IMG/VR virus record: IMGVR_UViG_3300032770_000001
Coordinates: 124,001 to 188,000 of that record
Direction: 5' to 3' (one strand)
Length of the DNA stretch: 64,000 nt
In this document: one piece after another, positions 1 through 64,000 of the stretch
Layout: the number at the start of each line of letters is the position of its first letter
Numbering within the stretch: the first letter of the stretch is position 1
Position numbers and translations under genes: made by a program
Notes under the pieces: model-generated
Told to the model about the DNA's origin: nothing
Database searches by the model: none
What the model saw: only the letters and a program-made list of their open reading frames with translations

Positions 1-98
1 GCTGATTGCATTCCACATCGATGGGGCTATCGCGGACATTTGCGATAGCAAACCCTTGTCGCGGCGGGTATTAGAAAGTATACGACCGGAGAAACGCG

Positions 99-701
99 AT
101 GAGTCCCTCAATAGCACTAAGCTTAAACAGCTTGAAAGACGCCTCGAAAAGTTACGGCAGCAAACCGTACTGGTTCGGCCTCGGCTTCATCCAACTGAAG
201 CTTAACGACGTTTCCCGCGTTCATTACTGGTGTCCTTGGATTCCGGCCCATGAGCGGGAAGAGATTCACGATCATCGCTACAACTTCAAGTCTACGGTTG
301 TCGCCGGGGTCTTGCATTTCGAGCTTTATGAGCCTACGCCAATGCAGCGGGATCACGTTTTCACTCATGAATTGTTTCAGACGGATTGTGCGCCGGGGCA
401 TGAAGGCAACAAAGACCACAAAGTTTATCCGGTGACTCTGGAACATCGCGGCACCTATGACGTGCACGCCGGGTCGAGTTACTGGTTCAGCGAAAAGCAA
501 TTCCACACGACTGAGGGCACGAGATTCGCCATCACGTATCTGGAACGCGAGGAGAAGACCAAGCAGTTTGCGAACGTAATTAAGCCTAAGGGAGCCCCGG
601 TCTCCTGCCCGTTTGCGAAGACGTTACCGGAAGATGAATGCTGGAGCTACATCGAACAGGCGATTGCAGCGGCGTACTTTTTGAAAGACAGTCATGGCTA
701 A
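99..701 (+). CDS. Cupin-like hypothetical protein
   Basis: 200-aa ORF with a cupin-like HDHxxxF...H pattern; overlaps the next start. Confidence 0.5.
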   Translation: MSPSIALSLNSLKDASKSYGSKPYWFGLGFIQLKLNDVSRVHYWCPWIPAHEREEIHDHRYNFKSTVVAGVLHFELYEPTPMQRDHVFTHELFQTDCAPGHEGNKDHKVYPVTLEHRGTYDVHAGSSYWFSEKQFHTTEGTRFAITYLEREEKTKQFANVIKPKGAPVSCPFAKTLPEDECWSYIEQAIAAAYFLKDSHG

Positions 702-1512
702 CATCAACACAATTTCGGACGTTTTCTTCACGTCCGACTGCCACTTCTACCACGGCAAGATTCTGTGGTTGGGTAACGGTCGTCCGTTCGGTCCGGCTGC
801 CGCACTCAAGGAAGCGGGACGGGCGTGGCTCACCGTCGAGCACGAGTTACGAACGGCTAAAACGGCTCTGGCTCTGAAACAGGGAAGCAGCGAGGCTGAA
901 GTCAAGGCGCTCGAAGCCAAGGAACTCGCCCTGCGTGAAGCCCTGAAGCCGATGGAAGCGGAAGGTCTGAAGGAAATGAATGAGGTTCTGGTCGAACGAC
1001 ACAACAAAGTCGTTCGTAAGGGCTCTCGTGTCTACAATCTGGGTGATGTATTCCTGAACTGCACTTTGGAGCAGGCTTTGGCAATCCGCCGAATGCTGGC
1101 TGGTCAGCATTTCTTGCTGGAAGGCAATCACGACAGCATCGCCGTGGAGATGGCAAAGCACGGCTCTTGGGTTTGGGTTAAGGACCGCAAACGCATTGAC
1201 GTTCAGATTCCTGACGGCATCGTTGCTCAGGGGCAAACGAAACACAAGATCATGCTGAGTCACTATGCACACTTGACTTGGCACGGCTCGAACAAAGGTG
1301 TCTGGCATTTGTACGGACACTCTCACAACCAACTGGAAGGATGGAAGGACACAGTATTGTCTAACATGCTCTCTTTTGACGTGGGCGTAGATTGCTGGGA
1401 TTACACCCCGGTATCCCTCGAACAGGTCATCGAGAAGATGAAGACGAAAATCCCGGTCTGGCAGGAGTGGCGAAACACCCTGAAGGCACGGGATATCGAA
1501 ATGGAATTCTAA
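694..1512 (+). CDS. Calcineurin-like metallophosphoesterase with a helical insert
   Basis: Motifs SDCH, GD, GNHD, H, GHSH and FDVGVD in the expected order. Confidence 0.85.
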   Translation: MANINTISDVFFTSDCHFYHGKILWLGNGRPFGPAAALKEAGRAWLTVEHELRTAKTALALKQGSSEAEVKALEAKELALREALKPMEAEGLKEMNEVLVERHNKVVRKGSRVYNLGDVFLNCTLEQALAIRRMLAGQHFLLEGNHDSIAVEMAKHGSWVWVKDRKRIDVQIPDGIVAQGQTKHKIMLSHYAHLTWHGSNKGVWHLYGHSHNQLEGWKDTVLSNMLSFDVGVDCWDYTPVSLEQVIEKMKTKIPVWQEWRNTLKARDIEMEF

Positions 1513-1528
1513 TTGGTTCGGAGGGTTT

Positions 1529-1897
1529 GTGAGCGAGACGGTAAAGACATACGATGCGGCGGCTGGAGAGCCGATGCCGACTGGTAATGGCGTTGACGTG
1601 GCGGTCGTCGCAGCGCAGTGGTTCAAAAACAACGGATACGATGAAATCGCCGAGGACATTGAAGCGCGTATCCGTTTAGGCGAACGCAAGTACGGCACCC
1701 GCCTGAAAGCGTTTAATGGACGTGTGGCGTTGATGGACTTATATCAGGAAGTCCTCGATGCCATCAATTACGCTCAGCAGTGTGTGATTGAGGACAAGCC
1801 GGACAAAGTCACGGCTCAGATCATCCTTGACAAGCTGCAACTGCTGGCGGTACAAGTGCAGGGGCATTTGAAACATGGCGAACAAACTTCACTGTGA
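1529..1897 (+). CDS. Hypothetical protein, possibly an all-alpha NTP pyrophosphatase-like fold
   Basis: RxxxGxxKYG...D.YQE.LD..NY pattern; tiles with neighbours. Confidence 0.4.
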   Translation: MSETVKTYDAAAGEPMPTGNGVDVAVVAAQWFKNNGYDEIAEDIEARIRLGERKYGTRLKAFNGRVALMDLYQEVLDAINYAQQCVIEDKPDKVTAQIILDKLQLLAVQVQGHLKHGEQTSL

Positions 1898-2222
1898 TTG
1901 TTGCGGAGCAATCGACGGCACCAATCTCACCGTCAAAAGCTCAAAAACAAACAGAACGGTAGCCTCTGCCGTTTACAAGGTGTGGCACGGCGTAACTTTC
2001 CACGGGCACACCATCGACATCTGCAACATTTGTCTCGAACAAGTAGAGGCTGTTCTAGGCTTCGAGTTGTTCGACAAAAAACCTAAGCCGACGCCGAAGG
2101 CATCGCGATTCGAAAACTCGAATCTCGAATGCGGCAAGTGTCACCACAAAGCGCACGAACCCAACAAGTGCGACGAGCGGGTATGCGATGCCGCAGGTGA
2201 CATGGATTGGTGCCCATGCTAG
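1875..2222 (+). CDS. Cys/His-rich hypothetical protein
   Basis: Several CxxC pairs; overlaps neighbours as in an operon. Confidence 0.55.
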   Translation: MANKLHCDCCGAIDGTNLTVKSSKTNRTVASAVYKVWHGVTFHGHTIDICNICLEQVEAVLGFELFDKKPKPTPKASRFENSNLECGKCHHKAHEPNKCDERVCDAAGDMDWCPC

Positions 2223-3280
2223 AAATCTATCAGCGAGTTGCGGAACTCTACGTCAAGCGGATCAATGAGGTCTTCACGTCCGAAGACACCATGAAGGCTG
2301 AATTCTACAAGATGTTCCCCTTCCAGCCGGACAAGAATGGCAAAATGGTGGAGTCCATTGAGTTCAGCCGCACCGACCACTGGAATGCTATTCTCTGGAA
2401 GATGTTCGAAGATGCGTGGCTTGAGGCCGGGCCGGAAGTGAAGTCTAAGCCGACCGGATATGACAAGCTCACCATCATGAAGTTGATTCATCCGCTTCTC
2501 GACTACAACCTGTTCACGCAGGTCTGCCTGAATCTTCAGGGTTATACTGGCATGGCGTACCGCCTCGGTGATGCGCAGGCTGTACTCAACAAGATCAAAG
2601 GTAGCTGGAAGCACCCGAAGCTCAACCCATTCGCTCCCAAGGTGAAGCGGATCAAGGACGCCAAGGACAAGGATGAGGTCAAGTTCAACAGCATCATCGG
2701 TCGTGTCCGGTCGGTCAACTTGATTGCACAGTTCGACGGACAGTCCAGTTTTCGCGTGACCCCAAAGGGCTCTACTCCGGCGTTTGCTGATAGCCGCAAT
2801 TTATCTATGATCGGCGTCGAGGGCGACCGCTATCTGAAAACTTTGCCGAACCTCAAGCCGTTCTACATCTCATGGCTGCCGGGTACGACGCCACAGTTTT
2901 ACACGTCCAAGGAACAGAACTTTCAAACCTGCGGCAACAAGCCGGGAACAAACCCAATGGTACTGCATTTTCCCGGCATCGAATATCCGATCCTGTCGAG
3001 TTCTGGTGGTGACATCACCAATGAAGTCATGTTCTCCCGGTTCGTCATGTACGAAGTTTTTCATGATTTCGACATCCTCAACGAGACATGTATCATGATC
3101 CCCCGGATGAACTCCGTGCTGGTGGTTACGCAGGTGGACGGTAAGCACATTAAGCAAACATTTGAGCGGTTGAAGGCTCAGTACCCTGTACTAGAATTCA
3201 ACGAAGGTGTACGCTACAAAGAAGAGGAGGCAGTCGATGAAGTGGAAAGTGTTCCGCAATCTCCGTTCGGGGGAGCGTGA
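2216..3280 (+). CDS. Hypothetical protein (about 354 aa)
   Basis: Long ORF; ATG 2216 overlaps the upstream stop region; no motif recognised. Confidence 0.75.
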   Translation: MLEIYQRVAELYVKRINEVFTSEDTMKAEFYKMFPFQPDKNGKMVESIEFSRTDHWNAILWKMFEDAWLEAGPEVKSKPTGYDKLTIMKLIHPLLDYNLFTQVCLNLQGYTGMAYRLGDAQAVLNKIKGSWKHPKLNPFAPKVKRIKDAKDKDEVKFNSIIGRVRSVNLIAQFDGQSSFRVTPKGSTPAFADSRNLSMIGVEGDRYLKTLPNLKPFYISWLPGTTPQFYTSKEQNFQTCGNKPGTNPMVLHFPGIEYPILSSSGGDITNEVMFSRFVMYEVFHDFDILNETCIMIPRMNSVLVVTQVDGKHIKQTFERLKAQYPVLEFNEGVRYKEEEAVDEVESVPQSPFGGA

Positions 3281-3393
3281 TGCAGTCAAACATACGAAAG
3301 ATGGCGAGTCGCATACTTTCTGCCATGATCCACGCAATTGTGAGTGCGTTTGCACTCTCTGTAAACATGCGGCACGTCGCGTGAGAAAACTCC

Positions 3394-3861
3394 ATGCCTA
3401 GCCTCGTAAAACAAATCTCTGATCGGCAGGCATTTGTGGAGAAAGTTATCGCTTTCGTCGGCGATTTGCTCAATGCCAAGGGCAAGGTGCTCAAGCATGA
3501 AGAACACTCGGCGCACTGCTATTCTCTTCATGAACTCGAACTCGATGGGTTCAAGTTTCAGGATGAGGGCTCTTTTACAATGTTCGGCGGCGATGGCGTG
3601 ACGATCTGGTACCAAGGATGGAAGGTCTTTGAGGTCGAATGGCATGACATCAAGAAAGTCGAAGTGAAAGAATTCGACACCAGTATGCCTTGTCCGGATT
3701 GGCGAACCCCATTGAAAAAGCTCATGCGCACGGGCGTAGCACGCATTGCCAAAAAGATTGAAACTACCGAAAAGAAAGCCGCAGCCCATAATCAGAACGC
3801 TATGCAACGGGTGAAGGCACAGATGGATTTGGAAGAGGAAGCTAGGAGGCTCCATGTCTAA
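3394..3861 (+). CDS. Hypothetical protein
   Basis: 155-aa ORF tiling with the next gene. Confidence 0.7.
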   Translation: MPSLVKQISDRQAFVEKVIAFVGDLLNAKGKVLKHEEHSAHCYSLHELELDGFKFQDEGSFTMFGGDGVTIWYQGWKVFEVEWHDIKKVEVKEFDTSMPCPDWRTPLKKLMRTGVARIAKKIETTEKKAAAHNQNAMQRVKAQMDLEEEARRLHV

Positions 3862-4432
3862 ACGTAAATATCGTACAACCTTGCTGAATGGAACGGCTCC
3901 CGAAGGGGATAAGGCGTGGTGCGTACACTGCGATGAATATGCGTATGATGAAGAGGGAAAGGCCATCGGCCCTGATCCCTGCAAACCACACACCTGCGAC
4001 TGCGAATGCCACACTAAGGCTCGTAAGCCGAAGTGCCTGTGTGCCGTAGTGGAAATTGAGAATCCGTGGGATTCCCCGGTCGGCTGCTGCATGGATTGCG
4101 ACTGCTTCTGCCACGTCGCCGAACAGAAGGAAGCAGACCGTACTAAGAAAAAACGAGACGCTCTGTGGAAAGCGGAGTTGAAGCGGCAGGAGGACGAGCG
4201 GTTCAAGAAAGAAGGCGTGCACGACTGGGAGAAGAAAGTGTTGGAATACCTCCTGCTCGATCCTAGCAGTTTGGATTTTAAGTACCGTTCATTCTTGGAG
4301 GCGTTGGCTTTTTCTGACAAAGCCGCCGCAGCCGGGAAGAAAGAGACGGGCACCGCGTTTATGAAACGAATGGCGACCACGCCGTGGGGATCGGTCTTCA
4401 TCGATGTCCACCGATTTCAGCCCGTAAAATAA
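3854..4432 (+). CDS. Cys-rich hypothetical protein
   Basis: 192-aa ORF with CxxC/CxCxCH clusters; ends just before a promoter. Confidence 0.7.
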   Translation: MSKRKYRTTLLNGTAPEGDKAWCVHCDEYAYDEEGKAIGPDPCKPHTCDCECHTKARKPKCLCAVVEIENPWDSPVGCCMDCDCFCHVAEQKEADRTKKKRDALWKAELKRQEDERFKKEGVHDWEKKVLEYLLLDPSSLDFKYRSFLEALAFSDKAAAAGKKETGTAFMKRMATTPWGSVFIDVHRFQPVK

Positions 4433-4446
4433 TTTTCCGCAGGTAG

Positions 4447-4475
4447 TTGACAAAAGTCTGCTACCGTGGTATTCA
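4447..4475 (+). promoter_or_regulatory. Sigma70-type promoter of the Tyr/Leu tRNA operon
   Basis: TTGACA 4447-4452, 17-nt spacer ending TGG, TATTCA 4470-4475. Confidence 0.75.
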
Positions 4476-4491
4476 TATAGTAGAGCAATTT

Positions 4492-4578
4492 ATGAACCGT
4501 GTCTTCCTAGCATCGTTGCGACTGTATAGCTACCTTAGCGGTGGCTTCGGCGAACGTGTGCGTTGGCGCGGTTGGTAA
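4492..4578 (+). CDS. Putative 28-aa leader peptide MNRVFLASLRLYSYLSGGFGERVRWRGW
   Basis: ATG 16 nt after the -10 element; codons CTA, TTG, CTG, TAT, TAC, CTT clustered; followed by a terminator. Confidence 0.7.
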   Translation: MNRVFLASLRLYSYLSGGFGERVRWRGW

Positions 4579-4600
4579 AAGGCTAACAAAACGTTCGAGA

Positions 4601-4635
4601 GAAGCCGCCAAGGAATTGGCGGCTTTTCCATTTTT
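4601..4635 (+). terminator. Intrinsic terminator (attenuator) ahead of the tRNA genes
   Basis: AAGCCGCCAA-GGAA-TTGGCGGCTT 10-bp stem followed by TTCCATTTTT. Confidence 0.85.
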
Positions 4636-4646
4636 ACTGAGATTTT

Positions 4647-4735
4647 GCATGGGTAGTCAAGCGGCCAACGACAGGAGTCTGTAAAACTCCCGCTCTTAGT
4701 GAGCTACGCAGGTTCAAATCCTGCCCCATGCACCA
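4647..4735 (+). tRNA. tRNA-Tyr(GTA)
   Basis: GCATGGG/CCCATGC acceptor stem, GGAGT-CTGTAAA-ACTCC anticodon arm, long variable arm, encoded CCA. Confidence 0.95.
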
Positions 4736-4736
4736 T

Positions 4737-4829
4737 GCACGTCTGGCTGATTGGTAAGGCAGCGGGCCGTAACCCCGTCTCACCCCAAGGGGTGACTCGA
4801 TGGAAGTTCGATTCTTCCGGCGTGCACCA
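4737..4829 (+). tRNA. tRNA-Tyr(GTA), divergent copy with C33
   Basis: GCACGTC/GGCGTGC acceptor stem, loop CCGTAAC, long variable arm, TTCGATT T-loop, CCA. Confidence 0.85.
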
Positions 4830-4835
4830 AATTTT

Positions 4836-5063
4836 ATGAGAGTCGTTCAGACAGCATTGACGAAGAGAACCGAGACGGGCACCGCCCATCTCATCGCTTG
4901 GCTCCCGGTTGATCCGCGAGTGAAGCGCGGCACTGTTGTGTCGTTGGACAAGGACGACTCGAATCGCTGGACGGTTGAAGCGCAGTACGCAACTCAAGAG
5001 TCAGAGGAAATTAACGACAAATGGGGATTGAGGCTGCCGAAGTCGCAACGCACCGAGCGGTAA
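4836..5063 (+). CDS. Small hypothetical protein inside the tRNA array
   Basis: ATG just after tRNA-Tyr; 75 aa. Confidence 0.6.
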   Translation: MRVVQTALTKRTETGTAHLIAWLPVDPRVKRGTVVSLDKDDSNRWTVEAQYATQESEEINDKWGLRLPKSQRTER

Positions 5064-5267
5064 TTCAGTACGACGACGGCAAATCGCCGAAGTCGGACAA
5101 AGACAAGGTGCCGCAGTGCACGCGCCGTGGACGCCCGTTAGGGTTCTACGTGCTGCTGCCAGACGGCACCGAACGACCGCTGAACATCGGGTTCATGCGT
5201 GTCGGTGAGATGAGTGCTCTTGAGAGCCTCTTAAACGAGATAATGTGCTTTCAAGGGCACATGACAT

Positions 5268-5345
5268 GCGCAGGTGATGGGAACTGGCATACCTAGTCGA
5301 ATGAGATTCGGCTGTTTGTGGGTTCGAAGCCCACTCTGCGCACCA
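5268..5345 (+). tRNA. tRNA-Leu(GAG), short variable loop
   Basis: GCGCAGG/TCTGCGC acceptor stem, GTCGA-ATGAGAT-TCGGC, 5-nt variable loop, TTCGAAG T-loop, ACCA. Confidence 0.8.
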
Positions 5346-5391
5346 AGATATGGTAGACTCCGTGGTATTAGTTAATCATGAGGTCTGCCAC

Positions 5392-6180
5392 ATGAAGCTG
5401 AAGTACACGAAGGAAATGTTAGAGCCGTTGGTGCGAGAGAGCACCAGTTTTCGGCAGGTCATTGACAAGCTGGGTATACGTCAGGGCGGCGGCACTCAGG
5501 CTAACCTTGTTCGTCGCATTAAGGCGCATGGATTAGACACGTCTCATTTCCTCGGACAGGCGCACGGTCGCGGTAAGCTTCGCGTTCGTTTAATTGCTTC
5601 GGAGGTTCTCGTCAATAATCGGACAGGTCGCAGAGAACACACCGATGTGCTTAGACGGGTGATGTTGGAATCGGGCGTCCCGTACCACTGTGAGCTATGT
5701 CCTAATGATGGAACTTGGCAGGGCCGACCGATAGTTTTGGAGATCGATCACCGGAACGGAAACAATCTGGATAATCGATTGGAGAATCTTCGATTCCTCT
5801 GTCCGAACTGCCATAGCCAACAGGTGACGGATGGTTCGAAAAATATTGCACTTCGTGAATTTGAGAAAAAACAAGGCTGGGTTTTGAAGGATAGTACGAC
5901 GCCAACGGAGTTCATGGCTAAGCACTACGAGGAATTGGCTAATAAAGTGCGCGAGCGATATCCGGATATGGCGTCAATGTTGGAGAGAATTGCGGATAAA
6001 GTCCGCTCCTACCTCAGCATGAACAAGGCAACGGTTCGCGTGTTCATTCGTGCTGACGGACAAGGCGCTACTTTTTATGTGCAGGGCGATGAGGAATGTG
6101 ATGCGATTGCAAAAGTCCGCGATCTGGCTCGCGACCTCACGAAAGAAGCGCAGGAGGGTACAAGATTTCGTTTAGTTTGA
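5392..6180 (+). CDS. HNH endonuclease with a C-terminal extension
   Basis: CELC...LEIDHRNGNNLDNRLENLRFLCPNCH; N-terminus of the kind seen in tRNA-linked phage HNH genes. Confidence 0.9.
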   Translation: MKLKYTKEMLEPLVRESTSFRQVIDKLGIRQGGGTQANLVRRIKAHGLDTSHFLGQAHGRGKLRVRLIASEVLVNNRTGRREHTDVLRRVMLESGVPYHCELCPNDGTWQGRPIVLEIDHRNGNNLDNRLENLRFLCPNCHSQQVTDGSKNIALREFEKKQGWVLKDSTTPTEFMAKHYEELANKVRERYPDMASMLERIADKVRSYLSMNKATVRVFIRADGQGATFYVQGDEECDAIAKVRDLARDLTKEAQEGTRFRLV

Positions 6181-6229
6181 TGTGCTTTGTTGTATCAACG
6201 TCAAGTTTTGATGTAACAAAGCACATCGG

Positions 6230-6315
6230 GCCGGAATGGTGGAATTGGCAGACACACTCCGTTCAGCGCGGAGCGGTTAACAGCCATGGGGGTTCAAGTC
6301 CCCCTTCCGGCACCA
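6230..6315 (+). tRNA. tRNA-Leu(CAG)
   Basis: GCCGGAA/TTCCGGC acceptor stem, CTCCG-TTCAGCG-CGGAG, long variable arm, ACCA. Confidence 0.9.
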
Positions 6316-6319
6316 AGTT

Positions 6320-6405
6320 CGGGTCGCGGCGAATGCGAGGGATGTTTTCCGGAAAACGCTACCTCGGTCACGCCGATAAAAACCGCGTGATGAGCGACCT
6401 GACCA
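6320..6405 (+). ncRNA. tRNA-like RNA with an 8-bp terminal stem and an ACCA end
   Basis: CGGGTCGC/GCGACCTG plus ACCA; internal helices GAGG/CCTC, GTTTT/AAAAC, TCACGC/GCGTGA; no T-loop consensus. Confidence 0.55.
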
Positions 6406-6409
6406 TTTT

Positions 6410-6495
6410 GCGGCTGTGGTGGAATGGCAGACACGCAGCGTTGAGGGCGCTGTTCTCGAAAGGGAGTGAAGGTTCAAGTCCTTTCAGCCGCACCA
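6410..6495 (+). tRNA. tRNA-Leu(GAG), canonical
   Basis: GCGGCTG/CAGCCGC acceptor stem, CAGCG-TTGAGGG-CGCTG, long variable arm, ACCA. Confidence 0.95.
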
Positions 6496-6540
6496 GTTTT
6501 AGTACGTTTCCGATTTTCGGAAAATCGGATTTGACAAAAT

Positions 6541-6619
6541 GCGTGGGTGAGGCAATTAGGCAGACCTCTTACGCTTAGAACGTAAGGTTTTGGGGGTTCG
6601 ATTCCCCCTCCACGCACCA
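6541..6619 (+). tRNA. tRNA-Leu(TAG), short variable loop
   Basis: GCGTGGG/TCCACGC acceptor stem, TTACG-CTTAGAA-CGTAA, 6-nt variable region, ACCA. Confidence 0.9.
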
Positions 6620-6624
6620 GTTTC

Positions 6625-6702
6625 GCCGGGATGATGCAATTTGGCAGACATCTTCGCCTCAAAATCGAAGTTCTGCGGGTTCGAGTCCCGCTCCCGGCAC
6701 CA
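6625..6702 (+). tRNA. tRNA-Leu(CAA), short variable loop
   Basis: GCCGGGA/TCCCGGC acceptor stem, loop CTCAAAA, 5-nt variable loop, ACCA. Confidence 0.9.
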
Positions 6703-6765
6703 AACCTCTCAAAACAAAGCACTTAAACCTAGCTAAAAACGACTCCCCGCAGGTAGAATAAGGGT

Positions 6766-6993
6766 ATGGAAATCACCTTGGCTACCATCATCTCGGCGGA
6801 ACTCGCGGCACAGGAAAAGCAGATTCCTCTTCCGGTCGGTGCAGTCATGATCGGCAAGCTGTTCACAGTCATCGAAAATGATGGCTCAGCCGCTATCGCC
6901 GAAGAGGTCACTGATGCTATACTGGCTGCGCGTGTTCGCCTGACGCCGGAGCATCAAGTCGGACAGAAGGTGCGATTCGTCCATTTCAACTGA
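6766..6993 (+). CDS. Small hypothetical protein, possibly leaderless
   Basis: TAGAAT 6 nt upstream of the ATG. Confidence 0.65.
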   Translation: MEITLATIISAELAAQEKQIPLPVGAVMIGKLFTVIENDGSAAIAEEVTDAILAARVRLTPEHQVGQKVRFVHFN

Positions 6994-7002
6994 GAGGCTC
7001 TC

Positions 7003-7182
7003 ATGTCGATCCCCGTACCGATCACCAAAGAAGAAGTCAAGAAGATCACCAGAGAACTCAAGAAGCCGCAGGACGTGATCTGTCTTGACGTGGACTCCCA
7101 CCTTAAGACCCTGCTCGTTGGGCAGAGCATGTTGCTGCTCGGCAAGACCGTCAAGGCAAAAATCGTCAAGGGTTACAAATGA
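7003..7182 (+). CDS. Small hypothetical protein (59 aa)
   Basis: GAGG RBS; MSIPVPITKEEVKK...; ATGA overlap with the next gene. Confidence 0.6.
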   Translation: MSIPVPITKEEVKKITRELKKPQDVICLDVDSHLKTLLVGQSMLLLGKTVKAKIVKGYK

Positions 7183-7499
7183 AGCGCGGCCTGTGGGAGA
7201 TTTTGGTTCCGGTCGTCAATAACCGGGGCAAGAAAATCCCTGTCAAATTTCATCAGGGTTGGGACGCCAAGGTGCGTGCCATCAGCGGCGGCTTGACTAT
7301 CCGTAAGCCGGAGAAGGGTCAGTGGGTTCACCCGGAATCGAAGTCCCTGTTCGCCGAGAAAATGATCCCGGTGAAATTCATGGGCACCCGTGACGAGGCG
7401 GACCAGATCGCACAGATGACGCTGGAGTATTACGACCAGCAGGCGGTCATGTGCTACAAGATCGCGGAAGAAGTCATCATGAAGGTTCGTTCCAGCTAG
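7179..7499 (+). CDS. Hypothetical protein
   Basis: 106-aa ORF, translationally coupled. Confidence 0.7.
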   Translation: MKRGLWEILVPVVNNRGKKIPVKFHQGWDAKVRAISGGLTIRKPEKGQWVHPESKSLFAEKMIPVKFMGTRDEADQIAQMTLEYYDQQAVMCYKIAEEVIMKVRSS

Positions 7500-7511
7500 G
7501 TATTATCTAGT

Positions 7512-7793
7512 GTGGATGACCGCGACACGTTCGACCGCAAGTGCGTAGAGTTGCACATGGCGGTCTATTTTCACATGCAGGCGATTCAGTTCGCCGACGA
7601 GCGCAACGCCGAGCCGGGGGAGATGCGTGAACTCCTGAAACGGCGAACCGATCTGGTTCAGGAAGCGTTGGATTACGTCTACGAGCATTGGGAGTATCTG
7701 GACGAGCCGACCAAGAAAGATTGGGAAGCTGCGGCTGCGGAGTTCCCACTAGCGAGAGAGAATGAAAACAGCGAAGCTACCGACGAAGATTGA
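7512..7793 (+). CDS. Helical hypothetical protein
   Basis: 93-aa ORF; GGTATTA 6 nt upstream of the start. Confidence 0.65.
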   Translation: MDDRDTFDRKCVELHMAVYFHMQAIQFADERNAEPGEMRELLKRRTDLVQEALDYVYEHWEYLDEPTKKDWEAAAAEFPLARENENSEATDED

Positions 7794-8409
7794 CAGTTTC
7801 CGGGGCGTATACCGCTTCCTGTCGAACTTCTACGAGAACTGCCCGGTGAAGCTGTGGGTGAGCACCAAGGGCAAGGTCTTTGCGAATTACGATGGGCTCT
7901 ACGGAATTGTCGAGCACATCAACTCGTTCAATCATCTGCCGGACGATCATCCGGATCGCGATTTTCTGTACTGGATTGAGACTTACGACAACGTCGAGAA
8001 TGCGTATCAGGCGGCGAAGTCCCTCGACATAAACGTTCGTGAGAAGTTCCGTGTTCGCGGCCTGCGTCCGTGGGATGCGAAGAAGCTTGGCGGCACAGTG
8101 AAACTACGTCCTGATTGGGATACAGGCACCGGGACTATGCCGCCGTTTAAGATTGTGGTCATGCTCGGTTTGCTGATGCAGAAATTTGAGCCGACCATGC
8201 TACGGCGTCGTCTGCTTTCAACGATGACGGCTGAATTGATTGAGGGCAACAACTGGCACGACACGTATTGGGGCGTCTGCGACGGGAATTGCAACGAAGG
8301 TCCGCATGAACCGTTCGGCACCAACCATCTCGGCAGGCTGCTGATGATCGTGCGAGGGTATCACGGAGGTTTGTACGATGGCACGAGTATTCTTACAGCG
8401 CGTCAGTGA
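7762..8409 (+). CDS. NADAR (YbiA-like) family protein
   Basis: FLSNFY, ENAYQAAK, LRPDW, LIEGNNWHDTYWG, NHLGRLLM. Confidence 0.9.
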   Translation: MKTAKLPTKIDSFRGVYRFLSNFYENCPVKLWVSTKGKVFANYDGLYGIVEHINSFNHLPDDHPDRDFLYWIETYDNVENAYQAAKSLDINVREKFRVRGLRPWDAKKLGGTVKLRPDWDTGTGTMPPFKIVVMLGLLMQKFEPTMLRRRLLSTMTAELIEGNNWHDTYWGVCDGNCNEGPHEPFGTNHLGRLLMIVRGYHGGLYDGTSILTARQ

Positions 8410-8560
8410 CGCGCTGGATTGGCTGTACGAGTTCCGGATTCCGATTGTTCTGGTGATCCTGCTCGTCCTGATGTTTGCGTTTCATAGCTGCGAGTTCCGC
8501 ATTTCGATTGATTCGCGCCCTTCGGAGACGACGACCGAACAAGGTGCTCGAAAATAATTG

Positions 8561-8589
8561 TTGACAGTGAATCGACTTTCTGGTATTGT
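8561..8589 (+). promoter_or_regulatory. Sigma70-type promoter of the Pro tRNA operon
   Basis: TTGACA 8561-8566, 17-nt spacer ending TGG, TATTGT 8584-8589. Confidence 0.8.
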
Positions 8590-8694
8590 ATATGTGTAGT
8601 CGGCCATGCGACAAGCTTCCTTCTAAACTTGCTCATTGGCGAACAAAAACAGCTTTCGCGATATCCGACTCATATATTAGGAGCTAGTCTTCAA

Positions 8695-8772
8695 ATGACA
8701 TTGATGCGACCAACGCCGACGTTTCGACCGTGCACACCTACCGTGCGCGGGGGAATCGGACACACCCTTTAG
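8695..8772 (+). CDS. Putative 25-aa Pro/Thr-rich leader peptide MTLMRPTPTFRPCTPTVRGGIGHTP
   Basis: AGGAG upstream; Pro codons CCA, CCG, CCG, CCT, CCT; followed by mutually exclusive hairpins. Confidence 0.6.
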   Translation: MTLMRPTPTFRPCTPTVRGGIGHTL

Positions 8773-8870
8773 GGTTCCGGTCGCACCCCGCGCTGCTAGG
8801 CGACGGGGCTCTGGCAAGTTGTGAATTTCCCAACATTACTGCCATTTTTACCCCGTCCTTGTGCGTAAGT

Positions 8871-8945
8871 CAGGGCGTGGTGTAGTGGTTGCATCCCGCA
8901 TTTGGAATGCGGTGGTCGCTGGTTCGACCCCAGCCGCCCTGACCA
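8871..8945 (+). tRNA. tRNA-Pro(TGG), divergent
   Basis: CAGGGCG/CGCCCTG acceptor stem, CCGCA-TTTGGAA-TGCGG, ACCA. Confidence 0.9.
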
Positions 8946-8950
8946 ATCAT

Positions 8951-9027
8951 CAGGGTAGAGTTGGGTCTGGTTCAATCCCCGCCTCGGACGCGGGTGTTCG
9001 CGGGTTCAAATCCCGCTGCCCTGACCA
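8951..9027 (+). tRNA. tRNA-Pro(CGG), divergent
   Basis: CAGGGTA/TGCCCTG acceptor stem, CCCGC-CTCGGAC-GCGGG, ACCA. Confidence 0.85.
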
Positions 9028-9043
9028 AATTTCTGAGGTCAGT

Positions 9044-9202
9044 ATGTTTGAGGCGAGTGAGTGGCGGCATAAAGGTTGTGGTGGTCAGCCCTGTGAGTTT
9101 GAGCCGGGGCGGTGGGCTTGCACGGGGTGCAAGCGTGCATGGTACGCTGGAGCGAACTTTTTCACGTACCTCGCAAACGTGGTCTTTGAAAAGAGAGTCT
9201 GA
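9044..9202 (+). CDS. Small Cys-containing protein (52 aa)
   Basis: MFEASEWRHKGCGGQPC...CTGC; short, support is weak. Confidence 0.4.
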   Translation: MFEASEWRHKGCGGQPCEFEPGRWACTGCKRAWYAGANFFTYLANVVFEKRV

Positions 9203-9350
9203 GGTGGAGCGACAGAGGTGGGCAAGTGGCATCGCTGCCTGTGTCGTTGTACGAAGCGTGGGGGCTTGCTCCTGCGTTAGTCCACAGTACAGCCTGCCCA
9301 ACCGATGCCGGATGGCTGCCGAGTCGCCCATAAATTTCGTTTCGAGGAAT

Positions 9351-9427
9351 CAGGATGTAGCTTAGCTTGGTAAAGCGCGTGCTTGGGGTGCACGAGACCG
9401 GGAGTTCAAATCTCCCCATCCTGACCA
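9351..9427 (+). tRNA. tRNA-Pro(GGG)
   Basis: CAGGATG/CATCCTG acceptor stem, CGTGC-TTGGGGT-GCACG, ACCA. Confidence 0.95.
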
Positions 9428-9459
9428 AAAATTTGAGAAGTAACAAGACCGAGGAAGGT

Positions 9460-9516
9460 ACATGGATGCTGGGGCGGTGTGCGCACACGTGAGTTCAATG
9501 CTCACTCCATGTACCA
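9460..9516 (+). ncRNA. 57-nt mini-tRNA (acceptor stem, T-arm and CCA; no D-arm or anticodon loop)
   Basis: ACATGGA/TCCATGT plus ACCA; GTGAG-TTCAATG-CTCAC T-arm. Confidence 0.55.
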
Positions 9517-9586
9517 TCGGATATTCCGACACGCTAAGATTGTACGGTGCGTGACATCGAGTGGAAGTCTCGAAACAGGTTTTTGA

Positions 9587-9658
9587 TGCGGGGTAGTGTA
9601 GTAGCGCACGGAAGTCTCATAAACTTCCAGACCAGTGCGACTCTGGCGACCGCAACCA
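9587..9658 (+). tRNA. Degenerate tRNA(CAT), Met or Ile2
   Basis: GAAGT-CTCATAA-ACTTC anticodon arm, short D-arm, T-loop TGCGACT, mismatch in the acceptor stem, ACCA. Confidence 0.7.
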
Positions 9659-9661
9659 TTT

Positions 9662-9737
9662 CGGTGTGTAGCTCAATGGCTAGAGCACTCGGTTTGGGGC
9701 CGAGGGGTTGGGGGTTCGAGTCCCTCCACGCCGACCA
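9662..9737 (+). tRNA. tRNA-Pro(TGG), canonical
   Basis: CGGTGTG/CACGCCG acceptor stem, CTCGG-TTTGGGG-CCGAG, ACCA. Confidence 0.95.
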
Positions 9738-9752
9738 TTTTGGAGAACGAAC

Positions 9753-10413
9753 ATGATTGTTGAAATTCGAGCAGCGGAAGGTGGAGATGACGCAAAGCTT
9801 CTCGTGTCCGACCAACTCACGATCTATGCGAGATTGGCGGCTCGGAGGGGTCTTTGAGTTTGAGATAACCGAAGAACGTCCCGGCATAGCGGTGTTTCAG
9901 GTGACGGGACAGGGAGCCCCGGCGTTGTTTGCAAATGAGAGCGGGGGGCACCGTTGGCAGCGAGTTCCGCCGACCGAACGATACGGACGACGGCAGACAT
10001 CGACAATCACTGTCGCAGTTTTCGAGGAGCCGAAGGTCGAAGAGATCAACATTCGTGCTCAGGATTTAGAGTGGGATACGTTCCGGAGCCGTGGTAAGGG
10101 CGGACAGAACGTTAACAAGGTCGAGACGGCTGTTCGCGTGACGCACAAGCCGAGTGGCTTGGTCGTGCGTTGTGAGAATGGCCGTAGTCAGTGGCATAAT
10201 AAGCGAACCGCTTTGCAGATTCTTGCGGCACGGTTGGAAGCGCGAGATCGAGAGCAGAGACAAAGCGTAGTGGTTGCAGATCGTCGGTCGCAGATCGGCA
10301 CAGGGCAGCGAGGCGACAAACGTCGTACAGCAAACGAGCGACAGGATCAAGTCACGGATCATGTCACCGGGCAGAAATGGCGCTATACTGATTACGTGAA
10401 GGGGAACTGGTAA
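9753..10413 (+). CDS. Class I release factor homolog (RF1-like PxT, GGQ, no N-terminal domain 1), expressed through a +1 frameshift at CTT-TGA 9852-9857
   Basis: ORF0 MIVEIRAAEGGDDAKLL...RRGL* (9753-9857); the +1 frame continues with RVPPTE, GGQNVNKVETAVR, RSQIG; GGAG RBS at 9742. Confidence 0.9.
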
Positions 10414-11024
10414 TGGAACAGTATCCGAGTATCGACGGTAGCAGCAAAGCACCCATAGGGGTTCCGTGCATCGCTTTTTATAAGTACGACGGCTCTAACC
10501 TTCGATGGGAGTGGAACCCCAAGAAGGGCTGGTTCAAGTTCGGTACGCGGACGCAGTTGTTCGGTAAGGATGATCCGTTGTGGGGCAAGGCGGTGCCGAT
10601 TTTCATGAACCAACTGGCGGATGAGATCGTGTACCGGGTCAAGCACGTGGAGCGGGGCTGTCAGCGGATCACGGCGTTCACGGAGTTTTTCGGATCGGGG
10701 ACATTCGCCGGACAGCACCCGGAGATGACTGGCGGCAGCGAGGAGAAGGAATTGAGGCTCTTCGATGTCTACCTGTTCAAGCGGGGCTTGATGAAACCTC
10801 GGCAGTTCGTGAAGAGTTTTGGCGATCTACCGCAGGCGGCTCAGGTGATCTATGATGGAAACCTGAACCGACAGTTCATCGAAGACGTTCGGATGGGGCT
10901 GTACCCAGTGAATGAGGGGGTGGTTGCGAAGGGTGACGATTTCATGGTGAAGATCAAGACCTACGCATACCTGAAGCGGCTGAACGAAGTTTACGGAACT
11001 GCATATCGGAACTATTGGGAGTAA
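10413..11024 (+). CDS. ATP-dependent RNA ligase-like nucleotidyltransferase
   Basis: KYDGSN, EFFG, FDV, EGVV, KIKT motifs; TAATG overlap with the release factor gene. Confidence 0.75.
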   Translation: MEQYPSIDGSSKAPIGVPCIAFYKYDGSNLRWEWNPKKGWFKFGTRTQLFGKDDPLWGKAVPIFMNQLADEIVYRVKHVERGCQRITAFTEFFGSGTFAGQHPEMTGGSEEKELRLFDVYLFKRGLMKPRQFVKSFGDLPQAAQVIYDGNLNRQFIEDVRMGLYPVNEGVVAKGDDFMVKIKTYAYLKRLNEVYGTAYRNYWE

Positions 11025-11100
11025 TTTTGAAGGCGATTTTTCAGTTTGTTCGCAGGATTTTTCGCCGGGGCGAGTATCGTCCTATAGGGTGTTGGTGAGG

Positions 11101-11177
11101 CGGGGATTAGCTCAGCTTGGTAGAGCGCACGCTTCGGGAGCGTGAGGTCGCAGGTTCGAATCCTGCATCCCCGACCA
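11101..11177 (+). tRNA. tRNA-Pro(CGG), canonical
   Basis: CGGGGAT/ATCCCCG acceptor stem, CACGC-TTCGGGA-GCGTG, ACCA. Confidence 0.97.
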
Positions 11178-11216
11178 ATATCAAACCCTTTAGATAGACC
11201 GATATTTGGAGTCCCC

Positions 11217-11642
11217 TTGGCAAACGACGATAGTTTTTTTGAAGGTGGAGAGCGGCAGGAGAACCTGAACCGCCATAACGCCCGGAAGGGTGGGTATGAC
11301 CCGTTTAGGGTCACCGCAGGTCAAGAAAGACGCGGTGAGCGTATTACGTGGGTCGATGTCTGGCTGGCTAATCCAGACGGAGCCGCCAATCACGATGAGG
11401 CTGAGGCACTCTCGGTAGGCGACGTAATGAAACACGTAGCGTCAGAGAACGATTTGTATGTAGGTTTTGAGAAAGAACTGGCTGAGGTTCAGCGAGAGTC
11501 TTTCGATGAGTCAGGTGTCAAGCTGGCGAACATGGGGTCGAGAGAGTTCTTCAAAGACTCCCCACCCCCGGCACCAGTACCCGCCCCACGTGTGGCGGCA
11601 CCAGTGAAGAAGTCGGATGACGATTTCTTCCCAAAATTTTAA
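11217..11642 (+). CDS. Acidic hypothetical protein
   Basis: TTG start after GGAG; Pro-rich tail ending DDDFFPKF. Confidence 0.5.
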   Translation: MANDDSFFEGGERQENLNRHNARKGGYDPFRVTAGQERRGERITWVDVWLANPDGAANHDEAEALSVGDVMKHVASENDLYVGFEKELAEVQRESFDESGVKLANMGSREFFKDSPPPAPVPAPRVAAPVKKSDDDFFPKF

Positions 11643-11643
11643 C

Positions 11644-11721
11644 GCCTGTGTAGCTCAGACTGGCTAGAGCGCCCGTCTCATAAGCGGGAGGTCGGGGGTT
11701 CGATGCCCTCCACAGGCACCA
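11644..11721 (+). tRNA. tRNA(CAT), elongator Met or Ile2
   Basis: GCCTGTG/CACAGGC acceptor stem, CCCGT-CTCATAA-GCGGG, ACCA. Confidence 0.92.
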
Positions 11722-11909
11722 GTTTTAGGGAGACCGGGAACCTGCGGGCCCTTCCGAGGCTATAGCACCAGCGGCAACGGTGATTAACTGCCCAAACACA
11801 GTATCGGATACCCGGCAATTCTATTCAACAGGAGGATGAAGCAGATGGCTAACCCTAGCATCACCGTACATACCGTGTAAGGTGTGGACGGTGGGAGGTA
11901 AAAAGCCAA

Positions 11910-12227
11910 ATGCGTCACCCTCGCACCCGCGACGAACGTCGCGCTGTACGCGAGCAGATCATTGCTCGTCGCAAATTTATCGCAACCCAGATTTGGGACA
12001 TTCCGTCCTACGTCCGCCCTCCGCATGAAGGCGAATGGAACCGTTGGTCGAAGCCAGAGGAATGGGAGCCATTTCAGTGGGGTCGCTACCACAAGTGGAA
12101 CATGAACTGTGGCGATACCATGTGTCATGGTGCGAAGTATTTCAAATGCGCTTCCAAGCGTCGTAAAGCACGCAAGGAAGCCGAGTCAACCGCCGAGTTT
12201 CGTCGTCGAAATAAGGCCATCGATTGA
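11910..12227 (+). CDS. Basic hypothetical protein
   Basis: 105 aa, Arg/Lys/Trp-rich; GGAGG upstream. Confidence 0.65.
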   Translation: MRHPRTRDERRAVREQIIARRKFIATQIWDIPSYVRPPHEGEWNRWSKPEEWEPFQWGRYHKWNMNCGDTMCHGAKYFKCASKRRKARKEAESTAEFRRRNKAID

Positions 12228-12252
12228 CAATGAAAAGACTTTGGACTAGCGT
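12224..12252 (+). promoter_or_regulatory. Possible sigma70 promoter of the ncRNA array
   Basis: TTGACA 12224-12229, 17 nt, TAGCGT. Confidence 0.45.
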
Positions 12253-12309
12253 ATTATTTATTGCGGGGTCTGGTTAAACCCTAGTGGCGATGACCACTCC
12301 CCGGTTTTA

Positions 12310-12505
12310 CCCCGGCACCCGATACGCAACGGGGCGCTAGTGATTAGGAAGGGTCGAGGCGAACTGCGTGCCCCCAAGGTGGGGCTAGCCGAAAGCCCGG
12401 ATAACGTCCGACGTGGTGCCCGGTTCTAGTCAACCGTCGTGCGTCTACCTTTCGGGGAATTACAAGTACCCGAAAGGACGTGATGATGCAGTGCACTTGC
12501 CGGGG
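12310..12505 (+). ncRNA. Structured RNA A (about 195 nt, class unknown)
   Basis: Closing stem CCCCGGCA/TGCCGGGG; CCTTTCGGG/CCCGAAAGG; GCCCC/GGGGC. Confidence 0.55.
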
Positions 12506-12526
12506 TTCTTTGATCTTTGATAGTTT

Positions 12527-12762
12527 TAGAGTCGAGTGGCCCGTGATTCAACTGGTTCAGTGGTTTCAGTAAGAGGGTCGAATGGCCTGTCAGGGACAAA
12601 TAGATACTCCCTGAGCGATGTTAGACCGCTATCCCCAGTATAAAAAACGCAGCAGCGGGGGCAGTATCCGTAAGGACTGCGGGAGGCTCCACGAAAAGGT
12701 GCTAGACAACCTGTGGGAGGCCGTATCGGGGTTCTAGCTAAACCGACCTGTGCTCGACTCTA
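12527..12762 (+). ncRNA. Structured RNA B (about 236 nt, class unknown)
   Basis: 11-bp closing stem TAGAGTCGAGT/GCTCGACTCTA; flanked by T-runs. Confidence 0.65.
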
Positions 12763-12770
12763 ATTTTTAT

Positions 12771-12862
12771 GGCGGATGCCCGGATAGCGTAAGCAGTCAC
12801 GTGAAAGTCGTGTTAACAGCCGGGGCGGGGATGTTGGCGTAAGCCAAGCGAACCATCCGCCA
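12771..12862 (+). ncRNA. Structured RNA C (92 nt, GNRA loops, ends in CCA)
   Basis: GGCGGATG/CATCCGCC closing stem; GTAA, GAAA and GTAA tetraloops. Confidence 0.6.
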
Positions 12863-12867
12863 AGGTT

Positions 12868-12939
12868 TTGCCGCTGTGGTATGAAACGCTACCAAATGGG
12901 CACGGTTCCGAAAGGACGCAATGGCCCTGCCAGCGGCAA
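12868..12939 (+). ncRNA. Structured RNA D (72 nt)
   Basis: TTGCCGCTG/CAGCGGCAA closing stem; TCC-GAAA-GGA hairpin. Confidence 0.55.
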
Positions 12940-12948
12940 CGTTTTTGA

Positions 12949-13025
12949 TGCGGGGTGGAGCAGTCAGGTAGCTTGTCGGGCTCATAACCCGAAGGTCGGC
13001 GGTTCAAATCCGTCCCCCGCTTCCA
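12949..13025 (+). tRNA. Initiator tRNA-fMet(CAT)
   Basis: Three G-C pairs in TCGGG-CTCATAA-CCCGA; unpaired 1:72 (U:U); CCA. Confidence 0.9.
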
Positions 13026-13029
13026 AGTG

Positions 13030-13318
13030 TTCGCCGCCGTGGGTTGTTAGTTGTACTCAGAGTGCCGTCAGGAACAGCAAGATCGTACTAGTACCTGAGA
13101 GCGCAACCCACGGTTTAGAGGCGATTGCCGTCACCTGCGGATGTAGTACGGTCTGGGCGTCAGGTGCGCCGGGTCGGTGACCCAGACCGGAGCGACATCG
13201 TTGACCGGACATTCCGGTTTCGTTAGCAGGTCCTCATGGGACATCAGCATGGTGCCTGAGTAGTGCTGAAGTTCGAGGAACCGCGAAAGCGTGAAACCTG
13301 TGAAGCGATCCTCAGGCC
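13030..13318 (+). ncRNA. Structured RNA E with an H-type pseudoknot
   Basis: CCGTGGGTTG/CAACCCACGG; crossing helices CACCTG/CAGGTG and CGGTCTGGG/CCCAGACCG. Confidence 0.6.
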
Positions 13319-13331
13319 GATCTTTGAAAAG
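13319..13331 (+). promoter_or_regulatory. rRNA-type boxA-like element
   Basis: GATCTTTGAAAAG between two structured RNAs. Confidence 0.55.
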
Positions 13332-13332
13332 T

Positions 13333-13482
13333 TTGCGGCGGCGTTCCCGGTGTCCCGTCAATAGACTGGTTCCTGACCGGATACGTGAGTAATCGTTCTT
13401 CAAGGGGTGAAATAAAAGAACGGCGCAGAACAGGTTCCTGCGCGTGGGGCTGTGATTTTCCAGCTACTACCTCTCGCCGCAA
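13333..13482 (+). ncRNA. Structured RNA F (150 nt)
   Basis: TTGCGGCG/CGCCGCAA closing stem; GCGCAG/CTGCGC and CGTTCTT/AAGAACG hairpins. Confidence 0.55.
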
Positions 13483-13489
13483 TATAACA

Positions 13490-14025
13490 AATCTGCAAGT
13501 TGCATTCCGATGCCCGAAGCGCCCGATGAGGGTTTGCGGACGGTAGCGTGACTTGCGGAGGGTAGGTGAACGGCTTCACAGCCGCCGTCGAAAGACGGGC
13601 AAGTCCGCCGTAAATTCGGGACGACGTTCACCCGGTCAGGCACTACTAAAACAGAACCGTGGGGTGCCGTCAGTCGAGAGACTGGATGTTTCTGATTGCG
13701 CATGGCATGGCGAGGTCTCCCTATGTTTGGACGGAGGCAGGCCCTTTTCGACAAGGGACATACGTCAGAGCGGAATCACGGTGGGTATGTGGTTGGAACC
13801 ATCCATGTAGTGGCCTGACGCCTAATTTCAGTTTCCGGTCGTGGCGGAAAAGAGACGATAAACAAATAGAGACGCTAAAACTCGCTGAGAGGATGTACCC
13901 TGATTTCGACAGGGATTCTCAGCCTGTGAGACTCTGTAGGTAGCACCCACGTCTGACAGATGTTAGTGGCTCGAAAGAGCAGCAGAGTCATGCACCGTGG
14001 AGAATCGGGAATCGGTGCCGACTGG
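13490..14025 (+). ncRNA. Large ornate RNA (about 540 nt; GOLLD/ROOL-like candidate)
   Basis: Many nested helices including a long-range 13635-13646/13807-13819 pairing, GNRA loops, no credible CDS. Confidence 0.65.
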
Positions 14026-14103
14026 AAGATTTTTGGAGACAACATGAATAGCACTCACACCCCGACCGGATGACCCTTGCTCATCCTTCGGAGGTAAGGT
14101 AAT

Positions 14104-14361
14104 ATGGCATGTGACACCTGTATCTTTCTGAACAACGTTCGGACCCGCCCGGTAGGGAAGGGAAAGGACGAGCAGAAAGGCGAGAAGCTGGAGCCCTGCT
14201 CCATGAAATATGCCTGCAATCCGTTTTGGGACGGAGCGCAGGGAGTGGGCAAGGTCGTGACTGAGTCGTACTGTGCGACCTGCTCGGAAGTAGCTGACAA
14301 ATGTGGATGCACGCAAGGATTGCGTGTGATCCGGCAGCGCAAGCTGCATTATGCTCGGTAA
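14104..14361 (+). CDS. Cys-rich small protein
   Basis: 85 aa with CxxC repeats; GGAGG upstream. Confidence 0.55.
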   Translation: MACDTCIFLNNVRTRPVGKGKDEQKGEKLEPCSMKYACNPFWDGAQGVGKVVTESYCATCSEVADKCGCTQGLRVIRQRKLHYAR

Positions 14362-14363
14362 CC

Positions 14364-14450
14364 ATGAAGATTGACGACGGAACATTGATGGCGATTGGAC
14401 TGCTGGTGTTTGCAGCGTTTTACATTCTGTCTCCATTGATCGTCGGGTAA
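14364..14450 (+). CDS. 28-aa single-TM peptide
   Basis: MKIDDGTLMAIGLLVFAAFYILSPLIVG. Confidence 0.45.
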   Translation: MKIDDGTLMAIGLLVFAAFYILSPLIVG

Positions 14451-14451
14451 G

Positions 14452-14645
14452 TTCGTGCGGCTGACTCGCCTTGAGCAGGGCTATCTTAGGTGCCCTGAGC
14501 GCACACAAGCTTCAGCAGCGACGGAGTTATGACCCGTAGGGGGTTATGAGCCCTTTGGCTGCTGAGAGGGAAGTGAGTACCAGTGGCAACCGCGAAAGCG
14601 CCGATGCCCACGCCCTCCGTCCAGTTGCCTACACGTGCGCAACCT
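14452..14645 (+). ncRNA. Pseudoknotted structured RNA G
   Basis: GCGCAC/GTGCGC closing stem; CAGCAGC/GCTGCTG; loop-loop GACGGAG/CTCCGTC; GGCAAC/GTTGCC. Confidence 0.6.
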
Positions 14646-14707
14646 TTGCTTTTGGACGTGAATATTAAAATGCGAAGGAACGTCATCATAACGTGGTATT
14701 AGGTAAT

Positions 14708-15034
14708 ATGGCTGCTGAAATTCTCGAAGACGTTTACTTGCACATTGGCAACGGTGGGGTCCAGTTTCAGGTCCACCGGGACAATAAAGGGCGTTGCCTC
14801 CTGAAGGTTGGAGCATCGCATTTCGGTCAGAAGACCAACACGATGGAGTTGCTTGTGACTCCCGATAGCCTGCGGCAGATCGGCGAAGCTTTTGTTCGCG
14901 CATCGCAGCAAGAGTTCCCCGGCAAGCCGTATGTTTACAGCGCCGAGGTTCCGGTGTACACTGGTTCTGGTAACGCCGAAAGCAGCACGGGCGGCGATGA
15001 ACCAAAGCAGGAACCGCAGCAATTGACAGTTTAA
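14708..15034 (+). CDS. Hypothetical protein
   Basis: ATG 6 nt after GGTATTA; 108 aa. Confidence 0.7.
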   Translation: MAAEILEDVYLHIGNGGVQFQVHRDNKGRCLLKVGASHFGQKTNTMELLVTPDSLRQIGEAFVRASQQEFPGKPYVYSAEVPVYTGSGNAESSTGGDEPKQEPQQLTV

Positions 15035-15090
15035 CGTTCCCGAACGCAAACCGGGTGGTGGATCGTATCACTGAGACGTGATGCCCCTGC

Positions 15091-15120
15091 GGGGCAACCA
15101 AAAGTTGCCCCCGTTGTTTT
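15091..15120 (+). terminator. Intrinsic terminator
   Basis: GGGGCAAC-CAAAA-GTTGCCCC followed by CGTTGTTTT. Confidence 0.65.
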
Positions 15121-15132
15121 ATCAAAGATTTT

Positions 15133-15315
15133 ATGGCAGAAACGACCGAACGTTATATCGTGACTCACCACCAGCCATCTGAGTGGTACAACGTTTGGGA
15201 TAAACTGTGGACGACTGATGTCGTAAAAGTCAGCAGTCTCACAGGACGCGGCAAAGAGATTGCCGACAAGATTTGCGCAGACTTGAACGCTCACCCGTTC
15301 CCGCCTGCGGAATGA
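15133..15315 (+). CDS. Small hypothetical protein
   Basis: 60-aa ORF. Confidence 0.55.
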   Translation: MAETTERYIVTHHQPSEWYNVWDKLWTTDVVKVSSLTGRGKEIADKICADLNAHPFPPAE

Positions 15316-15411
15316 GTTTTCGAACTATTAGGATCATTACTGAATGAAGCTCTACGACTACACTCTCGACTTGTTTACCAGCCCCTTCCGGGGCTTGTAA
15401 TACGTGTGTCT

Positions 15412-15488
15412 GGGGCGGTAGCTCAGTCCGGTAGAGCGAGGGCCTGAAAAGCCCTGCGTCGTAGGTTCAAATCCTACCCGTCCCACCA
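15412..15488 (+). tRNA. tRNA-Phe(GAA)
   Basis: GGGGCGG/CCGTCCC acceptor stem, AGGGC-CTGAAAA-GCCCT, ACCA. Confidence 0.95.
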
Positions 15489-15514
15489 AATTTCTCAATC
15501 ACACAATTCAAATT

Positions 15515-16000
15515 TCAAGGGGACGTAGCTGATGTGGTCTTAGCGCGGGCCTGAAAAACCTGAGATGGAGGTTCGATTCCTCTCGTCCCCACCAATTTTC
15601 TTCGCGCCGTAACTTTCCGATGACAATTCGCGCAACGTACCTCGCACTTGGCGATCTCCCGTTTGATGGAGTCTAAACTGTATCCGCTTCTGACCATGAA
15701 ACAAATCTCCAGCCGTTTCTTACCACGAACATGGTCAAAATCAAGGCATACCGGATCAGTCTCCGGGCAGTCCACGCAGCCATGAGTCGCGAGATATGAT
15801 TGGACATACCGTTTGTTCCGTAACCTATCCGCACGCTTTCGAGCCCTGACCTTAGTTGCTCGCGTTTTCGAGTTCGCGTAGTATCCGGTATTGTAGTTGG
15901 ACATACAGGTCTTGCAGTGTGAACGGCGAGTGCCGAGGGTTTTATTCCGGAAATGGAACTCGCCCTCGGCTTTATTCGCATTGCATTTCGTACAAATCAT
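15515..16000 (-). CDS. HNH endonuclease whose 3' end overlaps tRNA-Phe in antisense
   Basis: CVDC...LDFDHVRG...CEVRCANCH; ATG 16000 overlaps the upstream TGA. Confidence 0.85.
   Translation of the reverse strand: MICTKCNANKAEGEFHFRNKTLGTRRSHCKTCMSNYNTGYYANSKTRATKVRARKRADRLRNKRYVQSYLATHGCVDCPETDPVCLDFDHVRGKKRLEICFMVRSGYSLDSIKREIAKCEVRCANCHRKVTARRKLVGTRGIEPPSQVFQARAKTTSATSP
15519..15594 (+). tRNA. tRNA-Phe(GAA), divergent
   Basis: GGGGACG/CGTCCCC acceptor stem, loop CTGAAAA, TTCGATT T-loop, ACCA. Confidence 0.9.
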
Positions 16001-16788
16001 ACAATTGCAGCCACGAAGGGCACCGCAAATCCGCCACGTAGACACTCTAATGCAAGCACGCCTTTGGGGGTCAGGGTGTAACCGTAAATAGGACGGCTGA
16101 TGTCGATGCTGTCGGAAATACGACCCAATGCACCGGGCTCGTCATTCGCTTTTTTCTCGATCCAGCCAATACGTTCGGCTAAACGACGATGGTCTGCCGG
16201 GAGATAAAGCCCCGCAGCCTCGTAGTCCGATTTCGGAATCCCGAAAGAAATGGCTTGCCCTTCGACCTCTTCAAGGACCGCGATCATAATCAGTTCGTGA
16301 AAACGACGTTGAATTGGATTTTTGCGATCATCCTCGCGTTTTAACTGATGGACGAGTGAACGATAAAAAGCACGAAGGTTGACGACACCCGCAGCCGCGT
16401 TAATGCGCTCGCGCATCTCAATGAGAGGCAGTTTGCGCTGTTCTTCTGGTGTCGGTAGAGTTGCTGCGACGTTAGGTAAAACTGAACCGTAACGACGCTC
16501 GTGTTCTTTGAGACGGGTAGCTAGAAGATCGATGGCCTCTTCAAGGACTTGCGGCTTGAAAACTCGCAAATAATCCTTCCAGATCATGACGTGTTCATCG
16601 TCTTGAGGAAATCCGAAGGGTTGGATGATTTTTTCGGTCCAAAGAGCGTCCAAAAGCGGGACGATGATAGCGCAATCAGCTTCGAACTGTTTTGCTTTGT
16701 TGTGGTTGTGGATGTAATTACGGCGGGAATCCGCCAATTGAGGCTCTGGGGTTACCAGAGAAGGATCGTGATACGGTGTTGTAGTCAT
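15997..16788 (-). CDS. Hypothetical protein (263 aa)
   Basis: AGGAG RBS; coupled to the HNH gene. Confidence 0.7.
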   Translation of the reverse strand: MTTTPYHDPSLVTPEPQLADSRRNYIHNHNKAKQFEADCAIIVPLLDALWTEKIIQPFGFPQDDEHVMIWKDYLRVFKPQVLEEAIDLLATRLKEHERRYGSVLPNVAATLPTPEEQRKLPLIEMRERINAAAGVVNLRAFYRSLVHQLKREDDRKNPIQRRFHELIMIAVLEEVEGQAISFGIPKSDYEAAGLYLPADHRRLAERIGWIEKKANDEPGALGRISDSIDISRPIYGYTLTPKGVLALECLRGGFAVPFVAAIV

Positions 16789-16899
16789 TGTGACTATCTC
16801 CTATGGGTGTTTTTTGTTTCGCGATAGTCGGCACCGAGTTGGGTGTCTAGCTATCTACATAAGAGATGCCATAGTCCACCAAATGGTTTCACTTTCGTT

Positions 16900-16983
16900 C
16901 TATTTTTTCACACCGTGTGCGTGTTTGAAGTGGTCGATCAGTAGAAATGCGCTGAACGTCACCAGTACCAGAATGACTGTCAT
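16900..16983 (-). CDS. 27-aa membrane peptide
   Basis: GGAG RBS; MTVILVLVTFSAFLLIDHFKHAHGVKK. Confidence 0.45.
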   Translation of the reverse strand: MTVILVLVTFSAFLLIDHFKHAHGVKK

Positions 16984-17202
16984 GATGGTTTTCTCCACAG
17001 GTACTAAGGCACGTCGCGTGCCACGTCTATCCCCCGTGTTATCAGTAAGTCGTCAACACCACCTGTTGCGATTCTCATCGCTGCTTTTCTCAACCCCAGT
17101 GTTGATGCGATTTTTTGCTGTGGCGAAATTAAGCGGCCATTGATGTATTTCTAAGCATCAAAAATCACAGACTATTCTGCAAAATCGCTGGTATTAAACA
17201 GT

Positions 17203-17907
17203 ATGTCCGATCAGTACCAGCAGGCACCGGAAGTAGTCGATCTCGAATTTCACCGCAGCGCAGCCGACACGTTCTATCGCATGGGCAGCATCGCCCGTGG
17301 AATCAATCCAGCCCGAATCGAACGTATTCAAACTGAAATCGACTTTACCGATCTGGTGGATGACCTAACGGGTAGACGTGGCGAGAAAATCTCTTGCCCA
17401 TTCCACGGCAGGGACAGCACGCCGTCGTTCTTCACTCGTGGTGGTTTCGGTTTCTGCTTCGGCTGTCCACCGGGGCAGCAATATTACGATCAGATTCGTT
17501 TCGTCCAAAAGTTCAACGATATCTCGTGGTTCCAAGCTCTTCGTTGGATCGAGAAGGAATACGAACTTCCTCCGCTGCCGGAATACGCAAGCGAAGAAGA
17601 GATCGAGGACGAGATCACGACGGAAGTTTTCTTGGTCGATCTGGAAGAAGAGTATTTTCGCAAGGCAGCTAAGGATTCACTGCAACATCTTGATCCGGGG
17701 CTTGCCGAAGAGTACGCCCTGATCTATTTCAACGCCCGTGAACAAGACGAAGGGGCCAATGAAGCACGCAAAGCCGGGGAGCACGAAGAAGCGTCCCGCA
17801 TGAAAAACAAAGCGACAACTATGTTGGCGAGAGTATTAGGTCAACAGGTGGTCAATCAGATTCTTGACGATAAAGAAGCGCGGAACGAGAAGTTGTGGCG
17901 AGTGTAA
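17203..17907 (+). CDS. Stand-alone primase zinc-binding (CHC2) domain protein
   Basis: CPFHGRDSTPSF...CFGC...DQIRFVQK...FQALRWI; no TOPRIM domain. Confidence 0.85.
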   Translation: MSDQYQQAPEVVDLEFHRSAADTFYRMGSIARGINPARIERIQTEIDFTDLVDDLTGRRGEKISCPFHGRDSTPSFFTRGGFGFCFGCPPGQQYYDQIRFVQKFNDISWFQALRWIEKEYELPPLPEYASEEEIEDEITTEVFLVDLEEEYFRKAAKDSLQHLDPGLAEEYALIYFNAREQDEGANEARKAGEHEEASRMKNKATTMLARVLGQQVVNQILDDKEARNEKLWRV

Positions 17908-20900
17908 TGGACTTTGAAATCGACAACATCGACGACGAACCAATAGAGGAAATTGCCGAGGAAGAAGTTGCGGACGAGCAGGTAATCTCCGAAACTATCG
18001 CCTCCCTCCCTATTGCGGAACCGGAACAGCAATCATTGCTCAATGACATCGTTGTGCCGAAGAAGACCCGCAAGCGCAAGCCGAAGACCGAGACTGCGGA
18101 CGGTGAGGTCGTCGTTACCAAGCGCACCAAGAAAACCAAGAAGGTCAAAGAACCGTCCGACCTGCGCTACATCTTCCGTAAGGCAATGAAAGCTCTCGAC
18201 ATCGAGAAGCTCAAAAAGCCGTGGATGGCTGAGAAAGCTTTCCGCCTGCTCGACACGGAAGAAGCTCTGGAACGTTGGGTGGACGGCATCCTGTCCGACA
18301 CATCCCGACACTACACTTACGGCAATGAAACCTGCCCCGTCATCGCAGTTGACACCGAGACGATGGGTCTGGATACGCGCATTCTCGTGGACATCCAGCA
18401 GCGTCCGGATGGTGGTTACGATCTCATTTACGAAGTCAAGATCGAGATTGCAGGCATCTGTCTTTCCCCGGATGGGGTTGAAGGCATTTACATTCCGATC
18501 AATCACGAGAAAGGTAATAACGTTTCTCGCGAGGCTGTTCGTCGCATTCTGCAAAAGCTGTTTGACCGCAGCCATCTGGTATTCTACAACGCCAAGTTCG
18601 ACCGCGAAGTTCTACGCCTGTGCTGCGGCATCAATCTGCGTGGCTACCCGCACTTCGAAGATGTGCAATCCCTTGCTTTCATCAATGACCCGAAAGCGGA
18701 CCTCGGCGATAAGAAGCAGAAATACACTGGATCGAGCGGCGGCTTGAAAGCCCTCTCGAAGAACGTTCTGCGCGATTCTAATGGCAATCCGATTGAGCAG
18801 ATCGAACTGGAAGAGATCGGTCGTTTCAAAGCATCATGGTGCCCAATAACGCAACAATCTTTCTGCACCTGTACGCCTGAAGAAAGAAAAGCGGCTTCCG
18901 ATCAGGGCAAGAAGCACTCTCACGTCAATCAGTACGTTCCGTTTGTATGGGTTCCGACTAATGTGGCGTTATGGTACGCCGCTGGTGACGCTATCTGCAC
19001 GTGGCTGCTCTGGGATAAGATGAAAGACCTCGCCCGGAGCCGCCGTCTACCGCACCGCATTGACCACGAACTGGTGGACTCGTTGGTATTCGTCGAGCGT
19101 CAACGTTTCCTGATCGATGTGGATCGCCACACCCGGACATCGAATTGGCATACTCGCCTGCTCGATGGGCTCAACGCCAAATTGCGTGAACTGGCTTTGG
19201 AAGCTGGTTACCCCGAAATTAAAACGGACGAGGGCGTCGTTCTCGACGATGACAAGTTCAATCCAGATAGTCCGCCTCAGGTCGGCAAACTTCTCTACAC
19301 GATCAAGAAGTATGAAGCCACGCATTTCAGCAAGAAGACTGGCAACGCCTCTTGCGATGCGGATGCCATCGATGATTTGTTGAAGGAACATCCGGAGGAT
19401 GAATTCCTCAAAACCTACGTCAAGTACAAAGGCTACTCGGCCCTGCACCCGTCAAATTTGCGCTATGATCCGAAGGACAACTCTGCTCGTATTCACCTGC
19501 GGCAGTCTACGGTCGCTGGCGGTCGTCTATCGGCGTCAGGCGGCAAGTTCGAAGAGGATGGCGGATTCGGTCTCAACCCTCAGGGCGTCAAGAAGGTTGA
19601 GCCCGGTAAGATGTGGCGTGTCATGGGTCAGATTCTTAAACCGGATTCTATTCCGGTGGAAGAGATCGAAGCGCATGAAGAGAGCGAACTGCACCCATCA
19701 TGCTTCTTTGAGGATAAAGAGCACAACAAGAAGAAAGCTCCCGGCATCATCAACAACCATATCGGGCTCTACACGGGCTACGCGATCTGTCTGGTGCCGA
19801 CCTGCACCACCTGTAAGGAAAAGTTCGGCATTCTCATCAAAGACGGGTTCATGGATGCCAACCAGACCGTCAATCTGCGCTGCCTGTTCATAGCGCCTCC
19901 GGGTTGGACATTCTTCTCGGTTGACTACTCCAACATCGAAATGCGTGCCGCCGCGAACTGCTCCGGTGAACCCGCATTCATCAAGGAATTCCTTGAGGGC
20001 GAGGGCGACTTCCACAGCTTAACCGCATCAAAGGTCTTCCCCGAATTTAACGATCCAAGCACGCCTCCGGGCAAGAAAAAAGCTCTCCGCGATCTGGCTA
20101 AGATCATCAACTTCGCCTTGCTGTACGGCGGCACATCGCACGCGATCTATCTGAACATGAAGGAAGTCGATCCCAACATCACCAAAGAAGATTGCGAGAA
20201 GATGGTGAACAAATATTGGGAAGGCGTGCCTAAGTTCGCTGAGTTCGTAAACGCGAAACAGTACAAAGCTCGCACCGAATTCATCTGCGAAACCAGCACG
20301 GGCCGCGTCATTAGCTTCCTGTCGGCTATGGAGGCTTTACGCATCCATGCTCCGACCGCCGAAGAAAAGCAAAACCTCTACAACTACTACGGCATACGTC
20401 GTGAGGCTGAGACCGCCAAAGCACGGCATGACATGGAAGCTTACGATGAACTCCGTGGCAAGATGGACGCCTTGTGGAAGGATGCAGACTCAGGCGTGCG
20501 CAATGCCATGGAGTACAACAAGTTCGTCGGCAAGATTCAACGTGTCGCCGTCAATGCTCCGATTCAGGGTCTCTGCGGTGATTTCATGCGTATCGCCCTG
20601 AACCGCCTGCGCATGTGGGTGGAGAACGATCCGGAAATCTCTTCGATCTTCCGCCTGCACACGTCGGTACACGATGAAGTTGACTTCTCAGTGAAGAACG
20701 AGTACATCCCGTTCATTCTGCCGCGTGTCACCCGCCTCATGAAGCTGCGTAAGTACCACACGCAGATGAACTGGATGGTGCCGATTGAGTGCGATGCTGA
20801 GTACGGACGTTCGTGGGATGTTGACTGGAACACAACTGACCCGAAGAAGCCAGCCGCATGGACGCACGTGGATGGCATGGAGAACTACATTCCGGATGAA

Positions 20901-22346
20901 TTTGATCCGGCATCGGTCATGCGCCTCATCAAAGCGATCACGTCATTCGAACCCGCCCGTGTGGATAAGGTCAAGAACTGGCTTAAGGACAGCATCCACG
21001 CCCGTGCATACGAATGTGTCAAAGCTCTCGATAAAGCCTTGGAGAAGAAGGACACCAAGGAAGTAACTCGCGTGCTCATTGCTATGCTCCAGTTGCATGA
21101 ATACTGGACAATCGATCATACGCCGGATGGCAAGGAATTCGACGCTTCGCTGGAGAAGCTCGAAGCTTACGAGGCCCGTATGGGTCTGAGCAAAGCGGAT
21201 CGTGGCATCAAGCCGGAGTTCGGCTATCTCGGTGCGATCCCATTAGAGTGCAATGTCATTCGCCCGAAGATCGAAATTCTTGGCGAAGAAGTAGTACCGG
21301 AGCAAGCGCAGATCGTTGTGTCGGAAACCGAGATCAACGCAACCAATCCAGAAACGCAGACACAGCAGACCATCACGCTCATGGTTGAAGATCAACAGCC
21401 TGAGGTCTTGGCTGAGAGCCCCGCAGATGTGGTGACCGTGGCCTACGATGCGGATTATGACGAGCCGAACGTGGTTTCACATGAAAAAGTTGTCGAACGC
21501 CCGTTGCGGGAAGTGCCTAAAGCGGGGATTCGATATCTGGCAAGTAAGCTTCCGGCATTTCCTGAAGCCCCGCACAAGGACGATAAACAAGCCTACGTCG
21601 ATTGGGGCGTCGAAGTAGAACGGTTGTTTAAGAATGAGATCGCGCCACACATTGGGCTCACAGTCAAATTCAACGCGGAAAAGAAAACCAATGTCGGGGC
21701 AATCGATTTTGTTATCGACCATTCCTACCTCGCTGATTTGAAATATCAAGGCAAGCCGTTTTTCTCATGCTGCTTGAAGAACCCGAAACACGATTTGAAC
21801 CCGCAAACCACGGTTAGCTACAACTATGACGACACCAAATACGCCGATGACGTGTGGGTGATTTTCTTGGTCAATTGGGAGATTCTGAAGGGATCAGACG
21901 TTCCCGGTTATGATTACGCCGGAGCACCGTGGCAGCGAGTTTTCGTTAATCCAATGGGCGGTGTGTGGCGTATCAAAGTTTCTGACATTAAAAAGTTCAT
22001 CGCCGAGGGCATGGCTCCGCTTCATGAGTATGACCGCGAATTGGACGCCAACGGCATGATGAATGAGAGTCACAGCTATTTGCTCGATCTGTCATGGCCG
22101 GGATTCGAGCAAATTGCATGGTTCGATTACGAATCTACGTCAGAACCTATCGAGCCGAAAATATACCCGATTCAGGACTCAATCATCGGCAATCAGGAGT
22201 TAAAAACCCGTCTTCAGACGGCATTAGGAACCGGACCGCACACAGTTACAGTCAGCATCCTTGGAAAGCAGTATCAATTAACAGGGAAGGCTTTGGATTA
22301 CGTGCCGGACGAGTTCTTGAAACATGAGGAGCTTGTCCATGCTTAA
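17907..22346 (+). CDS. polA: Family A DNA polymerase with 3'-5' exonuclease and a long C-terminal extension
   Basis: DTET, YNAKFD, YAAGD; DYSNIEMR, KIINFALLYG, VHDE. Confidence 0.95.
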   Translation: MDFEIDNIDDEPIEEIAEEEVADEQVISETIASLPIAEPEQQSLLNDIVVPKKTRKRKPKTETADGEVVVTKRTKKTKKVKEPSDLRYIFRKAMKALDIEKLKKPWMAEKAFRLLDTEEALERWVDGILSDTSRHYTYGNETCPVIAVDTETMGLDTRILVDIQQRPDGGYDLIYEVKIEIAGICLSPDGVEGIYIPINHEKGNNVSREAVRRILQKLFDRSHLVFYNAKFDREVLRLCCGINLRGYPHFEDVQSLAFINDPKADLGDKKQKYTGSSGGLKALSKNVLRDSNGNPIEQIELEEIGRFKASWCPITQQSFCTCTPEERKAASDQGKKHSHVNQYVPFVWVPTNVALWYAAGDAICTWLLWDKMKDLARSRRLPHRIDHELVDSLVFVERQRFLIDVDRHTRTSNWHTRLLDGLNAKLRELALEAGYPEIKTDEGVVLDDDKFNPDSPPQVGKLLYTIKKYEATHFSKKTGNASCDADAIDDLLKEHPEDEFLKTYVKYKGYSALHPSNLRYDPKDNSARIHLRQSTVAGGRLSASGGKFEEDGGFGLNPQGVKKVEPGKMWRVMGQILKPDSIPVEEIEAHEESELHPSCFFEDKEHNKKKAPGIINNHIGLYTGYAICLVPTCTTCKEKFGILIKDGFMDANQTVNLRCLFIAPPGWTFFSVDYSNIEMRAAANCSGEPAFIKEFLEGEGDFHSLTASKVFPEFNDPSTPPGKKKALRDLAKIINFALLYGGTSHAIYLNMKEVDPNITKEDCEKMVNKYWEGVPKFAEFVNAKQYKARTEFICETSTGRVISFLSAMEALRIHAPTAEEKQNLYNYYGIRREAETAKARHDMEAYDELRGKMDALWKDADSGVRNAMEYNKFVGKIQRVAVNAPIQGLCGDFMRIALNRLRMWVENDPEISSIFRLHTSVHDEVDFSVKNEYIPFILPRVTRLMKLRKYHTQMNWMVPIECDAEYGRSWDVDWNTTDPKKPAAWTHVDGMENYIPDEFDPASVMRLIKAITSFEPARVDKVKNWLKDSIHARAYECVKALDKALEKKDTKEVTRVLIAMLQLHEYWTIDHTPDGKEFDASLEKLEAYEARMGLSKADRGIKPEFGYLGAIPLECNVIRPKIEILGEEVVPEQAQIVVSETEINATNPETQTQQTITLMVEDQQPEVLAESPADVVTVAYDADYDEPNVVSHEKVVERPLREVPKAGIRYLASKLPAFPEAPHKDDKQAYVDWGVEVERLFKNEIAPHIGLTVKFNAEKKTNVGAIDFVIDHSYLADLKYQGKPFFSCCLKNPKHDLNPQTTVSYNYDDTKYADDVWVIFLVNWEILKGSDVPGYDYAGAPWQRVFVNPMGGVWRIKVSDIKKFIAEGMAPLHEYDRELDANGMMNESHSYLLDLSWPGFEQIAWFDYESTSEPIEPKIYPIQDSIIGNQELKTRLQTALGTGPHTVTVSILGKQYQLTGKALDYVPDEFLKHEELVHA

Positions 22347-22782
22347 GGCTTTCGCTGTGAACGTGAAGGACTCGCCGTTCCCGTATCGCACGATCTATCA
22401 CGAGACGATTGGAAAAGCGAAGTACCAATTTTGGACGGACATCCGCGAGCCGTACCCGGACATAAAGTACACGGATATAACGGGTTACCGGATCAAGGAC
22501 GCGAGCGATGATCGCATTCATCGTGAATTCGCACGTACAGCAACCTATAGAGGAGTCCCCTTCGCAAAGATCGGGATGACCGTTGAAGTAGATGGAGTGA
22601 AAGGTGAAATCACCGGGAAAAATTCCGCCGCAAACTTTGATATCCTCTTCCTCGAAGGCGATTTCAAAGGGCAAATCCTCAACTGCCATCCCAACTGGCG
22701 GGTCAGATACTTCGACGAAAACGGCTCCGTCATTAAAGAATTTCAAGATGGCGAAGACGCGCAAGAAAAAGTCCAAGAGTGA
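22324..22782 (+). CDS. Hypothetical protein
   Basis: 152-aa ORF tiling between polA and the next gene. Confidence 0.65.
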   Translation: MRSLSMLKAFAVNVKDSPFPYRTIYHETIGKAKYQFWTDIREPYPDIKYTDITGYRIKDASDDRIHREFARTATYRGVPFAKIGMTVEVDGVKGEITGKNSAANFDILFLEGDFKGQILNCHPNWRVRYFDENGSVIKEFQDGEDAQEKVQE

Positions 22783-23599
22783 TCCCAAGTTCATCTCCTG
22801 TCCCAAATGTGGCGGACCAATCGATTATTTCAACACCTGCCGAAACTGCGGTCGCGGGTGGACGCCTGAGCTAAGCGAGGCCGAAAAGCTCGAACTCGAA
22901 GAAGAGCGGAAGCAAGCTGAAGAGCGCGGCGAGGAGCCGGAAACCGACATCATCGCCGGAGTAGCCATGTCCGCAAATATTCTTGGCGAAGAAGTGCGTA
23001 AGGTCGGCACTCCTAAGTACAGCCGCCTGCCGCAGACCTACAAAGACTGGCAGATCGCCGATACTGACAACGATTTCGAGATTTCGCGTAAGCGATCTTT
23101 GATGCGGCTGGACAACCGCAAAATCTATAACGCCATGGGGTTAGCTGTTCGTGCGCATGAAAATCAGCGCATGGTGCTGCTAACGCTTTCTCGTTTATAC
23201 GAGTTTCTGGATGAGAAAGAACGTTCCGGATTCCAAGCCACGGCTGAGACGCTCAAGCGTGCAATGGCCGAACTGACCAAACTCCGTGGCGAGAAAATCG
23301 CGGCTGCGGCTGAGATGGAACGGGCGATGGCGGAAGAATTTCAGGCAGCGCGGCACGCCCGATTGAGCCGCGTTCCGGAGACTAAGAAGAAAAAGTCGCA
23401 CGGCAAGTTCAGCGGCGTGGTGATGGGTGGTTTGACTAAGGTCACCGATCCCGGAGCCGACACGGAAGGTTTTGAAACGGCGGTTCCGGTTGAATTGAGT
23501 CCGGAAGAGTTGATGGAGCAGGTGAAAGATCGGCTGGCGCTGCGGAGCAAGGAAACCCCGCAGAAAGAAGAACTTGACGAGGAAAAGTTCGAAGAGTAA
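22748..23599 (+). CDS. Zn-ribbon and coiled-coil protein upstream of the portal
   Basis: CPKC...CRNC; helical charged core. Confidence 0.75.
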   Translation: MAKTRKKKSKSDPKFISCPKCGGPIDYFNTCRNCGRGWTPELSEAEKLELEEERKQAEERGEEPETDIIAGVAMSANILGEEVRKVGTPKYSRLPQTYKDWQIADTDNDFEISRKRSLMRLDNRKIYNAMGLAVRAHENQRMVLLTLSRLYEFLDEKERSGFQATAETLKRAMAELTKLRGEKIAAAAEMERAMAEEFQAARHARLSRVPETKKKKSHGKFSGVVMGGLTKVTDPGADTEGFETAVPVELSPEELMEQVKDRLALRSKETPQKEELDEEKFEE

Positions 23600-23641
23600 A
23601 CGATAAAACCAGCTTTTTGAGTGCTTTAACAGAGGCAAGTA

Positions 23642-26239
23642 ATGGCAGAGAAACCACTTCCAAAGCGTGAGCGGGGCACCCACACCAAAATCGGTAGCAC
23701 GGCAATTAAGCGTCCGGTTTCCAAGGGACCGGACGGTAAGGAATACGCCTCGGCTGGACGCTACACCCACATGAACAAAAAGGGTGAGGTCGTGGAAGAC
23801 TCGATCTCGGCGCAGCTTCGCGCCATCAAAGCTCAGGCTCAGTCCGGTGTAGTGAGTAACAACCCGAACGCCGGATGGGGCATGTACGAGGCAGCTAAGA
23901 TCGCTGCCGGATTGTTCAACGACGGCGGACTGGGCACCGCCGACATCGCCGATTCCAATAACATCGGCTACTACAGCTATGAATTCCCGGTTGACGCTCT
24001 CGAACTCCCGGCGTCCCGTGCAGAAGAACTCCGTTTCTACCGTCTGGCATACGACCGCGATCCAATCGTTGGTCGCGCTATCGACTTGCACACGGAACTC
24101 CCGGTCAGCAAGATGACCATGGAGAAGCCGAAGTCTTCCTCTGAAGAGTACGCCGACTACGTGTTCGACGACTTCCAACGCATGGTCAATCGTACCCGCC
24201 TGTTCCAAGTCATCATCGATGCTGCCCGTGAATACTGGTGCATCGGCGAGACTTTCATGTTCATTGAAGACCCCGAAGAGATTGAGCCGTGCAAGGAAGC
24301 CGCCAAGACCCTCGATAAGGAAGGTAAGGGCGGCGGTAGCGGCACTGAGCAGGGCATGGAATCAGCGTGGCATCCGCCGATGGGCGGCTCAGCCGACTCG
24401 ATTCTGGACTACCTCCAGCCCGAAAAGCGTTCCTCATGGATCAAGAAACGTGCCTCCGTGCTGGATGAAATCAAGAAGGCGGGTATCGCTTTTGATTTCT
24501 ACGAAAATCCGGATGCGGTCGATTCTCGCATTAAGGAAAAGCGTGCTGATCTCAACAAGCTGACCCGGAAGCTCGCTAAGGAAGTGGGTGTTCCAGCGAA
24601 GACTCTTGCCAAGCTCATTATCGACGCCGACAGCGGCGACAAGAAGACCGCGAAAGCGGCAAAGATCAAGATGGCAAAGCTCATCGGTCGCACATTAGGT
24701 GACGATGAGCATCCGCTTCAAGTTACGGCGGATATGACCAAGGTTGCGCAACCTCCTGCCGCTCCTCCTGCGGAGCCTGCGGCTGGTGGTGCGGGTGCCG
24801 GGGCTCCTCCGGGGGCTGATGTCCCTGTGGATGCTCCCGGTGCTGAGGGTGGTGAAGGTGCTCCTCTCGGTGAGGGCGGTTTGGGCGACATCGAGGGTAT
24901 GGGCGGTGGTGGGGCTCCTCCGATGGGTGGAGGCGGGGGCGGTGGTCCGATTGGTACGCCCGGTGGGGCGGTGCCGGATGTCAAGGGCGCTATAGCCATG
25001 GGTGCGACCATCAGTGCTCAGCGTGAGTTGATGGAACTCAAGCACCTGTTGAAACTCCTCGAAAAGCAGAAAGAACTGCTCAAGGAATTGAAAGAGACTC
25101 GTGAAGAGAAGCGCGAGGAGATGGAGTTGTTCTCGCACATTACGAACAAGGACTACGAGGGTCCGGATCGTGTGCAGATTCTTCCGCCTGAACAGATTGA
25201 GATCACCAACGAAGGCACGCTCACTGACGGCCCGACGATCTATTACAAACCGCCTGAGGCACAGAAACAGGCGTACCTCGAAGACCCTGAAGTTCCGAAT
25301 CAGGTCAAGGACGTGATTCAGAGCGAGGGCAAGATTCCGCTCAACCAAGACCCGTTCTCCGGTTCTTACGTGATTCACTTTGCGCGTAAGAAGTCCGGCT
25401 ACGAACTGCATGGTCGCTCGATCCTGCAACGCTGTATTCGCACGATCATCTACCGTGAAAAGCTCCGTCAGGTGCAGTCCACGTTGGCGTCTCGCAACAT
25501 GACGCCGAAGCGTTTGATCGTGGCTCCTGACATTCCGGCATCCGAAGTCATGGCTCTCCGTGCACACATCGACGAAGCCATCGCCGATCCGGACTACTCA
25601 GTGGTTGTCAATTATGAGTGCCGCTGGGAAGAAATTGGTTCGGAAGGCCGTCTGCTCACGCTTGACGCCGAATGGAACCACACCAACTCGGACTTGGCAA
25701 TCGGTCTCGGTCTGTCGCCGGAAATTCTGATCGGCGAAGGCATGTACTCCGGCAACCGCATTCAGTTGGAAATCATGAACGTGTCGTACCTCCAGTTCCG
25801 CGACCTTCTCACGTATGTGATTGAAGAACAAATCTTCAAGCCCTACGCCATGAAGAAGGGCTTCTACGAAATGGACAAGTACGGTCGCCCACGTTGGATT
25901 TACCCGAAGGTCACGTTCAGCCGCATGGCTCTCCGCGACTCCGGTGACCTGTACGACATGCTCTTCAATTTGTACTCGAAGGGCTCGCTGCCAGTCGAAG
26001 TTATTTACGAGTTCCTGAACCTCGATCCTGAGGATTGCGAACGTAAGCTGGAAGAGTCGCTGTTCACCGTTAAGGACGCGAAGTTCAGTCAGTTGCTCGA
26101 CAACATCTACAACTCGATGGGCGAGTGGCTCATGGCGAACACCGATCTGGGTAAGCGCATCACCGAGGGTCTGCAACTGAACGAGGTTGACGCCGATCTG
26201 CAAGACGAAGGACCTGAGGGTTCAGGCGAAGGTATGTAA
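23642..26239 (+). CDS. Portal protein with a large low-complexity insert
   Basis: DPIVGRAIDLH..., HFARK...HGRSILQRC, LAIGLGLSPEIL: the pattern of large-phage portal proteins. Confidence 0.75.
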   Translation: MAEKPLPKRERGTHTKIGSTAIKRPVSKGPDGKEYASAGRYTHMNKKGEVVEDSISAQLRAIKAQAQSGVVSNNPNAGWGMYEAAKIAAGLFNDGGLGTADIADSNNIGYYSYEFPVDALELPASRAEELRFYRLAYDRDPIVGRAIDLHTELPVSKMTMEKPKSSSEEYADYVFDDFQRMVNRTRLFQVIIDAAREYWCIGETFMFIEDPEEIEPCKEAAKTLDKEGKGGGSGTEQGMESAWHPPMGGSADSILDYLQPEKRSSWIKKRASVLDEIKKAGIAFDFYENPDAVDSRIKEKRADLNKLTRKLAKEVGVPAKTLAKLIIDADSGDKKTAKAAKIKMAKLIGRTLGDDEHPLQVTADMTKVAQPPAAPPAEPAAGGAGAGAPPGADVPVDAPGAEGGEGAPLGEGGLGDIEGMGGGGAPPMGGGGGGGPIGTPGGAVPDVKGAIAMGATISAQRELMELKHLLKLLEKQKELLKELKETREEKREEMELFSHITNKDYEGPDRVQILPPEQIEITNEGTLTDGPTIYYKPPEAQKQAYLEDPEVPNQVKDVIQSEGKIPLNQDPFSGSYVIHFARKKSGYELHGRSILQRCIRTIIYREKLRQVQSTLASRNMTPKRLIVAPDIPASEVMALRAHIDEAIADPDYSVVVNYECRWEEIGSEGRLLTLDAEWNHTNSDLAIGLGLSPEILIGEGMYSGNRIQLEIMNVSYLQFRDLLTYVIEEQIFKPYAMKKGFYEMDKYGRPRWIYPKVTFSRMALRDSGDLYDMLFNLYSKGSLPVEVIYEFLNLDPEDCERKLEESLFTVKDAKFSQLLDNIYNSMGEWLMANTDLGKRITEGLQLNEVDADLQDEGPEGSGEGM

Positions 26240-26278
26240 TCTGCCTTTCCCACGCCTTTAGTAGGGGATAGCTGCCTC

Positions 26279-29200
26279 GTGATTACAACACTCGACACCC
26301 AGTCATGGTCTAAAGAACTCGTTACCGGAAATGCCCAATTTATTGAGATTTCCGGCATCCTGTACGTGGTGTCTAACGTCCGGGCTGACAACACTTTTGC
26401 CATCCTGCAATCGACTCCGGCTCCCCCGGCTCCCGGCCCCGGCGCTCAATTCACTCCGGTCGCTCCGGTCGCTCAGTATACTTTCCCAGTACCGAACACC
26501 AGCTTCGATCCGGTTGTAGCCTATGACTCGGTTACGGCTGGCGGTCCGTATTTGCACATTATCGGGACGCAGAACAACCCGGACAACCCGCAGTTGAATG
26601 ATCTCGTCAAGTTCACCTTCAACATCAACACACCGAACACCTTGACTCCGGTGATACTGACTTCGGCGTCTTCGATCCGCAATGGATACGACATCATCAC
26701 GCTGGCAAATGGTCATCGTGTTGTCGCTGTAACTACTGTCGATGCCACAATGCAGGGGGCTGAGGTTCCGCCCCTCTTCCAAGCCACGATCACCGCGACT
26801 TCGCTCGCCGGAGCCCCGACGCAACCAGTCCTGACGGTAACGGCGAACAACACGTTCTCACAGGGCCAGCTTGTCAAGCTGAACGGTTTGACCACATCGA
26901 CTTTCTTGAACGGGCAGATCGTGCAAGTGCTCGCCGCGACCAGTACGCAATTCACAGCGATATTCAATGGCTCGAACTATGGAACCACTGGTGATACAGG
27001 TACGGCTACCCCGGTGTATTCCGGCGAAAACCTGCTGGTGTTCGAACTGGACACTTCCGACAATTACATCGCGAACACGCTTCAGATTCTTGCGTCTTCT
27101 CCGGCTCGTTCAGGGAATACGTTTAGCTCGGTTTCGCTCGTCACCCCAATCGATACGGTCAACAACTTCGGCAATGGTCTGAACGTAGAGGTCTATTGGG
27201 AAGCGCATCCCAAAGTCTTCAATTTCACCGATCAACTCTTCACGATAAACGTCGCCAATCGCCAACTCGTGGCTGAGATCACACAGGTTGCGATCACCAC
27301 CAATGTTCTGACGGTCACGGCAAACAACAATTTTCAACCGACGCAGCAGGTGCTTCTCAACGGTTTGACCACCGCCACATTCCTGAATGGTCAAACGGTC
27401 ACCATCACTTCAAATATCAGTGGCACCGCGTTTACGGCGAACTTTACTCATGCCGACTATACGCAGGCGCTCGATACGGGTACTGCTACGCTCACATCCG
27501 GCATTCCGGACTGGGATGTCAACCCCACACCCCTGTTTACGTTCACCGGGCGATACACCGATGACCGTTTGACGGTGACGCCGGACAGCTTTGGCAATCG
27601 CTATTTGAGTCAGACCTACTGGACACAAACCAACCACCCCGAAGGTATCACTGGGAACGTAGTTCTCGGAACACTTCAAGCTGGCGGTTCATGGTTCTTC
27701 CACCCAATTTTGGGTAGTCCAACTGGCGGGTCTATCATCCAAGCGTCCTTGTCAGTCGCACAGAACGGCGATGTCAACATGGCATACTTGCTTCAGCCGT
27801 TCGATCAGATACTTCCGTTGCCGCCGCAAGGCACGCTGCCGTCGTATCCGCTGCATGTGGCTACGATCAATCCGACGACGCTACAGAACACGGATGTTCC
27901 GGGCTTCTACAATCAGCAGCTTTTCACGTGGCTTCGTTCGGCAAAGGGCGCTATCGACAATACGTCACTTTGGGCGATTGTGGGTGAGCGTTCACAGATC
28001 ACGACGGTGCCATCCGAGATTTACACGATTCCGGCGAGCGGCATCGTTCAGGTCGTAAACCACTCTCAATACTGGGAGAATGTCAGCGTCACTTATACGG
28101 CGAACAACGTGGTTTTGACTGAAGTTGAAAGTGATCCAGCACAGACGCAATATCAGGTTGAGCCGAGTGAAGGTAACTACGTTTTCAGCCTGTCGGATGC
28201 AGGCAATCAGATTGAGATCAGCTACAGCTACGTTAGTTCGATTCTGCCTGTTTATGAGTCGCTGTTCAACGTGCCTCCGATTGCTCAGATGAACCCCCCG
28301 CCCCCAAGTCCGGCAATCGTGTATCGTGGGCAGCCGCTTACAATTTCAGCAGCACAGACTTCAGATGCGGACAGCGATCCGATCAAGTTCGTGTGGACAG
28401 AGAACTTCCCGATCCCTTCGCCTCTGGAGTGGAGTTCGGTCACGATTTACGGCATCGGTGATATCGTCGATTATTTCGGCGTGAACTACATTAGCCAGAT
28501 CGCCGACAATCAGAACAACAACCCGGCGAACCTCGGCACATCTCTTTGGCTCCCGCTCAACACTGCGAGTCTCGTGAGCGTTATTCCGTCTCAGACAGGG
28601 GTGACGGCAAGTCTATTCATTGAACCGGGCATCGGCGGTAAAGCAACGACATTTGCTGTTGGTTTGGCGGCTATCGATCTATTCCCTGACAACGTGACGC
28701 CGCGCCATCCGGCCCTTAACGTGACTTCAATTCAAATCACGGGTTCGACCGTCACTTTTACGGTCAATAATACCCCCGCTGGGCTCCCAGTTCTGCCGCT
28801 GATTGCGAGCGAGCAGTTGATGTCGTATTCGATTGTTCTGTCTCCTCCGGCGACTCCGACTCTCGGTACTTATTCTTCAATTGGAGCATCGGCTGCGACC
28901 TACTTCTTCATCGTTACCTACCTCAATTCGGTGGGTGAGACAATCGGCAGTGGTGAAGCAACAATTACCACGCTCGTGGATCAACTACCGCAGGTGACAT
29001 CCCCAGTAGCCAACGGCGATGCGGTCGCTTACAACGTGTATGCTTCAGGCGTCTCCGGTTTTGAAGTATTGCAGACGCCAACACCCATTCCTTTGGGCAC
29101 GCCGTGGCAGTTCCCCGCCTCCGGGTATCTGTCAGGCGCAGTTCTTCCCACGGCTAGCACGGCAGCAGAAACATTTTTGAACGAGCAGGTACTTTTGGTG

Positions 29201-31450
29201 CTGGCTTCGCCGCCCCCGACGCCAACTACATTTTCGGCAAATGTCACCACGGTTCCGGCTGGGTATACGTCCTCTCCTGTTGCAGTCACGGGATATGCGA
29301 TCCCACAGTTCCAGTACGCTTTGCTGCCAATTCAAGTGCCGTTTAACAACCCGCCGACAACTACATTCCCCACCCCGGTCTGGCTCGGATCGTTCGCCCT
29401 GACTGATGTTGCTGCTGCGAGCGGTGGAACAACTGTTTATACAGGCACGATCACAGGCGGGGGAGCTAATGCTTACGCCGGGTATATCTTCACCGTTGAA
29501 GACTTTACCAACAGCCTGAACAATGGCATTTTTACGTGCGTGGCTTCGACTACCACAACTCTGACCTTGAACAACGTGTTTGGTCAGGCACAGACTTTGC
29601 AAACAGCCACAGCGACCAGCAATACGTTGGTGACCCCTGCTCCGCGTAACTCCGAGATCACTATCACGCCGGGGACGATTACGCAGCCAACCGTGCAGTA
29701 CCCGGTGCAATACAGTGGCATCACCGATCAGGACGATGTTGTTTCTTACACGTGGGCTCAACTTTCCGGTACGCCCGTGACGATCCCCCACAATATCGTC
29801 GATCAGCCATCGTTGACGTTCTTCACCAATGGAGCAAACATCCTCGGCGAGACCCTAGTCTTCCAGATCATAGTCAATGACGGTGTCAACCCGCCTGAGG
29901 TAACCCTGTGCTACATTCCGGTCGCGGCATACGTTCCAAGCAATCCGGATACGCTTCAGATTTCTCGTTCTATCTACAGCGGAAACATCTCACAGCGTAA
30001 CCAGACAGGGACTTGGGGCACGCTCGACATTTCCGGGCTATACAACAATCTGAGAACCGTGAAGCGGAACTCGGTCAATGACGGTACAGACCGCTACATC
30101 GCAATCTCTTCAGCTTCGGTGCTGGTGTACGGCGGTATCAATCCAACTTTGGTGCTGTTGCGCAAGCTGTTCACGCCGAACAACAGTCCGATAATGGACG
30201 CAGTTCACACTGAAGACGATTACACACTAGTGATCGATAATCAGGGTAATCTATTCCGTTACTCCACGGCTCCGATCATCAACACGGACAACCCGGATAC
30301 TACCATCGTCCTGAGCCGCTATACGACGTTTGCATTCAACAAGATTTTCTCCACCTTCAGTTACGCCAACCAGCGCATCATCTTGCTTGGTGGGCCGAAC
30401 GGTCTGATGTTGATGCAGGTGACAAGTGACACCCTTCAGGTCGTTAGCACCTATCTCATCAGCGTCGAAGACAACCTGCTTTACGGTGCAGATAACGTAC
30501 AGTTCTTCCGCACGGCAGGCGTGGAAAACTTGCGCACGGGGCAGGTTTTGATCGGATCGGTATTGAACGCCAATGCCAGAGTTACGGCTGTTCGCATTCT
30601 AAACAACGCCTTGTTCGTGAACTGCCAGAACAATTTCCGTGTCGGCGATGAGGTCACCCTAACGGGACTGACTGGCGCTACTTTCCTCAACAACAGAACG
30701 TTCGAAGTCATTGCCTCCACGTCCACAAGTTTCGAAGCATCCATTCAGCACATCGATTATGGGGCTGGATTGGCACTCACGCAGGTCGCTTCCGCCGTCG
30801 GTCCGTCGGCAGTGTACACGGGAACGATTACTGGCGGCACTGGAAACGCCTATGCTGGTTATGTTGCAACCGTGGCTGGCTTTACCAACCCACAGAACAA
30901 CGGCACATTCCCGGTTACGGCTTCCAGCAGTACAACCCTGACTTTGACGAACGCGGCAGCCGTAGCTGAAACTGCCACGGCGACTGTTGCCTTAAGCATT
31001 ATGGACACGGGCAACGCGGTAGCCAGCAACGACGGCAGCACCTACGAAACCCTGATTGATCTGGCTCACGGGCAGATCATTGGCACGTGGGATGCCTCCA
31101 AACTCATCAACCAGTTCGTGAACACGGGTGAAATCTTGTTTGAGCCGAACAGTGCATATTCTGGGGCTCCAATCGCTCCTGTTCAAAACGCTCCGTCCTC
31201 GGTGGTCACGCCCAACGGCACCATCGTTACGATCAGTTGGACACAGTTCCGCCCCGATCTGGCAACGGGGTACGTGGTTCTTTATTCAATTGATGGTGTT
31301 ACCTACCAACCGCTCCAGACGGTCGGGTCCGGTCAAATCCAGAGCATCAGCGTACAGCTTGCTGGCGGTCAGACTTATGACTTCCAGATTCAGGCTACCT
31401 CACTGGATGGACTCTCGCCGCTGTCGAATGTGCGAAGTATTTCGATCTAA
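26279..31450 (+). CDS. 1723-aa virion structural protein (T/S-rich, repeated beta modules, PKD-like and C-terminal FN3-like domains)
   Basis: Three TxNNxF...GLTxxTFLN repeats; two YTGTITGGxxNAYAGY repeats; WAQLSG...FQIIVNDG; FN3-like end. Confidence 0.75.
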   Translation: MITTLDTQSWSKELVTGNAQFIEISGILYVVSNVRADNTFAILQSTPAPPAPGPGAQFTPVAPVAQYTFPVPNTSFDPVVAYDSVTAGGPYLHIIGTQNNPDNPQLNDLVKFTFNINTPNTLTPVILTSASSIRNGYDIITLANGHRVVAVTTVDATMQGAEVPPLFQATITATSLAGAPTQPVLTVTANNTFSQGQLVKLNGLTTSTFLNGQIVQVLAATSTQFTAIFNGSNYGTTGDTGTATPVYSGENLLVFELDTSDNYIANTLQILASSPARSGNTFSSVSLVTPIDTVNNFGNGLNVEVYWEAHPKVFNFTDQLFTINVANRQLVAEITQVAITTNVLTVTANNNFQPTQQVLLNGLTTATFLNGQTVTITSNISGTAFTANFTHADYTQALDTGTATLTSGIPDWDVNPTPLFTFTGRYTDDRLTVTPDSFGNRYLSQTYWTQTNHPEGITGNVVLGTLQAGGSWFFHPILGSPTGGSIIQASLSVAQNGDVNMAYLLQPFDQILPLPPQGTLPSYPLHVATINPTTLQNTDVPGFYNQQLFTWLRSAKGAIDNTSLWAIVGERSQITTVPSEIYTIPASGIVQVVNHSQYWENVSVTYTANNVVLTEVESDPAQTQYQVEPSEGNYVFSLSDAGNQIEISYSYVSSILPVYESLFNVPPIAQMNPPPPSPAIVYRGQPLTISAAQTSDADSDPIKFVWTENFPIPSPLEWSSVTIYGIGDIVDYFGVNYISQIADNQNNNPANLGTSLWLPLNTASLVSVIPSQTGVTASLFIEPGIGGKATTFAVGLAAIDLFPDNVTPRHPALNVTSIQITGSTVTFTVNNTPAGLPVLPLIASEQLMSYSIVLSPPATPTLGTYSSIGASAATYFFIVTYLNSVGETIGSGEATITTLVDQLPQVTSPVANGDAVAYNVYASGVSGFEVLQTPTPIPLGTPWQFPASGYLSGAVLPTASTAAETFLNEQVLLVLASPPPTPTTFSANVTTVPAGYTSSPVAVTGYAIPQFQYALLPIQVPFNNPPTTTFPTPVWLGSFALTDVAAASGGTTVYTGTITGGGANAYAGYIFTVEDFTNSLNNGIFTCVASTTTTLTLNNVFGQAQTLQTATATSNTLVTPAPRNSEITITPGTITQPTVQYPVQYSGITDQDDVVSYTWAQLSGTPVTIPHNIVDQPSLTFFTNGANILGETLVFQIIVNDGVNPPEVTLCYIPVAAYVPSNPDTLQISRSIYSGNISQRNQTGTWGTLDISGLYNNLRTVKRNSVNDGTDRYIAISSASVLVYGGINPTLVLLRKLFTPNNSPIMDAVHTEDDYTLVIDNQGNLFRYSTAPIINTDNPDTTIVLSRYTTFAFNKIFSTFSYANQRIILLGGPNGLMLMQVTSDTLQVVSTYLISVEDNLLYGADNVQFFRTAGVENLRTGQVLIGSVLNANARVTAVRILNNALFVNCQNNFRVGDEVTLTGLTGATFLNNRTFEVIASTSTSFEASIQHIDYGAGLALTQVASAVGPSAVYTGTITGGTGNAYAGYVATVAGFTNPQNNGTFPVTASSSTTLTLTNAAAVAETATATVALSIMDTGNAVASNDGSTYETLIDLAHGQIIGTWDASKLINQFVNTGEILFEPNSAYSGAPIAPVQNAPSSVVTPNGTIVTISWTQFRPDLATGYVVLYSIDGVTYQPLQTVGSGQIQSISVQLAGGQTYDFQIQATSLDGLSPLSNVRSISI

Positions 31451-31477
31451 ATTCGAGTATTTATATTCAGGTGACCT

Positions 31478-32548
31478 ATGGATGGAATGGCTTCCGCATT
31501 ATCTCAGCAAACTGGCGTCGGCGCTGTAATCATCAACAACACAACTGATCTCAGCCGTGCTCTGAAGTTCATTCAGGACGCTCTACCGAACGGGGCGGCA
31601 TACATCATCGTCCAGTTCGTGGATAAACAACTGACTTTCTACCGTTCCGGCAATGAGGGTTACGTGATGTCCAGAGAGTTCGGTATGCACCAGAATCTCG
31701 ACATCGAAACCTGTGTCTCCCTTGCACATTTCAAGGATTGTCTCGAAGCGATGACCGGACGGGTCGATGTTAGCTTGGACGACAAGGGCATCCTCACGCT
31801 AGTGACCTACACCCAGTCGGCTAGCGCCTCTACTACATCTTTGGTGCACACCAAGCCGTTGTCCTCGACCGGGTTGACGCAACACAAGACCGGGCTTCCC
31901 AAGATCAAGTTCAGCCCGTTGCTTTTCCGTAACCTTGACGTGAAAGACATCAAGAACGATTTCAAAATCGCGATCAAGGACAATCGAGTCCTACTGTCGC
32001 CCAATTCCGGAGAGATTCTATGGACGCCGCAGTTCCCCATTGATACCAACATTGCTCCGACTGCCAAGTTTTTGCGCATGGTCGCCTCTAACGAGAAGGT
32101 CAGTGAGCTTTTCCTGACGGAGCGTGACTATTGGGGTGCGGCCATCGGCGACTTTGTGGTCTACATCAAAGGCGTGCCGGACTATCGAAATTCTTTTGCC
32201 AATGCCAACGGTCCGTCTAAGGAAATCTGTCAGTTTACCTCCGAAGCTCTGATGTCCGGGCTCCGTATGGCGAACCTGCGAGCCGGAGACACCGATCTTG
32301 TGGATTTCGACCCCAAGGTTGGAATTGTCTTCCGTGACGCGCAATCAGAAACCCGCACGATTTGTACGCTGGATGCTGTGGAGTTCCCCAAGTTCCGTAT
32401 CAAGGGGGTACAGACAGCTTTGCTGTACAACATGCTCCGACAGACGGAAGACGAGTTGATTGTCCTTTCCGAGATCGAGACGGCAGTTTTGCCGACCTAT
32501 CGTTTCACACGCGGAAATATCGCGGTAAACGTCAAGCTGAGCTACTAA
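31478..32548 (+). CDS. Possible sliding-clamp-like protein
   Basis: 356 aa (close to beta-clamp size), alternating alpha/beta pattern, DnaX present in the window; no decisive motif. Confidence 0.4.
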   Translation: MDGMASALSQQTGVGAVIINNTTDLSRALKFIQDALPNGAAYIIVQFVDKQLTFYRSGNEGYVMSREFGMHQNLDIETCVSLAHFKDCLEAMTGRVDVSLDDKGILTLVTYTQSASASTTSLVHTKPLSSTGLTQHKTGLPKIKFSPLLFRNLDVKDIKNDFKIAIKDNRVLLSPNSGEILWTPQFPIDTNIAPTAKFLRMVASNEKVSELFLTERDYWGAAIGDFVVYIKGVPDYRNSFANANGPSKEICQFTSEALMSGLRMANLRAGDTDLVDFDPKVGIVFRDAQSETRTICTLDAVEFPKFRIKGVQTALLYNMLRQTEDELIVLSEIETAVLPTYRFTRGNIAVNVKLSY

Positions 32549-32577
32549 AAGCCAGTATCTATTGAGAGAGGTCTTTT

Positions 32578-32922
32578 ATGAGCGAAGAAGTAGAGAACAT
32601 GGATTATGAATTGGAAGGCGACGACGAGATCACTTTCGACGATGCCCCTCCGCAAGTGAAGCCATCCCTGTCTCCGGCCCCAAAGCCGAAGGCGGTCAAA
32701 GTGGCAGCACCAAAACCAAAGAAAGCGAGAAAACCCAAAGTGGCAACCAAACCCGCAACTGCAAAGGTCACGAAAAAGCACCGCGTCGAGACGATTGACA
32801 ACAACAAGCTCGCCGGGTATCTGGACAACCTCACGAACAACGAAGGTTACGAACTGATCTCCGTGTCCGGGTCGTCCAGCATCATGGGCGCATTCACCGT
32901 CGTTTCTGTAAAGAACAGCTAA
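32578..32922 (+). CDS. Hypothetical protein with a P/K/A-rich linker
   Basis: GAGG RBS; 114 aa. Confidence 0.7.
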   Translation: MSEEVENMDYELEGDDEITFDDAPPQVKPSLSPAPKPKAVKVAAPKPKKARKPKVATKPATAKVTKKHRVETIDNNKLAGYLDNLTNNEGYELISVSGSSSIMGAFTVVSVKNS

Positions 32923-33102
32923 CGAAGGGACTGCGATGAAAAAGTCGCTGCAAGAAGCGTGCGAAAAATCGTACCGGGATTACTACGCCCCGTATTCGCT
33001 CGACGACAACGGCAATCGCGTAGAACCGTCGCTTCACGCCTGTGAATATGGTTCATGGGAGGCAGCGTTCGAGGCTGGGGTCAAAGCAGCTTCCAAAAAG
33101 TA

Positions 33103-33801
33103 ATGGATGCAGCACTCGTAGCACGCATCGGCTCCGTCCGCTCCGGTGTGAATCGAATCGGACAGCAGCTTGCATACGAGACCTCGACCATTACTCGGCT
33201 CAATACCCGTATCACAGAACTGGAAGAGGAAAAGGCCCAGCTTGTTAAAGCAACCGGGCTGATTGATCGTTGTATCCAGATCATATCCGCCAACGGCATT
33301 GGCAAGATCGAAAGTATTGTGTCGGATGGACTCCGGCGTGTGTTTGACGATCCTACCCTCAGTCTGGTGATAGACAAGAAGTCACAGGCTCGCGGTAACG
33401 TTTATCGTCTCTTGGTCAAACAGGGCGACGGCGAACCGTATGACCCGATGCTGTCGTTTGGCGGCGGCGTGGTTAATGTGGTCGCGTTTCTGCTTCGGCT
33501 GATTCTCATCAAACGGTTCAAGCTCGCTAAACTGATTGTACTCGACGAACAGTTCAACGGCGTTTCCGCAGATCGTCAACCCGCAGTTTCGGCCCTTCTT
33601 CGCACGTTGACGGATAAGTACGGATACACTATTCTAGCTGTTACGCACCAGCCGATCTTAGCCGACGCTGCCGACAATGTTTATCAAGTGCTGGTTCGGA
33701 CGCCGCAGCCGCCGCTCCTCAAAAAGGTTGAGGGGACAGATTTGGACATGTTGAAGGTGATGCTCCGTGAGCGATCCGCTGCTGAAGAAAATCAAGCTTA
33801 A
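33103..33801 (+). CDS. Rad50/SbcC/gp46-like ABC-ATPase, C-terminal half only
   Basis: Coiled coil, SFGGG signature, LIVLDEQF Walker B, VTHQ; no Walker A. Confidence 0.85.
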   Translation: MDAALVARIGSVRSGVNRIGQQLAYETSTITRLNTRITELEEEKAQLVKATGLIDRCIQIISANGIGKIESIVSDGLRRVFDDPTLSLVIDKKSQARGNVYRLLVKQGDGEPYDPMLSFGGGVVNVVAFLLRLILIKRFKLAKLIVLDEQFNGVSADRQPAVSALLRTLTDKYGYTILAVTHQPILADAADNVYQVLVRTPQPPLLKKVEGTDLDMLKVMLRERSAAEENQA

Positions 33802-34408
33802 GTCTCCCGAAGAGATCATTGAACGGGCACGCGATATCATCTCTCGGCACCGCCGCCGCTTCCTGCAACGCAACTCCCGTCCCTGCCCGGTTAACTGTAA
33901 AATGGCCGAGATGATGGGTCGAAAGATCATCGGCTGTACGGGTTGTGGTTCTCACGATCCGAATCAATGCCTGAAAGCCGACCAATTTAGTCCCCTTTAC
34001 ACCAAAGAAGAGCTTTTCAAACAATTTGCAGCCCAACTCCGTGATCCGGGCGTCCTTCTCAGGGAGTACCGGGACGTGGTAGTATTTTTGTGGGTAATGG
34101 GGGCTTTCGAAGAAGAGTCGCAGGTGGATGAAACCATCGTACCCCTCGTGGAGAAAAAGCATGTACAAACCGGAGTTCGACCCGAATTGTCCACCAGCGG
34201 CACAACTGGCGGTCATGAAGTTGAAGAACGAAATTATAACGTGGCGAGTCCTAGCGATCTTGCTGCTTCTCGCCGTCGTGTGTCTGATGGCTCTTCAGGT
34301 GATTCAGGACAGAACTATAACCGGACAGAGAGCCCTGATACGTCTTCAACAGCAGGACAGCGCCGACCTTGGGGCGTGCAAGGTCGCTCTCGCTCAGCAG
34401 CAAAATAA
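33767..34408 (+). CDS. Cys-cluster hypothetical protein
   Basis: 213 aa; CPVNC...CTGC. Confidence 0.6.
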   Translation: MSDPLLKKIKLKSPEEIIERARDIISRHRRRFLQRNSRPCPVNCKMAEMMGRKIIGCTGCGSHDPNQCLKADQFSPLYTKEELFKQFAAQLRDPGVLLREYRDVVVFLWVMGAFEEESQVDETIVPLVEKKHVQTGVRPELSTSGTTGGHEVEERNYNVASPSDLAASRRRVSDGSSGDSGQNYNRTESPDTSSTAGQRRPWGVQGRSRSAAK

Positions 34409-34411
34409 GAA

Positions 34412-35158
34412 ATGAGAACTCAATACGACGTGCCGACAGTCTTGTCGCTGGTGGACGAGAAGTTCGCCGATGCAACTGCTCGCGGCAAGACCTTCACCAA
34501 GTTCTCGGTAACGAAAGACAAGATTGTCGAACTGCGTGGTTGGCAACAGACCCTTGATTTGTTTGAGAAGCATTTCGATCAAGTCCTGACTGACCTTAAG
34601 ATCGTTTACGTTCCTCGGCAAATCCCTCCCGGTCCGATGGTAATCTTCCCCATCCGAGATGTGGATGGTGAATACAAGTACGCTCAAACCAAACCGCTCG
34701 AAGGCAGTGAGTTCTTCCATCCGGAGAAGAAATATTACTACATCGGTCGCGAACCTATCGGCCCTCGTTGGTTGGGCAACGATCCGGCAACGATCAAACT
34801 CATCCTGCAAAAACGTGTCGTCATCGTGGTGGAGGGTCCGTTTGACTTCCTCGCGGCTCGATTACTCTGCCCGAATGCGCCGATTATGAGCCCTCTGACC
34901 AAAACTCTCGGCCCGAAACACATCGCCTATCTGCGGATGCTTGGAGTCAAAGAGGTCGTGTTCATGTACGACAGTGAGGTCAGCGGCAAGGGGCAGGGAG
35001 CCGCCAAGTACCAATCCAAGCAACTTCAGGATTTGCCATACATGAAGACCAGCATTCTCCGTATCGCAGGCGGCGGCGATCCTTCCAAAGTTCTGCAATC
35101 CCCCCTCTACGCAAAGCAACTAAAAAAGCAAATAGATACTTGTCTTTTCGGTCGCTAA
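34412..35158 (+). CDS. DnaG-type primase catalytic (TOPRIM) subunit without a zinc finger
   Basis: IFPIRDVDG, VVEGPFD, FMYD TOPRIM pattern. Confidence 0.8.
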   Translation: MRTQYDVPTVLSLVDEKFADATARGKTFTKFSVTKDKIVELRGWQQTLDLFEKHFDQVLTDLKIVYVPRQIPPGPMVIFPIRDVDGEYKYAQTKPLEGSEFFHPEKKYYYIGREPIGPRWLGNDPATIKLILQKRVVIVVEGPFDFLAARLLCPNAPIMSPLTKTLGPKHIAYLRMLGVKEVVFMYDSEVSGKGQGAAKYQSKQLQDLPYMKTSILRIAGGGDPSKVLQSPLYAKQLKKQIDTCLFGR

Positions 35159-35172
35159 GGTATTAAGCTTAT

Positions 35173-35484
35173 GTGAGCGACTTTGATGAAGTTTTTCGTG
35201 TAAACAAGGAAATTCGAGAAGACCCCAACCGCCCTTATTTCACGGGCACGTTCGATCTTCAAGACGAAATCTCTTGTGAACTGGCTCTATTCGAAGCCGA
35301 CCAGATGGTCGATTCGTATCTGGAGAAGTTCCGCACACGCTTCAAAGACCCAAAGATGTTCGAAGACCTTTGTCAGGTTTACCGGAAGAAATTCCGCACG
35401 AACCTCAGAGAATTCCAACGTCAATCACGGGAGATTATCGATCAGTATGGCTACCACAAAGAAGACGAGGACGGCAACGTCTAA
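35173..35484 (+). CDS. Hypothetical protein
   Basis: 103 aa; GGTATTA upstream. Confidence 0.6.
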   Translation: MSDFDEVFRVNKEIREDPNRPYFTGTFDLQDEISCELALFEADQMVDSYLEKFRTRFKDPKMFEDLCQVYRKKFRTNLREFQRQSREIIDQYGYHKEDEDGNV

Positions 35485-35738
35485 AGCCGAAGGTATGTTC
35501 GCGGCGGACTGTCAGGACATTCCAGACCGTCATCCGCTCGAAGGTGTCGCGTCGTTTCTGCGTGCTCAGCAACCCGCGTATCTACGCTGGGAGCCGAAGA
35601 CGAAGTTCGAAGAGGTCGCCAAATCGATCATCATCCGGGCGCAAGCGGGGTTGCTCACTGACAACGTGGGGGCTCTAGCGGATTACATTCAGAGAGAATT
35701 ACGTTGTCACAGAAAGCACGTTAAGAGAGGAGGCTAAC

Positions 35739-36908
35739 ATGGGCGTTGATACTCACAAAGTAGAAGTCGTTCCCGTAGTGCTGGAACCACATCCAGACCC
35801 GGAGACGACCGCACTGTCCGTGGTGAAGATTTACAACTTCACCGTGGTCGTTCGCACTGAAGACTGGAAGGGAGTGGAGCGAGCCGCGTATGTGCAGCCC
35901 GACTCTATCCTTCCCGACAAGCCGGAGTTCCGTTTCCTGAAGATTACCGGGAACATCAAGCGTGAACTTGATGCTCTTGAGGGACTCACCGGGCCGGAGG
36001 CCGACGCACAGCGTGCGGCTCTTGAAGCCAAGATCGATATGAACACCAAGTATCTGTGCATTACGGTGCGCAAGCTTCGTGGTGTCATGTCGATGGGGAT
36101 GTTGCTGCCGCTGCCTCCGGGATATGAGAACGCGGAGTACGGCACCGATCTGGCTGATGTGCTCGGCATCACGCATTACGAGCCGCCAACTGAAGAGGAG
36201 CAGGTCAAGTCCCGCCGTCACGCAGGTGACGATGTCGGACCGCCTCCTCCGTCCTGCATCTACGCTCCGTCTTATGACGTGGAGTCTGCGTACAAGTACG
36301 CTTCTCTGTTCGAGCCGGGTGAGATGGTCTACGTATCGGAGAAAATCGACGGGCAGAACGCTCGTTTCGTGGCAACCGATGCTGACAACGAATGGCGTCG
36401 TGAAGAGACTCCGGGTGGACAGGTAAGCTCTGTTCGCGATATCACTCTCTACGCTGGTAGCCGCAACGAGTGGAAAAAGAAGGAAGGCGGCTCCAACTGG
36501 TGGAGAGTGCAGGAGCAGAACGAGTGGATTCCACGCTGGTGCTACGACAATCAGGATCGCGTCATGTACGGCGAGACCTTTGGTTGGGTAGCCAAATTGA
36601 AGTACGGCGCTAAGCAGGGACAGTTGTTCTTCCGCGCCTTTGACGTGTTGGACGGAACGGAATACTGGGACGCGGAGAAGTTCATCGCTGAGTTCCACGA
36701 ATCCCTCCGTGCCCCTTCACTCGGCATCATGCCGTTCGATTGGGAAAAGCTCGTCAAACTGGCGGACGGTCCGTCCCTTATTCCGGGGGCGAACAATATT
36801 AGGGAAGGGATTGTAATTAAACCTGTTAAAGAGCGTCGTCATTACAAACTCGGACGTGTTTTTGTCAAACTGGTGAGCAATGCCTATCTCGAACAGTCCA
36901 GCCGCTAA
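35739..36908 (+). CDS. ATP-dependent RNA ligase (DRB0094-like, N-terminal OB domain)
   Basis: EKIDG, GETFG, FDV, REGIV, KLVSNAYL; N-terminal PHP..L.V OB-like segment. Confidence 0.88.
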   Translation: MGVDTHKVEVVPVVLEPHPDPETTALSVVKIYNFTVVVRTEDWKGVERAAYVQPDSILPDKPEFRFLKITGNIKRELDALEGLTGPEADAQRAALEAKIDMNTKYLCITVRKLRGVMSMGMLLPLPPGYENAEYGTDLADVLGITHYEPPTEEEQVKSRRHAGDDVGPPPPSCIYAPSYDVESAYKYASLFEPGEMVYVSEKIDGQNARFVATDADNEWRREETPGGQVSSVRDITLYAGSRNEWKKKEGGSNWWRVQEQNEWIPRWCYDNQDRVMYGETFGWVAKLKYGAKQGQLFFRAFDVLDGTEYWDAEKFIAEFHESLRAPSLGIMPFDWEKLVKLADGPSLIPGANNIREGIVIKPVKERRHYKLGRVFVKLVSNAYLEQSSR

Positions 36909-37443
36909 CGCTCTCGATCTATCGGGACAGACGTTCGGTCGATTGACCGTGATGTCTCGTTCCGGTCGGTCGCGAGGTAGGCAAGCTGTTTGGCTCTGCT
37001 CGTGCACTTGCGGGGCTGAAACGCACGTCCGTGCAACCCAGCTACGCAAAGGCAAAACCAAATCTTGCGGTTGTCTGAAGGCTGAACGCTACCACTGGAC
37101 CGGGTATCAGGAGATCAGCGGAGAGTTTTGGTCGAATCAGAAAACGCACGCTCAGTCTCGTGGGCGGTCGTTCACGCTGTCGATTGAGCAAGCTTGGGAA
37201 TTGTTTGTTCAGCAAGGGCGAAAATGTGCCTATACGGGGCTGCCGTTGACCTTTTCCGGTTGCTACCACCGCGATAAAGCAGCGCAGACTGCTTCTCTGG
37301 ATCGCATAGACAGCGCAGGCAACTACACGTCGGATAACGTTCAGTGGGTGCACAAGGACGTGAACATGATGAAACAGAAACTTTCTCATGAACGGTTCAT
37401 CGAACTGTGCAGACTCATAGGAGAAAACCAATGTCGAATTTGA
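36880..37443 (+). CDS. Free-standing HNH-type homing endonuclease
   Basis: GQTFGRLTV...WLCSCTCG...SCGC N-terminus; CAYTG...SLDRIDS...NVQWVH..VN. Confidence 0.85.
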   Translation: MPISNSPAANALDLSGQTFGRLTVMSRSGRSRGRQAVWLCSCTCGAETHVRATQLRKGKTKSCGCLKAERYHWTGYQEISGEFWSNQKTHAQSRGRSFTLSIEQAWELFVQQGRKCAYTGLPLTFSGCYHRDKAAQTASLDRIDSAGNYTSDNVQWVHKDVNMMKQKLSHERFIELCRLIGENQCRI

Positions 37444-37802
37444 TGTCAGCCATCATACAGTTGAGAACGTTTGTCGCGAACCCACCGAATTGGCCCGGAG
37501 AAGAAGCCATCGTTGAGTTTCATAGCATTCTTGACCGCCTCGAAGAACACGATCTGGACATGTCGGATTACCGCATCCCAGCCGAGAAGGTGGATTTCCC
37601 TATCATCGGTTATCAGCGCGGAGCATTCCGGGGGCCTGCGGGTCGCCCTATCCGTGGAGATGTAAAGCGGGTGGATGAGGGGTATTTCAGCCGTCAAATC
37701 AAAGGGGCATTAGCCTACGCGGAAGCCAATCTGGAACGTGAATCTGACGAAGAAGAGATCAACGCCGCCATTCTGGAAAACCTGCCGAAGTCGGTGAACT
37801 AA
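37431..37802 (+). CDS. Hypothetical protein
   Basis: GGAG RBS; 123 aa. Confidence 0.65.
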   Translation: MSNLMSAIIQLRTFVANPPNWPGEEAIVEFHSILDRLEEHDLDMSDYRIPAEKVDFPIIGYQRGAFRGPAGRPIRGDVKRVDEGYFSRQIKGALAYAEANLERESDEEEINAAILENLPKSVN

Positions 37803-38288
37803 CCGCTAATGACTGCGCTGTCCTCGATCTGGGATGTGGCGACTGACCTGACATGGGTCAACGCCCTCTCAGCGGGGGCGGCGTTTCTTGTTAACAAGCT
37901 GTTTCCCAATAAGCCAGATAAAGACGATGACGACAAAGGCCCGTCTGATGAACCCCACCTGCCTTTGCCGACCGGGGGTGATTGGAACTGGGAAAAATTC
38001 AACCGGGAACTCGACGAAATTGGCAAAGATATTCACCCAGACGCGGTATTGACTAAGTAGCATGAGCAGATATGTCCCCATCGATGATGAAATGACGCAC
38101 ACTCTCCAACCGGAGAACAGCGTCTTCGTGATCTACAACCTTGAACGCTTGCGTCTTGTTGGCGCAGACATCCGCGAAGGATTCACCACCAAACAGGCAC
38201 AGGCTTTCCTCGATCTCCATGGCGACGATCTCCGCACGCTGCTCGAAACAACCGTCAAAGAATTCATGAAGAAGAAAGTAGGCAAATA

Positions 38289-38765
38289 ATGCCCGTATCA
38301 TTTGAACAAGTAGTGGAAATGATCCGCAAGGAAAACGAATACGCCACGAAGTGGGCGAAGGGCTCCCGCAAGATTTCCAAGGTGGAAGGCGTCAGCGACG
38401 GCGACGTACACGCTGGCACCACAGGTCCGGCAGGACAGCCGTTCGGCATCTCCGACTGGTGGATTTTCGCACGCAAGTATTTCAACGAGATTCCCGATGT
38501 CATGGCGAACTACACGCCGGACGGCGGCTCAGCCCGTATCCGCATTATCAAGGTCATTTCGCTGCTCGTCCGCTGCCTGATGATCTACGGTCGCCCCTCT
38601 GATCTGGAGCGTCTCGCTGGCAAGTCCAGCCGTGACTTCCCGATTCTCGGCGGCGGTATTTCGACATTCGACGAATTGAGCAGCGCAGAAGGTTGCCTGA
38701 TTCCGACTGCGGAGACTGGTAAGCTACGCAATGAAGCGCCAAGCTGCGATCCGCTGAAGAGCTAA
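38289..38765 (+). CDS. Hypothetical protein, possibly MazG-like helical
   Basis: E.EY...W...DW...R..K...L..G pattern shared with 39057-39356. Confidence 0.6.
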   Translation: MPVSFEQVVEMIRKENEYATKWAKGSRKISKVEGVSDGDVHAGTTGPAGQPFGISDWWIFARKYFNEIPDVMANYTPDGGSARIRIIKVISLLVRCLMIYGRPSDLERLAGKSSRDFPILGGGISTFDELSSAEGCLIPTAETGKLRNEAPSCDPLKS

Positions 38766-39056
38766 ACATGTCACGCACCATAGGACAACGAGTCGGCGCG
38801 GTCTCCCACTCCGAGGAAGATACTATCTTCATTTTTGGATATGGTACCTACGCTGGGGATGAAGTGCCGGATTCCGCTGGCGGCTGGATGGGGAAGATGC
38901 TCGCGGAAGAGAAAGTCACCAACCCGAAGATCGTCCTCGACAACGGCAAGGTGGTTTGGGGCTGCGAGTGTTGGTGGGGGTCGGAAGAACAGATTCAAAA
39001 GGCAGCAGCAGGTTTTCAACACGTAGTAGAAATCGACATTGAGGAGGCACGTAAAG

Positions 39057-39356
39057 ATGCCGAACAGAGCAACAACGACAGTAACTCGTGAGCAGTTCAT
39101 GGAAGCTTGCGAAGCGGTATGGTCGGAAATCGAGTACCAGAACAGCCTTGAACGCCGCACTGGTGATGAAGCCAAGGAACCAGCCGGGTTTTTCACCCTC
39201 GGTCATGTTTACCTGAATCGTGGCGAAGCACTGTGGGCTGACAACGCTGGGACCGAAGCCTGCCTGCCGAGTCTTCGTAAACTGGCTGCGATCTTCGTCC
39301 GTGGCATGGTCTATTGCGGCATCACCTATCGTGAAACGCCTACGACCGTTGCGTAA
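39057..39356 (+). CDS. Hypothetical protein, possibly MazG-like helical
   Basis: EIEYQ...LRKLAAIFVRGM..CG. Confidence 0.6.
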   Translation: MPNRATTTVTREQFMEACEAVWSEIEYQNSLERRTGDEAKEPAGFFTLGHVYLNRGEALWADNAGTEACLPSLRKLAAIFVRGMVYCGITYRETPTTVA

Positions 39357-40992
39357 TATTCCGAACTGATTTACTATCGCTGGAGAGGTTTTTGAATGCG
39401 TTACTACCCAGTCAAAATTCAGCGAATCATCTCGGTTCAGTACAAGAAACTCAAGCCCGGTGAACAGGCTGTAAATCGCACTGACACCATTCCCACAACT
39501 GAACGTCGCAACGGTTCTACCTTCGGCTACACTGGCGTCCAGAAGGAATTCTTCCGCGTCGTCAGCAAGCTACTTGGCGAGTGCGGTCATGAACACAAGA
39601 CGGAAGCCTCGGCTCAGCCTTGCTTCAAGCGTATGAAGAAGGAATGGTCAGCGATCCGTTCCAACCAATCCAAGACCGCGTATGCGCGGCGTCAGCAGGT
39701 TGCTCAAGCATGAATACTCTCCGTGCAGTAGCCACAGCATACGACAATCACGCCAATCGTCTCGCCCGTCGCCATGAGGGGAAGTTGAAGAGAGTGGTCG
39801 GCCACACCCGCAAAGAAGGCAAGCGTGTGGCGATTACCATCGCCGATGTCATCGACAACTATCGCACTAACGCCGACCGCGTGCGTGCCTTGATTCCGCC
39901 TGACGAAGTCCCGGCTGAGACACAGTGGAGTCTTGAAGCTTCGGAAACCCCGGCTCTCGGTCCGGGATCGACGGTGACCGCGAAAGACAAGGTCGCCAAT
40001 CCGAAAGAGCTTTTGGAGAAATTCACCAAATGAACATCCCCATCGTGGTTGCGGCGATTGTTGCTGCAATTCCGGCTTACGGCATGTACAAGGTGAAGAC
40101 TACGAAGTCCAGCATAGAGAACGGCTGGACGTATCTTCCCTATGCCGTTGAGCGTTTTGGCTGGGTTGATGGTTTCCGCCGCTGGTGGAGATATCATGCT
40201 TCCCCGGCTGCTCAGTACGAAACTTTCCGTTACTGGCGGAAGCGCCGTTCATTGATCGACCGCCGCGAGAAGAAATCATGGAGCCAGACTGTCCACATCA
40301 TCGACCGGGACGGCGACTTCTACATCGTCGAATGCCCCCAGTGTAACGACGTGCACGGTCTCTGGTGCCATCGTCCGTGGGAGAAAATCACGGATGAGCA
40401 GTGGGAAGCTGGCGTTCGCGAGACTTACTGCGACCAATGCCAGAAAGACCGCAAGTCGCATTTCCATTGCAGCCGTTGCGACATCGGCATCGATCTGCAT
40501 TGGGAAGATGGCTACCATCGCATGAAGGATCACCGTGAAGGTCGTCCTCCACTGCCAATCCAAGCGGTGAAAGACGACAACGGCAAGTGGCACCTTGGCA
40601 TTCATGCTGACGCTCCGTGGTGGTGGACACGCCGTGAGGTCTGCCGCGATTATCGCCCTGAGACTGGAAAAGATGCTCATGGGCATGAAAAGTACAGAAC
40701 GTATCCCAACCCCAAGAACTGGATGTGCGGGATGCAAGCGCAGTGTGAACAAGCGAGAGTACCGGGAGCGACGAGTTGAAGAGAGTCAAAGTCCCGGTCA
40801 CTGATCGTCAGTTTCCTCCGGAAGTTCTGATGGTCAATGACGACATGGGCGAGATAACGATCAAGATGAAGTTCATTGACCGTTACGAGGCAGGACGGTT
40901 CTACAACGAAGCCTTGGTAGCCGGATGGCGGCGTTACCGGGGTTTTTCGTTAGACCTTCTGGTGGACTCGAAAAAGAAAGCGAGAGCATAAC

Positions 40993-42324
40993 ATGTTCGG
41001 ACGTGGTAATTGGGCCGTATTCGGCATCAAGAAAGAAAGCCTCAAGAAGTTTCGCAAGAACCTGAACAATGAAGTGGTCATGCTGGACGTGAGCCAGCTT
41101 GGTGCCTCGATCAAAGCGAAGTTCCTGAATCAGACCAGCTACGGCATCAACCCCTTCGCCGATCCCCGCAAGGATGAAAAGCTGACGGTCGCCAAGCACT
41201 CCACGCTAGCGGAATACTTTGCACAGCCGAAGGATGTGCGCGAACTCCTCTCCGAAGGTGAACTGGAAGTGACGCAGCAAGGCTACGGTCTGGCTGAGGA
41301 ATTCGAACTCCCTGATCCCGGTGCTGATGGCGTCGAAAGCCACTACTACGGGCTCTGGTTCGTCATCAACGAACAGGAAGATGTCACCGATCCGGCGTCC
41401 AAGAAGGAAGCCATTTCCTACAAGGACATGACCAAGCCCTTCAAGTTCCTGAACAAGGATGAGAAGAAGGCAGTCGAAGCACAGGTCAAGCTGACCGCTG
41501 TCCCCGCCCGTAAGCAATTCGCCGTGTTGCTTGATTTCGCCGACGAACGTGCCTATGTCGAATCCTCTAGCCAAGACGATGTGCTGGCGGTGCAGACGGT
41601 GCTCAATCAGCTTGGGGCCGACATTTTCTCGATGGCGTGGCAGTTTGACGATTGGGATTGGACAATTCGCTTTCTCAACAAGGTCAACTCCGAGACCCAT
41701 TACGAAGAGCAGATGGCAGAGCGTGCCGATGAACTGACCCGTTTCCGCCCGGATGAAATCGCCAAGATGGACGACCGCATGATGGAGTCCATCGTCAGCA
41801 ATTTCTTCGCTCTATCGCAGTTGGACACCGGGGACTGGTGCGGCTTGACAACCCCGACCCGCATCCGCCTCTATCCGACTACCGACCCAGCGACGGTCGC
41901 CAACGTTAGCACAGCGTTCAGCCTGCTGCGAGTGACCGACAAAGCGATGGTCGCCTCTGCTTCACTGGTTTTCCAGTCCCTTGAGTCCTATGTCGTCAAG
42001 AAGACGGACGAAGAGAAGCAAGTGCGTAAAGACCTGTTCACTCTCGATCTCAACGACAACATCAATTTGAACGATGCCGGAGCCGGAATGCTCCGTGGCT
42101 TCGATATGCCCCAATTCAAGAAGGACATCAAGACGGCGATCAAAGCCCAAGAAGGCGGCTTGTCCATCGCCGAATACTGGAAGAACTGGCTCCAGTCCAT
42201 GCGTGAGGCTGTTTACAAATTCACCGACAACGTGACCGAGACTCTCGCCATCGACAAAAAGAAGTACGGACTCAAGCCATTTGCTGTTGAAGTCAATGAG
42301 CCGGAGTCTGTGGAGGTCGAATGA
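40993..42324 (+). CDS. RdgC-like protein
   Basis: KKAVEAQVKLTAVPARKQFAVLLDFADERAYVESSS..V..V...LG resembles the RdgC core as recalled. Confidence 0.5.
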   Translation: MFGRGNWAVFGIKKESLKKFRKNLNNEVVMLDVSQLGASIKAKFLNQTSYGINPFADPRKDEKLTVAKHSTLAEYFAQPKDVRELLSEGELEVTQQGYGLAEEFELPDPGADGVESHYYGLWFVINEQEDVTDPASKKEAISYKDMTKPFKFLNKDEKKAVEAQVKLTAVPARKQFAVLLDFADERAYVESSSQDDVLAVQTVLNQLGADIFSMAWQFDDWDWTIRFLNKVNSETHYEEQMAERADELTRFRPDEIAKMDDRMMESIVSNFFALSQLDTGDWCGLTTPTRIRLYPTTDPATVANVSTAFSLLRVTDKAMVASASLVFQSLESYVVKKTDEEKQVRKDLFTLDLNDNINLNDAGAGMLRGFDMPQFKKDIKTAIKAQEGGLSIAEYWKNWLQSMREAVYKFTDNVTETLAIDKKKYGLKPFAVEVNEPESVEVE

Positions 42325-43756
42325 CGCTCGGCTACCAACACGACTTTCGCAAGTATCCAGACCTGCCGGAACGCTGCATCATCTGTGCGAGACTGCGTAC
42401 CCCAGAAAACGAACAGCTTGAGTGTGTCAAACCTGAGCCGCCATTGTCCCGCGAATACATGGCTCGGCTAGTTTCAGTTGCACAACTTCGCGATTACGTT
42501 GAATCTGCTGGAGGAAAATGATGAAACCGCAGGACATGGATGGACAGAAAGTCATTGACTTCATGCTGAAGAGCATTGAAGCTCGCAAACAAAGCATCAT
42601 CGCCAACCGTGAGAAGATTTACGATCTCATTCTCGAAGGCAAGGACGATGAAGCGAACGCCCTCGTCGAGCAGATGATGGTCAGCATGGCAGTGGTCAAC
42701 TATTTCGCCGATGAGATCGCGATGGTCGAGACGGCGAAGAAGCTGAAGGACCTGCTGGAGATGCCGAAGAGCCCGACTGTTCCTGTTGCCGAAGCATGAC
42801 CACTGACCCACTTTCGCTAGGCGAAAGCTGGGCACCAGAGGTCAACAAGGCGTTTGGGGAGAGTGTATTACAGGGCGGTTGCGACCTGAATAAAGTACCT
42901 GTGGGCGGCTTCGTCATACTGACTACACGGCAGACCCGGTACGTGATCGAGAAGCTGGAAGACGGCTTTAAGATCGCCGGGAATGACAAGTATTGCCCTG
43001 TCCCGACGAAGTGCACTATTATGGGTTCAGTCTTCCATCGGGAAGGAAGTATGATTAGGTCGCGCTGGCTCGGTCGCGGGATGTTTATGGAGTTCGGTAC
43101 GGCGGCTTTCCCCCGGCTGATAAGCTCCGAGATTACGGACGTGGTAGAGATATGAATTTTGACATCCATGTTGAACGGGCGATCTCACCGAACATAGTGG
43201 ACTTCCGCGTAGAAGCTTGGGATAAAAAGCAACGGATCGCAGCGTTTTACGTGCGGAGAGTTGACACGTCTAAGGGCTATCTCAATGTACTTCAGCAAAT
43301 AGCTGAGCAGGCTCCGAAATGTTGCAACGACTTTACGGTGACGCACACCCGGTGGAATAACGAGGGTACGCCATATCAACGCCGCATTTCCGAATGGATC
43401 GAACACTGTCCCCATCATATCGGCATTGGTTTTCCGGCTTACCACGTTTCTGGAACGAAGAAAGACGATGACCGGATGTTCGAATGCACGTATTGCGGGT
43501 GCGTGTTTCCTGAATCGCAGGGAATTGAGGTTGACTCGCGGTGACTGGCGAGCAGATTCGACAAATGCTCGATGAACTCGAAGGGTGTTATTGCCAGCGG
43601 TGGATCGAAGATCGAATGGGCGGTTATGTCGATACTCGACTGGATCGCCGAAAGGCACGAAAGGTAATTGAAAAATGGCTGAAGATGAATTCCTCACAAC
43701 AGACCCGGACTATTCGTCAATCCAATACGAAGAGCCGAAACCGCGTGTCGGCGTAG
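42321..43756 (+). other. Run of small coupled hypothetical ORFs (42321, 42518, 42796, 43152, 43541)
   Basis: ATGA/GTGA overlaps. Confidence 0.65.
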
Positions 43757-44199
43757 CGACCATCGTCCATAAAGGCCCGAACATCTTGCTCGGCAAGTCC
43801 AAAAAGAAGGGCACCGAAGGACAATGGGTGATCCCCGGTGGTGGGATTCGCGAGTACGAGACCATTCAGGAAGCCTCGACACGCGAAATCGCCGAAGAGA
43901 CGGGTGTTGTCTGTGGTAATCAGGAGATGCTCTTCCTGTCCGAACGTGTGAATAAAGCCGAGAAAGAGCACCGCATCGTGATCTATGTCGTGGGGCAATG
44001 GCTTTCCGGCGAGATCAAAGCTGGCGATGACCTGAGCGAGGTTCGCTGGGTTGATCCACGCGATCTCGGTCTGTATCAGCACCAGATGGGCGAAATGACC
44101 ATCGATGCTTTCATGAAATACAGCATGGTGCTGAAAGCTAAAGCCATGTCCGGGCGTCCCATCGCACAGATGGAAGTGCCGCCCAATCAGGTGAACTAG
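43675..44199 (+). CDS. Nudix hydrolase
   Basis: Nudix box GGIREYETIQEASTREIAEETGV. Confidence 0.93.
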   Translation: MAEDEFLTTDPDYSSIQYEEPKPRVGVATIVHKGPNILLGKSKKKGTEGQWVIPGGGIREYETIQEASTREIAEETGVVCGNQEMLFLSERVNKAEKEHRIVIYVVGQWLSGEIKAGDDLSEVRWVDPRDLGLYQHQMGEMTIDAFMKYSMVLKAKAMSGRPIAQMEVPPNQVN

Positions 44200-44208
44200 G
44201 AGGAAGTA

Positions 44209-45398
44209 ATGTCAAGCGAATTGAGAAGAACAATTACAATCGAAAACGGTGAAGACACACGCTTCGAACTCAATCTGAACACAGGAAATATTTCTCTGCT
44301 TACCGTAGCCGACGATGACACGGTGATCGGAAATCTAGAAATTCATCCGACCGCTCTATCGGATATTGTTTCCGAGTATAAAAAGCGGTTCGTTGACATG
44401 GGGAATGGCAAGTCCGAACCCCTTTCGGTTGACTGATGCTGACCTATCGTTACGTTGATGATGGCTGGTACTGTCAGGACTTCTGGATCGAGGATGAGAA
44501 CGGTAAACGTTTCGCCATGACCCAGAGCGAAGACGCCGCCAAGGAAATCTGCGAGGCTGTGAACAAAGCCCGTGCAGTGGAGACCTTTGATGCAGAAATC
44601 CCCGGCACAATCGCCGATTAAGCCGTTCTGCCGCTGGCATATCGCAACGGTCGAAAACCCGGCAGGCACCGACTGCTCGGCGCACATGTGCGAGGGTCGT
44701 GTGTTCGAGTGCCCTTACGTTTCGATTGCGGACTCGCAGGCGCAGGAATATCCTTGTGCAGATGCGGAGGCTCTATGAACCCAAAGGAACTTTTCAAAGC
44801 CTGCACCACTCAATGTATCTGGTGTAAGGAACAGTGGCCTGTCGTGGCTAGCGGCGGACACATGCTGCACGTCGGTCCCTTCACCAAAGATAAACACCTA
44901 TTCTCATGGCCTTGCGCAGCGGAACCCATCCGTCAGGCGTTTGAGTATGTCACTTACAAAGGCGGCAAACAGATCGCATGGAAGCCGCGTAGTGCTAAGG
45001 TTCTGTTCGACATCATCACCAAGCGACATGGGCGTAATGGCGGACTGTGCAAGAACGTCATGAGCCCGGACAACCGTAGTTTCTGGCGCACGGGGAGTCG
45101 AGCGGTTCTCGAAGTAGCGAGTTGGCCCGAATGGAAACAGAGTTGCAACTTTGACGGTAGACGGTCAAAGCCCGTTACTCAAGAACGCTTGAAGGAAACC
45201 CGTGACGAACTCGCGTTCTACGATGAATGCGATTTCGCCTGCCGCCAACAATGCACCGAGAATCTCCAATACCGTCCCAAGCTGGATCGTAACTGGAATG
45301 AGCCGACCTGCAACGATGGTATGGGCTGCATGACCTGCTGGGAGCGGTATGAGAAGGCCAAAGAGGAGTGGGAGACCGCTAACCCCTGCTGTTACTAA
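44209..45398 (+). other. Small hypothetical ORFs (44209, 44436, 44776-45398 Cys-rich)
   Basis: Coupled ORFs; GGAGG RBS. Confidence 0.6.
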
Positions 45399-45776
45399 AT
45401 GTTCATTCTCCAGACCATCTTTCCGCAAATCGGCGAATTCTTCCGTAAACAGGTCGATCTGCCGAAGATACTTGACGACGCTATCGCCAAGATCAAGATG
45501 CCCCACAACCCTGTGGGGAGATTTGCTTTCTGTTTCTTCTCGGAACTGATCTCATTCTTCATCATCGCCACGAACTTCCGGGCACTTGCCAAGGGTTATC
45601 TGTTTTGGACGGTGGGGACGGATGGTTTGATCGTTCTTCAGAATTCCATCGTCAGCAAGCTCATGATCGAGAATGAGAAGTCACGAGATGGCATCTCCAT
45701 CGCAGCCTTTACCATAGGTGGTATGTGCGGTTCCGCCCTCTGCATTATTCTAACGAAGCGCCTGTGGGGAGGCTAA
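45399..45776 (+). CDS. Small multi-pass membrane protein
   Basis: Three hydrophobic segments; GGMCGS near the end. Confidence 0.65.
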   Translation: MFILQTIFPQIGEFFRKQVDLPKILDDAIAKIKMPHNPVGRFAFCFFSELISFFIIATNFRALAKGYLFWTVGTDGLIVLQNSIVSKLMIENEKSRDGISIAAFTIGGMCGSALCIILTKRLWGG

Positions 45777-45795
45777 CTACAGTATTGAACTATGT

Positions 45796-47067
45796 ATGAA
45801 TCTGATCGCCCAATATCCGACTGAGTGGAATGCTGTCGTAGGGCAACAACGAGCCATCAGCATCCTTCAGCACATCCTCAGAAATAGGCATTTCATGACG
45901 CGGGGCTTCTTGCTCTATGGCGTCCTCGGCACGGGCAAGACAGCGACCACGAATCTGCTGGCACGGGCGTTGCTTTGCGAGGTTGATCCTCTCGGCTGCG
46001 GTAAGTGCTCATCCTGCCTGATGGTCACCAAGGACAACTTCGAAGGTTTCGCTAACCATAGCGATTATAAGGGCGTAGACGCAGCGGAGAAATCCGGTGT
46101 GCAGGACGCACGTGATCTGATCGACATCATGACCGGAACCCCCAATGAGGGTAAACGCCGGGTAGTGGTGATCGACGAAGCTCACCGTCTTTCCAAGGAA
46201 GCATGGGATGTGTTCCTAAAACCCCTCGAACAGGGGCGAGAAAACGATATGCGGACGATTTTCATCTTCGTCAGCAATCAACCCGACCTGATCGCAGGCA
46301 CCATTCGGTCACGGCTCACGCGCATTCCGTTTGAGCGGCTCCATGCAGACACAATTCGAGGTTATCTGGCTCAAGTTGCGGCTGCCAATAACATCGAATA
46401 TGAGCTTGACGCTCTTTCCATCATCGCTCGGTATTCTAAAGGCGTCGTTCGGGAAGCCAAGAACATCCTCGGCACCGTAGCGGCATGTGGTAAAGTCACC
46501 ACTGAATTGACCAAGATGATTCTGGATACTTCTCTGGAAGACATCTCGGTCAAAATGCTTCTCGCAGTTGCCCGGAAGGACTTCCGGCAGACTATCGATC
46601 TCGCCGACGAACTTGGACGTAAGGCAGCACCGTCTAAGTGTGTTGAGACCCTGTTCTCCGTTTATGGTCGGGCAATCTTTCAGCCGGAAGAGGACATGCA
46701 GAAGATCGCTAACGGGTTGCCGAATGTCCGTGAGGTTACCGATCTGTTCATCGCTTGGTCGATGACGAAGGACCTACCCACCGACATTCTGCCCGTGATA
46801 GGATATGAACTGTTGCAGCTTGTAGCTGGCGGCGTCCCCGGCGTTAAATCAAAAACCGGACAGCGGCAACCGCGAATGGCGGTGAATGCTGGTTCCGTAT
46901 TGTCGATGCTAAAGACCCCATCAGACGCGGCAATTCGTGAAGGGGCTTTGCCTGAGATTGTAGAGACGGCTGATGATGTCGCCGCGTTCTTAAACACGCC
47001 CCCACCAGTTACAATAGCGGCACCCAAGGTGAGGTTAGATGCAGGAAATCCAGAAGACCCAATGTGA
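45796..47067 (+). CDS. dnaX: Clamp loader, DNA polymerase III gamma/tau-like
   Basis: VGQ, GVLGTGKT Walker A, CGKCSSC, IDEAH, TIRSR. Confidence 0.92.
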   Translation: MNLIAQYPTEWNAVVGQQRAISILQHILRNRHFMTRGFLLYGVLGTGKTATTNLLARALLCEVDPLGCGKCSSCLMVTKDNFEGFANHSDYKGVDAAEKSGVQDARDLIDIMTGTPNEGKRRVVVIDEAHRLSKEAWDVFLKPLEQGRENDMRTIFIFVSNQPDLIAGTIRSRLTRIPFERLHADTIRGYLAQVAAANNIEYELDALSIIARYSKGVVREAKNILGTVAACGKVTTELTKMILDTSLEDISVKMLLAVARKDFRQTIDLADELGRKAAPSKCVETLFSVYGRAIFQPEEDMQKIANGLPNVREVTDLFIAWSMTKDLPTDILPVIGYELLQLVAGGVPGVKSKTGQRQPRMAVNAGSVLSMLKTPSDAAIREGALPEIVETADDVAAFLNTPPPVTIAAPKVRLDAGNPEDPM

Positions 47068-47277
47068 GGATCGAGTGAACAGACCCAAGAAACCGATTGA
47101 GATCATGATCCTCGGCGACTCCGAGGGGGTTGACCAGATCGTTGAGTCCATCGCCATCGCCAAGACGGAAGAACGCTGTGGTTGCCCGTGTCATCAGGGG
47201 GCTCCGGGTCGTTGGCACTGTTTTGCCGATTGCTGTGCTTTGGCTGGGATTCTGCTTCGAGGAAATGTGAGCACGAA

Positions 47278-49197
47278 ATGAGTGAACGAATTGAGATCAT
47301 CGATGGTCTGACTGCTTCGTTCGCATGGGAGGCACACATTCTTAGTTGCCCGGAATGCAAGGGCACGCGGGATAACGGATGGATTTTCCCCATCCTTCGC
47401 GTCGATAAGCCCTGTCCTGAGGCTGTTCGACTGAATGATCTGGTGGAGAAAAGCGGATTCCTGTACAGCACCCCCAAGATCAGTCTGGAAGAGTTCAAGA
47501 AACGCCGCTTCGATTCTGAAGAAAGAGAGCAGACGTATCGCAGCGTCCTGCGAGGAGATGGAAATGCTGATGACCGATGAAACCGCTGCGGGTGTGATGC
47601 TGACTACTCACTGTATGGCTCAGGAGAAGGTTTTTGGGTTGACCATTACCTTCCCACCGGAAGTTGAGGACATCGCTAACATCCCATTCCAAGAATTGAC
47701 CGAGGAGCAGGGCAAGAAACTGATCGAAGCCGGAATGAGGGCGAGACATGAGGCGCTATACGGTAAAGATAACCGACCCGAAATGGGAACCGAACTGCGG
47801 TCGAATAGTTGAGTTCGACATTACGGAAAACAGCCGTTTCATACCGATCATTGAAGAGATGATCTACGAGGCGGACATCGTCGGGCTCAAGGAATTGATG
47901 GACAAATGAGCTACCCTCACGGACAGATTAAGGCATACACGCTGGGGCTCCAATCGAGCTACGACCATGCTCTGGAAGTCGAGCCCATGCCCGTCATGAA
48001 GATCGGCAAGCGTTCGCTGCCCGACGACGTGTATCCGGGCGGTTGGGTATGGCGTTCCTATGAAGACGCCAAAGAGTATATGGACGGTCACAAAGACGAT
48101 GAATTCTTTCGTGGTCGGCAATTCGCCGTGTACCGTCTGACCCTGCCGAATGGTTGGGATATGGATGTCTATGGTCCGGACGCTGACGGCATCCACAACC
48201 TGCTACACGACGCCGTGATCGTAGGCCGCGTTATCAAGATGGATATGACTCGTGAACCGGGAGACTACTGATGTCAGTTGCAAAGAAATATCGCGAAGGA
48301 ACGATTTATCGTCTCGGTGATATGCGGGAAGAGCACCCAGTCAAGGTGTCTCAACTCAAGCCGGGGGAATCCATCAAGGTCGTGACCATTGACCCCGACA
48401 CCAAGGGCGTCAGCACGCTTTATACGGTCTATCGGGCACCCCGCCGCAAGGACGAGAGCCCAATCGAATACTATAAGCGCACCAAATGCGTGGATGACCG
48501 CTACTACTTCAAGTTCGAGGGGCGCTACTACTGCAACCCGGCTCACTGTCGCAAAACATGGACGAACAAGAAGAAGCGTGACGAGCATCTCAAAATGGCT
48601 TACGCCATGCTCGGCTAGGAGATCGTATGGGGCACTACGCATCGGAAATGGACCCGGACTGGGGTAAGATTCAGGATCGAACTGACCGACTCTGGAAATT
48701 GAAGAAAGACCTCGCCAAAGTCCCGATGTCGGAATTCAAGGCTGGTGATGCCTACGAACTCAGTCAGCTTTATTCGGTCGTGGATTTCGGCCTGTTGTCA
48801 GATGAGACTATCGAACGTTTCGAAAAGATTGCTAGACGATTCAAATCCCGTCCCCGGTGGAAGATCGATGGCGACATGGTATAGATTCGAGGACTATCTG
48901 TCCGCCGATGATTGGGGTTCTTACGTCAACGTCCGGCTGCGCACTTTCGAGGTCATCAAAGAGACCCCCAAAGGCGTCTGGCTCCGGCTGTACGAGTTCA
49001 CCAACATGAAGCGGTTCGTCCGCAATGACAGTAGAAAGAAATTCGCCTGCCCCACGAGGGAGCAGGCGTTAGAGTCCTTCCTTGCCCGGAAGACCAAGCA
49101 AGCCAAAATCCTCAAGGCGCAACTGCGGCGTGTGGAGGAAGCGATCCAGATCGCAAAGCAGCAAGACGCAAGGCGTCCGATTCTAAGCTTGACTTGA
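47278..49197 (+). other. Run of small hypothetical ORFs (47278, 47564, 47906, 48271, 48627, 48868)
   Basis: Tiling ORFs with RBS or overlaps. Confidence 0.6.
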
Positions 49198-49200
49198 TTG

Positions 49201-49737
49201 TTACTGAAATCGAGCCCGAATTCCCGCTAGAAGACGCTCCCGTTTAACGGGATCAGTCCACTGGTTTCTGGCGGCGGTCGCAATGCTTTTATTGTGTTTT
49301 GCGGTATGTTTCTTACCCTTACGGGTTTGACCCATTTTCAACCTAGTTTCTATCGAGAGTTCTTTCCCCTTCCAATGTGATCTCCCGGTCGGCACACCCG
49401 CATGAGCTAATCTCATTTTTGCGCGGCTTTCGTCGGTATGTTGTCCACCAAACCCCGCCCCACCTGCGGTACGGTTGTAGCCCGAAGGGATCATTGAGTT
49501 GTACTCAGTGATATAGCGTGCTTCTAGGGCATTAAGCTCTTTGCGGGAGGTTGCTCTATCGATCTCAACTATTGTGAAAACCTTCGAACCGTATTTTCGA
49601 ATTGCACAGTGGATCGGAAAGCGGCTTTTGCCACGAGCAGCCTTTAGATGAAGACCCCACCGTCTCTCTAATGACTGACATGTCTGTCCGACATAAAGTT
49701 TTTTGTTTATGGTGTTGCGGATGAGGTAAACGATCAT
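49201..49737 (-). CDS. GIY-YIG homing endonuclease with a NUMOD3-like tail
   Basis: IVYLI...LYVGQT...R...H...E...GYN; HTDESRAKMR. Confidence 0.92.
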   Translation of the reverse strand: MIVYLIRNTINKKLYVGQTCQSLERRWGLHLKAARGKSRFPIHCAIRKYGSKVFTIVEIDRATSRKELNALEARYITEYNSMIPSGYNRTAGGAGFGGQHTDESRAKMRLAHAGVPTGRSHWKGKELSIETRLKMGQTRKGKKHTAKHNKSIATAARNQWTDPVKRERLLAGIRARFQ

Positions 49738-49919
49738 GGTTTTTTCTTCCGATGCCATTTTTGGGGACGGTTCCAATACGGGTTTTTGCAATTTCCACAA
49801 GCAGTTGGGATAGGGGTTGTCCAAACCCCATTTTCTAGGACCGGACGAGGAATCCATCGGTGTCCGCATCGCTCGCAAGTGCATTCGGTCGCCTGCAACG
49901 AAATTTGTCGTTGTCCCAC
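49734..49919 (-). CDS. Small Zn-ribbon protein
   Basis: CERCGHRW...CGNCKNPYW; ATGA overlap with the GIY-YIG gene. Confidence 0.7.
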   Translation of the reverse strand: MGQRQISLQATECTCERCGHRWIPRPVLENGVWTTPIPTACGNCKNPYWNRPQKWHRKKKP

Positions 49920-49975
49920 GATATATTTATACCAAAGTCTAAACTTTTGTTCAAACTGCGGTATTACATATCTGT

Positions 49976-51220
49976 ATGATCTTGGAATATGGTGATACTT
50001 CCAAACTCAAGGGCCTTTCATGGTATATGCTTGAACTCAGAAGCGACAAAACCGTTGAGCCCACCATGAAGCGACTCGGCGGCGAGTTGAAGGGAATTTT
50101 CCGCAACGACCCCATCGAAGTCTTCGTTCCAGTCCAGAACCGCGACCTCGACACTTTCGATATGTCCACGCTCCAGTACGTGTTCGTCCGGAGCAATAAT
50201 TTCCAGTCCCTTCTCCGGCTCAGACAGGTGACCGGGGCGTGCGGATTGGTGACCAAAGGTGAGTCCAACCGTCCCTCCGATGCCATCCCCGTGGACGATG
50301 AATACGTGCAGGGGCTCGTCCACGACGCCGAGGAGGAGCACCGCAAGCGTGCGGTCGGCATCGAGGTCGGCAGCTTCGTTCGTATCCTCCAAGGGCAGAC
50401 TCGTGACTTTTGCGGCACCGTGGAGATCGTCGGCGATGGCAAGGCGGTCGTCAAGATCACCCTGTTGACCAAGTACATCATGCTGGAGACCCCGATCCGC
50501 AATCTTTTGAAGCTCCCGGACGTACCCGCCAACAAGCGGGTCTACTATTTCGGTCCGCTGGTGAACGACCTGAGCCCGGAGGAACTCTCCCTGATCGAAC
50601 AAGACCTCCATCTTGACGATTCCATGCCCGTAGAGGTCATGGAAGAGCAGCAGGCTGAGGAGCCTAAACGTCATTCGCGGCAGCGCACGGTCACGGCATT
50701 GGTCAAGAAGCTGGTTCTGCTGGAAGGGCTGCATAATCCGTTGGAAATTGCCCGTGTGGTGCTCGAAGCCCTCAAGAACGATGAGATTAAGGCTCCCAAG
50801 AACCTGTTCATCATCTACGGGATCATCAAAGACCGCCTGATGAAGGACTATTTTTTGGTGAAAGACCCGGAAGTCAAGACCTATCGTGACGTGATCCACA
50901 AATACGGCAAGGCTTACAAGTTTTCTGCGAATCAGATTGCTAAGTTAGACGCGGCAATCAACATCCCGATCAACACGTCGGAGCCAGCCGATGAGGTCGT
51001 GGTGGTCGAGAAGAAGCAACGCGGTCCGAAAAAACGCCGCAAGCTTCCTCACGACAAGTGCAACACCTGCTACCACACCCGCGAGCAGCATAAGCCGACT
51101 CCGAAGGGTAGCTGGGGACGTTGTTCCGGCATCAGCGATCACACGATTCACTCGTGGGTCAAGCCGGGAACCTCAAACCCGTGCACGTGTGTCCGATTTA
51201 AGGAAAGAGCAGTCAAGTAG
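49976..51220 (+). CDS. nusG: NusG-family (NGN plus KOW) transcription factor with a C-terminal extension
   Basis: WYML...EVFVP...YVFV NGN domain; VGSFVRILQG...GTV KOW domain; about 240 extra residues. Confidence 0.8.
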   Translation: MILEYGDTSKLKGLSWYMLELRSDKTVEPTMKRLGGELKGIFRNDPIEVFVPVQNRDLDTFDMSTLQYVFVRSNNFQSLLRLRQVTGACGLVTKGESNRPSDAIPVDDEYVQGLVHDAEEEHRKRAVGIEVGSFVRILQGQTRDFCGTVEIVGDGKAVVKITLLTKYIMLETPIRNLLKLPDVPANKRVYYFGPLVNDLSPEELSLIEQDLHLDDSMPVEVMEEQQAEEPKRHSRQRTVTALVKKLVLLEGLHNPLEIARVVLEALKNDEIKAPKNLFIIYGIIKDRLMKDYFLVKDPEVKTYRDVIHKYGKAYKFSANQIAKLDAAINIPINTSEPADEVVVVEKKQRGPKKRRKLPHDKCNTCYHTREQHKPTPKGSWGRCSGISDHTIHSWVKPGTSNPCTCVRFKERAVK

Positions 51221-51253
51221 AAAAAGTAGCGTAACGCCAAAAGGCGTAATGGA

Positions 51254-52060
51254 GTGTTTATGGCAACAGCAACATCACCAAAAACAGGCGGCGAACTGGG
51301 TAAGATTCGCGCATTTCTTCTGGATCACGAGCGTCTTCTGATCGTCCTCGTGGCAGCGGTTGTGATCTATCTCGGCTACGTGAAGGTCACCAACATCATC
51401 GCCAATCACGATAATGCGCAATTACAGCAACAGAAGCTCATCAACGAGCAACAAGCGGCGAAGAACCAAGCCATGCTCGAACAGCAGCAGAAGGACGATG
51501 TCCTGCGTCAGCAGGAGGAAGCGGCTCGCGAGGCTGAGGCGCAGAAACTTCAGGCTCAGAATCAGGCTCTCGTGAACGCGAACACGGCCTTAGCAGCCGC
51601 CCTGAGCAAACAGCAAAAGCAAGACGCTACGCTCGCTCCGACCGAATTGGCAGCCCGCTGGCAGCAATTGGTGCCCGCAGCCCCGCCTGCGAGCGTTACA
51701 GTCGCGGCAGACGGCAATATGCAGACAACTCCAGCAGCAGCCGTGGCGACGGTTCAGCAATTGGAGCAAGTCCCGGCCTTGACTCAGCAGCTAGCTAATG
51801 AGAAGACGCAGGAAGCCAACGATCAGACCATGTTAGCTTCCGCGAACACAGCCATTGGAAACCTCAACTTGAGTCTTACGGACCGAGACAAGCGCATCGA
51901 TGGTTTGAACCTCACCATTACGGGCAATCAGAAGCAGTGCGAGGATGAAAAGAAGGTCATCAAGGATCAGGCCCGCAAATCGAAACGTCGCTGGTTCATC
52001 ATCGGCTATGTCGCGGGGTTTGTGTCCCGTCAGGTCATAAAAAGCTACACGGGACTGTAA
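51254..52060 (+). CDS. Membrane-anchored Q/A-rich coiled-coil protein (spanin-like?)
   Basis: N-terminal TM segment, long coiled coil, hydrophobic C-terminus. Confidence 0.6.
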   Translation: MFMATATSPKTGGELGKIRAFLLDHERLLIVLVAAVVIYLGYVKVTNIIANHDNAQLQQQKLINEQQAAKNQAMLEQQQKDDVLRQQEEAAREAEAQKLQAQNQALVNANTALAAALSKQQKQDATLAPTELAARWQQLVPAAPPASVTVAADGNMQTTPAAAVATVQQLEQVPALTQQLANEKTQEANDQTMLASANTAIGNLNLSLTDRDKRIDGLNLTITGNQKQCEDEKKVIKDQARKSKRRWFIIGYVAGFVSRQVIKSYTGL

Positions 52061-52091
52061 AAATTCGAGTATTACATATTCAGGAGACAAC

Positions 52092-53504
52092 ATGAAAATC
52101 ATTTTCCTATTCGACCAGCTTGATGCAGAAGGCAAGGTCGTTTCCGCCAACACCAACCCCTACGTCGTTGCACCAGAGAACCTGCAAATGAAGCAGCTTG
52201 CTCCGGGGCAGACGGGGATCGGACTCACCGTGTCGCAGAAGAACGATAAGGGTGAGGATGTTCCACAGTTCGTTTCGATCATCCAATTCCCGGTCAATAC
52301 AATTCCGGCACTTCCGACGCTCGACGCCGAAATCGAATACCTGAAGAGCTTGCTCACGCAGAAGATCGCGGCTCAGTCGGTGGAAGCGGAAGTCGCCAAG
52401 GCAAAGGCTGCGGCAGCAACAGCGACTCCGGCAGCGGAAGCACCGAAGGTTAATGGTGCGGCTAAGCCGAAGAAGGCGAAGAAAAGCTCGAAGTAAGTTC
52501 AGGACGTAAGTGGCGATGATCCAGTCACTTACCCCTGAATGAGAGCGGTTCACGCAATATTGGAGTATTGAATGGACGCAGTGAAGGTTCTCAATCGCGA
52601 GTACGCGGATAACCCGTATGTGTTCGAGGATGATCCGTCTTGGTTGCTCATCGCGCTTAAAGCGGGTGAGATCAAGACAGAGTTCCGCAGCGAGGACTAC
52701 TGGTACTACGTGGTTCGGACTCCGTCCGGCTTAAAGGACGCGACACCCGGCGATCTGATCGTTCACTTGGCGGATGGTTCGCTCGATGTTTTCGTTCGGA
52801 AGGACAACTAAATGAAGGTTGAAAAAGTCACAGTACATCGGCTGACTGTCGAACGTGAATGTGGTTGCACGGCGACCCGTGAGTATACGGACCCACAATA
52901 CAAAGAGCCCATTGACAAGGGTGTCTACGAAGCTTGCAAGAAACACAAGGCGAAGGCCGATCTTGCCGAGATGATGGGCATGATTATGCTCGAAGACTTG
53001 GAGCGTGAAGCTCAGGTTCAGGCGGCTCCCCCGACCCCACAGTATGCTCCTCTCCGCGTGCCAAACGCGACTCCAACGACTTTAGACGGTACCACATCCG
53101 ATGGTGGTGAAGTCACCAGTGTGCCGATCACTCGTCCACGTCCACGTATACAAGCGGCTCCGGTTGCCAATGGCGGCGGGGGCGGTGGTCGCCAAGTTCC
53201 GCAAAGTAGCGGACAAGGGCCGCGTCGTGATCCGACGCAGGTTCGCACCGTCAATCGCGATCATGCAGCGGTGGGACGCCGAGGTCAGTTGACTGGACGC
53301 GCCCCGGTCACTAGCGTCACGGCGAGTTCTCCGGCAGCGGGTGCTCCAAAGCGTGGCGAGGTAGTGCAGGTCGGCGATGTCGAACTGGCAACCCCCGGCT
53401 TTGATCTTGACATAGGTGAAGAAGTTCCAGAAGACCCACGTGCAACACGCCTTATTGAGGCGGCATTGTTGCCCGATCTCGAAGACGATCCAACACAGGC
53501 ATAA
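52092..53504 (+). other. Three hypothetical ORFs (52092, 52572, 52812)
   Basis: RBS present; 52812 has CGC/C..H and a P/G-rich tail. Confidence 0.65.
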
Positions 53505-53507
53505 ATC

Positions 53508-53900
53508 ATGAAAAAGTTAGACGTAAAAAAAGAAAAAGGACAGCCCGAAAAATCAGTCAAATCCGCTCGGTATGCGCATGTGACTCTCGTGTTGGCACCG
53601 GAGATTCCATGTTCCGAAGTTTCGGCACTGGAAAAGCATTATCAGGAAGCCATTGACGACCCGAACTATTCGGTTATCGTCAATTACGACCTGTATACCA
53701 AGGACGCCTTCTTTAACGTTGACGAAGAGTTCGTTGTGTTGACCGCTCCCGGTCTTCCCCTTGAAGAACTGCGCAAGTTTCGCAAAAAATTCGACCGTGC
53801 GGTACGTCTTTCCAAGAAGACGAAAGGCCGCGTGTACATTTTTGCCAATTACGATGTGACCGTTGAAACTCGCCTCGCGGCGGGATCGATTCTTCACTAA
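53508..53900 (+). CDS. Small protein made of two copies of a portal-like segment
   Basis: 22/35 identity by eye to the portal residues encoded at 25514-25618. Confidence 0.75.
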   Translation: MKKLDVKKEKGQPEKSVKSARYAHVTLVLAPEIPCSEVSALEKHYQEAIDDPNYSVIVNYDLYTKDAFFNVDEEFVVLTAPGLPLEELRKFRKKFDRAVRLSKKTKGRVYIFANYDVTVETRLAAGSILH

Positions 53901-55675
53901 TGCCTAAGACACGCAACCATCAGACGGGACGCCAGATTACAGTCGAATGCATTCCGTGCTACGACGAAGAGGGCAGCCGCGCCTGTATTCGGCATCACCA
54001 CAAAAACCCGCATCCAATCTATAACGACCCCACCAATCCGGCGTTAGCTCCGTTGACGGATGACAATCCGTTCATTCGCCGGGGTAAGCAGGATCGTGAC
54101 GAGCGGAAAGCGATGCTGACTGCGTTCAAGAAAAAGTACATCGGGTATTATGCACCATCCTCGGCTCTGTTCGGCAGTGAGCCGTACATCGAGATCGATG
54201 GGGATTTGAATGTGCACGGTGCCAGTGCGGAACACGACATCGTGTTCTATCGCGCTGGATGGGATGCGGCTTTCGAGTACCTCAGAAAACGTCTCAATGG
54301 ATAACGATTGGAATCCGAAGCATTTCGACGAGTGGGGTAATGAATACGTCCTCGACGAGAACGGTCGGCGGTTGCCGCCGATGCAGGCTGAGCCCAAAAA
54401 ATCCAGTGGATTCACCTATTACGACAGTTCCCAACATTGCGGTCTTTGCGGTAGAATGGACTGTAGAGGAACCTGTTTCAAATGAGATGTCAATGGGACG
54501 CATCGTCTTGGCCCTCAGGGGGCTATCTCTTAGAGTTTGATGAGAAACTTTGCTGCGGCAAACCCGGTCGTTTTCTAAACGACCCACAACACCCAGCTTG
54601 GCTCTGCGAAGATCACTACGCCGAATGGATGTCCACTCCGGGAATCGCCGATGACATCTGCAACCTTTGTAAATCCTATCCTTGTGAACTCTGGTGCAAG
54701 TACGAGTATCCAATTGACTTGCGTCCTGTTATAGTAGAGGCTGACCATGTCTCCGAAACAGAAACCCGGCAAGACCAAGGCGATTCAGGAAGCCCACGCG
54801 AAGGTACGCGCTGAGCAACATTACGGCATCAGCCTGAACAATGAAGATCGCCGGAACATCGTCAAGATGATTCAGGGAGATGGGGAAGGTGCACAGTTCG
54901 TTGGGCGCACGTCCAACCGTGCCTCTTTGTGGAAGGTCGATTACAACGACGTTTCCATGAACGTGGTATACGACAAGACCCGGCATTCCATCAACACCGT
55001 TTTACCCACAAATGCTGTGGAATTCTCGTGCTCCGTGAAGCAATCTCAGACCACTCCCGATTGTATTGAATGTCAGCAAACGCCCTGCCAGTGCCCCGGT
55101 AATTGGTCGGACTACGACTTCTCTAAGTAGGGGGTTCTGTTATGCTTCTTTACTACACCAAAGGCTATCACAACGCTTTTGTTCGTTTCCTGCACAGCTT
55201 CTTCATCCAGATGCCGTTGACAGTCTGGTTTCGTTTCATCAGCATCCTGTTCTTTTGGCAGAAAGCCACATTCGTCAATCACAGTGGGCTGAGCGATCAG
55301 CAACTCGCAGACATCTGGAAGCAGGTGCAGCAGACAACTGCCACACAGCCGTTCCAGACTGGTGACGGAGCCAAACCCGGCGATCCGCGTGCTCTCACGC
55401 TCCAACCGAAAAACCTTACGGTCACGGCGGTGCCGGACTGGAAGATTTCCGATCTGATAAAGATCGACCCGGCGTGGGCGAAGGACAAAGACCCGTCAGG
55501 TTCATTTGCCGTCATCGACAACGGTCTGCTCGGCTACGAAACCGTGGCAGGCATCACGCTGTGCTGGTATAAGCCGCGCATCTACGGCGCTGCGAGTGTT
55601 ATGGCGGCGGTTCTTCAATGGGAGTTCCAGAACGTCATCCTCAACAAGCTTGGCTACAGCGTCGAAGGTCGATAG
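53900..55675 (+). other. Run of small hypothetical ORFs (53900, 54297, 54482, 54747, 55142)
   Basis: Tiling ORFs. Confidence 0.6.
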
Positions 55676-57180
55676 GCTTTAACGCCCCGGTACAGGGCTG
55701 AGGCTTGAACGATCAGCTTGTGGTCCGCCGCCAGTACGGGCTCGTAATGGGTGTCCCAATATCCGAGCCCGTACCCTTTCCAACACTGGAGGCTGATGGT
55801 GTGGGACAGCTTGGGGCGTCCGCACTTCCGGCAGCGTAATTCTACAGTATCCGCCACGCGACCAGTCTATCACGGAACAGGCAACCCGCCACGAATAGAA
55901 CGATCAGCGTCGGCACAAAGACCGCGAAGAGCCGCCACGGTTTGAGAATCAGCATCGCGATCAGGTTGCAGATCAAAGCTACTCCGAGTGCGATAGGCAT
56001 ACTTCCTCCGATTTTGTGCCGTCCTGATGGACGATGGTGTGGTCGTGCGACAGCATGAGAAGCATCCGATCAAGGATGTCCAGCGCCCATTTGTCCAGAT
56101 CACGCGAGGACAACTGTTGCGGCATGTGCGCGTTGAGTCCTTGACCCTTCCACGGCTGCGTCATTGAATCTTGCTTCCAATCTGGCTGAACACGTTGCTA
56201 GCGTTCGAGCCGATGAGACGGACGACGCTCAGGGCGATCACCAAGATGATCGCCAGCATTACCGCGTATTCCGCAACATCCTGTCCTGATTCGTCCTTCC
56301 AAAGATACTTCAACATATTGGGGGCTCCCTTCTTTATTGCCAGTCTGATGCGTCCGGAATTGGTGCACCTTCGTCGCACTTCTTCGACTCCTCGCGGAAT
56401 CGCTCGATGTGCTTCTGACAGAAAGCTTCCAGTGCACCCATACTGTCGAAAAAGTCGGTGACGGTTCCATAACGGATACCCGCGTCCGGCTCCCCATGCC
56501 AACCGATGGCGTAAACTGGTTGACTCATCACGCCCTGATCGGTCAGAACGGTCACGTCGAACAATTCGCAGACTTCTTTCACAGCCGGATAATCCACCTG
56601 TGTGCTGTTGCTCATTTGACCCTCCGCGCCTCTACGAATCTGTAATTCTCCCATCCCTTAGTCTCGGCGTAAATACCACCAGCGTGCCATTTGTTGTCAG
56701 TCGTCTGGTAGGTGCTCATCCAAGCCGCAGGCGTATCGACGTGAAAGCTTTTCTTCTGCACCACGGTGCCGTCCGGCAGGGTCGCTTCGTAGGTCGATGC
56801 CTTCTTACCGCGAGTCGCTCCCACGCCGCCGCGTTGACCATAGGTGTTGCCTTCTTCGCCGTCGAATTTGCCGCGATAGTTGCTCATTGCTTCGGTTCCT
56901 CCGGGACGATTGTGTCGGTGTCAATCACGAACCGCAACGGCTTGGTCTCGACGCCCCTTGCCGCCCGAATCCTCCGGGCGATGTCCGCCAGATTGATTGG
57001 CGGTAACGGAAGCGGATAGATGGTCGGAGCAGGTTTGGAATCACCAAACGATACTTCTACGACCGGGTTGCTCTGCTTCGACGTGACCGAGATCGTGTCG
57101 GCAGCTTTAACTCGACCTGACGGTTCCTGCGCGAACGCCGGAACCGCAAACACTATGCACAGCAGAATGCGATATCGCAT
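55654..57180 (-). other. Leftward operon of small coupled ORFs (56884, 56612, 56334-56615, 55979, 55654)
   Basis: ATGA overlaps; 56884-57180 has a signal peptide. Confidence 0.6.
56161..56316 (-). CDS. flp: Flp (type IVb/Tad) pilin, 51 aa
   Basis: GGAG RBS; MLKYLWKDESG|QDVAEYAVMLAIILV: prepilin G|xxxxEY motif followed by a TM helix. Confidence 0.85.
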   Translation of the reverse strand: MLKYLWKDESGQDVAEYAVMLAIILVIALSVVRLIGSNASNVFSQIGSKIQ

Positions 57181-58025
57181 TAGTCAAGCCCCCACTTTCT
57201 ATTCATCTCTTTCACATCCAGCGGGTTGGTGCGGAAGCGGTTCGTCCAGAACTTGCGTGCTTCCTTCTCATCCTGCATTTCCCCGTCCATGTGGTAGTAT
57301 TCCGGGTTGTTGTTAATCATCCACTCGATCATTTCCTCGATCTCGGCAGGCGTCGGCTTGGGAGTGATCGTTCTGACCACGGCAGGCAGTTCCTCGTTGT
57401 GGTAATTGATGAACGGCTTGCCATTCATCGGAGCAAAACGGCCAACCGGGTCGTTCTCCGGCGTTGGCTTGTCCATCGAAACTTTGTGCGGCTCCGCGTT
57501 GATCGGGGGCATCGTGCACGGCATTTCAAAACCAGCCGCCTTCGTCCGGCACTCCGGTCCGAAACCGCAGGCGACCGATTCGTCCACAGTCAGCTTCCGA
57601 CCGCAGCGACCGCAGTGACCTTCATGGAAGAACTCAAGCTGCTCCGGCATGTGTTTCTTGGTCAGGTGCTCGAAGGTGAATTTGAAACCCTTAACCGAGG
57701 GGGCATCTTTGCCAGCGCACGCTTTGGCACCGCCGTGGATGAACTTGCCGCCCTTGATGAAGCCGAAGTAGGCGTAGTCGGTCTCGTTGTTCGGGCCGTT
57801 CATGAGTTTCACGAAATAGACGGGCGGGGCATCGACCGGGTCAGTGGCGCGTTTGGGCGCTTCTTCCAGCTTGAAGGTGAAGCGGTCGCCGGACTTCTTG
57901 CTGACCAGCGTGAAGCTGTAGCCGGAGAACAGGTACGCGAAAGCCAGAACCGGGTCGGTGATTACGCCGGGTCGCGCTTTCTCTTCCTCAGGTTCGGGGT
58001 TGACAGCGTTGTTCAGTTCGTCCAT
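57180..58025 (-). CDS. DUF6011-like Zn-finger protein
   Basis: CGRCGRKLTVDESVACGFGPEC; TGG-TAGAAT 6 nt before the ATG. Confidence 0.75.
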   Translation of the reverse strand: MDELNNAVNPEPEEEKARPGVITDPVLAFAYLFSGYSFTLVSKKSGDRFTFKLEEAPKRATDPVDAPPVYFVKLMNGPNNETDYAYFGFIKGGKFIHGGAKACAGKDAPSVKGFKFTFEHLTKKHMPEQLEFFHEGHCGRCGRKLTVDESVACGFGPECRTKAAGFEMPCTMPPINAEPHKVSMDKPTPENDPVGRFAPMNGKPFINYHNEELPAVVRTITPKPTPAEIEEMIEWMINNNPEYYHMDGEMQDEKEARKFWTNRFRTNPLDVKEMNRKWGLD

Positions 58026-58259
58026 GCTTATATTCTACCAGCTTGAGGGCTGGAAACGGTAATATTTTTCGACTTTATTACCATTATTTTCAACAACTTA
58101 TGGGTGTATTTGTTGCCAAACTCGTGATTTTAGTGGGGGTCGGATTCCTGCTGGGAATGGTAGCAGCCGGGATATCCGGGCTCGACCCTAAGATTGGTGT
58201 CGCTGTTTTCCTGCTTTTTGTGGTATGCTTCAGAAAGCGAGTTTTCAGCGAGGAGACGA

Positions 58260-58499
58260 ATGCACAACGTTAGCTTGACGGTCGGTACTCGCACTCTTAA
58301 ATATCAATACCTTGTCGGCAATCATACTGTTGGCATCATCACCCCAAAGCGCAAACGTTTCACGGTGAGAATCGGTGACATCCTGAGAGAAGCAAACGGA
58401 CTCTTTCAGAACGAAGCCAAACCGGAAGCTGGCTCTTCGGACACCCGCGTACCCCCGGAATCGGTTGCAGCTTACGTGATGAAGCACAAGCTGTATTAG
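58260..58499 (+). CDS. Small hypothetical protein
   Basis: GGAG RBS; 79 aa. Confidence 0.6.
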   Translation: MHNVSLTVGTRTLKYQYLVGNHTVGIITPKRKRFTVRIGDILREANGLFQNEAKPEAGSSDTRVPPESVAAYVMKHKLY

Positions 58500-58507
58500 G
58501 AGGGCGG

Positions 58508-59248
58508 TTGCGATCACTCGTACTGGGAGCGTTGTTGTTTTCTATTCAGGTGAATGCTCTTGCCGTCGTTCACCCCAAAACTCCGCGTGTCTCGGTCCGT
58601 ACAAAAGAGCACACAAGCCTGACACGTAAGCAGCGGCTTCGTCACCCGTTTTGGCACCCCATGTTTCCGCCAACGCATGAGTCACTCATCCGACAAAATG
58701 CCGAGATCGACCGTTTAGGTCTTGCCCGGATGTACGATCAGGACGATATCGACACCCGCGTGCAGCAAGGGATATTGGTACCGCTTCCTTTGAGCGACCA
58801 TCTGACTGTAGACCCGCATCTACCGGAGAACCGCCGCTACTGTCTGCCACTGGCAGCGAAATTCCTAACCGATCTGAGCGACAAATTCTATGCCCGGTTC
58901 GGGGAGCCTCTGCGAGTCAATTCGGCGATCCGCAACGTGGAGTTCCAGAAGAGGCTCCGTCGTTACAACCACAACGCGGCTCCCTTTGATGGTGAGGCCG
59001 CATCCAGCCATCTGGCAGGTCTGACGGTCGATCTGGAGCGCAAGCGATTGTCGAAGGCTCAGGTGCAGTGGGTTGATTTGCAGTTGCTTATCCTTCACTC
59101 CTACGGTATGGTAGAAGTGGAAGAAGAGTATTATCAGCTTTGCTTTCACGTGATGGTTTTGGGGAGATACGCCGAACCATTCGTGGATGTGCAGACTGCA
59201 ACTGTTGACACGCAATTGATCGAGGAATCGGATGCCGACCCTAGATAG
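58508..59248 (+). CDS. Secreted DUF5715 / peptidase M15-like protein
   Basis: Signal peptide; VNSAIR..EFQ..L...N.NAA...SSH..G.TVD...E...CFH. Confidence 0.75.
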   Translation: MRSLVLGALLFSIQVNALAVVHPKTPRVSVRTKEHTSLTRKQRLRHPFWHPMFPPTHESLIRQNAEIDRLGLARMYDQDDIDTRVQQGILVPLPLSDHLTVDPHLPENRRYCLPLAAKFLTDLSDKFYARFGEPLRVNSAIRNVEFQKRLRRYNHNAAPFDGEAASSHLAGLTVDLERKRLSKAQVQWVDLQLLILHSYGMVEVEEEYYQLCFHVMVLGRYAEPFVDVQTATVDTQLIEESDADPR

Positions 59249-60197
59249 AATCACCACGTCACAAGAGTTCGTAGACTATGTTCGGCTCCGGTCGGATTTG
59301 CCCAATTTGATGGAGTATTGGGCATGGAGATATCTGGCTGTCGGAGATCAGGCGTACACCAGCAATGGCAAAACGCTAGAGGACATGTTCGATTCATTCG
59401 GTAATGATCCACGAAGAATCGAACAGGACTTCTACTGGTGGGTTGAGGCGCATTTCATTTCCGGCAAAATCAAAATCAATTTCGTAGGTGGACTTCATGC
59501 CAACACAACAGCCGTTTAACGGAATTCGTTTCTCGGTGAGGATCGATGTCATCACCGTCGCTATCATTTCAGTTGCCGTCTGCGCATTCACGTTGATGGC
59601 ACTCGTTCACTATCACAAGCCAGCCTCGGCCCCGGTCGTCGCCTGCCAGCCGGAAGTGAAGCAGCCGACTATCGAAATCACGCAAACATTTTTCATCCCG
59701 GTGCCGAAGGTGATCGTGAAGAAGGTCTACTTGCCGACTCCTCCCGATACGCAGGTCGTCCCGCAGCCGGAAGAGCAAACCGATCCGGTGTTCAAGCATC
59801 GCACGCCGATCATCACCAGCGCATTGAGAGAGCCACTACAACGATGAAGGTCAATTACCGGGGTTTCGAGATCGACGCACACCGCGAGAAATGCATGGCT
59901 GGCTACCCGCTGCTCTACTTCTACGTCATGCGCATTTCGGACGGTTTTTTCGTAGAGGATTCGTACACCGAGGGCTCTGATCGTGTGGTGGACTACATCG
60001 GCTACATGAAAGATCGGGTGGATGGGTTCATTGCCGACCCCAAGGAAGAGGAGCTTCAAAGTTACGGACAATCGGACGAAGAATATGAGCGAGAGATCGC
60101 CGAACATCGAGCAGAGAACGAGAAGACTGAGCGGCAGCATGGGCTGCCATTATCGAAGAGGGCACGGGCAGCACGAGCAGCAGCGATCCAGAAATGA
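59232..60197 (+). other. Three small hypothetical ORFs (59232, 59506 with a TM segment, 59844)
   Basis: Coupled ORFs. Confidence 0.6.
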
Positions 60198-60760
60198 TTA
60201 CTCTAACCGCCGAACAATTAACAGCACCGTGCAACTACCGGGTTTTCGATAACTGGGGGCATGTGCTTTATGTTGGCTGTGGTGTGGCGGGAATGGGACG
60301 GGTGTTCGATTTTACCCCTGAACAGAAGGGGCGGGTTAAAGCGTTTCAGCGTTGTTCCGTCATTGAAGTTGAGTTCTTTCGCACCAAAGATAGAGCATTA
60401 AAAGCTGAAGGTGACTTGATTCACGAGTGGCATCCGAGGTTTAACGCTTTCTGTCCTCGGTGCAACCATTATGTCAAAAAACGACCGAAACGTCTTCAGG
60501 GACGCGGGGTTCTGTTCGGAAAATCGCGGCACGCGATCCTTTCGCTGATGTTCGAGAATCCAGAGAAAGCCTATTCGACGAGAGAAGTAATGCGTTTGGT
60601 CGGGTCTAATGGTGCGGCACAGCGGGAGTTGAAGACACTTTCCCAACCCGGTACCTGCGTTTTGCGCAGAACGAAACGGGGAAATCAGGTTTTCTATCAG
60701 GCCGAGACCAACAGCCCGTACTACAACGAATTGCGTAGTATGGTGCTCAAAGGTGCCTGA
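60194..60760 (+). CDS. GIY-YIG nuclease-like domain fused to a winged HTH
   Basis: YRVF...LYVG...E...HPRFN; LFGKSR.AIL...REV.R...QREL..L...G NQVFY. Confidence 0.65.
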   Translation: MITLTAEQLTAPCNYRVFDNWGHVLYVGCGVAGMGRVFDFTPEQKGRVKAFQRCSVIEVEFFRTKDRALKAEGDLIHEWHPRFNAFCPRCNHYVKKRPKRLQGRGVLFGKSRHAILSLMFENPEKAYSTREVMRLVGSNGAAQRELKTLSQPGTCVLRRTKRGNQVFYQAETNSPYYNELRSMVLKGA

Positions 60761-60783
60761 TTTCTGGTAAGATAAGACTCATT

Positions 60784-61834
60784 ATGAAACTGACGATCAG
60801 CAAGAGCGAGAGCGGCAACTTCGTGGTCGATGATCTCACTCGCCCCGGTTCCCCAGCCTGTGGCAGAGGCAGGACAATGCGGGAAGCCATCGGCGATTTT
60901 TTCCACGCCAATCAGAAAGACCTCGGAATCGAGTTTGACGTTGATGCCTCGGCGTGGCCTTCCGAACTTCGCCGCCGCCGTTACGAGTTGAGCAAACGAT
61001 GACCAGACAGAAGGCTCGCGAACGATTCGAAAAGATGAACATCGAGATCGAAAATTTGCTTCTCGAATGGACTGATCTCGGTGAAGAACTTGAGTATTTA
61101 ATTGATAAGAGGAAGAGGTTCGTCAAGAAACATGGAAAGTTCCTCCCCAAAAAAGAGATTGCAAGTGTCAAAGGACGGCACTGACTGGTACGATCTCCAG
61201 TACGAACATCTGGTGCCGGGTTGGAATACCGTTCGTGAAGTTGTCACCATCAACGGACTCGACTACGTTAACCAGACGGTGCGATTCAACGAATTGCCAC
61301 TACCGAACGCTTAAGTACCAAGAAAATTTGAAGATAGGAGGTAAGTGACGTGGAAGCAGCAACAGCAAAAGAGACAACTTGTGGCGCAATCAGCACTGTC
61401 TACGGTGTGACGTGTGTCAAGCCGAGTTCTCACGCATCCAGCCACAACCCCCAAGAGAAGCAGCACGTAGCTTCCAACGGTGTGAAGTGGCCCTCTCTCG
61501 CGGAACTTGATCCCAATGAGGGATTCAACGTCTTCGTGACCCACCGTATGTAAACCAGAACTTCGTCTTCCCGACCCTTCAGTAGTAGGACGGGGTCGGG
61601 AGGGCGACGATGTCCCAACGCACAATTCATCTAATCCACGGTGCTTGTGATGTTTACGTCGAACAGCTTGGGAAAGAGCATGTTCGCATCCGCATTTCCG
61701 AAAAAGACCCAGAAATAGTAAATCCCACAGATTTTGAAATTGAGGGCACCCCCGCCCACATCGCCGACGCTCTCTCGAATGCTCTCTTTGTTCTCGTCCA
61801 CGCAGAAGATTTCGGACAGAGAGGTATCAGTTAA
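60784..61834 (+). other. Small hypothetical ORFs (60784, 60999, 61350, 61610)
   Basis: Short tiling ORFs. Confidence 0.5.
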
Positions 61835-62161
61835 TTGAGGGTCGATGATTTCACAGAAGCACTTTTCAGAATCCAACACAATATCAATGGAGGGTCGTTG
61901 AAGGTGAGAGAATTTTATTGCTTCTATTGTGGCAAGCTCCTCACACGTCCTAAGAAAACTCGCGATCACATGCAGCCAAAGAGTCGCAACGGATCGGCAG
62001 CAACTAGAAACATCGTTGACGCCTGCCGACCATGCAATACTCTCAAGGGCTGCCTTACGCTAGAAGAATTTCGTCTCGTAATTGCGTTCCAAAAGGGTTT
62101 GGTCAAACCTGCGAAGATGTTGTTCCCCGGCGAGCTTGCAAGAAAACTTGCGAACGATTGA
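61835..62161 (+). CDS. HNH endonuclease
   Basis: CFYCG...TRDHMQPKSRNG...NIVDACRPCNTLKG. Confidence 0.88.
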   Translation: MRVDDFTEALFRIQHNINGGSLKVREFYCFYCGKLLTRPKKTRDHMQPKSRNGSAATRNIVDACRPCNTLKGCLTLEEFRLVIAFQKGLVKPAKMLFPGELARKLAND

Positions 62162-62212
62162 AACAAATCAGCTACAAGAATCACTATTGAGTAGACCTCA
62201 TTTGGAGGCTTC

Positions 62213-62500
62213 GTGGGAATTCAGCAAGTCGTTCCTTTCAGCATCATTCTTGTCGGCGACGGAGTTACGACCACATTCAAATACACTCCAAGCCAACTCT
62301 TCGCAGTCAACTTCGCAGGTCCGAATTACCGCACAATCTATAGTGCAGCAACTCCCAGTGCGGTGACCGCTATGAGCAGCACTCTCGGTCACGTGACGGC
62401 ATCGCTTTCAAGCGGAAAGATTCAACTCATCTTCAGCACGCCGCCGCCAAATGGGTTGCAGGCTGAAGTTAACATCAATCTGTTCTTCGTAAGTCAGTAA
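62213..62500 (+). CDS. Small virion-type beta protein (GDG.TT.F family)
   Basis: IQQ...GDGVTTTF N-terminus shared with its neighbours. Confidence 0.65.
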   Translation: MGIQQVVPFSIILVGDGVTTTFKYTPSQLFAVNFAGPNYRTIYSAATPSAVTAMSSTLGHVTASLSSGKIQLIFSTPPPNGLQAEVNINLFFVSQ

Positions 62501-62527
62501 AGATAAAAAGAAAGGTGCCCGACTCAC

Positions 62528-62893
62528 ATGGCGATTTACATTCAGCAGAGCATTGAGCTTGGACTTTTTGGGGATGGTCTTGCTACGACCTTTTCCTATG
62601 ATTTCAACAAAGCCCCGATTACTGCGGATTCAGACGGGGTTGCTTTAGCGGTAGGAAGCCCATCTTCACTCGGACCTGTGGTCTGGGTTGCCACGCCGCA
62701 GGTTGGGATTGATGGACAGGGAAATGCCATCTACGATGAACCGAGCATCAATGCTCAGATCAACGGCACTATCGTGAGTTTTACTTTCGGTTCCGCTCTT
62801 AAAGCTTACGGATCGATCTTCACGGATGGAAATAGCAATCCGTGGCAAATTGGGCCGTACATTCTCGACGTTGCGTTCAACTACAATGGGTAA
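62528..62893 (+). CDS. Small virion-type beta protein (GDG.TT.F family)
   Basis: IQQ...GDGLATTF. Confidence 0.7.
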   Translation: MAIYIQQSIELGLFGDGLATTFSYDFNKAPITADSDGVALAVGSPSSLGPVVWVATPQVGIDGQGNAIYDEPSINAQINGTIVSFTFGSALKAYGSIFTDGNSNPWQIGPYILDVAFNYNG

Positions 62894-64000
62894 TTAGAAG
62901 TTCGAAGTCTGCTTCACAGCGATAACTGTTATGTGCGTTGTGGTTGAGGCGCTCGTGGTTAACGTCCACGCTGTGTTCGCGGTCGTCGCCGGAAGCGGCG
63001 GATCGAAGTCCATGTTAAGGAACTGACATCCTACCGCAGCGTCAACGTTCATATCGAAGATGTATGACACTGTTCCATCGGAAAGCGTCATAGTCAAAGC
63101 CGCTGCCGTTGCTGAGGAAGCAACGGAGATATTCAAGTCCGTGATGTCAGCAAAAACTCCCGCGCCCTGCGCTGCCAGAATCGTTTTAGCGCCTGTGGTA
63201 GTGCTCGTAGTTGACTGCGTTACGATCTGACTGCGGCGGTACTCCTGCACAACTAGGTTGCCGTTGGGAGAACACTGGATCGGTGTTTGACTGCCGTTCG
63301 TGGGTGTGGGAGACGTGGTGCTGAACGTTGTCACCGCCCCGGCACTGACCAAACCGTTCGACGCAGTAGCCAAGCTGTTCATGCTGACAGCGGCCTGAGG
63401 ACTGGTTCCCGTGAGAACGCTGCTGAGACGTGCACGGAAATAGGAATACCCCGTAACCGTGAATGTGATGAGTGTGCTGCCTGCGGCAACTGCCCATGAG
63501 GAGATTGGTTGGAAGTTCGCCGGAATGGTGCCTGTAATTGTGAACCAATTCGTATTGTCCGGCGATGCTTCAAAGACAATGGCCCCGCCCGTGACTGTTC
63601 CACTCGCGATGATCGGCACTACTACGGTTCCTGATCCGCTGAGGGCGATACTGATCGTGGTGTTGGCAGCCGTTCCGCTAGTCCATGTCGCAGTCGCACC
63701 GGAGAGGCTGGCTGAACCATTGAAGAGCAGATCGCACCAGATCGAGATGACCTGACCGTTTGCGGGTGCGCTGTTGAACGTGATCGTCAGATTTCCGAAA
63801 CTATCAACGGTAGCTGTTGCGTTGATGGGGGAACTTCCATCATTGTGAAAACTTGCACCGGACGGCACTGTATTCATGTTCAGGAGAGTGCCGACCTGCG
63901 TACTCGCCTGCATGAGTTTGTTGATGCCGAACGTAAAGGCGGTGGAGGAGCCGTCGCCTTGAATGGCTAAATTGATTGTGACGATTTGCTGGATTGACAT
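62894..64000 (-). CDS. T/S/A-rich virion-type protein (GDG family N-domain plus beta-rich body)
   Basis: IQQ...GDGSSTAF; ATG at the window edge, so the start may lie further upstream. Confidence 0.75.
   Translation of the reverse strand: MSIQQIVTINLAIQGDGSSTAFTFGINKLMQASTQVGTLLNMNTVPSGASFHNDGSSPINATATVDSFGNLTITFNSAPANGQVISIWCDLLFNGSASLSGATATWTSGTAANTTISIALSGSGTVVVPIIASGTVTGGAIVFEASPDNTNWFTITGTIPANFQPISSWAVAAGSTLITFTVTGYSYFRARLSSVLTGTSPQAAVSMNSLATASNGLVSAGAVTTFSTTSPTPTNGSQTPIQCSPNGNLVVQEYRRSQIVTQSTTSTTTGAKTILAAQGAGVFADITDLNISVASSATAAALTMTLSDGTVSYIFDMNVDAAVGCQFLNMDFDPPLPATTANTAWTLTTSASTTTHITVIAVKQTSNF

What the first reader, a model, noticed from the sequence alone, without database searches (positions are those of the whole stretch)
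4447..6702. Codon-matched translational attenuator controlling a phage Tyr/Leu tRNA operon
Seen: promoter (4447-4475) -> 28-codon ORF (4492-4578) -> strong terminator (4601-4635) -> tRNAs. Leader codons 6-15 include CTA, TTG, CTG, TAT, TAC and CTT. The downstream tRNAs are Leu TAG, CAA, CAG, GAG (x2) and Tyr GTA (x2), a one-to-one match. TTA is absent from the leader and Leu(TAA) is absent from the operon. A full antiterminator is encoded: GGTGGCTTC (4540-4548) pairs with GAAGCCGCC (4601-4609, the terminator 5' arm) and CGAACGT (4551-4557) pairs with ACGTTCG (4591-4597). Established: this is the his/trp/pheST attenuator geometry, where stalling upstream frees the antiterminator and translation to the stop codon allows termination. 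Inference: the phage senses loss of specific charged host tRNAs (for example through anticodon-nuclease defences or starvation) and only then transcribes replacements. I do not know of attenuation control of tRNA genes themselves having been described.
Basis: partly seen in the sequence, partly recalled or inferred. Interest (0 to 1): 0.93.

Follow-up and report, generated by a model that had tools for sequence, protein, structure and literature searches.

The report
Leader-peptide attenuator before phage tRNA genes
A huge soil or peat phage places a short Leu/Tyr-rich reading frame and a terminator/antiterminator RNA switch in front of its Tyr and Leu tRNA genes, so it probably makes these tRNAs only when ribosomes run short of them; this classic control has not been described for tRNA genes.

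Summary
Promoter, 28-codon ORF (4492-4578), intrinsic terminator (4599-4635), antiterminator complementarity and seven Tyr/Leu tRNAs all lie where stated.

I found seven further sequence variants of this leader in related huge-phage contigs from soil and peat metagenomes, reached through the neighbouring protein and so independently of the leader.
- All eight keep an ATG-to-TAA frame of 25-30 codons.
- All keep a core of the type L-Y-S-[Y/L]-L-S.
- All carry at least one codon for each of the four Leu isoacceptors in the operon, plus Tyr codons.
- All have a terminator hairpin followed by a U tract.
- All have an ORF-spanning 1:2 hairpin.
- All have an antiterminator that sequesters the terminator's 5' arm. 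It gains -12 to -16 kcal/mol, against -4 to -6 in shuffles.
- In all, the stop codon sits at the loop of the antiterminator's innermost hairpin.

Helices are kept by compensatory changes. No Rfam leader family or T-box matches, and six literature searches found no attenuator of tRNA genes.

A second leader before the Pro tRNA cluster (8561-8870) uses the same grammar with CCA, CCG and CCT codons but has no U-tract terminator. In two lineages its last hairpin holds the first tRNA's 5' acceptor strand.

All evidence is computational. The amino-acid enrichment is modest, and sensing of host defence is untested.

The parts
4447..4475 (+). Promoter: TTGACA (4447-4452), 17-nt spacer, TGG-TATTCA extended -10 (4467-4475). 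The predicted start of transcription is near 4482.
   Evidence: Sequence. The pattern occurs only twice in the window, both times before a tRNA-cluster leader. The TGGTATT(A/C) -10 block is conserved at the same distance from the leader ATG in most relatives, while L123 and L268 have GTATTAT without the TG.
4492..4578 (+). Leader ORF of 28 codons plus TAA, with a weak SD-like AGAG at 4482-4485.
   Evidence: The frame is open in all 8 variants, whereas the other two frames carry 1-3 stops in the seven variants checked. Length differences among variants come in whole codons, for example an extra TAC codon in L135.
4507..4536 (+). Sensor codons 6-15: CTA, TTG, CTG, TAT, TAC and CTT. There is one for each Leu isoacceptor (TAG, CAA, CAG, GAG), plus both Tyr codons.
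   Evidence: seven variants; L268. All four isoacceptor classes are present in 8 of 8 leaders; chance is 0.03 for the window and 0.03-0.19 for the others.
4484..4584 (+). Hairpin 1:2 (anti-antiterminator), which spans the whole ORF. The 5' arm is 4484-4534, the apical loop 4535-4539 and the 3' arm 4540-4584.
   Evidence: MFE -45.4 kcal/mol, z = -3.7, 0 of 200 shuffles. RNAalifold finds 9 compensatory pairs. In the pair count, 90% of cells pair against 79% when shuffled, and 16 pairs show double changes (0 of 500 shuffles).
4540..4609 (+). Antiterminator 2:3. The outer helix pairs 4540-4548 with 4601-4609, and the middle helix pairs 4551-4557 with 4591-4597. The innermost hairpin (4571-4576 with 4582-4587) has the stop codon TAA 4576-4578 at its loop.
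   Evidence: It is the MFE when a ribosome mask covers codons 1-13 of a transcript cut before the terminator's 3' arm. dG -36.4, z = -5.0. The gain from pairing the terminator arm is -16.1 against -6.0 in shuffles. The same three-tier helix is present in all 8 variants.
4599..4635 (+). Intrinsic terminator 3:4, with the stem at 4599-4628 and U-rich tail to 4635.
   Evidence: 13 pairs, 7 G-C. dG -19 to -23 kcal/mol. It is conserved with changed stem sequences in relatives.
4647..4829 (+). Two tRNA-Tyr(GTA) genes, 4647-4735 and 4737-4829. The first starts 12 nt after the terminator tail.
5268..6702 (+). tRNA-Leu GAG 5268-5345, CAG 6230-6315, GAG 6410-6495, TAG 6541-6619 and CAA 6625-6702. They are interrupted by small ORFs and an HNH endonuclease ORF (5350-6180).
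   Evidence: In relative L119 the same seven tRNAs are contiguous over 770 nt, at 3346-4112.
8561..8870 (+). Second, paralogous leader before the Pro tRNA cluster.
- Promoter at 8561-8589.
- ORF at 8695-8772 with CCA, CCG, CCG and CCT.
- Alternative helices A 8728-8735 with B 8743-8753, B with C 8786-8793, and C with D 8800-8808.
- No U-tract terminator.
   Evidence: The ORF and helices are conserved in four other variants (L119, L135, L136/L169, L198).

Best explanation
This is a ribosome-mediated (leader-peptide) transcription attenuator placed in front of a phage tRNA operon.

Proposed sequence of events:
1. A promoter near 4447-4475 starts a transcript whose first 100 nt encode a 28-codon peptide.
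2. While RNA polymerase transcribes the leader, a ribosome translates it.
3. If every Leu and Tyr codon in positions 6-15 is decoded promptly, the ribosome runs over segment 2 to the stop codon. The stop codon sits inside the antiterminator, so the antiterminator cannot form. Hairpin 3:4 forms and transcription ends at the U tract (4624-4635), before the tRNAs.
4. If no ribosome loads, hairpin 1:2 forms and the result is the same.
5. If the ribosome stalls because one charged Leu isoacceptor or Tyr-tRNA is scarce, segment 1 is covered and segment 2 is free. Segment 2 pairs with the terminator's 5' arm as soon as that arm emerges, and polymerase reads through into tRNA-Tyr x2 and the tRNA-Leu genes.
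6. The products of the operon are the molecules whose shortage causes the stall. The circuit is therefore a direct negative feedback that tops up exactly the isoacceptors in short supply.

Shown here: all sequence elements, their conservation, and the covariation of the three alternative helices.

Inferred: that the ORF is translated, that stalling at these codons is the signal, and that termination is efficient in the unknown host, which may belong to the Acidobacteriota.
For: Anatomy in the window.

Comparative evidence. Eight distinct leaders come from huge-phage contigs of soil and peat metagenomes: window, L268, L128, L130, L127, L119, L135 and L123. All lie upstream of a syntenic Tyr-Leu tRNA cluster. 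They were found through flanking proteins of 49-79% identity, not through the leader.
- ORF: the ATG, the frame and a TAA stop are kept in 8 of 8, with lengths of 25-30 codons. The other two frames carry stops (seven variants checked). The C-terminal half of the peptide is variable while the RNA pairing is kept.
- Codons: CTA, CTG, TTG and CTT/CTC, plus TAT/TAC, occur in every leader. These match the four Leu isoacceptors and Tyr-GTA present in every operon that is fully contained in its locus. L123 keeps the property although its codons are rearranged.
- Enrichment: Leu+Tyr p = 0.0002 to 0.08 per peptide.
- Terminator: a hairpin of -15 to -19 kcal/mol plus a U tract occurs in 8 of 8, with different stem sequences.
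- Antiterminator: dG -25 to -36 kcal/mol, z = -3.3 to -5.3. Pairing of the terminator's 5' arm with segment 2 gains -11.9 to -16.1 kcal/mol, against -3.8 to -6.0 in shuffles (0-4 of 400).
- Three-way covariation: GAGCGG / CCGCUC / GAGCGG in L127, against GGGCGG / CCGCCU / AGGCGG in L119 and L135. The middle helix is strand-swapped between the window (CGAACGU:ACGUUCG) and relatives (UGUUCGA:UCGAACA).
- 1:2 hairpin plus terminator: 90% of cells paired, 16 pairs with double changes, 0 of 500 shuffles reach this, and slid controls pair 31-50%.
- Ribosome-mask folds: the antiterminator forms for stalls up to about codon 13-16 and is lost when the ribosome sits on codons 17-23.

Internal replicate: the Pro cluster has its own leader ORF, with one codon for each Pro isoacceptor, conserved in 5 variants.
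Against: - There are no expression data of any kind.
- Whole-peptide Leu+Tyr enrichment in the window is not significant on its own (p = 0.08). Ser is equally enriched in several leaders although the operon has no Ser tRNA.
- The conserved Tyr/Leu/Ser codons also form the apical hairpin. Part of their conservation may therefore reflect RNA structure rather than decoding.
- At equilibrium the terminator remains the favoured state in the window even with segment 1 masked (P = 0.9). The switch must therefore be kinetic, as in trp.
- In my mask model the last two sensor codons (TAC 14, CTT 15) lie too close to segment 2 to give antitermination.
- The SD is weak (AGAG) and the 5' UTR is only about 10 nt.
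- L130 has a TTA codon without a cognate tRNA in its operon.
- The eight leaders represent only about five or six independent lineages.
- The alignment used was fitted to the structure being counted.
- A promoter-like site at 5356-5371 may drive the distal Leu tRNAs independently in this genome.
Confidence: 0.7

Rival explanations
1. It is a terminator/antiterminator switch operated by something other than the ribosome, such as a phage or host RNA-binding protein, a small RNA, or direct tRNA binding as in a T-box. On this view the short ORF is incidental or only helps folding.
For: The three alternative helices are the best-supported part of the element. Amino-acid enrichment is modest and Ser is also enriched. 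The conserved nucleotides of the core also form the apical hairpin.
Against: - The ATG, the frame and the TAA at the loop of the innermost hairpin are kept in 8 of 8 despite indels, which come in whole codons.
- The same stop-in-loop design recurs in the unrelated Pro leader, with fully compensated stems.
- No T-box or other Rfam family matches, even at E up to 10.
- The leader is about 150 nt, shorter than a T-box.
Confidence: 0.1
2. It is a separate small gene, either a micro-protein or a roughly 145-nt terminated sRNA, with a constitutive and partly leaky terminator. The tRNAs are made by unregulated read-through or from other promoters, and nothing is sensed.
For: Promoter to terminator forms a complete short transcription unit. 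Terminated attenuator RNAs can act in trans in other bacteria (rnTrpL; PMC6614838). In L268 a 75-aa ORF lies between the terminator and the tRNAs.
Against: - Only 12 nt separate the terminator tail from tRNA-Tyr, so there is no room for a promoter.
- A conserved antiterminator that overlaps the terminator arm has no role in a constitutive terminator, yet it is significant in 8 of 8 leaders.
- The C-terminal half of the peptide is not conserved.
- The codon set matches the downstream tRNAs in two independent leaders.
Confidence: 0.12
3. It is a ribosome-dependent attenuator that reports general translation capacity, such as ribosome availability or the state of host shut-off, rather than Leu or Tyr decoding specifically.
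For: Any slowing in codons 1-13 frees the antiterminator in the mask model, whatever the codon. Enrichment statistics are modest.
Against: Each of the four Leu isoacceptor classes, including the rare CTA (5% of Leu codons), is present in all eight leaders. The Pro leader likewise carries CCA, CCG and CCT in all five variants.
Confidence: 0.08

Closest known systems
Leader-peptide transcription attenuators of enterobacterial amino-acid operons (trpL, hisL, leuL, thrL; the multivalent ilvL and ivbL leaders)
   Same: - A short ORF in the 5' leader.
- Regulatory codons in segment 1.
- A nested 1:2, 2:3 and 3:4 pairing scheme.
- An intrinsic terminator as the output.
- Termination both when translation is fast and when it is absent.

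Like ilvL, this leader mixes codons for more than one amino acid. (Basis: established knowledge; the geometry was tested here.)
   Different: - The regulated genes are tRNA genes rather than biosynthetic enzymes, so the product relieves the stall directly.
- The sensor codons are spread so that each isoacceptor is represented once, rather than forming a run of one codon.
- The stop codon lies inside the antiterminator loop rather than between segments 1 and 2.
- The element is in a phage.
- There is no sequence or structure match to the Rfam Leu, His, Trp, Thr or Phe leader models.
pheST attenuator (pheM leader) and other attenuators of aminoacyl-tRNA synthetase genes
   Same: Leader-peptide attenuation is applied to a component of the translation machinery, and it responds to the level of charged cognate tRNA. 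(Basis: established knowledge.)
   Different: pheM controls the synthetase, not the tRNA. E. coli's own tRNA-Phe genes pheU and pheV are monocistronic with 3-4-nt leaders and so have no attenuator (PMC7049720, read).
T-box riboswitches
   Same: They form a terminator/antiterminator decision that reports the charging state of one tRNA species, with codon-like specificity.
   Different: A T-box binds uncharged tRNA directly and needs no ORF, and it controls synthetase, biosynthesis and transport genes. No T-box model match was found here, and a conserved ORF is present.
Phage tRNA genes as counter-defence against tRNA-cleaving host systems (from memory: T5 tRNA-Tyr against a retron effector, and phage tRNAs that escape anticodon nucleases)
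   Same: Phage tRNAs replace host tRNAs that are depleted or cleaved. The same region of this genome also carries a truncated release factor and weak RNA-ligase and phosphoesterase PHROG hits.
   Different: As far as I know, those tRNAs are described as expressed with the early or middle programme, not as conditionally induced by a sensor of their own shortage. The link to defence is not tested here.

Membership tests
Ribosome-mediated (leader-peptide) transcription attenuators | A short ORF with a start codon in the 5' leader, downstream of a promoter | tested here: met
   ATG 4492 to TAA 4578, 17 nt after the -10 element. The ORF is retained in 8 of 8 variants, and the other frames are closed in the seven variants checked.
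Ribosome-mediated (leader-peptide) transcription attenuators | An intrinsic terminator between the leader ORF and the regulated genes | tested here: met
   13-pair stem plus U tract at 4599-4635. It is present in all 8 variants at -15 to -19 kcal/mol.
Ribosome-mediated (leader-peptide) transcription attenuators | An antiterminator mutually exclusive with the terminator, whose 5' strand lies in or just after the ORF | tested here: met
   4540-4557 pairs with 4591-4609. It is significant against shuffles in 8 of 8 variants, with compensatory changes.
Ribosome-mediated (leader-peptide) transcription attenuators | A 1:2 hairpin that sequesters the antiterminator strand and is melted by a ribosome on the regulatory codons | tested here: met
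   The hairpin at 4484-4584 has z = -3.7. Covariation is shown. The sensor codons 4507-4536 lie in its 5' arm.
Ribosome-mediated (leader-peptide) transcription attenuators | Regulatory codons cognate to the regulated function are over-represented | tested here: inconclusive
   Leu+Tyr make up 21-38% of the residues after the start Met, against 11.4% background, with p = 0.0002 to 0.08. All four Leu isoacceptor classes occur in 8 of 8 leaders. However, Ser is equally enriched and the sample covers only about 5-6 lineages.
Ribosome-mediated (leader-peptide) transcription attenuators | Read-through rises when the cognate charged tRNA is limiting and depends on translation of the leader | not testable with these tools
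   This needs reporters, Term-seq or in-vitro coupled transcription-translation.
Rfam leader families (Leu_leader, His_leader, Trp_leader, Thr_leader, Phe_leader) | A match to the family covariance model at its gathering score | tested here: not met
   There is no hit at E <= 1 in 3000-17000. With E <= 10 on 4430-4650, only Phe_leader appears, at 15.5 bits against a gathering score of 55, over the terminator alone.
T-box riboswitch | A match to the T-box model (Stem I specifier loop plus T-box antiterminator bulge) | tested here: not met
   No T-box hit appears.

The most novel reading that the evidence does not exclude
The huge phages of this group run a set of cognate-codon sensors, one per tRNA cluster, and these sensors use two different outputs.

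The Tyr/Leu leader ends transcription. The Pro leader (window 8561-8870, with relatives in L119, L135, L136/L169 and L198) has the same grammar but no U-tract terminator. That grammar is an ORF with one codon for each isoacceptor, a stop codon at the loop of a compensated hairpin, and nested A:B, B:C and C:D helices.

In L136 and L198 the last strand, D, is the 5' acceptor strand of the first tRNA-Pro. In folds without a ribosome, or with the ribosome near the stop codon, the acceptor stem has probability 0.00. With the ribosome masked on early codons the probability is 0.8-0.99. This would be translation-gated folding or RNase P processing of a tRNA, a control point not described before.
Probability: 0.3. 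Interest if true: 0.9.

Novelty: new variant of a known kind. Interest (0 to 1): 0.82.

Why it matters
Bacterial and phage tRNA genes are generally thought to be controlled at the promoter (growth rate, stringent response, phage temporal programme) and by processing. An attenuator in which the stalled codon calls up its own decoder would be the shortest possible feedback loop for the tRNA supply.

It would show that a virus monitors decoding of individual isoacceptors during infection. It also gives a concrete, testable explanation for how large phages with dozens of tRNA genes avoid making them when the host pool is adequate. The same circuit would let them respond when host tRNAs are scarce, mismatched to phage codon usage, or destroyed by anticodon nucleases.

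The element is compact, about 190 nt, and modular, so it could serve as a per-isoacceptor reporter of charged-tRNA levels. The Pro variant hints at a second output that acts on the folding of the tRNA precursor.

Tried and rejected
1. A scan of viral contigs with the promoter pattern returned 116 or more mostly chance loci. None was a relative, although several show the same hexamers placed directly against tRNAs in unrelated phages.
2. A scan with the conserved core GACTGTATAGCTNNCTTAG added only two AT-rich chance matches, L143 and L145. The 14-mer of the Pro leader was too short to be specific but did reveal L169 and L198.
3. GenBank phage records hold no match to the leader, the tRNAs or the neighbouring protein. 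The only cultured relative by protein is Tunturiibacter phage Tunturi_5, at 38% identity in one exonuclease. The scan of genome contigs found nothing.
4. The equilibrium probability of the terminator under ribosome masks does not discriminate in the window; it stays at about 0.9. I therefore used transcripts cut before the terminator's 3' arm.
5. Neither MAFFT nor the covariance-model alignment places segments 2-3 of the window, L123 and L127 in register. Column-wise counts for the antiterminator would understate it, so I report per-sequence energies against shuffles and the explicit pair table.
6. A possible third leader before the Phe tRNAs has only one conserved Phe codon and no terminator, so I judged it too weak. 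It comprises an ORF at 15345-15401 and a hairpin at 15381-15396, and the homologue in L208 starts at 9802.
7. I recalled that the E. coli tRNA-Phe genes might have attenuator-like leaders. A paper contradicts this by reporting 3-4-nt leaders.
8. Six full-text literature searches found no description of leader-peptide attenuation of tRNA genes. Absence from that library is not proof.


Full report
**1. What is in the window**

The window is part of IMGVR_UViG_3300032770_000001, a 455,708-bp viral contig; window position 1 is contig position 124,001. It carries family-A DNA polymerase and clamp-loader domains and 16 tRNA genes grouped by amino acid:
- Tyr x2 and Leu x5 at 4647-6702;
- Pro x5 at 8871-11177;
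- Met at 11644 and an initiator-like Met at 12949;
- Phe x2 at 15412-15594.

No GenBank phage resembles it at the DNA level. The nearest cultured phage by protein is a jumbo phage of Tunturiibacter (Acidobacteriota), at 38% identity in one protein.

**2.

- TTGACA at 4447-4452, a 17-nt spacer, then TGG-TATTCA at 4467-4475.
- ATG 4492 to TAA 4576-4578, 28 codons, with CTA, TTG, CTG, TAT, TAC and CTT among codons 6-15.
- A 13-pair terminator stem at 4599-4628 followed by a T-rich tail.
- tRNA-Tyr beginning at 4647.
- The two complementarities proposed as an antiterminator: 4540-4548 with 4601-4609, and 4551-4557 with 4591-4597.

The whole ORF lies in a long imperfect hairpin at 4484-4584 (-45.4 kcal/mol, z = -3.7, 0 of 200 shuffles). 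Segment 2, the antiterminator's 5' strand, is therefore held by segment 1, which carries the Leu/Tyr codons. This completes the classical 1:2 / 2:3 / 3:4 scheme. The full leader has z = -5.3.

**3. Relatives**

The 192-aa protein just upstream (3854-4432) has homologues of 49-99% identity. Their contigs, together with loci found using an alignment of these proteins and with the 75-aa ORF at 4836-5060, come from peat, bog and soil metagenomes and from IMG/VR. They carry the same Tyr-Leu cluster.

Because these loci were reached through flanking genes, the sample is not biased towards conserved leaders. Seven further distinct leaders resulted:

| Locus | Leader ORF | Note |
|---|---|---|
| L268 | 3856-3933 | 463-kb phage |
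| L128 | 2029-2112 | |
| L130 | 1198-1281 | same leader sequence in L136, L137, L140 |
| L127 | 3503-3583 | |
| L119 | 3199-3279 | same leader sequence in L120-122, L131 |
| L135 | 2121-2204 | same leader sequence in L139, L141 |
| L123 | 4977-5069 | |

**4. What is conserved**

(a) The ORF.
- An ATG at the same place, a frame of 25-30 codons and a TAA stop occur in 8 of 8 leaders. The other two frames contain 1-3 stops each in the seven variants checked.
- Length differences among variants come in whole codons. L135 has an extra TAC (Tyr) codon relative to L119.
- The N-terminal half and a core of the type L-Y-S-[Y/L]-L-S are conserved. The C-terminal half is not, although its RNA pairing is. 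This is the usual signature of a leader peptide.

(b) The codons.
- Every leader contains CTA, CTG, TTG and CTT or CTC. That is one codon for each of the Leu isoacceptors TAG, CAG, CAA and GAG found in every operon that is fully contained in its locus. Every leader also contains TAT and/or TAC.
- With the phage's own Leu codon usage (CTA is 5%), the chance of covering all four classes without TTA is 0.03 for the window's four Leu codons. It is 0.03-0.19 for the others.
- The most divergent leader, L123, has 9 Leu and 2 Tyr among the 29 residues after its start Met (p = 0.0002). It keeps the property although its codons are arranged differently.

(c) The terminator. A hairpin of -15 to -19 kcal/mol followed by a U tract lies a few to about 27 nt before the first tRNA. 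In L268 it lies before a 75-aa ORF that precedes the tRNAs.

(d) The antiterminator.
- In all eight leaders, the stretch from just after the core to the end of the terminator's 5' arm folds into one three-tier helix. The outer tier pairs segment 2 with the terminator arm. Below it lie a middle tier and an innermost hairpin whose loop holds the stop codon.
- It has dG of -25 to -36 kcal/mol and z of -3.3 to -5.3.
- The energy gained specifically by pairing the terminator arm with upstream sequence is -11.9 to -16.1 kcal/mol. In dinucleotide shuffles of the upstream part it is -3.8 to -6.0 (0-4 of 400).

(e) Covariation.
- The column that distinguishes the terminator arms CCGCUC (L127, L123) and CCGCCU (L119, L128, L135) changes together with its partner in segment 2 (GAGCGG in L127; GGGCGG in L119 and L135). 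It also changes together with its partner in segment 4 (GAGCGG against AGGCGG).
- The middle tier is UGUUCGA:UCGAACA in L128 and UGUUCAAA:UUUGAACA in L135. In the window it is strand-swapped, CGAACGU:ACGUUCG.
- For the 1:2 hairpin plus terminator, RNAalifold finds 9 compensatory pairs.
- The pair count on the eight leaders gives 90% paired cells against 79% when shuffled, and 16 pairs with changes on both sides (0 of 500 shuffles). Partners slid by 1-3 columns pair only 31-50%. That alignment was fitted to the structure, which flatters the numbers.

**5. How it most likely works**

With a 28-nt ribosome mask moved codon by codon over a transcript that ends before the terminator's 3' arm, the results were as follows:
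- In the window, the antiterminator is the minimum-energy structure for stalls up to about codon 13. In the relatives this holds up to about codon 16.
- The antiterminator is lost when the ribosome covers codons 17-23.
- In the window, the naked RNA instead prefers 1:2.

Three cases follow:
- A stall on the Leu/Tyr block gives read-through.
- Smooth translation to the stop, which lies inside the antiterminator, gives termination.
- No translation also gives termination.

At full equilibrium the terminator wins in the window whatever the mask. The decision must therefore be kinetic, as in the trp attenuator.

Because the operon's products are the decoders of the sensor codons, the circuit is a homeostat for the Tyr and Leu isoacceptors. 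Whether shortage arises from a codon-usage mismatch, from starvation or from host anticodon nucleases cannot be decided here. Supporting context in the same tRNA region is a truncated class-I release factor (9757-10413), plus weak PHROG matches to RNA ligase (E about 2e-6) and phosphoesterase. This context is only suggestive.

**6. A second leader, with a different ending**

The only other copy of the promoter pattern in the window lies at 8561-8589, before the Pro cluster. It is followed by an ORF at 8695-8772 preceded by AGGAG. The ORF is conserved in L119 (7268-7339), L135 (6239-6310), L136/L169 (12136-12210) and L198 (4752-4823).
- All five variants contain CCA, CCG and CCT, matching the Pro isoacceptors TGG, CGG and GGG downstream. 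When L136 loses the two flanking Thr residues, it keeps the Pro.
- The stop codon again sits at the loop of a small hairpin, whose stem is different in every lineage but always paired.
- Helix B:C encloses this hairpin. It reads GCGCGGGG:CCCCGCGC in most variants and GCGUCGGGA:UCCCGACGC in L198.
- Helix A:B competes with B:C, and C:D follows.
- No U tract follows C:D, and the terminator scan finds nothing in this leader.

In L136, L169 and L198, strand D is the first 5-6 nt of the tRNA-Pro itself.

| Locus | Acceptor-stem probability, no ribosome or ribosome late in the ORF | Ribosome on early codons | Shuffled leaders that also sequester the acceptor |
|---|---|---|---|
| L136 | 0.00 | 0.8-0.99 (codons 10-13) | 7 of 100 |
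| L198 | 0.00 | 0.7-0.99 (codons 2-10) | 26 of 100 |

The shuffle controls make this moderate evidence only. It suggests an output at the level of tRNA folding or processing, and I rate it a hypothesis.

**7. Comparison with what is known**

Functionally the Tyr/Leu element has every structural hallmark of leader-peptide attenuators (the trp, his, leu, ilv and pheST class). It is not a homologue of any Rfam leader family or of the T-box.

It differs in four ways:
- It regulates tRNA genes.
- It samples each isoacceptor rather than repeating one codon.
- Its stop codon lies inside the antiterminator.
- It is viral.

Six full-text searches found no report of such control of tRNA genes. E. coli tRNA-Phe genes, which I had suspected, have 3-4-nt leaders.

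**8. Caveats**

- All evidence is computational.
- There are only about five or six independent lineages.
- Amino-acid enrichment in the window alone is weak, and Ser is co-enriched.
- The conserved core codons also build the apical hairpin.
- The SD is weak.
- L130 has an unmatched TTA.
- In this genome, small ORFs and an HNH endonuclease ORF (5350-6180) split the operon. A promoter-like site sits at 5356-5371. In L119 the seven tRNAs are contiguous.

**9. Verdict**

The element is a new variant of a known mechanism and is of high interest.

Noticed in passing
window 8561-8870 (relatives L119 7268-7430, L135 6239-6437, L136 12136-12244, L198 4752-4855): A second leader lies before the Pro tRNA cluster. 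It has the same promoter type, a conserved ORF of 23-25 codons with CCA, CCG and CCT, a stop codon at the loop of a compensated hairpin, and nested alternative helices. It has no U-tract terminator. In three loci (L136, L169, L198; two sequence lineages) the last strand is the 5' acceptor strand of the first tRNA-Pro.
   Followed up: partly
window 12240-12948: This is a roughly 700-nt ORF-free, G+C-rich stretch between a promoter-like site (12225-12257) and the initiator-type tRNA-Met. Its part near 12530-12790 is about 80% identical in L119, L208 and L198. That part folds into a consensus with 64 pairs, 12 of them with compensatory changes, including a long-range closing helix. There is no Rfam match. 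It is a candidate large structured phage RNA next to tRNAs.
   Followed up: partly
window 9444-9529: An 85-nt element after tRNA-Pro(GGG) is 86% conserved in L119, L198 and L208. It has a long acceptor-like stem and a T-arm-like hairpin, but ARAGORN does not call it as a tRNA. It may be a tRNA-like or degenerate tRNA.
   Followed up: no
window 5268-5345, 6541-6619, 6625-6702: Three of the five tRNAs with Leu anticodons are only 78-79 nt long and lack the long variable arm typical of bacterial tRNA-Leu. The same holds in relatives, for example L119 3796, 3951 and 4036. The one at 5268 has no Rfam tRNA hit. Their charging identity is uncertain.
   Followed up: no
window 15345-15401: A short ORF of 18 codons with an AGGA upstream ends 10 nt before tRNA-Phe and contains a hairpin at 15381-15396. 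The homologue in L208 (ATG 9802) keeps the motif LDLFTSP and the hairpin, but only one Phe codon. It may be a third leader, but the case is weak.
   Followed up: partly
window 9757-10413 and 7762-8409: A 218-aa truncated class-I release factor (PCRF plus RF-1 domains) lies inside the Pro tRNA cluster, and a NADAR-domain protein lies just upstream of the Pro leader. NADAR proteins also sit in the tRNA region of relatives.
   Followed up: no
window 5350-6228: An HNH endonuclease ORF is inserted within the Tyr/Leu tRNA operon and is absent from the compact operon of L119. It is preceded by a promoter-like GACTCCGTGGTATT at 5356-5369 and followed by a long inverted repeat at about 6181-6228.
   Followed up: no
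window 6728-6768 (also L119 4118-4157): The promoter family shared with the relatives' leaders (CCTAGCTAAAA ... TAGAAT) ends only about 6 nt before the ATG of the next gene (6766). This suggests a leaderless or nearly leaderless mRNA.
   Followed up: no
L198 1110-1199 / L268 5210-5299: In the 463-kb relative, a 90-nt class-II-shaped tRNA that ARAGORN calls Phe(AAA) sits among the Leu tRNAs. Its anticodon assignment looks doubtful.
   Followed up: no

What the first reader, a model, noticed from the sequence alone, without database searches (positions are those of the whole stretch)
6320..6405. Non-cloverleaf tRNA-like RNA with an ACCA end inside the Leu cluster
It has an 8-bp terminal stem plus A-CCA and the same spacing as the neighbouring tRNAs, but the interior (GAGG/CCTC arm capped by the palindrome GTTTTCCGGAAAAC; TCACGC/GCGTGA arm with an A-rich loop) has no T-loop or anticodon loop. 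It could be a decoy for tRNA-targeting nucleases or sensors, or a CCA-tagged ncRNA.
Basis: partly seen in the sequence, partly recalled or inferred. Interest (0 to 1): 0.6.

Follow-up and report, generated by a model that had tools for sequence, protein, structure and literature searches.

The report
Anticodon-less tRNA mimic in phage tRNA array
A 455-kb wetland phage carries, inside its leucine-tRNA gene array, a conserved 86-base RNA gene that has a tRNA's acceptor stem and ACCA tail but no anticodon, so it looks like a non-decoding tRNA mimic, one of several such RNAs in this phage group.

Summary
Window 6320-6405 folds into an 8-bp terminal stem followed by A-CCA and two internal hairpins. 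It lies 4 nt after tRNA-Leu(CAG) and 4 nt before tRNA-Leu(GAG). ARAGORN does not call it, and no Rfam family matches even at E<=10.

It is more than chance. A diverged copy (87% identity) lies in another phage contig (L036). Eight of its 11 differences form four compensatory pairs, one per helix. Every junction and tetraloop base and the ACCA are unchanged. It is as conserved as the flanking tRNAs (74-89%) and more than neighbouring coding DNA (70-77%). Three conserved G-U pairs point to a + strand RNA.

The acceptor end (C1-G72, A73) is the type of this phage's five tRNA-Pro genes, not of its Leu tRNAs.

The same genome and two relatives also encode cloverleaf tRNAs whose anticodon loop is replaced by a tetraloop. 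They also share a conserved 50-nt stem+ACCA RNA. The candidate therefore looks like the most derived member of a set of anticodon-less tRNA mimics.

Processing, charging and function are untested, because no RNA data exist. My preferred reading is a decoy or competitor for tRNA-binding host factors. The closest precedent is the T4 RNAs C and D.

The parts
6180..6229 (+). Conserved long hairpin upstream of the Leu genes. In this genome it directly precedes tRNA-Leu(CAG). In L036 its homolog (746-801) directly precedes the candidate's homolog.
   Evidence: 72% identity to L036; also present in L018 and L021
6230..6315 (+). tRNA-Leu(CAG), class II, with encoded CCA. It is the upstream neighbour.
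6316..6319 (+). AGUU spacer. This is the commonest 3' trailer after CCA in this genome, and it puts U at -1 of the candidate.
   Evidence: AGTT follows 17 of 59 CCA-ending tRNAs; U at -1 in 33 of 59
6320..6327 (+). P1 5' strand (CGGGUCGC), the acceptor-like stem. C1 pairs with G at 6401.
   Evidence: pair 7:76 changes G-C to A-U in L036
6328..6335 (+). 8-nt single-stranded junction GGCGAAUG in the place of a D arm. It is invariant between the two lineages.
6336..6366 (+). Hairpin 1. It has a 5-bp base, an internal loop GA/CUA (possible G.A plus A-U with a bulged C), a 6-bp apical stem and a CCGG tetraloop. It sits where an anticodon arm would be but has no 7-nt loop.
   Evidence: compensatory changes at 19:45 (A-U to G-C) and 28:35 (U-A to C-G); one mismatch at 26:37 in L036
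6367..6391 (+). Hairpin 2. It has a 7-bp stem and an 11-nt A-rich loop. It sits where a T arm would be but has no T-loop motif.
   Evidence: compensatory change at 49:71 (U-A to C-G); the only unpaired changes lie in its loop (A57C and a 1-nt deletion)
6392..6393 (+). GA junction, invariant.
6394..6401 (+). P1 3' strand (GCGACCUG).
6402..6405 (+). Discriminator A plus an encoded CCA. It is single-stranded and invariant.
   Evidence: 59 of 61 ARAGORN tRNAs of the genome also encode CCA
6406..6409 (+). UUUU spacer before the next tRNA.
6410..6495 (+). tRNA-Leu(GAG), class II. The downstream neighbour is this same tRNA in both lineages.

Best explanation
Window 6320-6405 is a gene for a small structured RNA that mimics a tRNA without being able to decode.

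**Shown**
- It is a three-way junction. An 8-bp acceptor-type stem (C1-G72, discriminator A73, encoded CCA) closes an 8-nt linker. A long bulged helix follows, capped by a CCGG tetraloop, and sits where the D and anticodon arms would be. A 7-bp hairpin sits where the T arm would be.
- All four helices are kept by compensatory substitutions in a diverged phage.
- The unpaired junction bases, the tetraloop and the ACCA are invariant.

**Inferred**
- It is transcribed with the tRNA-Leu genes.
- RNase P cuts after U(-1) to free the 5' end. This would be helped by the RCCA tail, as for the phage's C1-G72 tRNA-Pro genes.
- The 3' end is trimmed back to CCA like its neighbours, giving a stable 86-nt RNA with a free tRNA-like 3' end.

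**Most likely role (inference, not tested)**
- It competes as a decoy for proteins that grip the tRNA body or the acceptor/CCA end. Examples are host tRNA-directed anti-phage nucleases, CCA-end-modifying toxins, and processing or repair enzymes.
- With no anticodon loop, it can neither be cut by anticodon nucleases nor enter decoding.

It is the most derived member of a set of anticodon-less tRNA mimics in this phage clade.
For: **Structure and position**
- Searches show the structure and its place in the array.
- ARAGORN and Rfam (E<=10) find nothing there.

**Homolog L036:807-891** (97 bits, E about 2e-20)
- It has 11 differences. Eight form 4 compensatory pairs, one in each helix.
- Partner columns slid by 1-3 give 0 compensatory pairs.
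- Random placement of 10 substitutions gives 4 compensatory pairs in 0 of 300,000 trials.

**Conservation**
- Element 87% identical, flanking tRNA-Leu genes 74-89%, neighbouring ORFs 70-77%, spacer 54%.
- A 1-nt indel excludes coding.

**Strand**
- Three conserved G-U pairs.
- The forward strand folds to -32.3 and the reverse complement to -26.8 kcal/mol.

**tRNA-like ends**
- The flanks match the genome's tRNA flanks, and the C1-G72/A73 end is shared with all five tRNA-Pro genes.

**A wider set**
- Cloverleaf tRNAs with GCAA, GAAA, CUCG or CUAG tetraloops instead of anticodon loops, still ending in NCCA, occur in G000, G004 and G002. The G000 example scores 55 bits on the Rfam tRNA model.
- A 50-nt stem+ACCA three-way junction is conserved in G000, G002 and G004 (two copies). 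Its hairpin sequences are swapped but the helices and GNRA loops are kept.

**tRNA-end repair context**
- The phage encodes a CCA-adding-enzyme family gene and an RNA ligase.
Against: - Only two independent lineages carry it.
- The models built from it find nothing significant in 10 related IMG/VR records or in 9 further related contigs. Pattern scans of the viral, metagenome and genome collections also find nothing. The covariation sample is therefore minimal and the element is lineage-restricted.
- There is no expression or end-mapping data.
- The MFE z-score is only -1.8.
- Without a T loop and D arm, the RNase P S-domain contacts and the L-shape are assumptions.
- In L036 it is not flush with tRNAs.
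- Nothing links it to any particular defence system, and no binding partner is identified.
Confidence: 0.45

Rival explanations
1. It is a cis-acting processing element, a tRNA-like 'punctuation' signal in the manner of plant-mitochondrial t-elements. Its only job would be to give RNase P and the 3' trimming enzymes a handle for cutting the polycistronic tRNA transcript. The excised piece itself would have no function.
For: - It lies within a tRNA operon with tRNA-like flanks and an RCCA tail, which favours bacterial RNase P (RCCA dependence as in PMC12710915, abstract seen).
- In L036 it lies between a conserved hairpin and a spacer rather than flush with tRNAs.
Against: - Neighbouring tRNAs already supply RNase P sites. 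Many tRNAs in this genome are 1-7 nt apart with no such element.
- All 23 unpaired bases outside the hairpin-2 loop, the bulged internal loop and the CCGG loop are invariant. Both internal hairpins are kept by compensation. That is more constraint than a cleavage handle needs.
Confidence: 0.15
2. It is a non-decoding aminoacyl carrier. The RNA would be charged through its acceptor end, which has the tRNA-Pro-type C1-G72/A73, and would deliver the amino acid to a non-ribosomal process.
For: - The acceptor stem, A73 and CCA are intact and invariant.
- The end matches the phage's tRNA-Pro genes.
- G72 and A73 are recognised by bacterial ProRS (established knowledge; PMC2377447 listed).
Against: - Bacterial ProRS also depends strongly on anticodon G35/G36 (established knowledge), which are absent here.
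- No aminoacyl-tRNA-dependent transferase gene was seen next to it. The neighbours are an HNH endonuclease and proteins of unknown function.
- There is no D/T elbow.
Confidence: 0.1
3. It is a trans-acting regulatory or protein-sponging RNA whose tRNA-like end serves only for maturation and stability. Its active surface would be the conserved junction, the bulged helix or the palindromic CCGG loop, and its target would be unrelated to tRNA biology.
For: - The junction GGCGAAUG, the GA/CUA internal loop and the CCGG loop are invariant.
- T4 RNAs C and D set a precedent for tRNA-operon RNAs of unknown role (PMC3014915).
Against: - No target or partner is identifiable.
- Co-occurrence with several other anticodon-less tRNA mimics points to tRNA mimicry itself as the selected property.
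Confidence: 0.15
4. It is a decaying tRNA pseudogene or a chance structure in a spacer, with no function.
For: - The MFE z-score is only -1.8.
- It is absent from most relatives.
- Relatives carry degenerate tRNA-Leu-like remnants without CCA in the same arrays.
Against: - There are four compensatory pairs, one per helix, with P below about 3e-6 under random substitution.
- Identity equals that of functional tRNAs, while adjacent spacers are unalignable.
Confidence: 0.05
5. It is a DNA-level element, such as a protein-binding palindrome, a homing-endonuclease target or a recombination site, rather than an RNA.
For: - It contains the palindrome GTTTTCCGGAAAAC, and the next spacer has a related palindrome at 6496-6540.
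- An HNH endonuclease gene sits 140 nt upstream.
- The tRNA order differs between the two lineages.
Against: - Three conserved G-U pairs would be C-A mismatches on the other strand, and the reverse strand folds 5.5 kcal/mol worse.
- Long-range pairing of the two ends 66 nt apart, plus a conserved single-stranded ACCA, has no DNA rationale.
Confidence: 0.05

Closest known systems
Bacteriophage T4 RNA C (species 1) and RNA D (species 2), the small stable RNAs of the T4 tRNA gene cluster
   Same: - They are non-tRNA small RNAs encoded inside a phage tRNA operon, co-oriented with the tRNAs and next to a homing-endonuclease gene (segB in T4, HNH here).
- RNA C has paired ends and a tRNA-like 3' part.
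- Their biological role is still unknown (PMC3014915).
   Different: - There is no sequence or model similarity. Model R2 finds nothing at rnaC or rnaD.
- T4 RNA C is 139 nt and keeps a canonical T arm (GGGUUCGAAUCCC). Neither T4 RNA encodes CCA in the annotated gene.
- The candidate has no T loop and does encode ACCA.
Canonical and unusual-cloverleaf tRNAs (Rfam RF00005; 8/4 and 9/3 acceptor/T variants of Mukai et al., PMC5389517)
   Same: - An acceptor stem with discriminator and CCA.
- An 8-bp acceptor stem has precedents (tRNA-Sec, tRNA-His and the 8/4 tRNAs, some of them in phages; abstract).
- C1-G72/A73 as in bacterial-type tRNA-Pro.
   Different: - It has no D arm, no 7-nt anticodon loop and no T loop.
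- It is a three-way junction, not a four-way one.
- ARAGORN and the tRNA covariance model do not detect it.
Anticodon-less tRNA mimics of the same phage clade: tetraloop-capped cloverleaf tRNAs and the 50-nt stem+ACCA RNA found here
   Same: - They lie in tRNA arrays with an NCCA tail, a tRNA-type acceptor stem, and a stable tetraloop where the anticodon would be.
- The 50-nt RNA shares the same junction layout: stem, 4-8 nt linker, hairpin, hairpin with no spacer between them, closing strand, then ACCA.
   Different: - They are not demonstrably homologous. The model built from the candidate scores them at E of about 0.4-1.
- The cloverleaf versions still score as tRNA (55 bits), while the candidate does not.
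Other tRNA mimics: the tmRNA tRNA-like domain, bacterial Y RNAs (YrlA) with Ro60, plant-virus 3' tRNA-like structures, plant mitochondrial t-elements, and the Bacillus cereus pseudo-tRNA 'tRNA-Other'
   Same: They use an acceptor-arm-like helix to engage tRNA enzymes (RNase P, the CCA-adding enzyme, aaRSs) without ordinary decoding.
   Different: - No Rfam family of these kinds matches.
- The phage has no Ro60/TROVE gene, and its tmRNA gene is elsewhere.
- Those mimics keep a T-loop-like elbow, which this RNA lacks.

Membership tests
tRNA (RF00005) | Acceptor stem of about 7 bp, discriminator base and a 3' CCA | tested here: met
   8-bp stem, A, and an encoded, unpaired CCA. It is conserved in L036.
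tRNA (RF00005) | Cloverleaf with a D arm, an anticodon arm with a 7-nt loop (U33, anticodon), and a T arm with a T-psi-C loop | tested here: not met
   ARAGORN makes no call. The Rfam tRNA model gives no hit at E<=10 on 6100-6760. The arms end in a CCGG tetraloop and an 11-nt A-rich loop, and an 8-nt linker replaces the D arm.
tRNA (RF00005) | Aminoacylation and use in decoding | not testable with these tools
   This needs charging assays. With no anticodon, decoding is excluded on structural grounds.
Phage tRNA-operon stable RNAs (T4 RNA C / RNA D type) | Encoded within a phage tRNA gene cluster, on the same strand, and not a tRNA | tested here: met
Phage tRNA-operon stable RNAs (T4 RNA C / RNA D type) | Sequence or structure homology to T4 rnaC or rnaD | tested here: not met
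   Model R2 with filters off finds nothing at L047:1909-2172. The folds differ.
Phage tRNA-operon stable RNAs (T4 RNA C / RNA D type) | Excised from the tRNA precursor and accumulating as a stable RNA | not testable with these tools
   No RNA run holds the sequence. Contigs of other runs do not cover it.
Bacterial Y RNA / Ro60 RNP | A Ro60 (TROVE) partner and a Y-RNA model match | tested here: not met
   There is no PF05731 in the 455-kb genome, and the control genomes did ring. No Rfam hit.
Small self-cleaving ribozymes (hammerhead-like three-way junction) | Conserved unpaired CUGANGA and GAAA core strands | tested here: not met
   The UGAUGA string at 6388-6393 is mostly the 3' strand of hairpin 2. 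Its A71 covaries with U49, changing to G and C in L036. No Rfam ribozyme hit.
Intrinsic terminator | A GC-rich hairpin directly followed by a U run | tested here: not met
   The scan flags 6324-6338 plus a T run. The G-to-A change at 6326 in L036 breaks that hairpin, yet it is compensated in the long-range stem P1.

The most novel reading that the evidence does not exclude
A clade of huge (220-460 kb) wetland phages encodes a whole repertoire of anticodon-less tRNA mimics in its tRNA arrays. The repertoire includes cloverleaf tRNAs with a tetraloop in place of the anticodon, 46-50-nt acceptor-stem+ACCA mini-RNAs, and this 86-nt RNA with a Pro-type acceptor end. Together they would form a previously undescribed class of RNA counter-defence. 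They would act as uncleavable decoys that soak up host anticodon nucleases, CCA-end-modifying toxins or tRNA sensors while the phage's own tRNAs keep translation going.
Probability: 0.25. Interest if true: 0.85.

Novelty: new variant of a known kind. Interest (0 to 1): 0.66.

Why it matters
Phage tRNA arrays are now read mainly as spare parts or decoys against tRNA-cleaving host defences. The non-tRNA RNAs that sit in such arrays (T4 RNAs C and D) have had no assigned function for about 50 years.

This case gives a conserved, covariation-supported RNA that keeps only the acceptor end of a tRNA. It is accompanied by tRNAs whose anticodon loop has been replaced by a tetraloop. That pattern suggests selection for tRNA shape without decoding.

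If these RNAs are decoys or competitors, they would be a new type of RNA-based anti-defence. They would also make a simple tool for probing which host factors read the tRNA body and which read the anticodon. They also show that standard tRNA finders miss a layer of genes in huge-phage genomes.

Tried and rejected
**Known families**
- Rfam at gathering score and at E<=10, and ARAGORN: nothing at the element.

**A tRNA with a mini-intron in the anticodon loop**
- Removing the 14-nt palindrome leaves GAUGCUA, which has no U33 and no bulge-helix-bulge motif. Rejected by reading.

**Hammerhead-like core and local terminator hairpin**
- Both are contradicted by covariation.

**Coding**
- The ORFs across the region (6177-6578 on +, 6277-6477 on -) are broken by the 1-nt indel in L036.

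**Search for more homologs**
- Three exact or degenerate pattern scans of viral contigs found nothing.
- One scan of metagenome contigs found only the phage's own contig, and one of genome contigs found nothing.
- Models R1 and R2 over 10 related IMG/VR records and 20 or more loci gave nothing significant.
- The phage GenBank megablast found nothing.
- Single-protein locus searches with the NADAR and 106-aa proteins found nothing.
- The word search with the 75-aa neighbour returned only itself.

**A possible analogue**
- G010 (L028:2898-2973) lies between tRNA-Leu(TAG) and tRNA-Leu(CAA). It has a 7-bp stem, two hairpins and CACCA. It scores only E of about 1, so I do not claim it as a homolog.

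**Expression**
- The look-up of sequencing runs gave only wetland DNA runs.
- Read laying (2,201 letters, within the operators' limit) showed no contig over 6336-6409. No support and no verdict follow from this.

**Other stem+CCA hits examined and set aside**
- Window 9460-9516: its ACCA is part of a longer covarying stem and is not conserved in L035.
- G000:26503-26569: a long hairpin followed by a U run at the end of an ORF, probably a terminator.
- Several further hits proved to be ordinary tRNAs missed by ARAGORN.

- No Ro60 partner was found.
- The big representative protein search, the structure prediction tools and the complex prediction tool were not needed.
- No alternative genetic code was applied.

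Full report
**Setting**

The window is bases 124001-188000 of a 455,708-bp virus record that is estimated complete. ARAGORN finds 61 tRNA genes and a tmRNA in it, arranged in six clusters sorted by amino acid. 59 of the 61 tRNAs encode their CCA. Sequencing runs that hold the DNA are wetland metagenomes. The genome also encodes a CCA-adding-enzyme family protein, an RNA ligase, a family A DNA polymerase, a release-factor-like protein and a NADAR protein.

**Observation**

- An 8-bp terminal stem joins 6320-6327 to 6394-6401, with one G-U pair. It is followed by A and CCA (6402-6405).
- Inside, an 8-nt linker GGCGAAUG comes first.
- Hairpin 1 (6336-6366) has a 5-bp base, a GA/CUA internal loop, a 6-bp stem and a CCGG loop.
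- Hairpin 2 (6367-6391) follows with no spacer. It has a 7-bp stem and an 11-nt A-rich loop.
- A GA junction closes the structure.
- The element starts 4 nt after the CCA of tRNA-Leu(CAG) and ends 4 nt before tRNA-Leu(GAG).
- ARAGORN does not call it. Rfam gives no match in 6100-6760 even at E<=10, while the four flanking tRNAs score 42-51 bits.

**Is it more than chance?**

Folding energy alone is not convincing: -32.3 kcal/mol, z = -1.8, and 7 of 200 shuffles fold as well.

A genome-wide scan for a 7-bp stem + N + CCA finds about 0.001 non-tRNA hits per position and strand. Hits next to tRNAs are enriched. With the 55-120 nt length window (6.8e-4 per position), six lie within 12 nt of a tRNA against about one expected. 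Most of these are tRNAs that ARAGORN missed.

**Comparative evidence (the decisive part)**

The 106-aa protein encoded 770 nt downstream has hundreds of relatives. The contig of its 88%-identical relative (L036, an ENA assembly) carries a copy of the element at 807-891. That copy scores 97 bits, E about 2e-20, against a model built from the candidate alone.

The copy differs at 11 of 86 positions.
- Eight differences form four compensatory double changes, one in each helix: 7:76 G-C to A-U, 19:45 A-U to G-C, 28:35 U-A to C-G, and 49:71 U-A to C-G.
- One difference makes a mismatch in the apical stem.
- Two differences lie in the hairpin-2 loop, one of them a 1-nt deletion.

RNAalifold recovers the same structure on its own. 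Sliding the partner columns by 1-3 gives no compensatory pair. Random placement of 10 substitutions gives three compensatory pairs in 8e-5 of trials and four in none of 300,000.

All 23 unpaired bases outside the hairpin-2 loop are unchanged. The element is 87% identical between the two phages. The five tRNA-Leu genes are 74-89% identical, the three downstream ORFs 70-77%, and the adjoining spacer is essentially unalignable at 54%.

Three G-U pairs are conserved, and the reverse complement folds 5.5 kcal/mol worse. The selected molecule is therefore a + strand RNA, co-oriented with the tRNAs. The 1-nt indel excludes a coding role. Identical copies occur in two other assemblies of the same phage (L038, L039).

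**Limits of the evidence**

The family is narrow.
- Models R1 and R2 find nothing significant in ten related IMG/VR records (DNA polymerase 46-70% identical). They also find nothing in nine further syntenic contigs.
- Pattern scans of the viral, metagenome and genome collections return only the phage's own contig.
- Relatives have syntenic Tyr-Leu arrays whose spacers hold other things. These include a conserved long hairpin (window 6180-6229), repeated TTTCAC/GTGAAA and TATTTACTG motifs, and degenerate Leu-like remnants.
- In L036 the element is not flush with tRNAs. It follows the conserved hairpin plus CAAGUU and is followed by a 64-nt spacer before tRNA-Leu(GAG).
- One possible analogue in G010 fills the gap between two Leu tRNAs with the same topology and a CACCA end. 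It scores only E of about 1.
- No RNA run holds the sequence, and contigs of other wetland runs do not cover it. Transcription and processing are therefore inferred, not shown.

**What kind of tRNA end is it?**

I listed the ends of all tRNAs in the genome. Its Leu tRNAs begin G1-C72. All five tRNA-Pro genes (window 8871-11177) and one tRNA-Ile begin C1 and end G72-A73-CCA. The candidate has the same end: CGGG...CCUG-ACCA. The upstream AGUU is the commonest trailer after CCA in this genome (17 of 59). U is the commonest -1 base (33 of 59). UUUU also occurs as a trailer. By its flanks, the element is laid out like a tRNA gene of this phage.

**A wider set in the same clade**

The suppressor-tRNA cluster of this genome (G000 25.8-26.5 kb, minus strand) interleaves tRNAs with further non-decoding elements.
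- A full cloverleaf tRNA scores 55 bits on the Rfam tRNA model. Its anticodon arm can fold as a 7-bp stem capped by a GCAA tetraloop.
- A 50-nt three-way junction has a 7-bp stem, two small hairpins and ACCA.
- A 46-nt element has D-like and T-like hairpins but no anticodon arm.
- A roughly 32-nt stem+ACCA element and a 94-nt stem+UCCA element are also present.

Relatives G004 and G002 carry cloverleaf tRNAs with GAAA, CUCG and CUAG tetraloops on 6-7-bp anticodon stems, all ending in NCCA.

The 50-nt RNA is conserved in G000, G002 and G004 (two copies). The terminal stem and ACCA are identical. The hairpin sequences are replaced, but the helices and GNRA loops are kept.

The candidate has the same junction layout as the 50-nt RNA and, like the others, a stable tetraloop where the anticodon would be. 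I therefore read it as the most derived member of a set of anticodon-less tRNA mimics. Homology among the members is not shown.

**Mechanism**

Shown: a conserved four-helix fold with a free ACCA.

Inferred from established tRNA biology:
- co-transcription with the Leu tRNAs;
- 5' cleavage by RNase P after U(-1), aided by the RCCA tail;
- 3' trimming to CCA;
- coaxial stacking of the acceptor stem on hairpin 2, with hairpin 1 (about 13 stacked layers if G22.A42 and A23-U41 form and C40 bulges) as the second limb. This would give a tRNA-sized, possibly L-shaped RNA.

Because it has no anticodon loop, it cannot decode and cannot be a substrate of anticodon nucleases.

My preferred function is a decoy or competitor for proteins that recognise the tRNA body or the acceptor/CCA end. 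This fits the current view of phage tRNAs as counter-measures to tRNA-targeting defences (for example PMC13096335). It also fits the phage's own CCA-adding and RNA-ligase genes. It remains inference.

Rivals are listed separately with their weights:
- a pure processing handle;
- a non-ribosomal aminoacyl carrier;
- a regulatory RNA that uses the tRNA end only for maturation;
- a pseudogene;
- a DNA-level site.

**Comparison with known systems**

The nearest precedent is the pair of small stable RNAs of the T4 tRNA cluster (rnaC and rnaD). They also sit beside a homing-endonuclease gene, and their roles are still unknown. They are not homologous. RNA C keeps a canonical T arm, which the candidate lacks.

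The candidate fails the defining cloverleaf features of tRNA. It has no Ro60 partner and matches no curated tRNA-like family. I found no paper describing natural phage tRNAs with tetraloop-capped anticodon stems, or acceptor-stem-only RNAs in phage arrays. The library is incomplete, so this is absence of evidence only.

**Verdict**

- It is a real, selected RNA gene: a non-decoding tRNA mimic.
- The decoy idea is plausible but untested.
- It is a new variant of a known kind.
- Confidence is about 0.85 that it is a functional structured RNA with a tRNA-type end, and about 0.3 for the decoy role.

Noticed in passing
G000:C1:25850-26440, minus strand (L002:9340-9960); G004 = L048:730-1660 minus strand; G002 = L049:1500-1890: The suppressor-tRNA(CUA) clusters interleave tRNAs with anticodon-less mimics. 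These are cloverleaf tRNAs whose anticodon stem is capped by a GCAA, GAAA, CUCG or CUAG tetraloop. There are also a conserved 50-nt three-way junction ending in ACCA, a 46-nt and a roughly 32-nt stem+ACCA element, a 94-nt stem+UCCA element, and in G004 a roughly 145-nt RNA with an acceptor stem, a T arm and ACCA.
   Followed up: partly
window 9460-9516 (with flanks 9445-9530): A structured element between two tRNA-Pro genes has a 41-nt core, including a T-arm-like GUGAG-UUCAAUG-CUCAC hairpin, that is 93-97% identical in G001, G004, G005 and L035. Its outer stem and a small palindromic hairpin covary. The ACCA here is part of a longer stem, so it belongs to a different kind of conserved RNA. 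It has no Rfam match at gathering score.
   Followed up: partly
window 5268-5345, 6541-6619, 6625-6702; G000:C1:271342-271419: Four tRNA-Leu genes (GAG, UAG, CAA, UAA) are only 78-79 nt long with a short variable loop, so they lack the long variable arm that defines bacterial tRNA-Leu. L036 shares this. More distant relatives have 84-88-nt class II versions of the UAG and CAA species.
   Followed up: partly
window 5350-6180: An HNH homing-endonuclease gene (PF13392/PF01844, phrog_10822) is inserted inside the tRNA-Leu array. L036 has a different small ORF at the corresponding place, and the tRNA order differs between the two phages.
   Followed up: partly
window 6180-6229: A long imperfect hairpin overlaps the HNH stop codon and directly precedes tRNA-Leu(CAG). 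It is conserved in L036 (746-801), L018 and L021, always at the head of Leu genes. It may be a processing or regulatory signal.
   Followed up: partly
window 6496-6540: The spacer after tRNA-Leu(GAG) holds the palindrome TCCGATTTTCGGAAAATCGGA, which echoes the TTTTCCGGAAAA palindrome at the tip of the candidate's hairpin 1.
   Followed up: no
window 9757-10413, with G000:C1:25852-26052: A class I release-factor-like ORF (PCRF and RF-1 domains) lies in the tRNA-Pro region, and two tRNAs with a CUA anticodon lie elsewhere in the genome. Together they hint at amber-codon reassignment or suppression in this phage. I did not test this, and all ORFs here were read with table 11.
   Followed up: no
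G000:C1:283747-283825, 290345-290428, 271425-271519, 93504-93580, 26144-26225 (minus strand): These tRNA-like genes were missed by ARAGORN. They are a tRNA-Trp(CCA) with a weak anticodon stem, a tRNA-Arg(UCU) with a long extra arm, a class II tRNA with a 9-nt anticodon loop (CCUUAUAAA), one with an odd T loop, and one with the loop UAUUUAA (A at position 33).
   Followed up: partly
window 35739-36908, 7762-8409; G000:C1:217352-217804: The phage encodes an RNA ligase (PF09414), a NADAR-domain protein and a CCA-adding-enzyme family protein. Together they look like a kit for RNA and tRNA repair and for reversing ADP-ribosylation.
   Followed up: no
window 7179-7499: A 106-aa protein of unknown function (phrog_3543) has 586 relatives in metagenomes. 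It keeps its place just downstream of the Tyr-Leu tRNA array in every related contig examined.
   Followed up: partly
L036:892-955, L056:3621-3702 and 3873-3950, L021:1586-1686, L020:2163-2232: Spacers of the Leu arrays in relatives carry repeated TTTCAC...GTGAAA and TATTTACTG...CAGTAAATA inverted-repeat motifs just upstream of tRNA genes. They may be phage promoters or operators. This phage lacks them next to the candidate.
   Followed up: no

What the first reader, a model, noticed from the sequence alone, without database searches (positions are those of the whole stretch)
8561..9737. Second leader/attenuator: Pro-rich peptide ahead of the Pro tRNA operon
Seen: a promoter with the same layout (TTGACA-17-TGG TATT), then an AGGAG-preceded 25-aa ORF with five Pro codons (CCA, CCG, CCG, CCT, CCT) that cover all three downstream anticodons (TGG, CGG, GGG). 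GCGCGGGG in the leader (8745-8752) pairs with CCCCGCGC (8786-8793), which alternatively forms hairpin 8786-8808; a weaker hairpin with a T5 tail follows (8812-8849). The repeat of the same architecture supports the first attenuator. Caveats: the GC hairpin has no adjacent U-tract, and the leader also has six Thr codons with no tRNA-Thr in the window.
Basis: partly seen in the sequence, partly recalled or inferred. Interest (0 to 1): 0.75.

Follow-up and report, generated by a model that had tools for sequence, protein, structure and literature searches.

The report
Codon-sensing leader before phage tRNA genes
A 455-kb soil phage puts a short, conserved mini-gene written in proline, methionine and phenylalanine codons, joined to a switchable RNA structure, ahead of its Pro/Met/Phe tRNA genes; it is one of six such leaders that appear to let the phage make tRNAs only when the ribosome runs short of them.

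Summary
There is a strong sigma-70-type promoter, a 25-codon ORF preceded by AGGAG, and GCGCGGGG/CCCCGCGC/GCGACGGGG alternative pairings. The ORF has four Pro codons, not five.

The window lies in a 455,708-bp phage with 61 tRNA genes. Six tRNA clusters each carry the same promoter type and a short ORF enriched in the codons their own tRNAs read (Fisher p about 1e-12). The match is specific to the reading frame. It is repeated in two distant relatives and in the cultured Tunturiibacter phage Tunturi_5, where the clusters are partitioned differently.

About 20 orthologous Pro leaders keep the ORF and three mutually exclusive helices, with compensatory changes. Met and Phe codons recur in them; Thr does not. 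The cognate set is therefore Pro+Met+Phe, matching the tRNAs downstream.

Five leaders end in textbook terminators. The Pro leader never does, in any lineage. I conclude it is a ribosome-sensing leader switch. Its output step is unresolved: either a helix relay reaching the first tRNA's acceptor strand, or weak termination. No RNA data were available. I found no earlier description.

The parts
8551..8589 (+). Promoter: A/T-rich UP-like block (8551-8559), -35 TTGACA (8561-8566), extended -10 TG (8581-8582), -10 TATTGT (8584-8589). Predicted transcription start near 8596.
   Evidence: The same promoter family (TTGACA, 14-15 nt, TGGTATT) stands before six tRNA clusters of the genome.
8596..8671 (+). 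5'-UTR stem-loop. It varies among relatives and is absent where the -10 box abuts the ATG, which suggests near-leaderless mRNAs there.
   Evidence: Fold; alignment A1.
8679..8683 (+). Shine-Dalgarno AGGAG, 11 nt before the start codon.
8695..8772 (+). Leader ORF, 25 codons plus TAG. Cognate codons: Met 8704, Pro 8710, Pro 8716, Phe 8722, Pro 8728, Pro 8737.
   Evidence: Orthologs keep a 21-25 codon ORF with varying stop codons. Cognate share is 36% in frame against 10% and 5% out of frame.
8745..8752 (+). Segment 1 (GCGCGGGG), inside the 3' part of the ORF.
   Evidence: Pairs with segment 2 in 100% of cells, with 4 of 8 pairs changed on both sides.
8753..8785 (+). Cap of the long 1:2 hairpin, with the stop codon (8770-8772) in its apical loop. 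The sequence is hypervariable but stays self-complementary in each relative.
   Evidence: -30.8 kcal/mol, z -4.1; the variant contig.
8786..8793 (+). Segment 2 (CCCCGCGC). It pairs with either segment 1 or segment 3.
   Evidence: Three-way covariation at alignment columns 77/123/134.
8800..8808 (+). Segment 3 (GCGACGGGG). With segment 2 it forms a GC hairpin that occupies the position of the sister leaders' terminators but has no U tract. Alternatively it pairs with segment 4.
8812..8849 (+). Inner weak hairpin with the conserved loop motif GAAUUUCC, followed by T5 (8845-8849).
8851..8870 (+). Segment 4 (CCCCGTC, 8851-8857) and a U/G-rich tail. It pairs with segment 3 or, when segment 3 is taken, with the 5' end of the first tRNA (predicted -13.6 kcal/mol).
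8871..9737 (+). tRNA-Pro UGG (8871-8945), CGG (8951-9027), GGG (9351-9427) and UGG (9662-9737), with a 52-aa Cys-rich ORF (9044-9202) between them.
11101..15594 (+). Further same-strand tRNAs that match the leader's codons: Pro CGG 11101-11177, Met 11644-11721 and 12949-13025, Phe 15412-15488 and 15519-15594. Whether they belong to the same transcript is not shown.
   Evidence: The order Pro-Met-Phe-PolA is kept in relatives.
4447..4640 (+). Sister leader in the same window (Tyr/Leu): promoter TTGACA 4447-4452 and TGGTATTCA 4467-4475, ORF 4492-4578 (MNRVFLASLRLYSYLSGGFGERVRWRGW*), textbook terminator 4599-4628 plus U tract, then tRNA-Tyr at 4647.

Best explanation
The leader is a ribosome-sensing RNA switch placed between a strong host-type promoter and the phage's Pro (and probably Met and Phe) tRNA genes. 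It is one of six paralogous leaders, each written in the codons that its own downstream tRNAs read.

Proposed working, all of it inferred:
- If charged Pro-, Met- or Phe-tRNA is scarce, the first ribosome stalls in codons 3-13. Segment 1 stays free, and the long 1:2 hairpin forms with the stop codon in its loop. Segment 3 then pairs with segment 4, the 5' strand of the first tRNA stays free, and the tRNAs are made.
- If decoding is smooth, the ribosome unwinds segment 1 and reaches the stop codon. Segment 2 then pairs with segment 3. This hairpin is the positional equivalent of the terminators in the five sister leaders.

In the sister leaders the second state ends transcription at a U tract. 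In the Pro leader there is no U tract. My preferred output, at about 0.4, is a relay: free segment 4 captures the 5' acceptor strand of the first tRNA-Pro, so the precursor misfolds or is poorly processed. In some relatives segment 2 captures that strand directly. The alternative, at about 0.3, is weak termination.

Shown: the ORF, the match between codons and tRNAs, and the three competing helices with covariation. Inferred: stalling, which state means on, and the output step.
For: 1. Genome-wide pattern. Six clusters share the promoter type plus a short ORF.
- In a 6x6 test of leader against cluster codon sets, the matching cluster gives the lowest p in all six rows; Fisher p = 8e-13.
- The cognate share is 42% in frame against 13% and 16% in the other two frames.

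2. Replication.
- G002 (463 kb) and G003 (332 kb) have the same leader types (Fisher p = 4e-13 for G002).
- In cultured Tunturi_5 the tRNAs are split into three clusters of different composition, and the three leader ORFs follow the new split: matching-cluster p = 1e-3, 6e-4 and 2e-4, all other combinations >= 0.8.

3. Pro leader orthologs. There are 19 distinct sequences from IMG/VR and metagenomes.
- The ORF is kept at 21-25 codons with stops TAA, TAG or TGA, and the stop codon sits in the hairpin loop.
- Pro/Met/Phe make up 26% of the positions not fixed by my search pattern, against roughly a tenth in the genome.
- A strain variant changes Thr to Met twice and Val to Met once. It carries a 5-nt net deletion yet keeps an in-frame stop 14 nt before segment 2.

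4. Helices.
- 1:2 is 100% paired, with 4 of 8 pairs changed on both sides and 0 of 500 shuffles reaching the observed value.
- 2:3 is 89% paired.
- 3:4 is 93.5% paired, with 2 pairs changed on both sides.

5. Ribosome-position folding model. In all five canonical leaders the terminator's 5' arm is sequestered while the ribosome sits in the cognate run, and freed when it reaches the stop. The Pro leader behaves the same way for 1:2 against 2:3.

6. Relay.
- In L009, L011 and L018, segment 3 is the first 4-5 nt of tRNA-Pro, and segment 2 complements all 7 nt of the acceptor strand.
- In this genome, segment 4 with the tRNA 5' end folds at -13.6 kcal/mol, z -3.0.
- The same pairing is the minimum-energy fold in 5 of 13 orthologs.
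Against: - No transcript data: no RNA run was listed. Transcription start, translation of the ORF and any premature 3' end are all unobserved.
- In this genome alone the codon enrichment is weak: 6/24, p=0.04, and only 2 of 17 positions not fixed by my pattern.
- No canonical terminator is present.
- Equilibrium folding gives mixed answers about which state forms at which codon. A further possible helix (CCGTGCAC 8728-8735 with segment 1, -14.4 kcal/mol) could invert the logic for early stalls.
- The relay would act directly only on the first tRNA.
- The complementarity of segment 4 to the tRNA 5' strand partly follows from segment 3 resembling that strand, so it is not independent evidence.
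- Most orthologs were found with a pattern that fixes the M-R-P and F-R-P codons. That is an ascertainment bias. Only L013 and Tunturi_5 are free of it.
- Co-transcription of the Met and Phe tRNAs with the leader is not shown. A promoter-like site lies at 12224-12252.
Confidence: 0.65

Rival explanations
1. This is a classical four-segment (trp-type) transcription attenuator. 1:2 is the anti-antiterminator, 2:3 the antiterminator, and 3:4 with its U/G-rich tail a weak or factor-assisted intrinsic terminator. Stalling near codons 14-17 masks segment 1 and gives read-through. A ribosome at the stop codon, 9-13 nt before segment 2, hinders 2:3 and gives termination.
For: - Three mutually exclusive helices, each with covariation, are the hallmark of trp-type leaders.
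- In the L007, L054, L056 and L058 lineage, segment 4 is followed directly by AUUUUGUGCUUU or AUUUUGUAC. Most other lineages have UGUGU or UUUGU runs within about 10 nt.
- The stop-to-segment-2 spacing is held at 9-14 nt.
Against: - In this genome the tail is CUUGUGCGUAAGU, and the scan calls no terminator.
- The first hungry codons (Met4, Pro6, Phe10, Pro12) lie too far upstream to mask segment 1. Under this model starvation would favour 1:2 plus 3:4, meaning termination, which is the wrong sign.
- L009, L011 and L018 lack segment 4 altogether yet keep the ORF, 1:2 and 2:3.
- The five sister leaders keep perfect U tracts, so loss of the U tract in every Pro lineage looks selected rather than tolerated.
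Confidence: 0.2
2. The ORF encodes a conserved micropeptide, or a ribosome-arrest peptide acting through its own sequence (M-R-P ... F-R-P-C-x-P). The hairpins are only precursor-processing or stability elements. Supply of charged tRNA is not sensed.
For: The core M-R-P and F-R-P-C is conserved at the amino-acid level in all orthologs. L013, found by gene order alone, also has M-R-P. Proline is common at known arrest sites; that point rests on my own knowledge.
Against: - Much of the core conservation is imposed by my search pattern.
- The C-terminal third changes freely in peptide sequence while keeping RNA complementarity (VRGG becomes MRRE in L009, with compensating changes in segments 2 and 3).
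- The variable positions drift towards Met, Phe and Pro specifically.
- The same codon-to-tRNA logic holds for five unrelated peptide sequences, and again in Tunturi_5.
Confidence: 0.08
3. The leader binds tRNA directly, T-box-like, with codon runs acting as specifiers for uncharged tRNA and no translation involved.
For: Runs of cognate codons could in principle pair with anticodons.
Against: - No Rfam family, T-box included, matches 8590-8872 even at E <= 10.
- The runs lie in a start-to-stop ORF with a Shine-Dalgarno sequence, or directly behind the -10 box.
- Insertions and deletions in the codon run come in multiples of three, and the stop codon is always kept in frame.
- The enrichment is specific to the reading frame.
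Confidence: 0.03
4. The Pro leader of this genome is a decayed or chance arrangement with no regulatory role.
For: It has the weakest cognate enrichment of all the orthologs and no terminator.
Against: The ORF and all three helices are kept across about 20 lineages with compensatory changes, and in a co-occurring strain variant.
Confidence: 0.04

Closest known systems
Leader-peptide (ribosome-mediated) transcription attenuators of amino-acid biosynthetic operons in Enterobacteria (trpL, hisL, thrL, leuL, pheL, ilvL)
   Same: A promoter-proximal short ORF rich in regulatory codons, mutually exclusive helices that overlap the end of the ORF, and a decision set by where the first ribosome stands. 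The five sister leaders also end in a GC hairpin plus U tract.
   Different: The regulated genes are tRNA genes of a phage, not biosynthetic enzymes. One leader senses a group of amino acids that matches a mixed tRNA cluster. The untranslated default in the sister leaders is predicted to be read-through. The Pro leader has no terminator. No Rfam leader family matches.
pheST (pheM) attenuator of E. coli, which controls phenylalanyl-tRNA synthetase
   Same: A leader-peptide attenuator that feeds back on the translation apparatus (charged tRNA supply) rather than on amino-acid synthesis. This rests on my own knowledge.
   Different: It controls a synthetase protein operon, is a single-amino-acid sensor, and has a canonical terminator.
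T-box riboswitches
   Same: They sense tRNA status to control genes of the aminoacylation pathway through an antiterminator/terminator choice.
   Different: T-boxes bind uncharged tRNA directly and are not translated. Here there is an ORF with frame-specific codon enrichment and no T-box match.
Translation-arrest leader peptides (SecM, TnaC, Erm leaders)
   Same: A stalled ribosome on a short upstream ORF remodels the downstream RNA structure. Proline is prominent in these peptides.
   Different: Those stall through peptide-tunnel interactions or a small-molecule ligand. Here the peptide varies and the codon identity follows the downstream tRNAs.

Membership tests
Ribosome-mediated (leader-peptide) transcription attenuator | Short ORF with a start codon, ribosome-binding context and stop codon, directly behind a promoter and ahead of the regulated genes | tested here: met
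   Promoter 8561-8589, AGGAG 8679-8683, ORF 8695-8772. The ORF is kept in 19 orthologs.
Ribosome-mediated (leader-peptide) transcription attenuator | Regulatory codons cognate to the regulated product are over-represented in the ORF | tested here: met
   Weak in this copy (Pro 4/24, p=0.03; Pro+Met+Phe 6/24, p=0.04). Strong across the orthologs (36% in frame against 10% and 5%) and across the six leaders (Fisher p = 8e-13).
Ribosome-mediated (leader-peptide) transcription attenuator | Mutually exclusive RNA helices, one of which overlaps the 3' part of the ORF | tested here: met
   Helices 1:2, 2:3 and 3:4 with compensatory changes; z-scores -3.3 to -4.1.
Ribosome-mediated (leader-peptide) transcription attenuator | Intrinsic terminator (GC-rich hairpin directly followed by a U tract) as one of the alternative structures | tested here: not met
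   The scan finds none in 8590-8870 but does find the Tyr/Leu leader's terminator. None is present after 2:3 in any ortholog, and only some lineages have a U-rich tail after 3:4. The five sister leaders and their orthologs do meet this feature.
Ribosome-mediated (leader-peptide) transcription attenuator | Premature 3' ends, and read-through that rises when the cognate charged tRNA is limiting | not testable with these tools
   No RNA run was listed for this sequence.
T-box riboswitch, or any curated Rfam leader family (Thr, Leu, His, Trp leaders) | Match to the family covariance model | tested here: not met
   No family other than tRNA reached gathering score in the window. There was no hit at E <= 10 in 8590-8872.

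The most novel reading that the evidence does not exclude
A lineage of jumbo phages of Acidobacteriota runs a codon-addressed feedback network. Every tRNA cluster is gated by a leader ORF spelled in the codons that the cluster's own tRNAs decode, so the phage makes a given set of tRNAs only when ribosomes stall for want of them. In the Pro/Met/Phe leader the gate is not a terminator. It is a relay of four or five competing helices that ends in the acceptor strand of the first tRNA, which would be translation-controlled tRNA folding or processing, a mechanism not known so far.
Probability: 0.35. Interest if true: 0.92.

Novelty: new variant of a known kind. Interest (0 to 1): 0.85.

Why it matters
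Leader-peptide attenuation is textbook for amino-acid biosynthesis. I found no report of it in front of tRNA genes, or in phages, in the literature I could search.

If it holds:
- It explains why these huge phages sort their 40-70 tRNA genes by amino acid.
- It shows that phage tRNA supply is regulated by demand, codon group by codon group, rather than being constitutive.
- It bears on current ideas that phage tRNAs compensate for codon-usage mismatch or for host tRNA-cleaving defences.
- It offers compact natural sensors of the availability of specific charged tRNAs.
- The terminator-less Pro leader could reveal a new way to couple translation to tRNA maturation.

A cultured phage-host pair (Tunturi_5 on Tunturiibacter psychrotolerans) carries the same system, so all of this is directly testable.

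Tried and rejected
- **Alternative genetic code.** The genome has two tRNAs with anticodon CUA, and both nearby stops in the leader frame are TAG. But opening TAG lengthens ORFs no more than opening TAA, and TAG ends 121 of 631 long ORFs. Orthologous leaders end in TAA or TGA. Standard code kept.
- **Relatives through neighbouring proteins.** The NADAR protein and the RF2-like protein gave nothing in IMG/VR. A promoter pattern found only a near-identical fragment without the Pro cluster. An exact 19-mer of segments 2-3 found nothing.
- **RNA-seq evidence.** No RNA run was listed. The DNA runs gave one informative variant contig, of which only 15 of its 20 substitutions are printed.
- **Thr as a regulatory amino acid.** Rejected, because Thr is not conserved.
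- **The weak hairpin plus T5 (8812-8849) as the terminator.** The stem is only -7.9 kcal/mol. The U run is absent in several lineages and lies inside the 3:4 domain. Not favoured.
- **The 3:4 domain as a degenerate tRNA.** No tRNA or other Rfam hit. Left open.
- **Equilibrium folding without forbidding pairs across the ribosome.** This gave misleading profiles and was replaced by the model.
- **Earlier literature.** Nine full-text searches and two papers read found no description. I could not confirm from memory an attenuator before any E. coli tRNA gene.
Full report
**What the window is**

The window is bases 124,001-188,000 of a 455,708-bp linear IMG/VR phage record, estimated complete, from a wetland metagenome. 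ARAGORN finds 61 tRNA genes and a tmRNA. The tRNA genes are sorted into clusters by amino acid. The window holds Tyr-Tyr-Leu x5, Pro x5, Met x2 and Phe x2, all on the + strand. Rfam finds only tRNAs in the window. The standard genetic code fits the genome.

**Checking the observation**

The ORF reads MTLMRPTPTFRPCTPTVRGGIGHTL*. It has four Pro codons, not five, and six Thr codons. The terminator scan reports nothing between the promoter and the first tRNA, but it does report the hairpin plus U tract in the Tyr/Leu leader at 4599-4628.

**The wider pattern in this genome**

A search for the promoter sequence showed one promoter family: an A/T-rich block, TTGACA, 14-15 nt, then TGGTATT. It occurs at six places in the genome, each upstream of a tRNA cluster. 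Behind each promoter lies a short ATG-to-stop ORF:

| Leader ORF | tRNA cluster downstream |
|---|---|
| MNMTSQTRTTTSTQRITTATTGGFTFEDGWDG | Ile, Thr, Gln |
| MNFNFTNAGWQTGAVGAVAAVCEAEGIVAAGAADSVPSEGWDD | Val, Gly, Ala, Cys, Asp, Glu |
| MNRVFLASLRLYSYLSGGFGERVRWRGW | Tyr, Leu |
| MVRIHALSSSSSSSRSGSGGVGVCL | Ser x4 plus Leu-UAA (the single TTA codon directly precedes the Ser run) |
| MTFMTAKSSRKHQRRNNRWFGTGLFSEGWGA | (Trp), Gln, His, Arg, Asn, Lys |
| the Pro leader (this finding) | Pro, Met, Phe |

I scored each leader against the codon set readable by each cluster. The matching cluster gives the lowest p-value in all six rows, and the combined p is 8e-13. The same nucleotides read in the other two frames carry 13% and 16% cognate codons, against 42% in frame. 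Five of the six leaders end in a textbook intrinsic terminator just before the first tRNA. The Pro leader does not.

**Relatives**

The family-A DNA polymerase of the window retrieved related huge-phage contigs that keep the order Tyr/Leu, Pro, Met, Phe, polymerase.

- Two complete relatives, G002 (463 kb) and G003 (332 kb), have polymerases about 55% identical. They have the same leader types with diverged peptides but the same codon logic. For G002 the matching cluster gives the lowest p in five of six rows, Fisher p = 4e-13.
- The cultured jumbo phage Tunturi_5 of Tunturiibacter psychrotolerans (Acidobacteriota; PP885688.1) has a polymerase 54% identical. It carries 38-43 tRNAs in three clusters with a different partition of amino acids. 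Each cluster is preceded by an ORF plus terminator, and the ORF's composition follows the new partition: matching-cluster p = 1e-3, 6e-4 and 2e-4, all other combinations >= 0.8.
- The paper describing Tunturi_5 mentions neither leaders nor attenuation. One of the three ORFs is annotated there as a hypothetical protein.

**Orthologs of the Pro leader**

A degenerate pattern taken from five synteny-found leaders retrieved 19 distinct orthologous leaders from IMG/VR and public metagenomes, plus some chance hits that I set aside.

- All keep an ORF of 21-25 codons. The stop codon varies (TAA, TAG, TGA) and always lies in the apical loop of a long hairpin.
- Insertions and deletions within the codon run are multiples of three.
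- The pattern fixes the M-R-P and F-R-P codons, so I counted only the other positions. Pro, Met and Phe fill 26% of them, against roughly a tenth genome-wide. In-frame share is 36%, against 10% and 5% out of frame.
- Thr is not conserved. Its positions hold Met, Phe, Ser, Gly or Asn in the relatives.
- A strain variant in two other wetland samples changes Thr to Met twice and Val to Met once. It has a net 5-nt deletion between segments 1 and 2 and still ends in frame (TAA), 14 nt before segment 2 rather than 13 (only 15 of its 20 substitutions were printed).
- The leader therefore matches Pro, Met and Phe, the three tRNA types that follow on the same strand up to the polymerase gene.
- L013, found by gene order alone, has a different peptide (MRNLNPMRPQPKWLGVYVTD) but the same RNA layout.

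**RNA structure**

Three mutually exclusive helices are conserved.

| Helix | Position in this genome | Cells paired | Pairs changed on both sides | Other |
|---|---|---|---|---|
| 1:2 | 8745-8752 with 8786-8793, capped by a variable hairpin holding the stop codon | 100% of 152 | 4 of 8 | 0 of 500 shuffles reach the observed value |
| 2:3 | 8786-8793 with 8800-8808 | 89% (the unpaired cells are misaligned indel-bearing rows) | 2 | |
| 3:4 | 8802-8808 with 8851-8857 | 93.5% | 2 | |

One position covaries three ways across segments 1, 2 and 3. In L009, segment 1 reads GCGTCGGG, segment 2 CCCGACGC and segment 3 GCGT..CGGG, while the peptide changes from VRGG to MRRE. The constraint in that part of the ORF is therefore on the RNA, not the peptide. 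In this genome the helices fold at -30.8, -16.2 and -20.7 kcal/mol, each 3 to 4 sd below shuffles.

**How it probably works**

I modelled a ribosome at each codon, masking its footprint and forbidding pairs that would span it.

- In all five canonical leaders, the terminator's 5' arm is captured by a segment in the 3' part of the ORF while the ribosome sits in the cognate-codon run. It is released when the ribosome reaches the stop codon. That is the classical logic: hungry codons give read-through.
- The Pro leader behaves the same way if 1:2 is read as the antiterminator and 2:3 as the terminator hairpin. P(1:2) is about 1.0 at codons 1-13, 0.56 at Pro15 and 0.14 at the stop.
- Position, shape and energy of 2:3 match the sister terminators (-16 to -22 kcal/mol). 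It is never followed by a U tract, in any of about 20 lineages, while the sister leaders keep perfect U tracts in every genome examined.

Two outputs remain possible.

(a) A relay.
- When 2:3 forms, segment 4 is left free and can pair with the 5' end of the first tRNA. This is -13.6 kcal/mol here and the minimum-energy fold in 5 of 13 orthologs.
- In L009, L011 and L018 the spacer is missing. Segment 3 is the first 4-5 nt of the tRNA, and segment 2 complements all seven nucleotides of the acceptor strand.
- Smooth translation would then trap the tRNA's 5' strand, and stalling would free it.

(b) Weak termination. 3:4 plus its U/G-rich tail could be a poor terminator. This is plausible in the L007/L054/L056/L058 lineage (AUUUUGU directly after the stem) but weak here (CUUGUGCG). 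It also gives the wrong sign for stalls at the early codons.

I prefer (a) but cannot decide between them without RNA data. A further possible helix (8728-8735 with segment 1) was not testable, because my search pattern fixes those bases.

**Comparison with what is known**

The system works like the leader-peptide attenuators of enterobacterial amino-acid operons and of pheST, but the regulated genes are phage tRNA genes. No Rfam leader or T-box model matches. Nine full-text searches and two papers read turned up no description of leader ORFs before tRNA genes. The library is incomplete, so I cannot exclude priority elsewhere.

**Verdict**

The specific label 'attenuator' is only partly earned for the Pro leader, because a defining feature, the terminator, was tested and not met. 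The sensor part is well supported by comparative evidence. The output step is inferred.

Noticed in passing
window 9753-10413: A release-factor-2-like gene starts 16 nt after the last tRNA-Pro. Frame 0 reads MIVEIRAAEGGDDAKLLVSDQLTIYARLAARRGL and stops at CTT TGA (9852-9857), preceded by AGGGG, which is the classical prfB +1 frameshift site. The +1 frame carries the PCRF and RF-1 domains. The protein is short (about 250 aa).
   Followed up: partly
genome 25852-26302 and 30867-31271 (outside the window): There are two tRNAs with anticodon CUA (amber suppressors), one tRNA-like gene with a 4-nt anticodon call, and a tmRNA. Together with the phage RF2 this hints at manipulation of stop-codon reading. 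TAG does not look recoded genome-wide. G002 and G003 also carry CUA tRNAs.
   Followed up: partly
window 12224-12948: A promoter-like site resembling the leader promoters (TTGACA ATGAAAAGACTTTGGAC TAGCGT) is followed by about 700 nt of GC-rich, apparently structured, non-coding sequence that runs up to tRNA-Met. It has no Rfam match. It could be an unknown RNA.
   Followed up: no
genome about 283750-283826 (outside the window): A tRNA-like sequence with anticodon CCA (Trp), missed by ARAGORN, lies just before tRNA-Gln. G002 has a called tRNA-Trp at the same place, and the leader there contains Trp codons.
   Followed up: partly
window 8820-8833 and orthologs: The loop motif GAAUUUCC / GAAUUCC of the inner hairpin is conserved across most Pro leaders, although its stem varies. 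Its function is unknown. It contains the Phe anticodon triplet GAA and Phe codons.
   Followed up: no
window 4540-4578; L065 971-1003: Leader modules appear to be exchanged. The C-terminal GGFGERVRWRGW plus terminator of this genome's Tyr/Leu leader is the tail of the Ser leader in G002. Several leaders end in (E/D)GW(D/G), which is the 5' arm of a hairpin holding the stop codon in its loop.
   Followed up: partly
window 5350-6180, 9044-9202; L003 500-830: An HNH endonuclease gene and small Cys-rich (zinc-ribbon-like) ORFs are interspersed among the tRNA genes. In the Ser cluster an HNH gene sits between the leader's terminator and the first tRNA.
   Followed up: no
L007, L009, L011, L016 (first tRNA-Pro): In most relatives the first tRNA-Pro(UGG) is unusually long (87-90 nt), with an enlarged D region and a long variable region. 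This genome has a normal 75-nt tRNA at that place.
   Followed up: no
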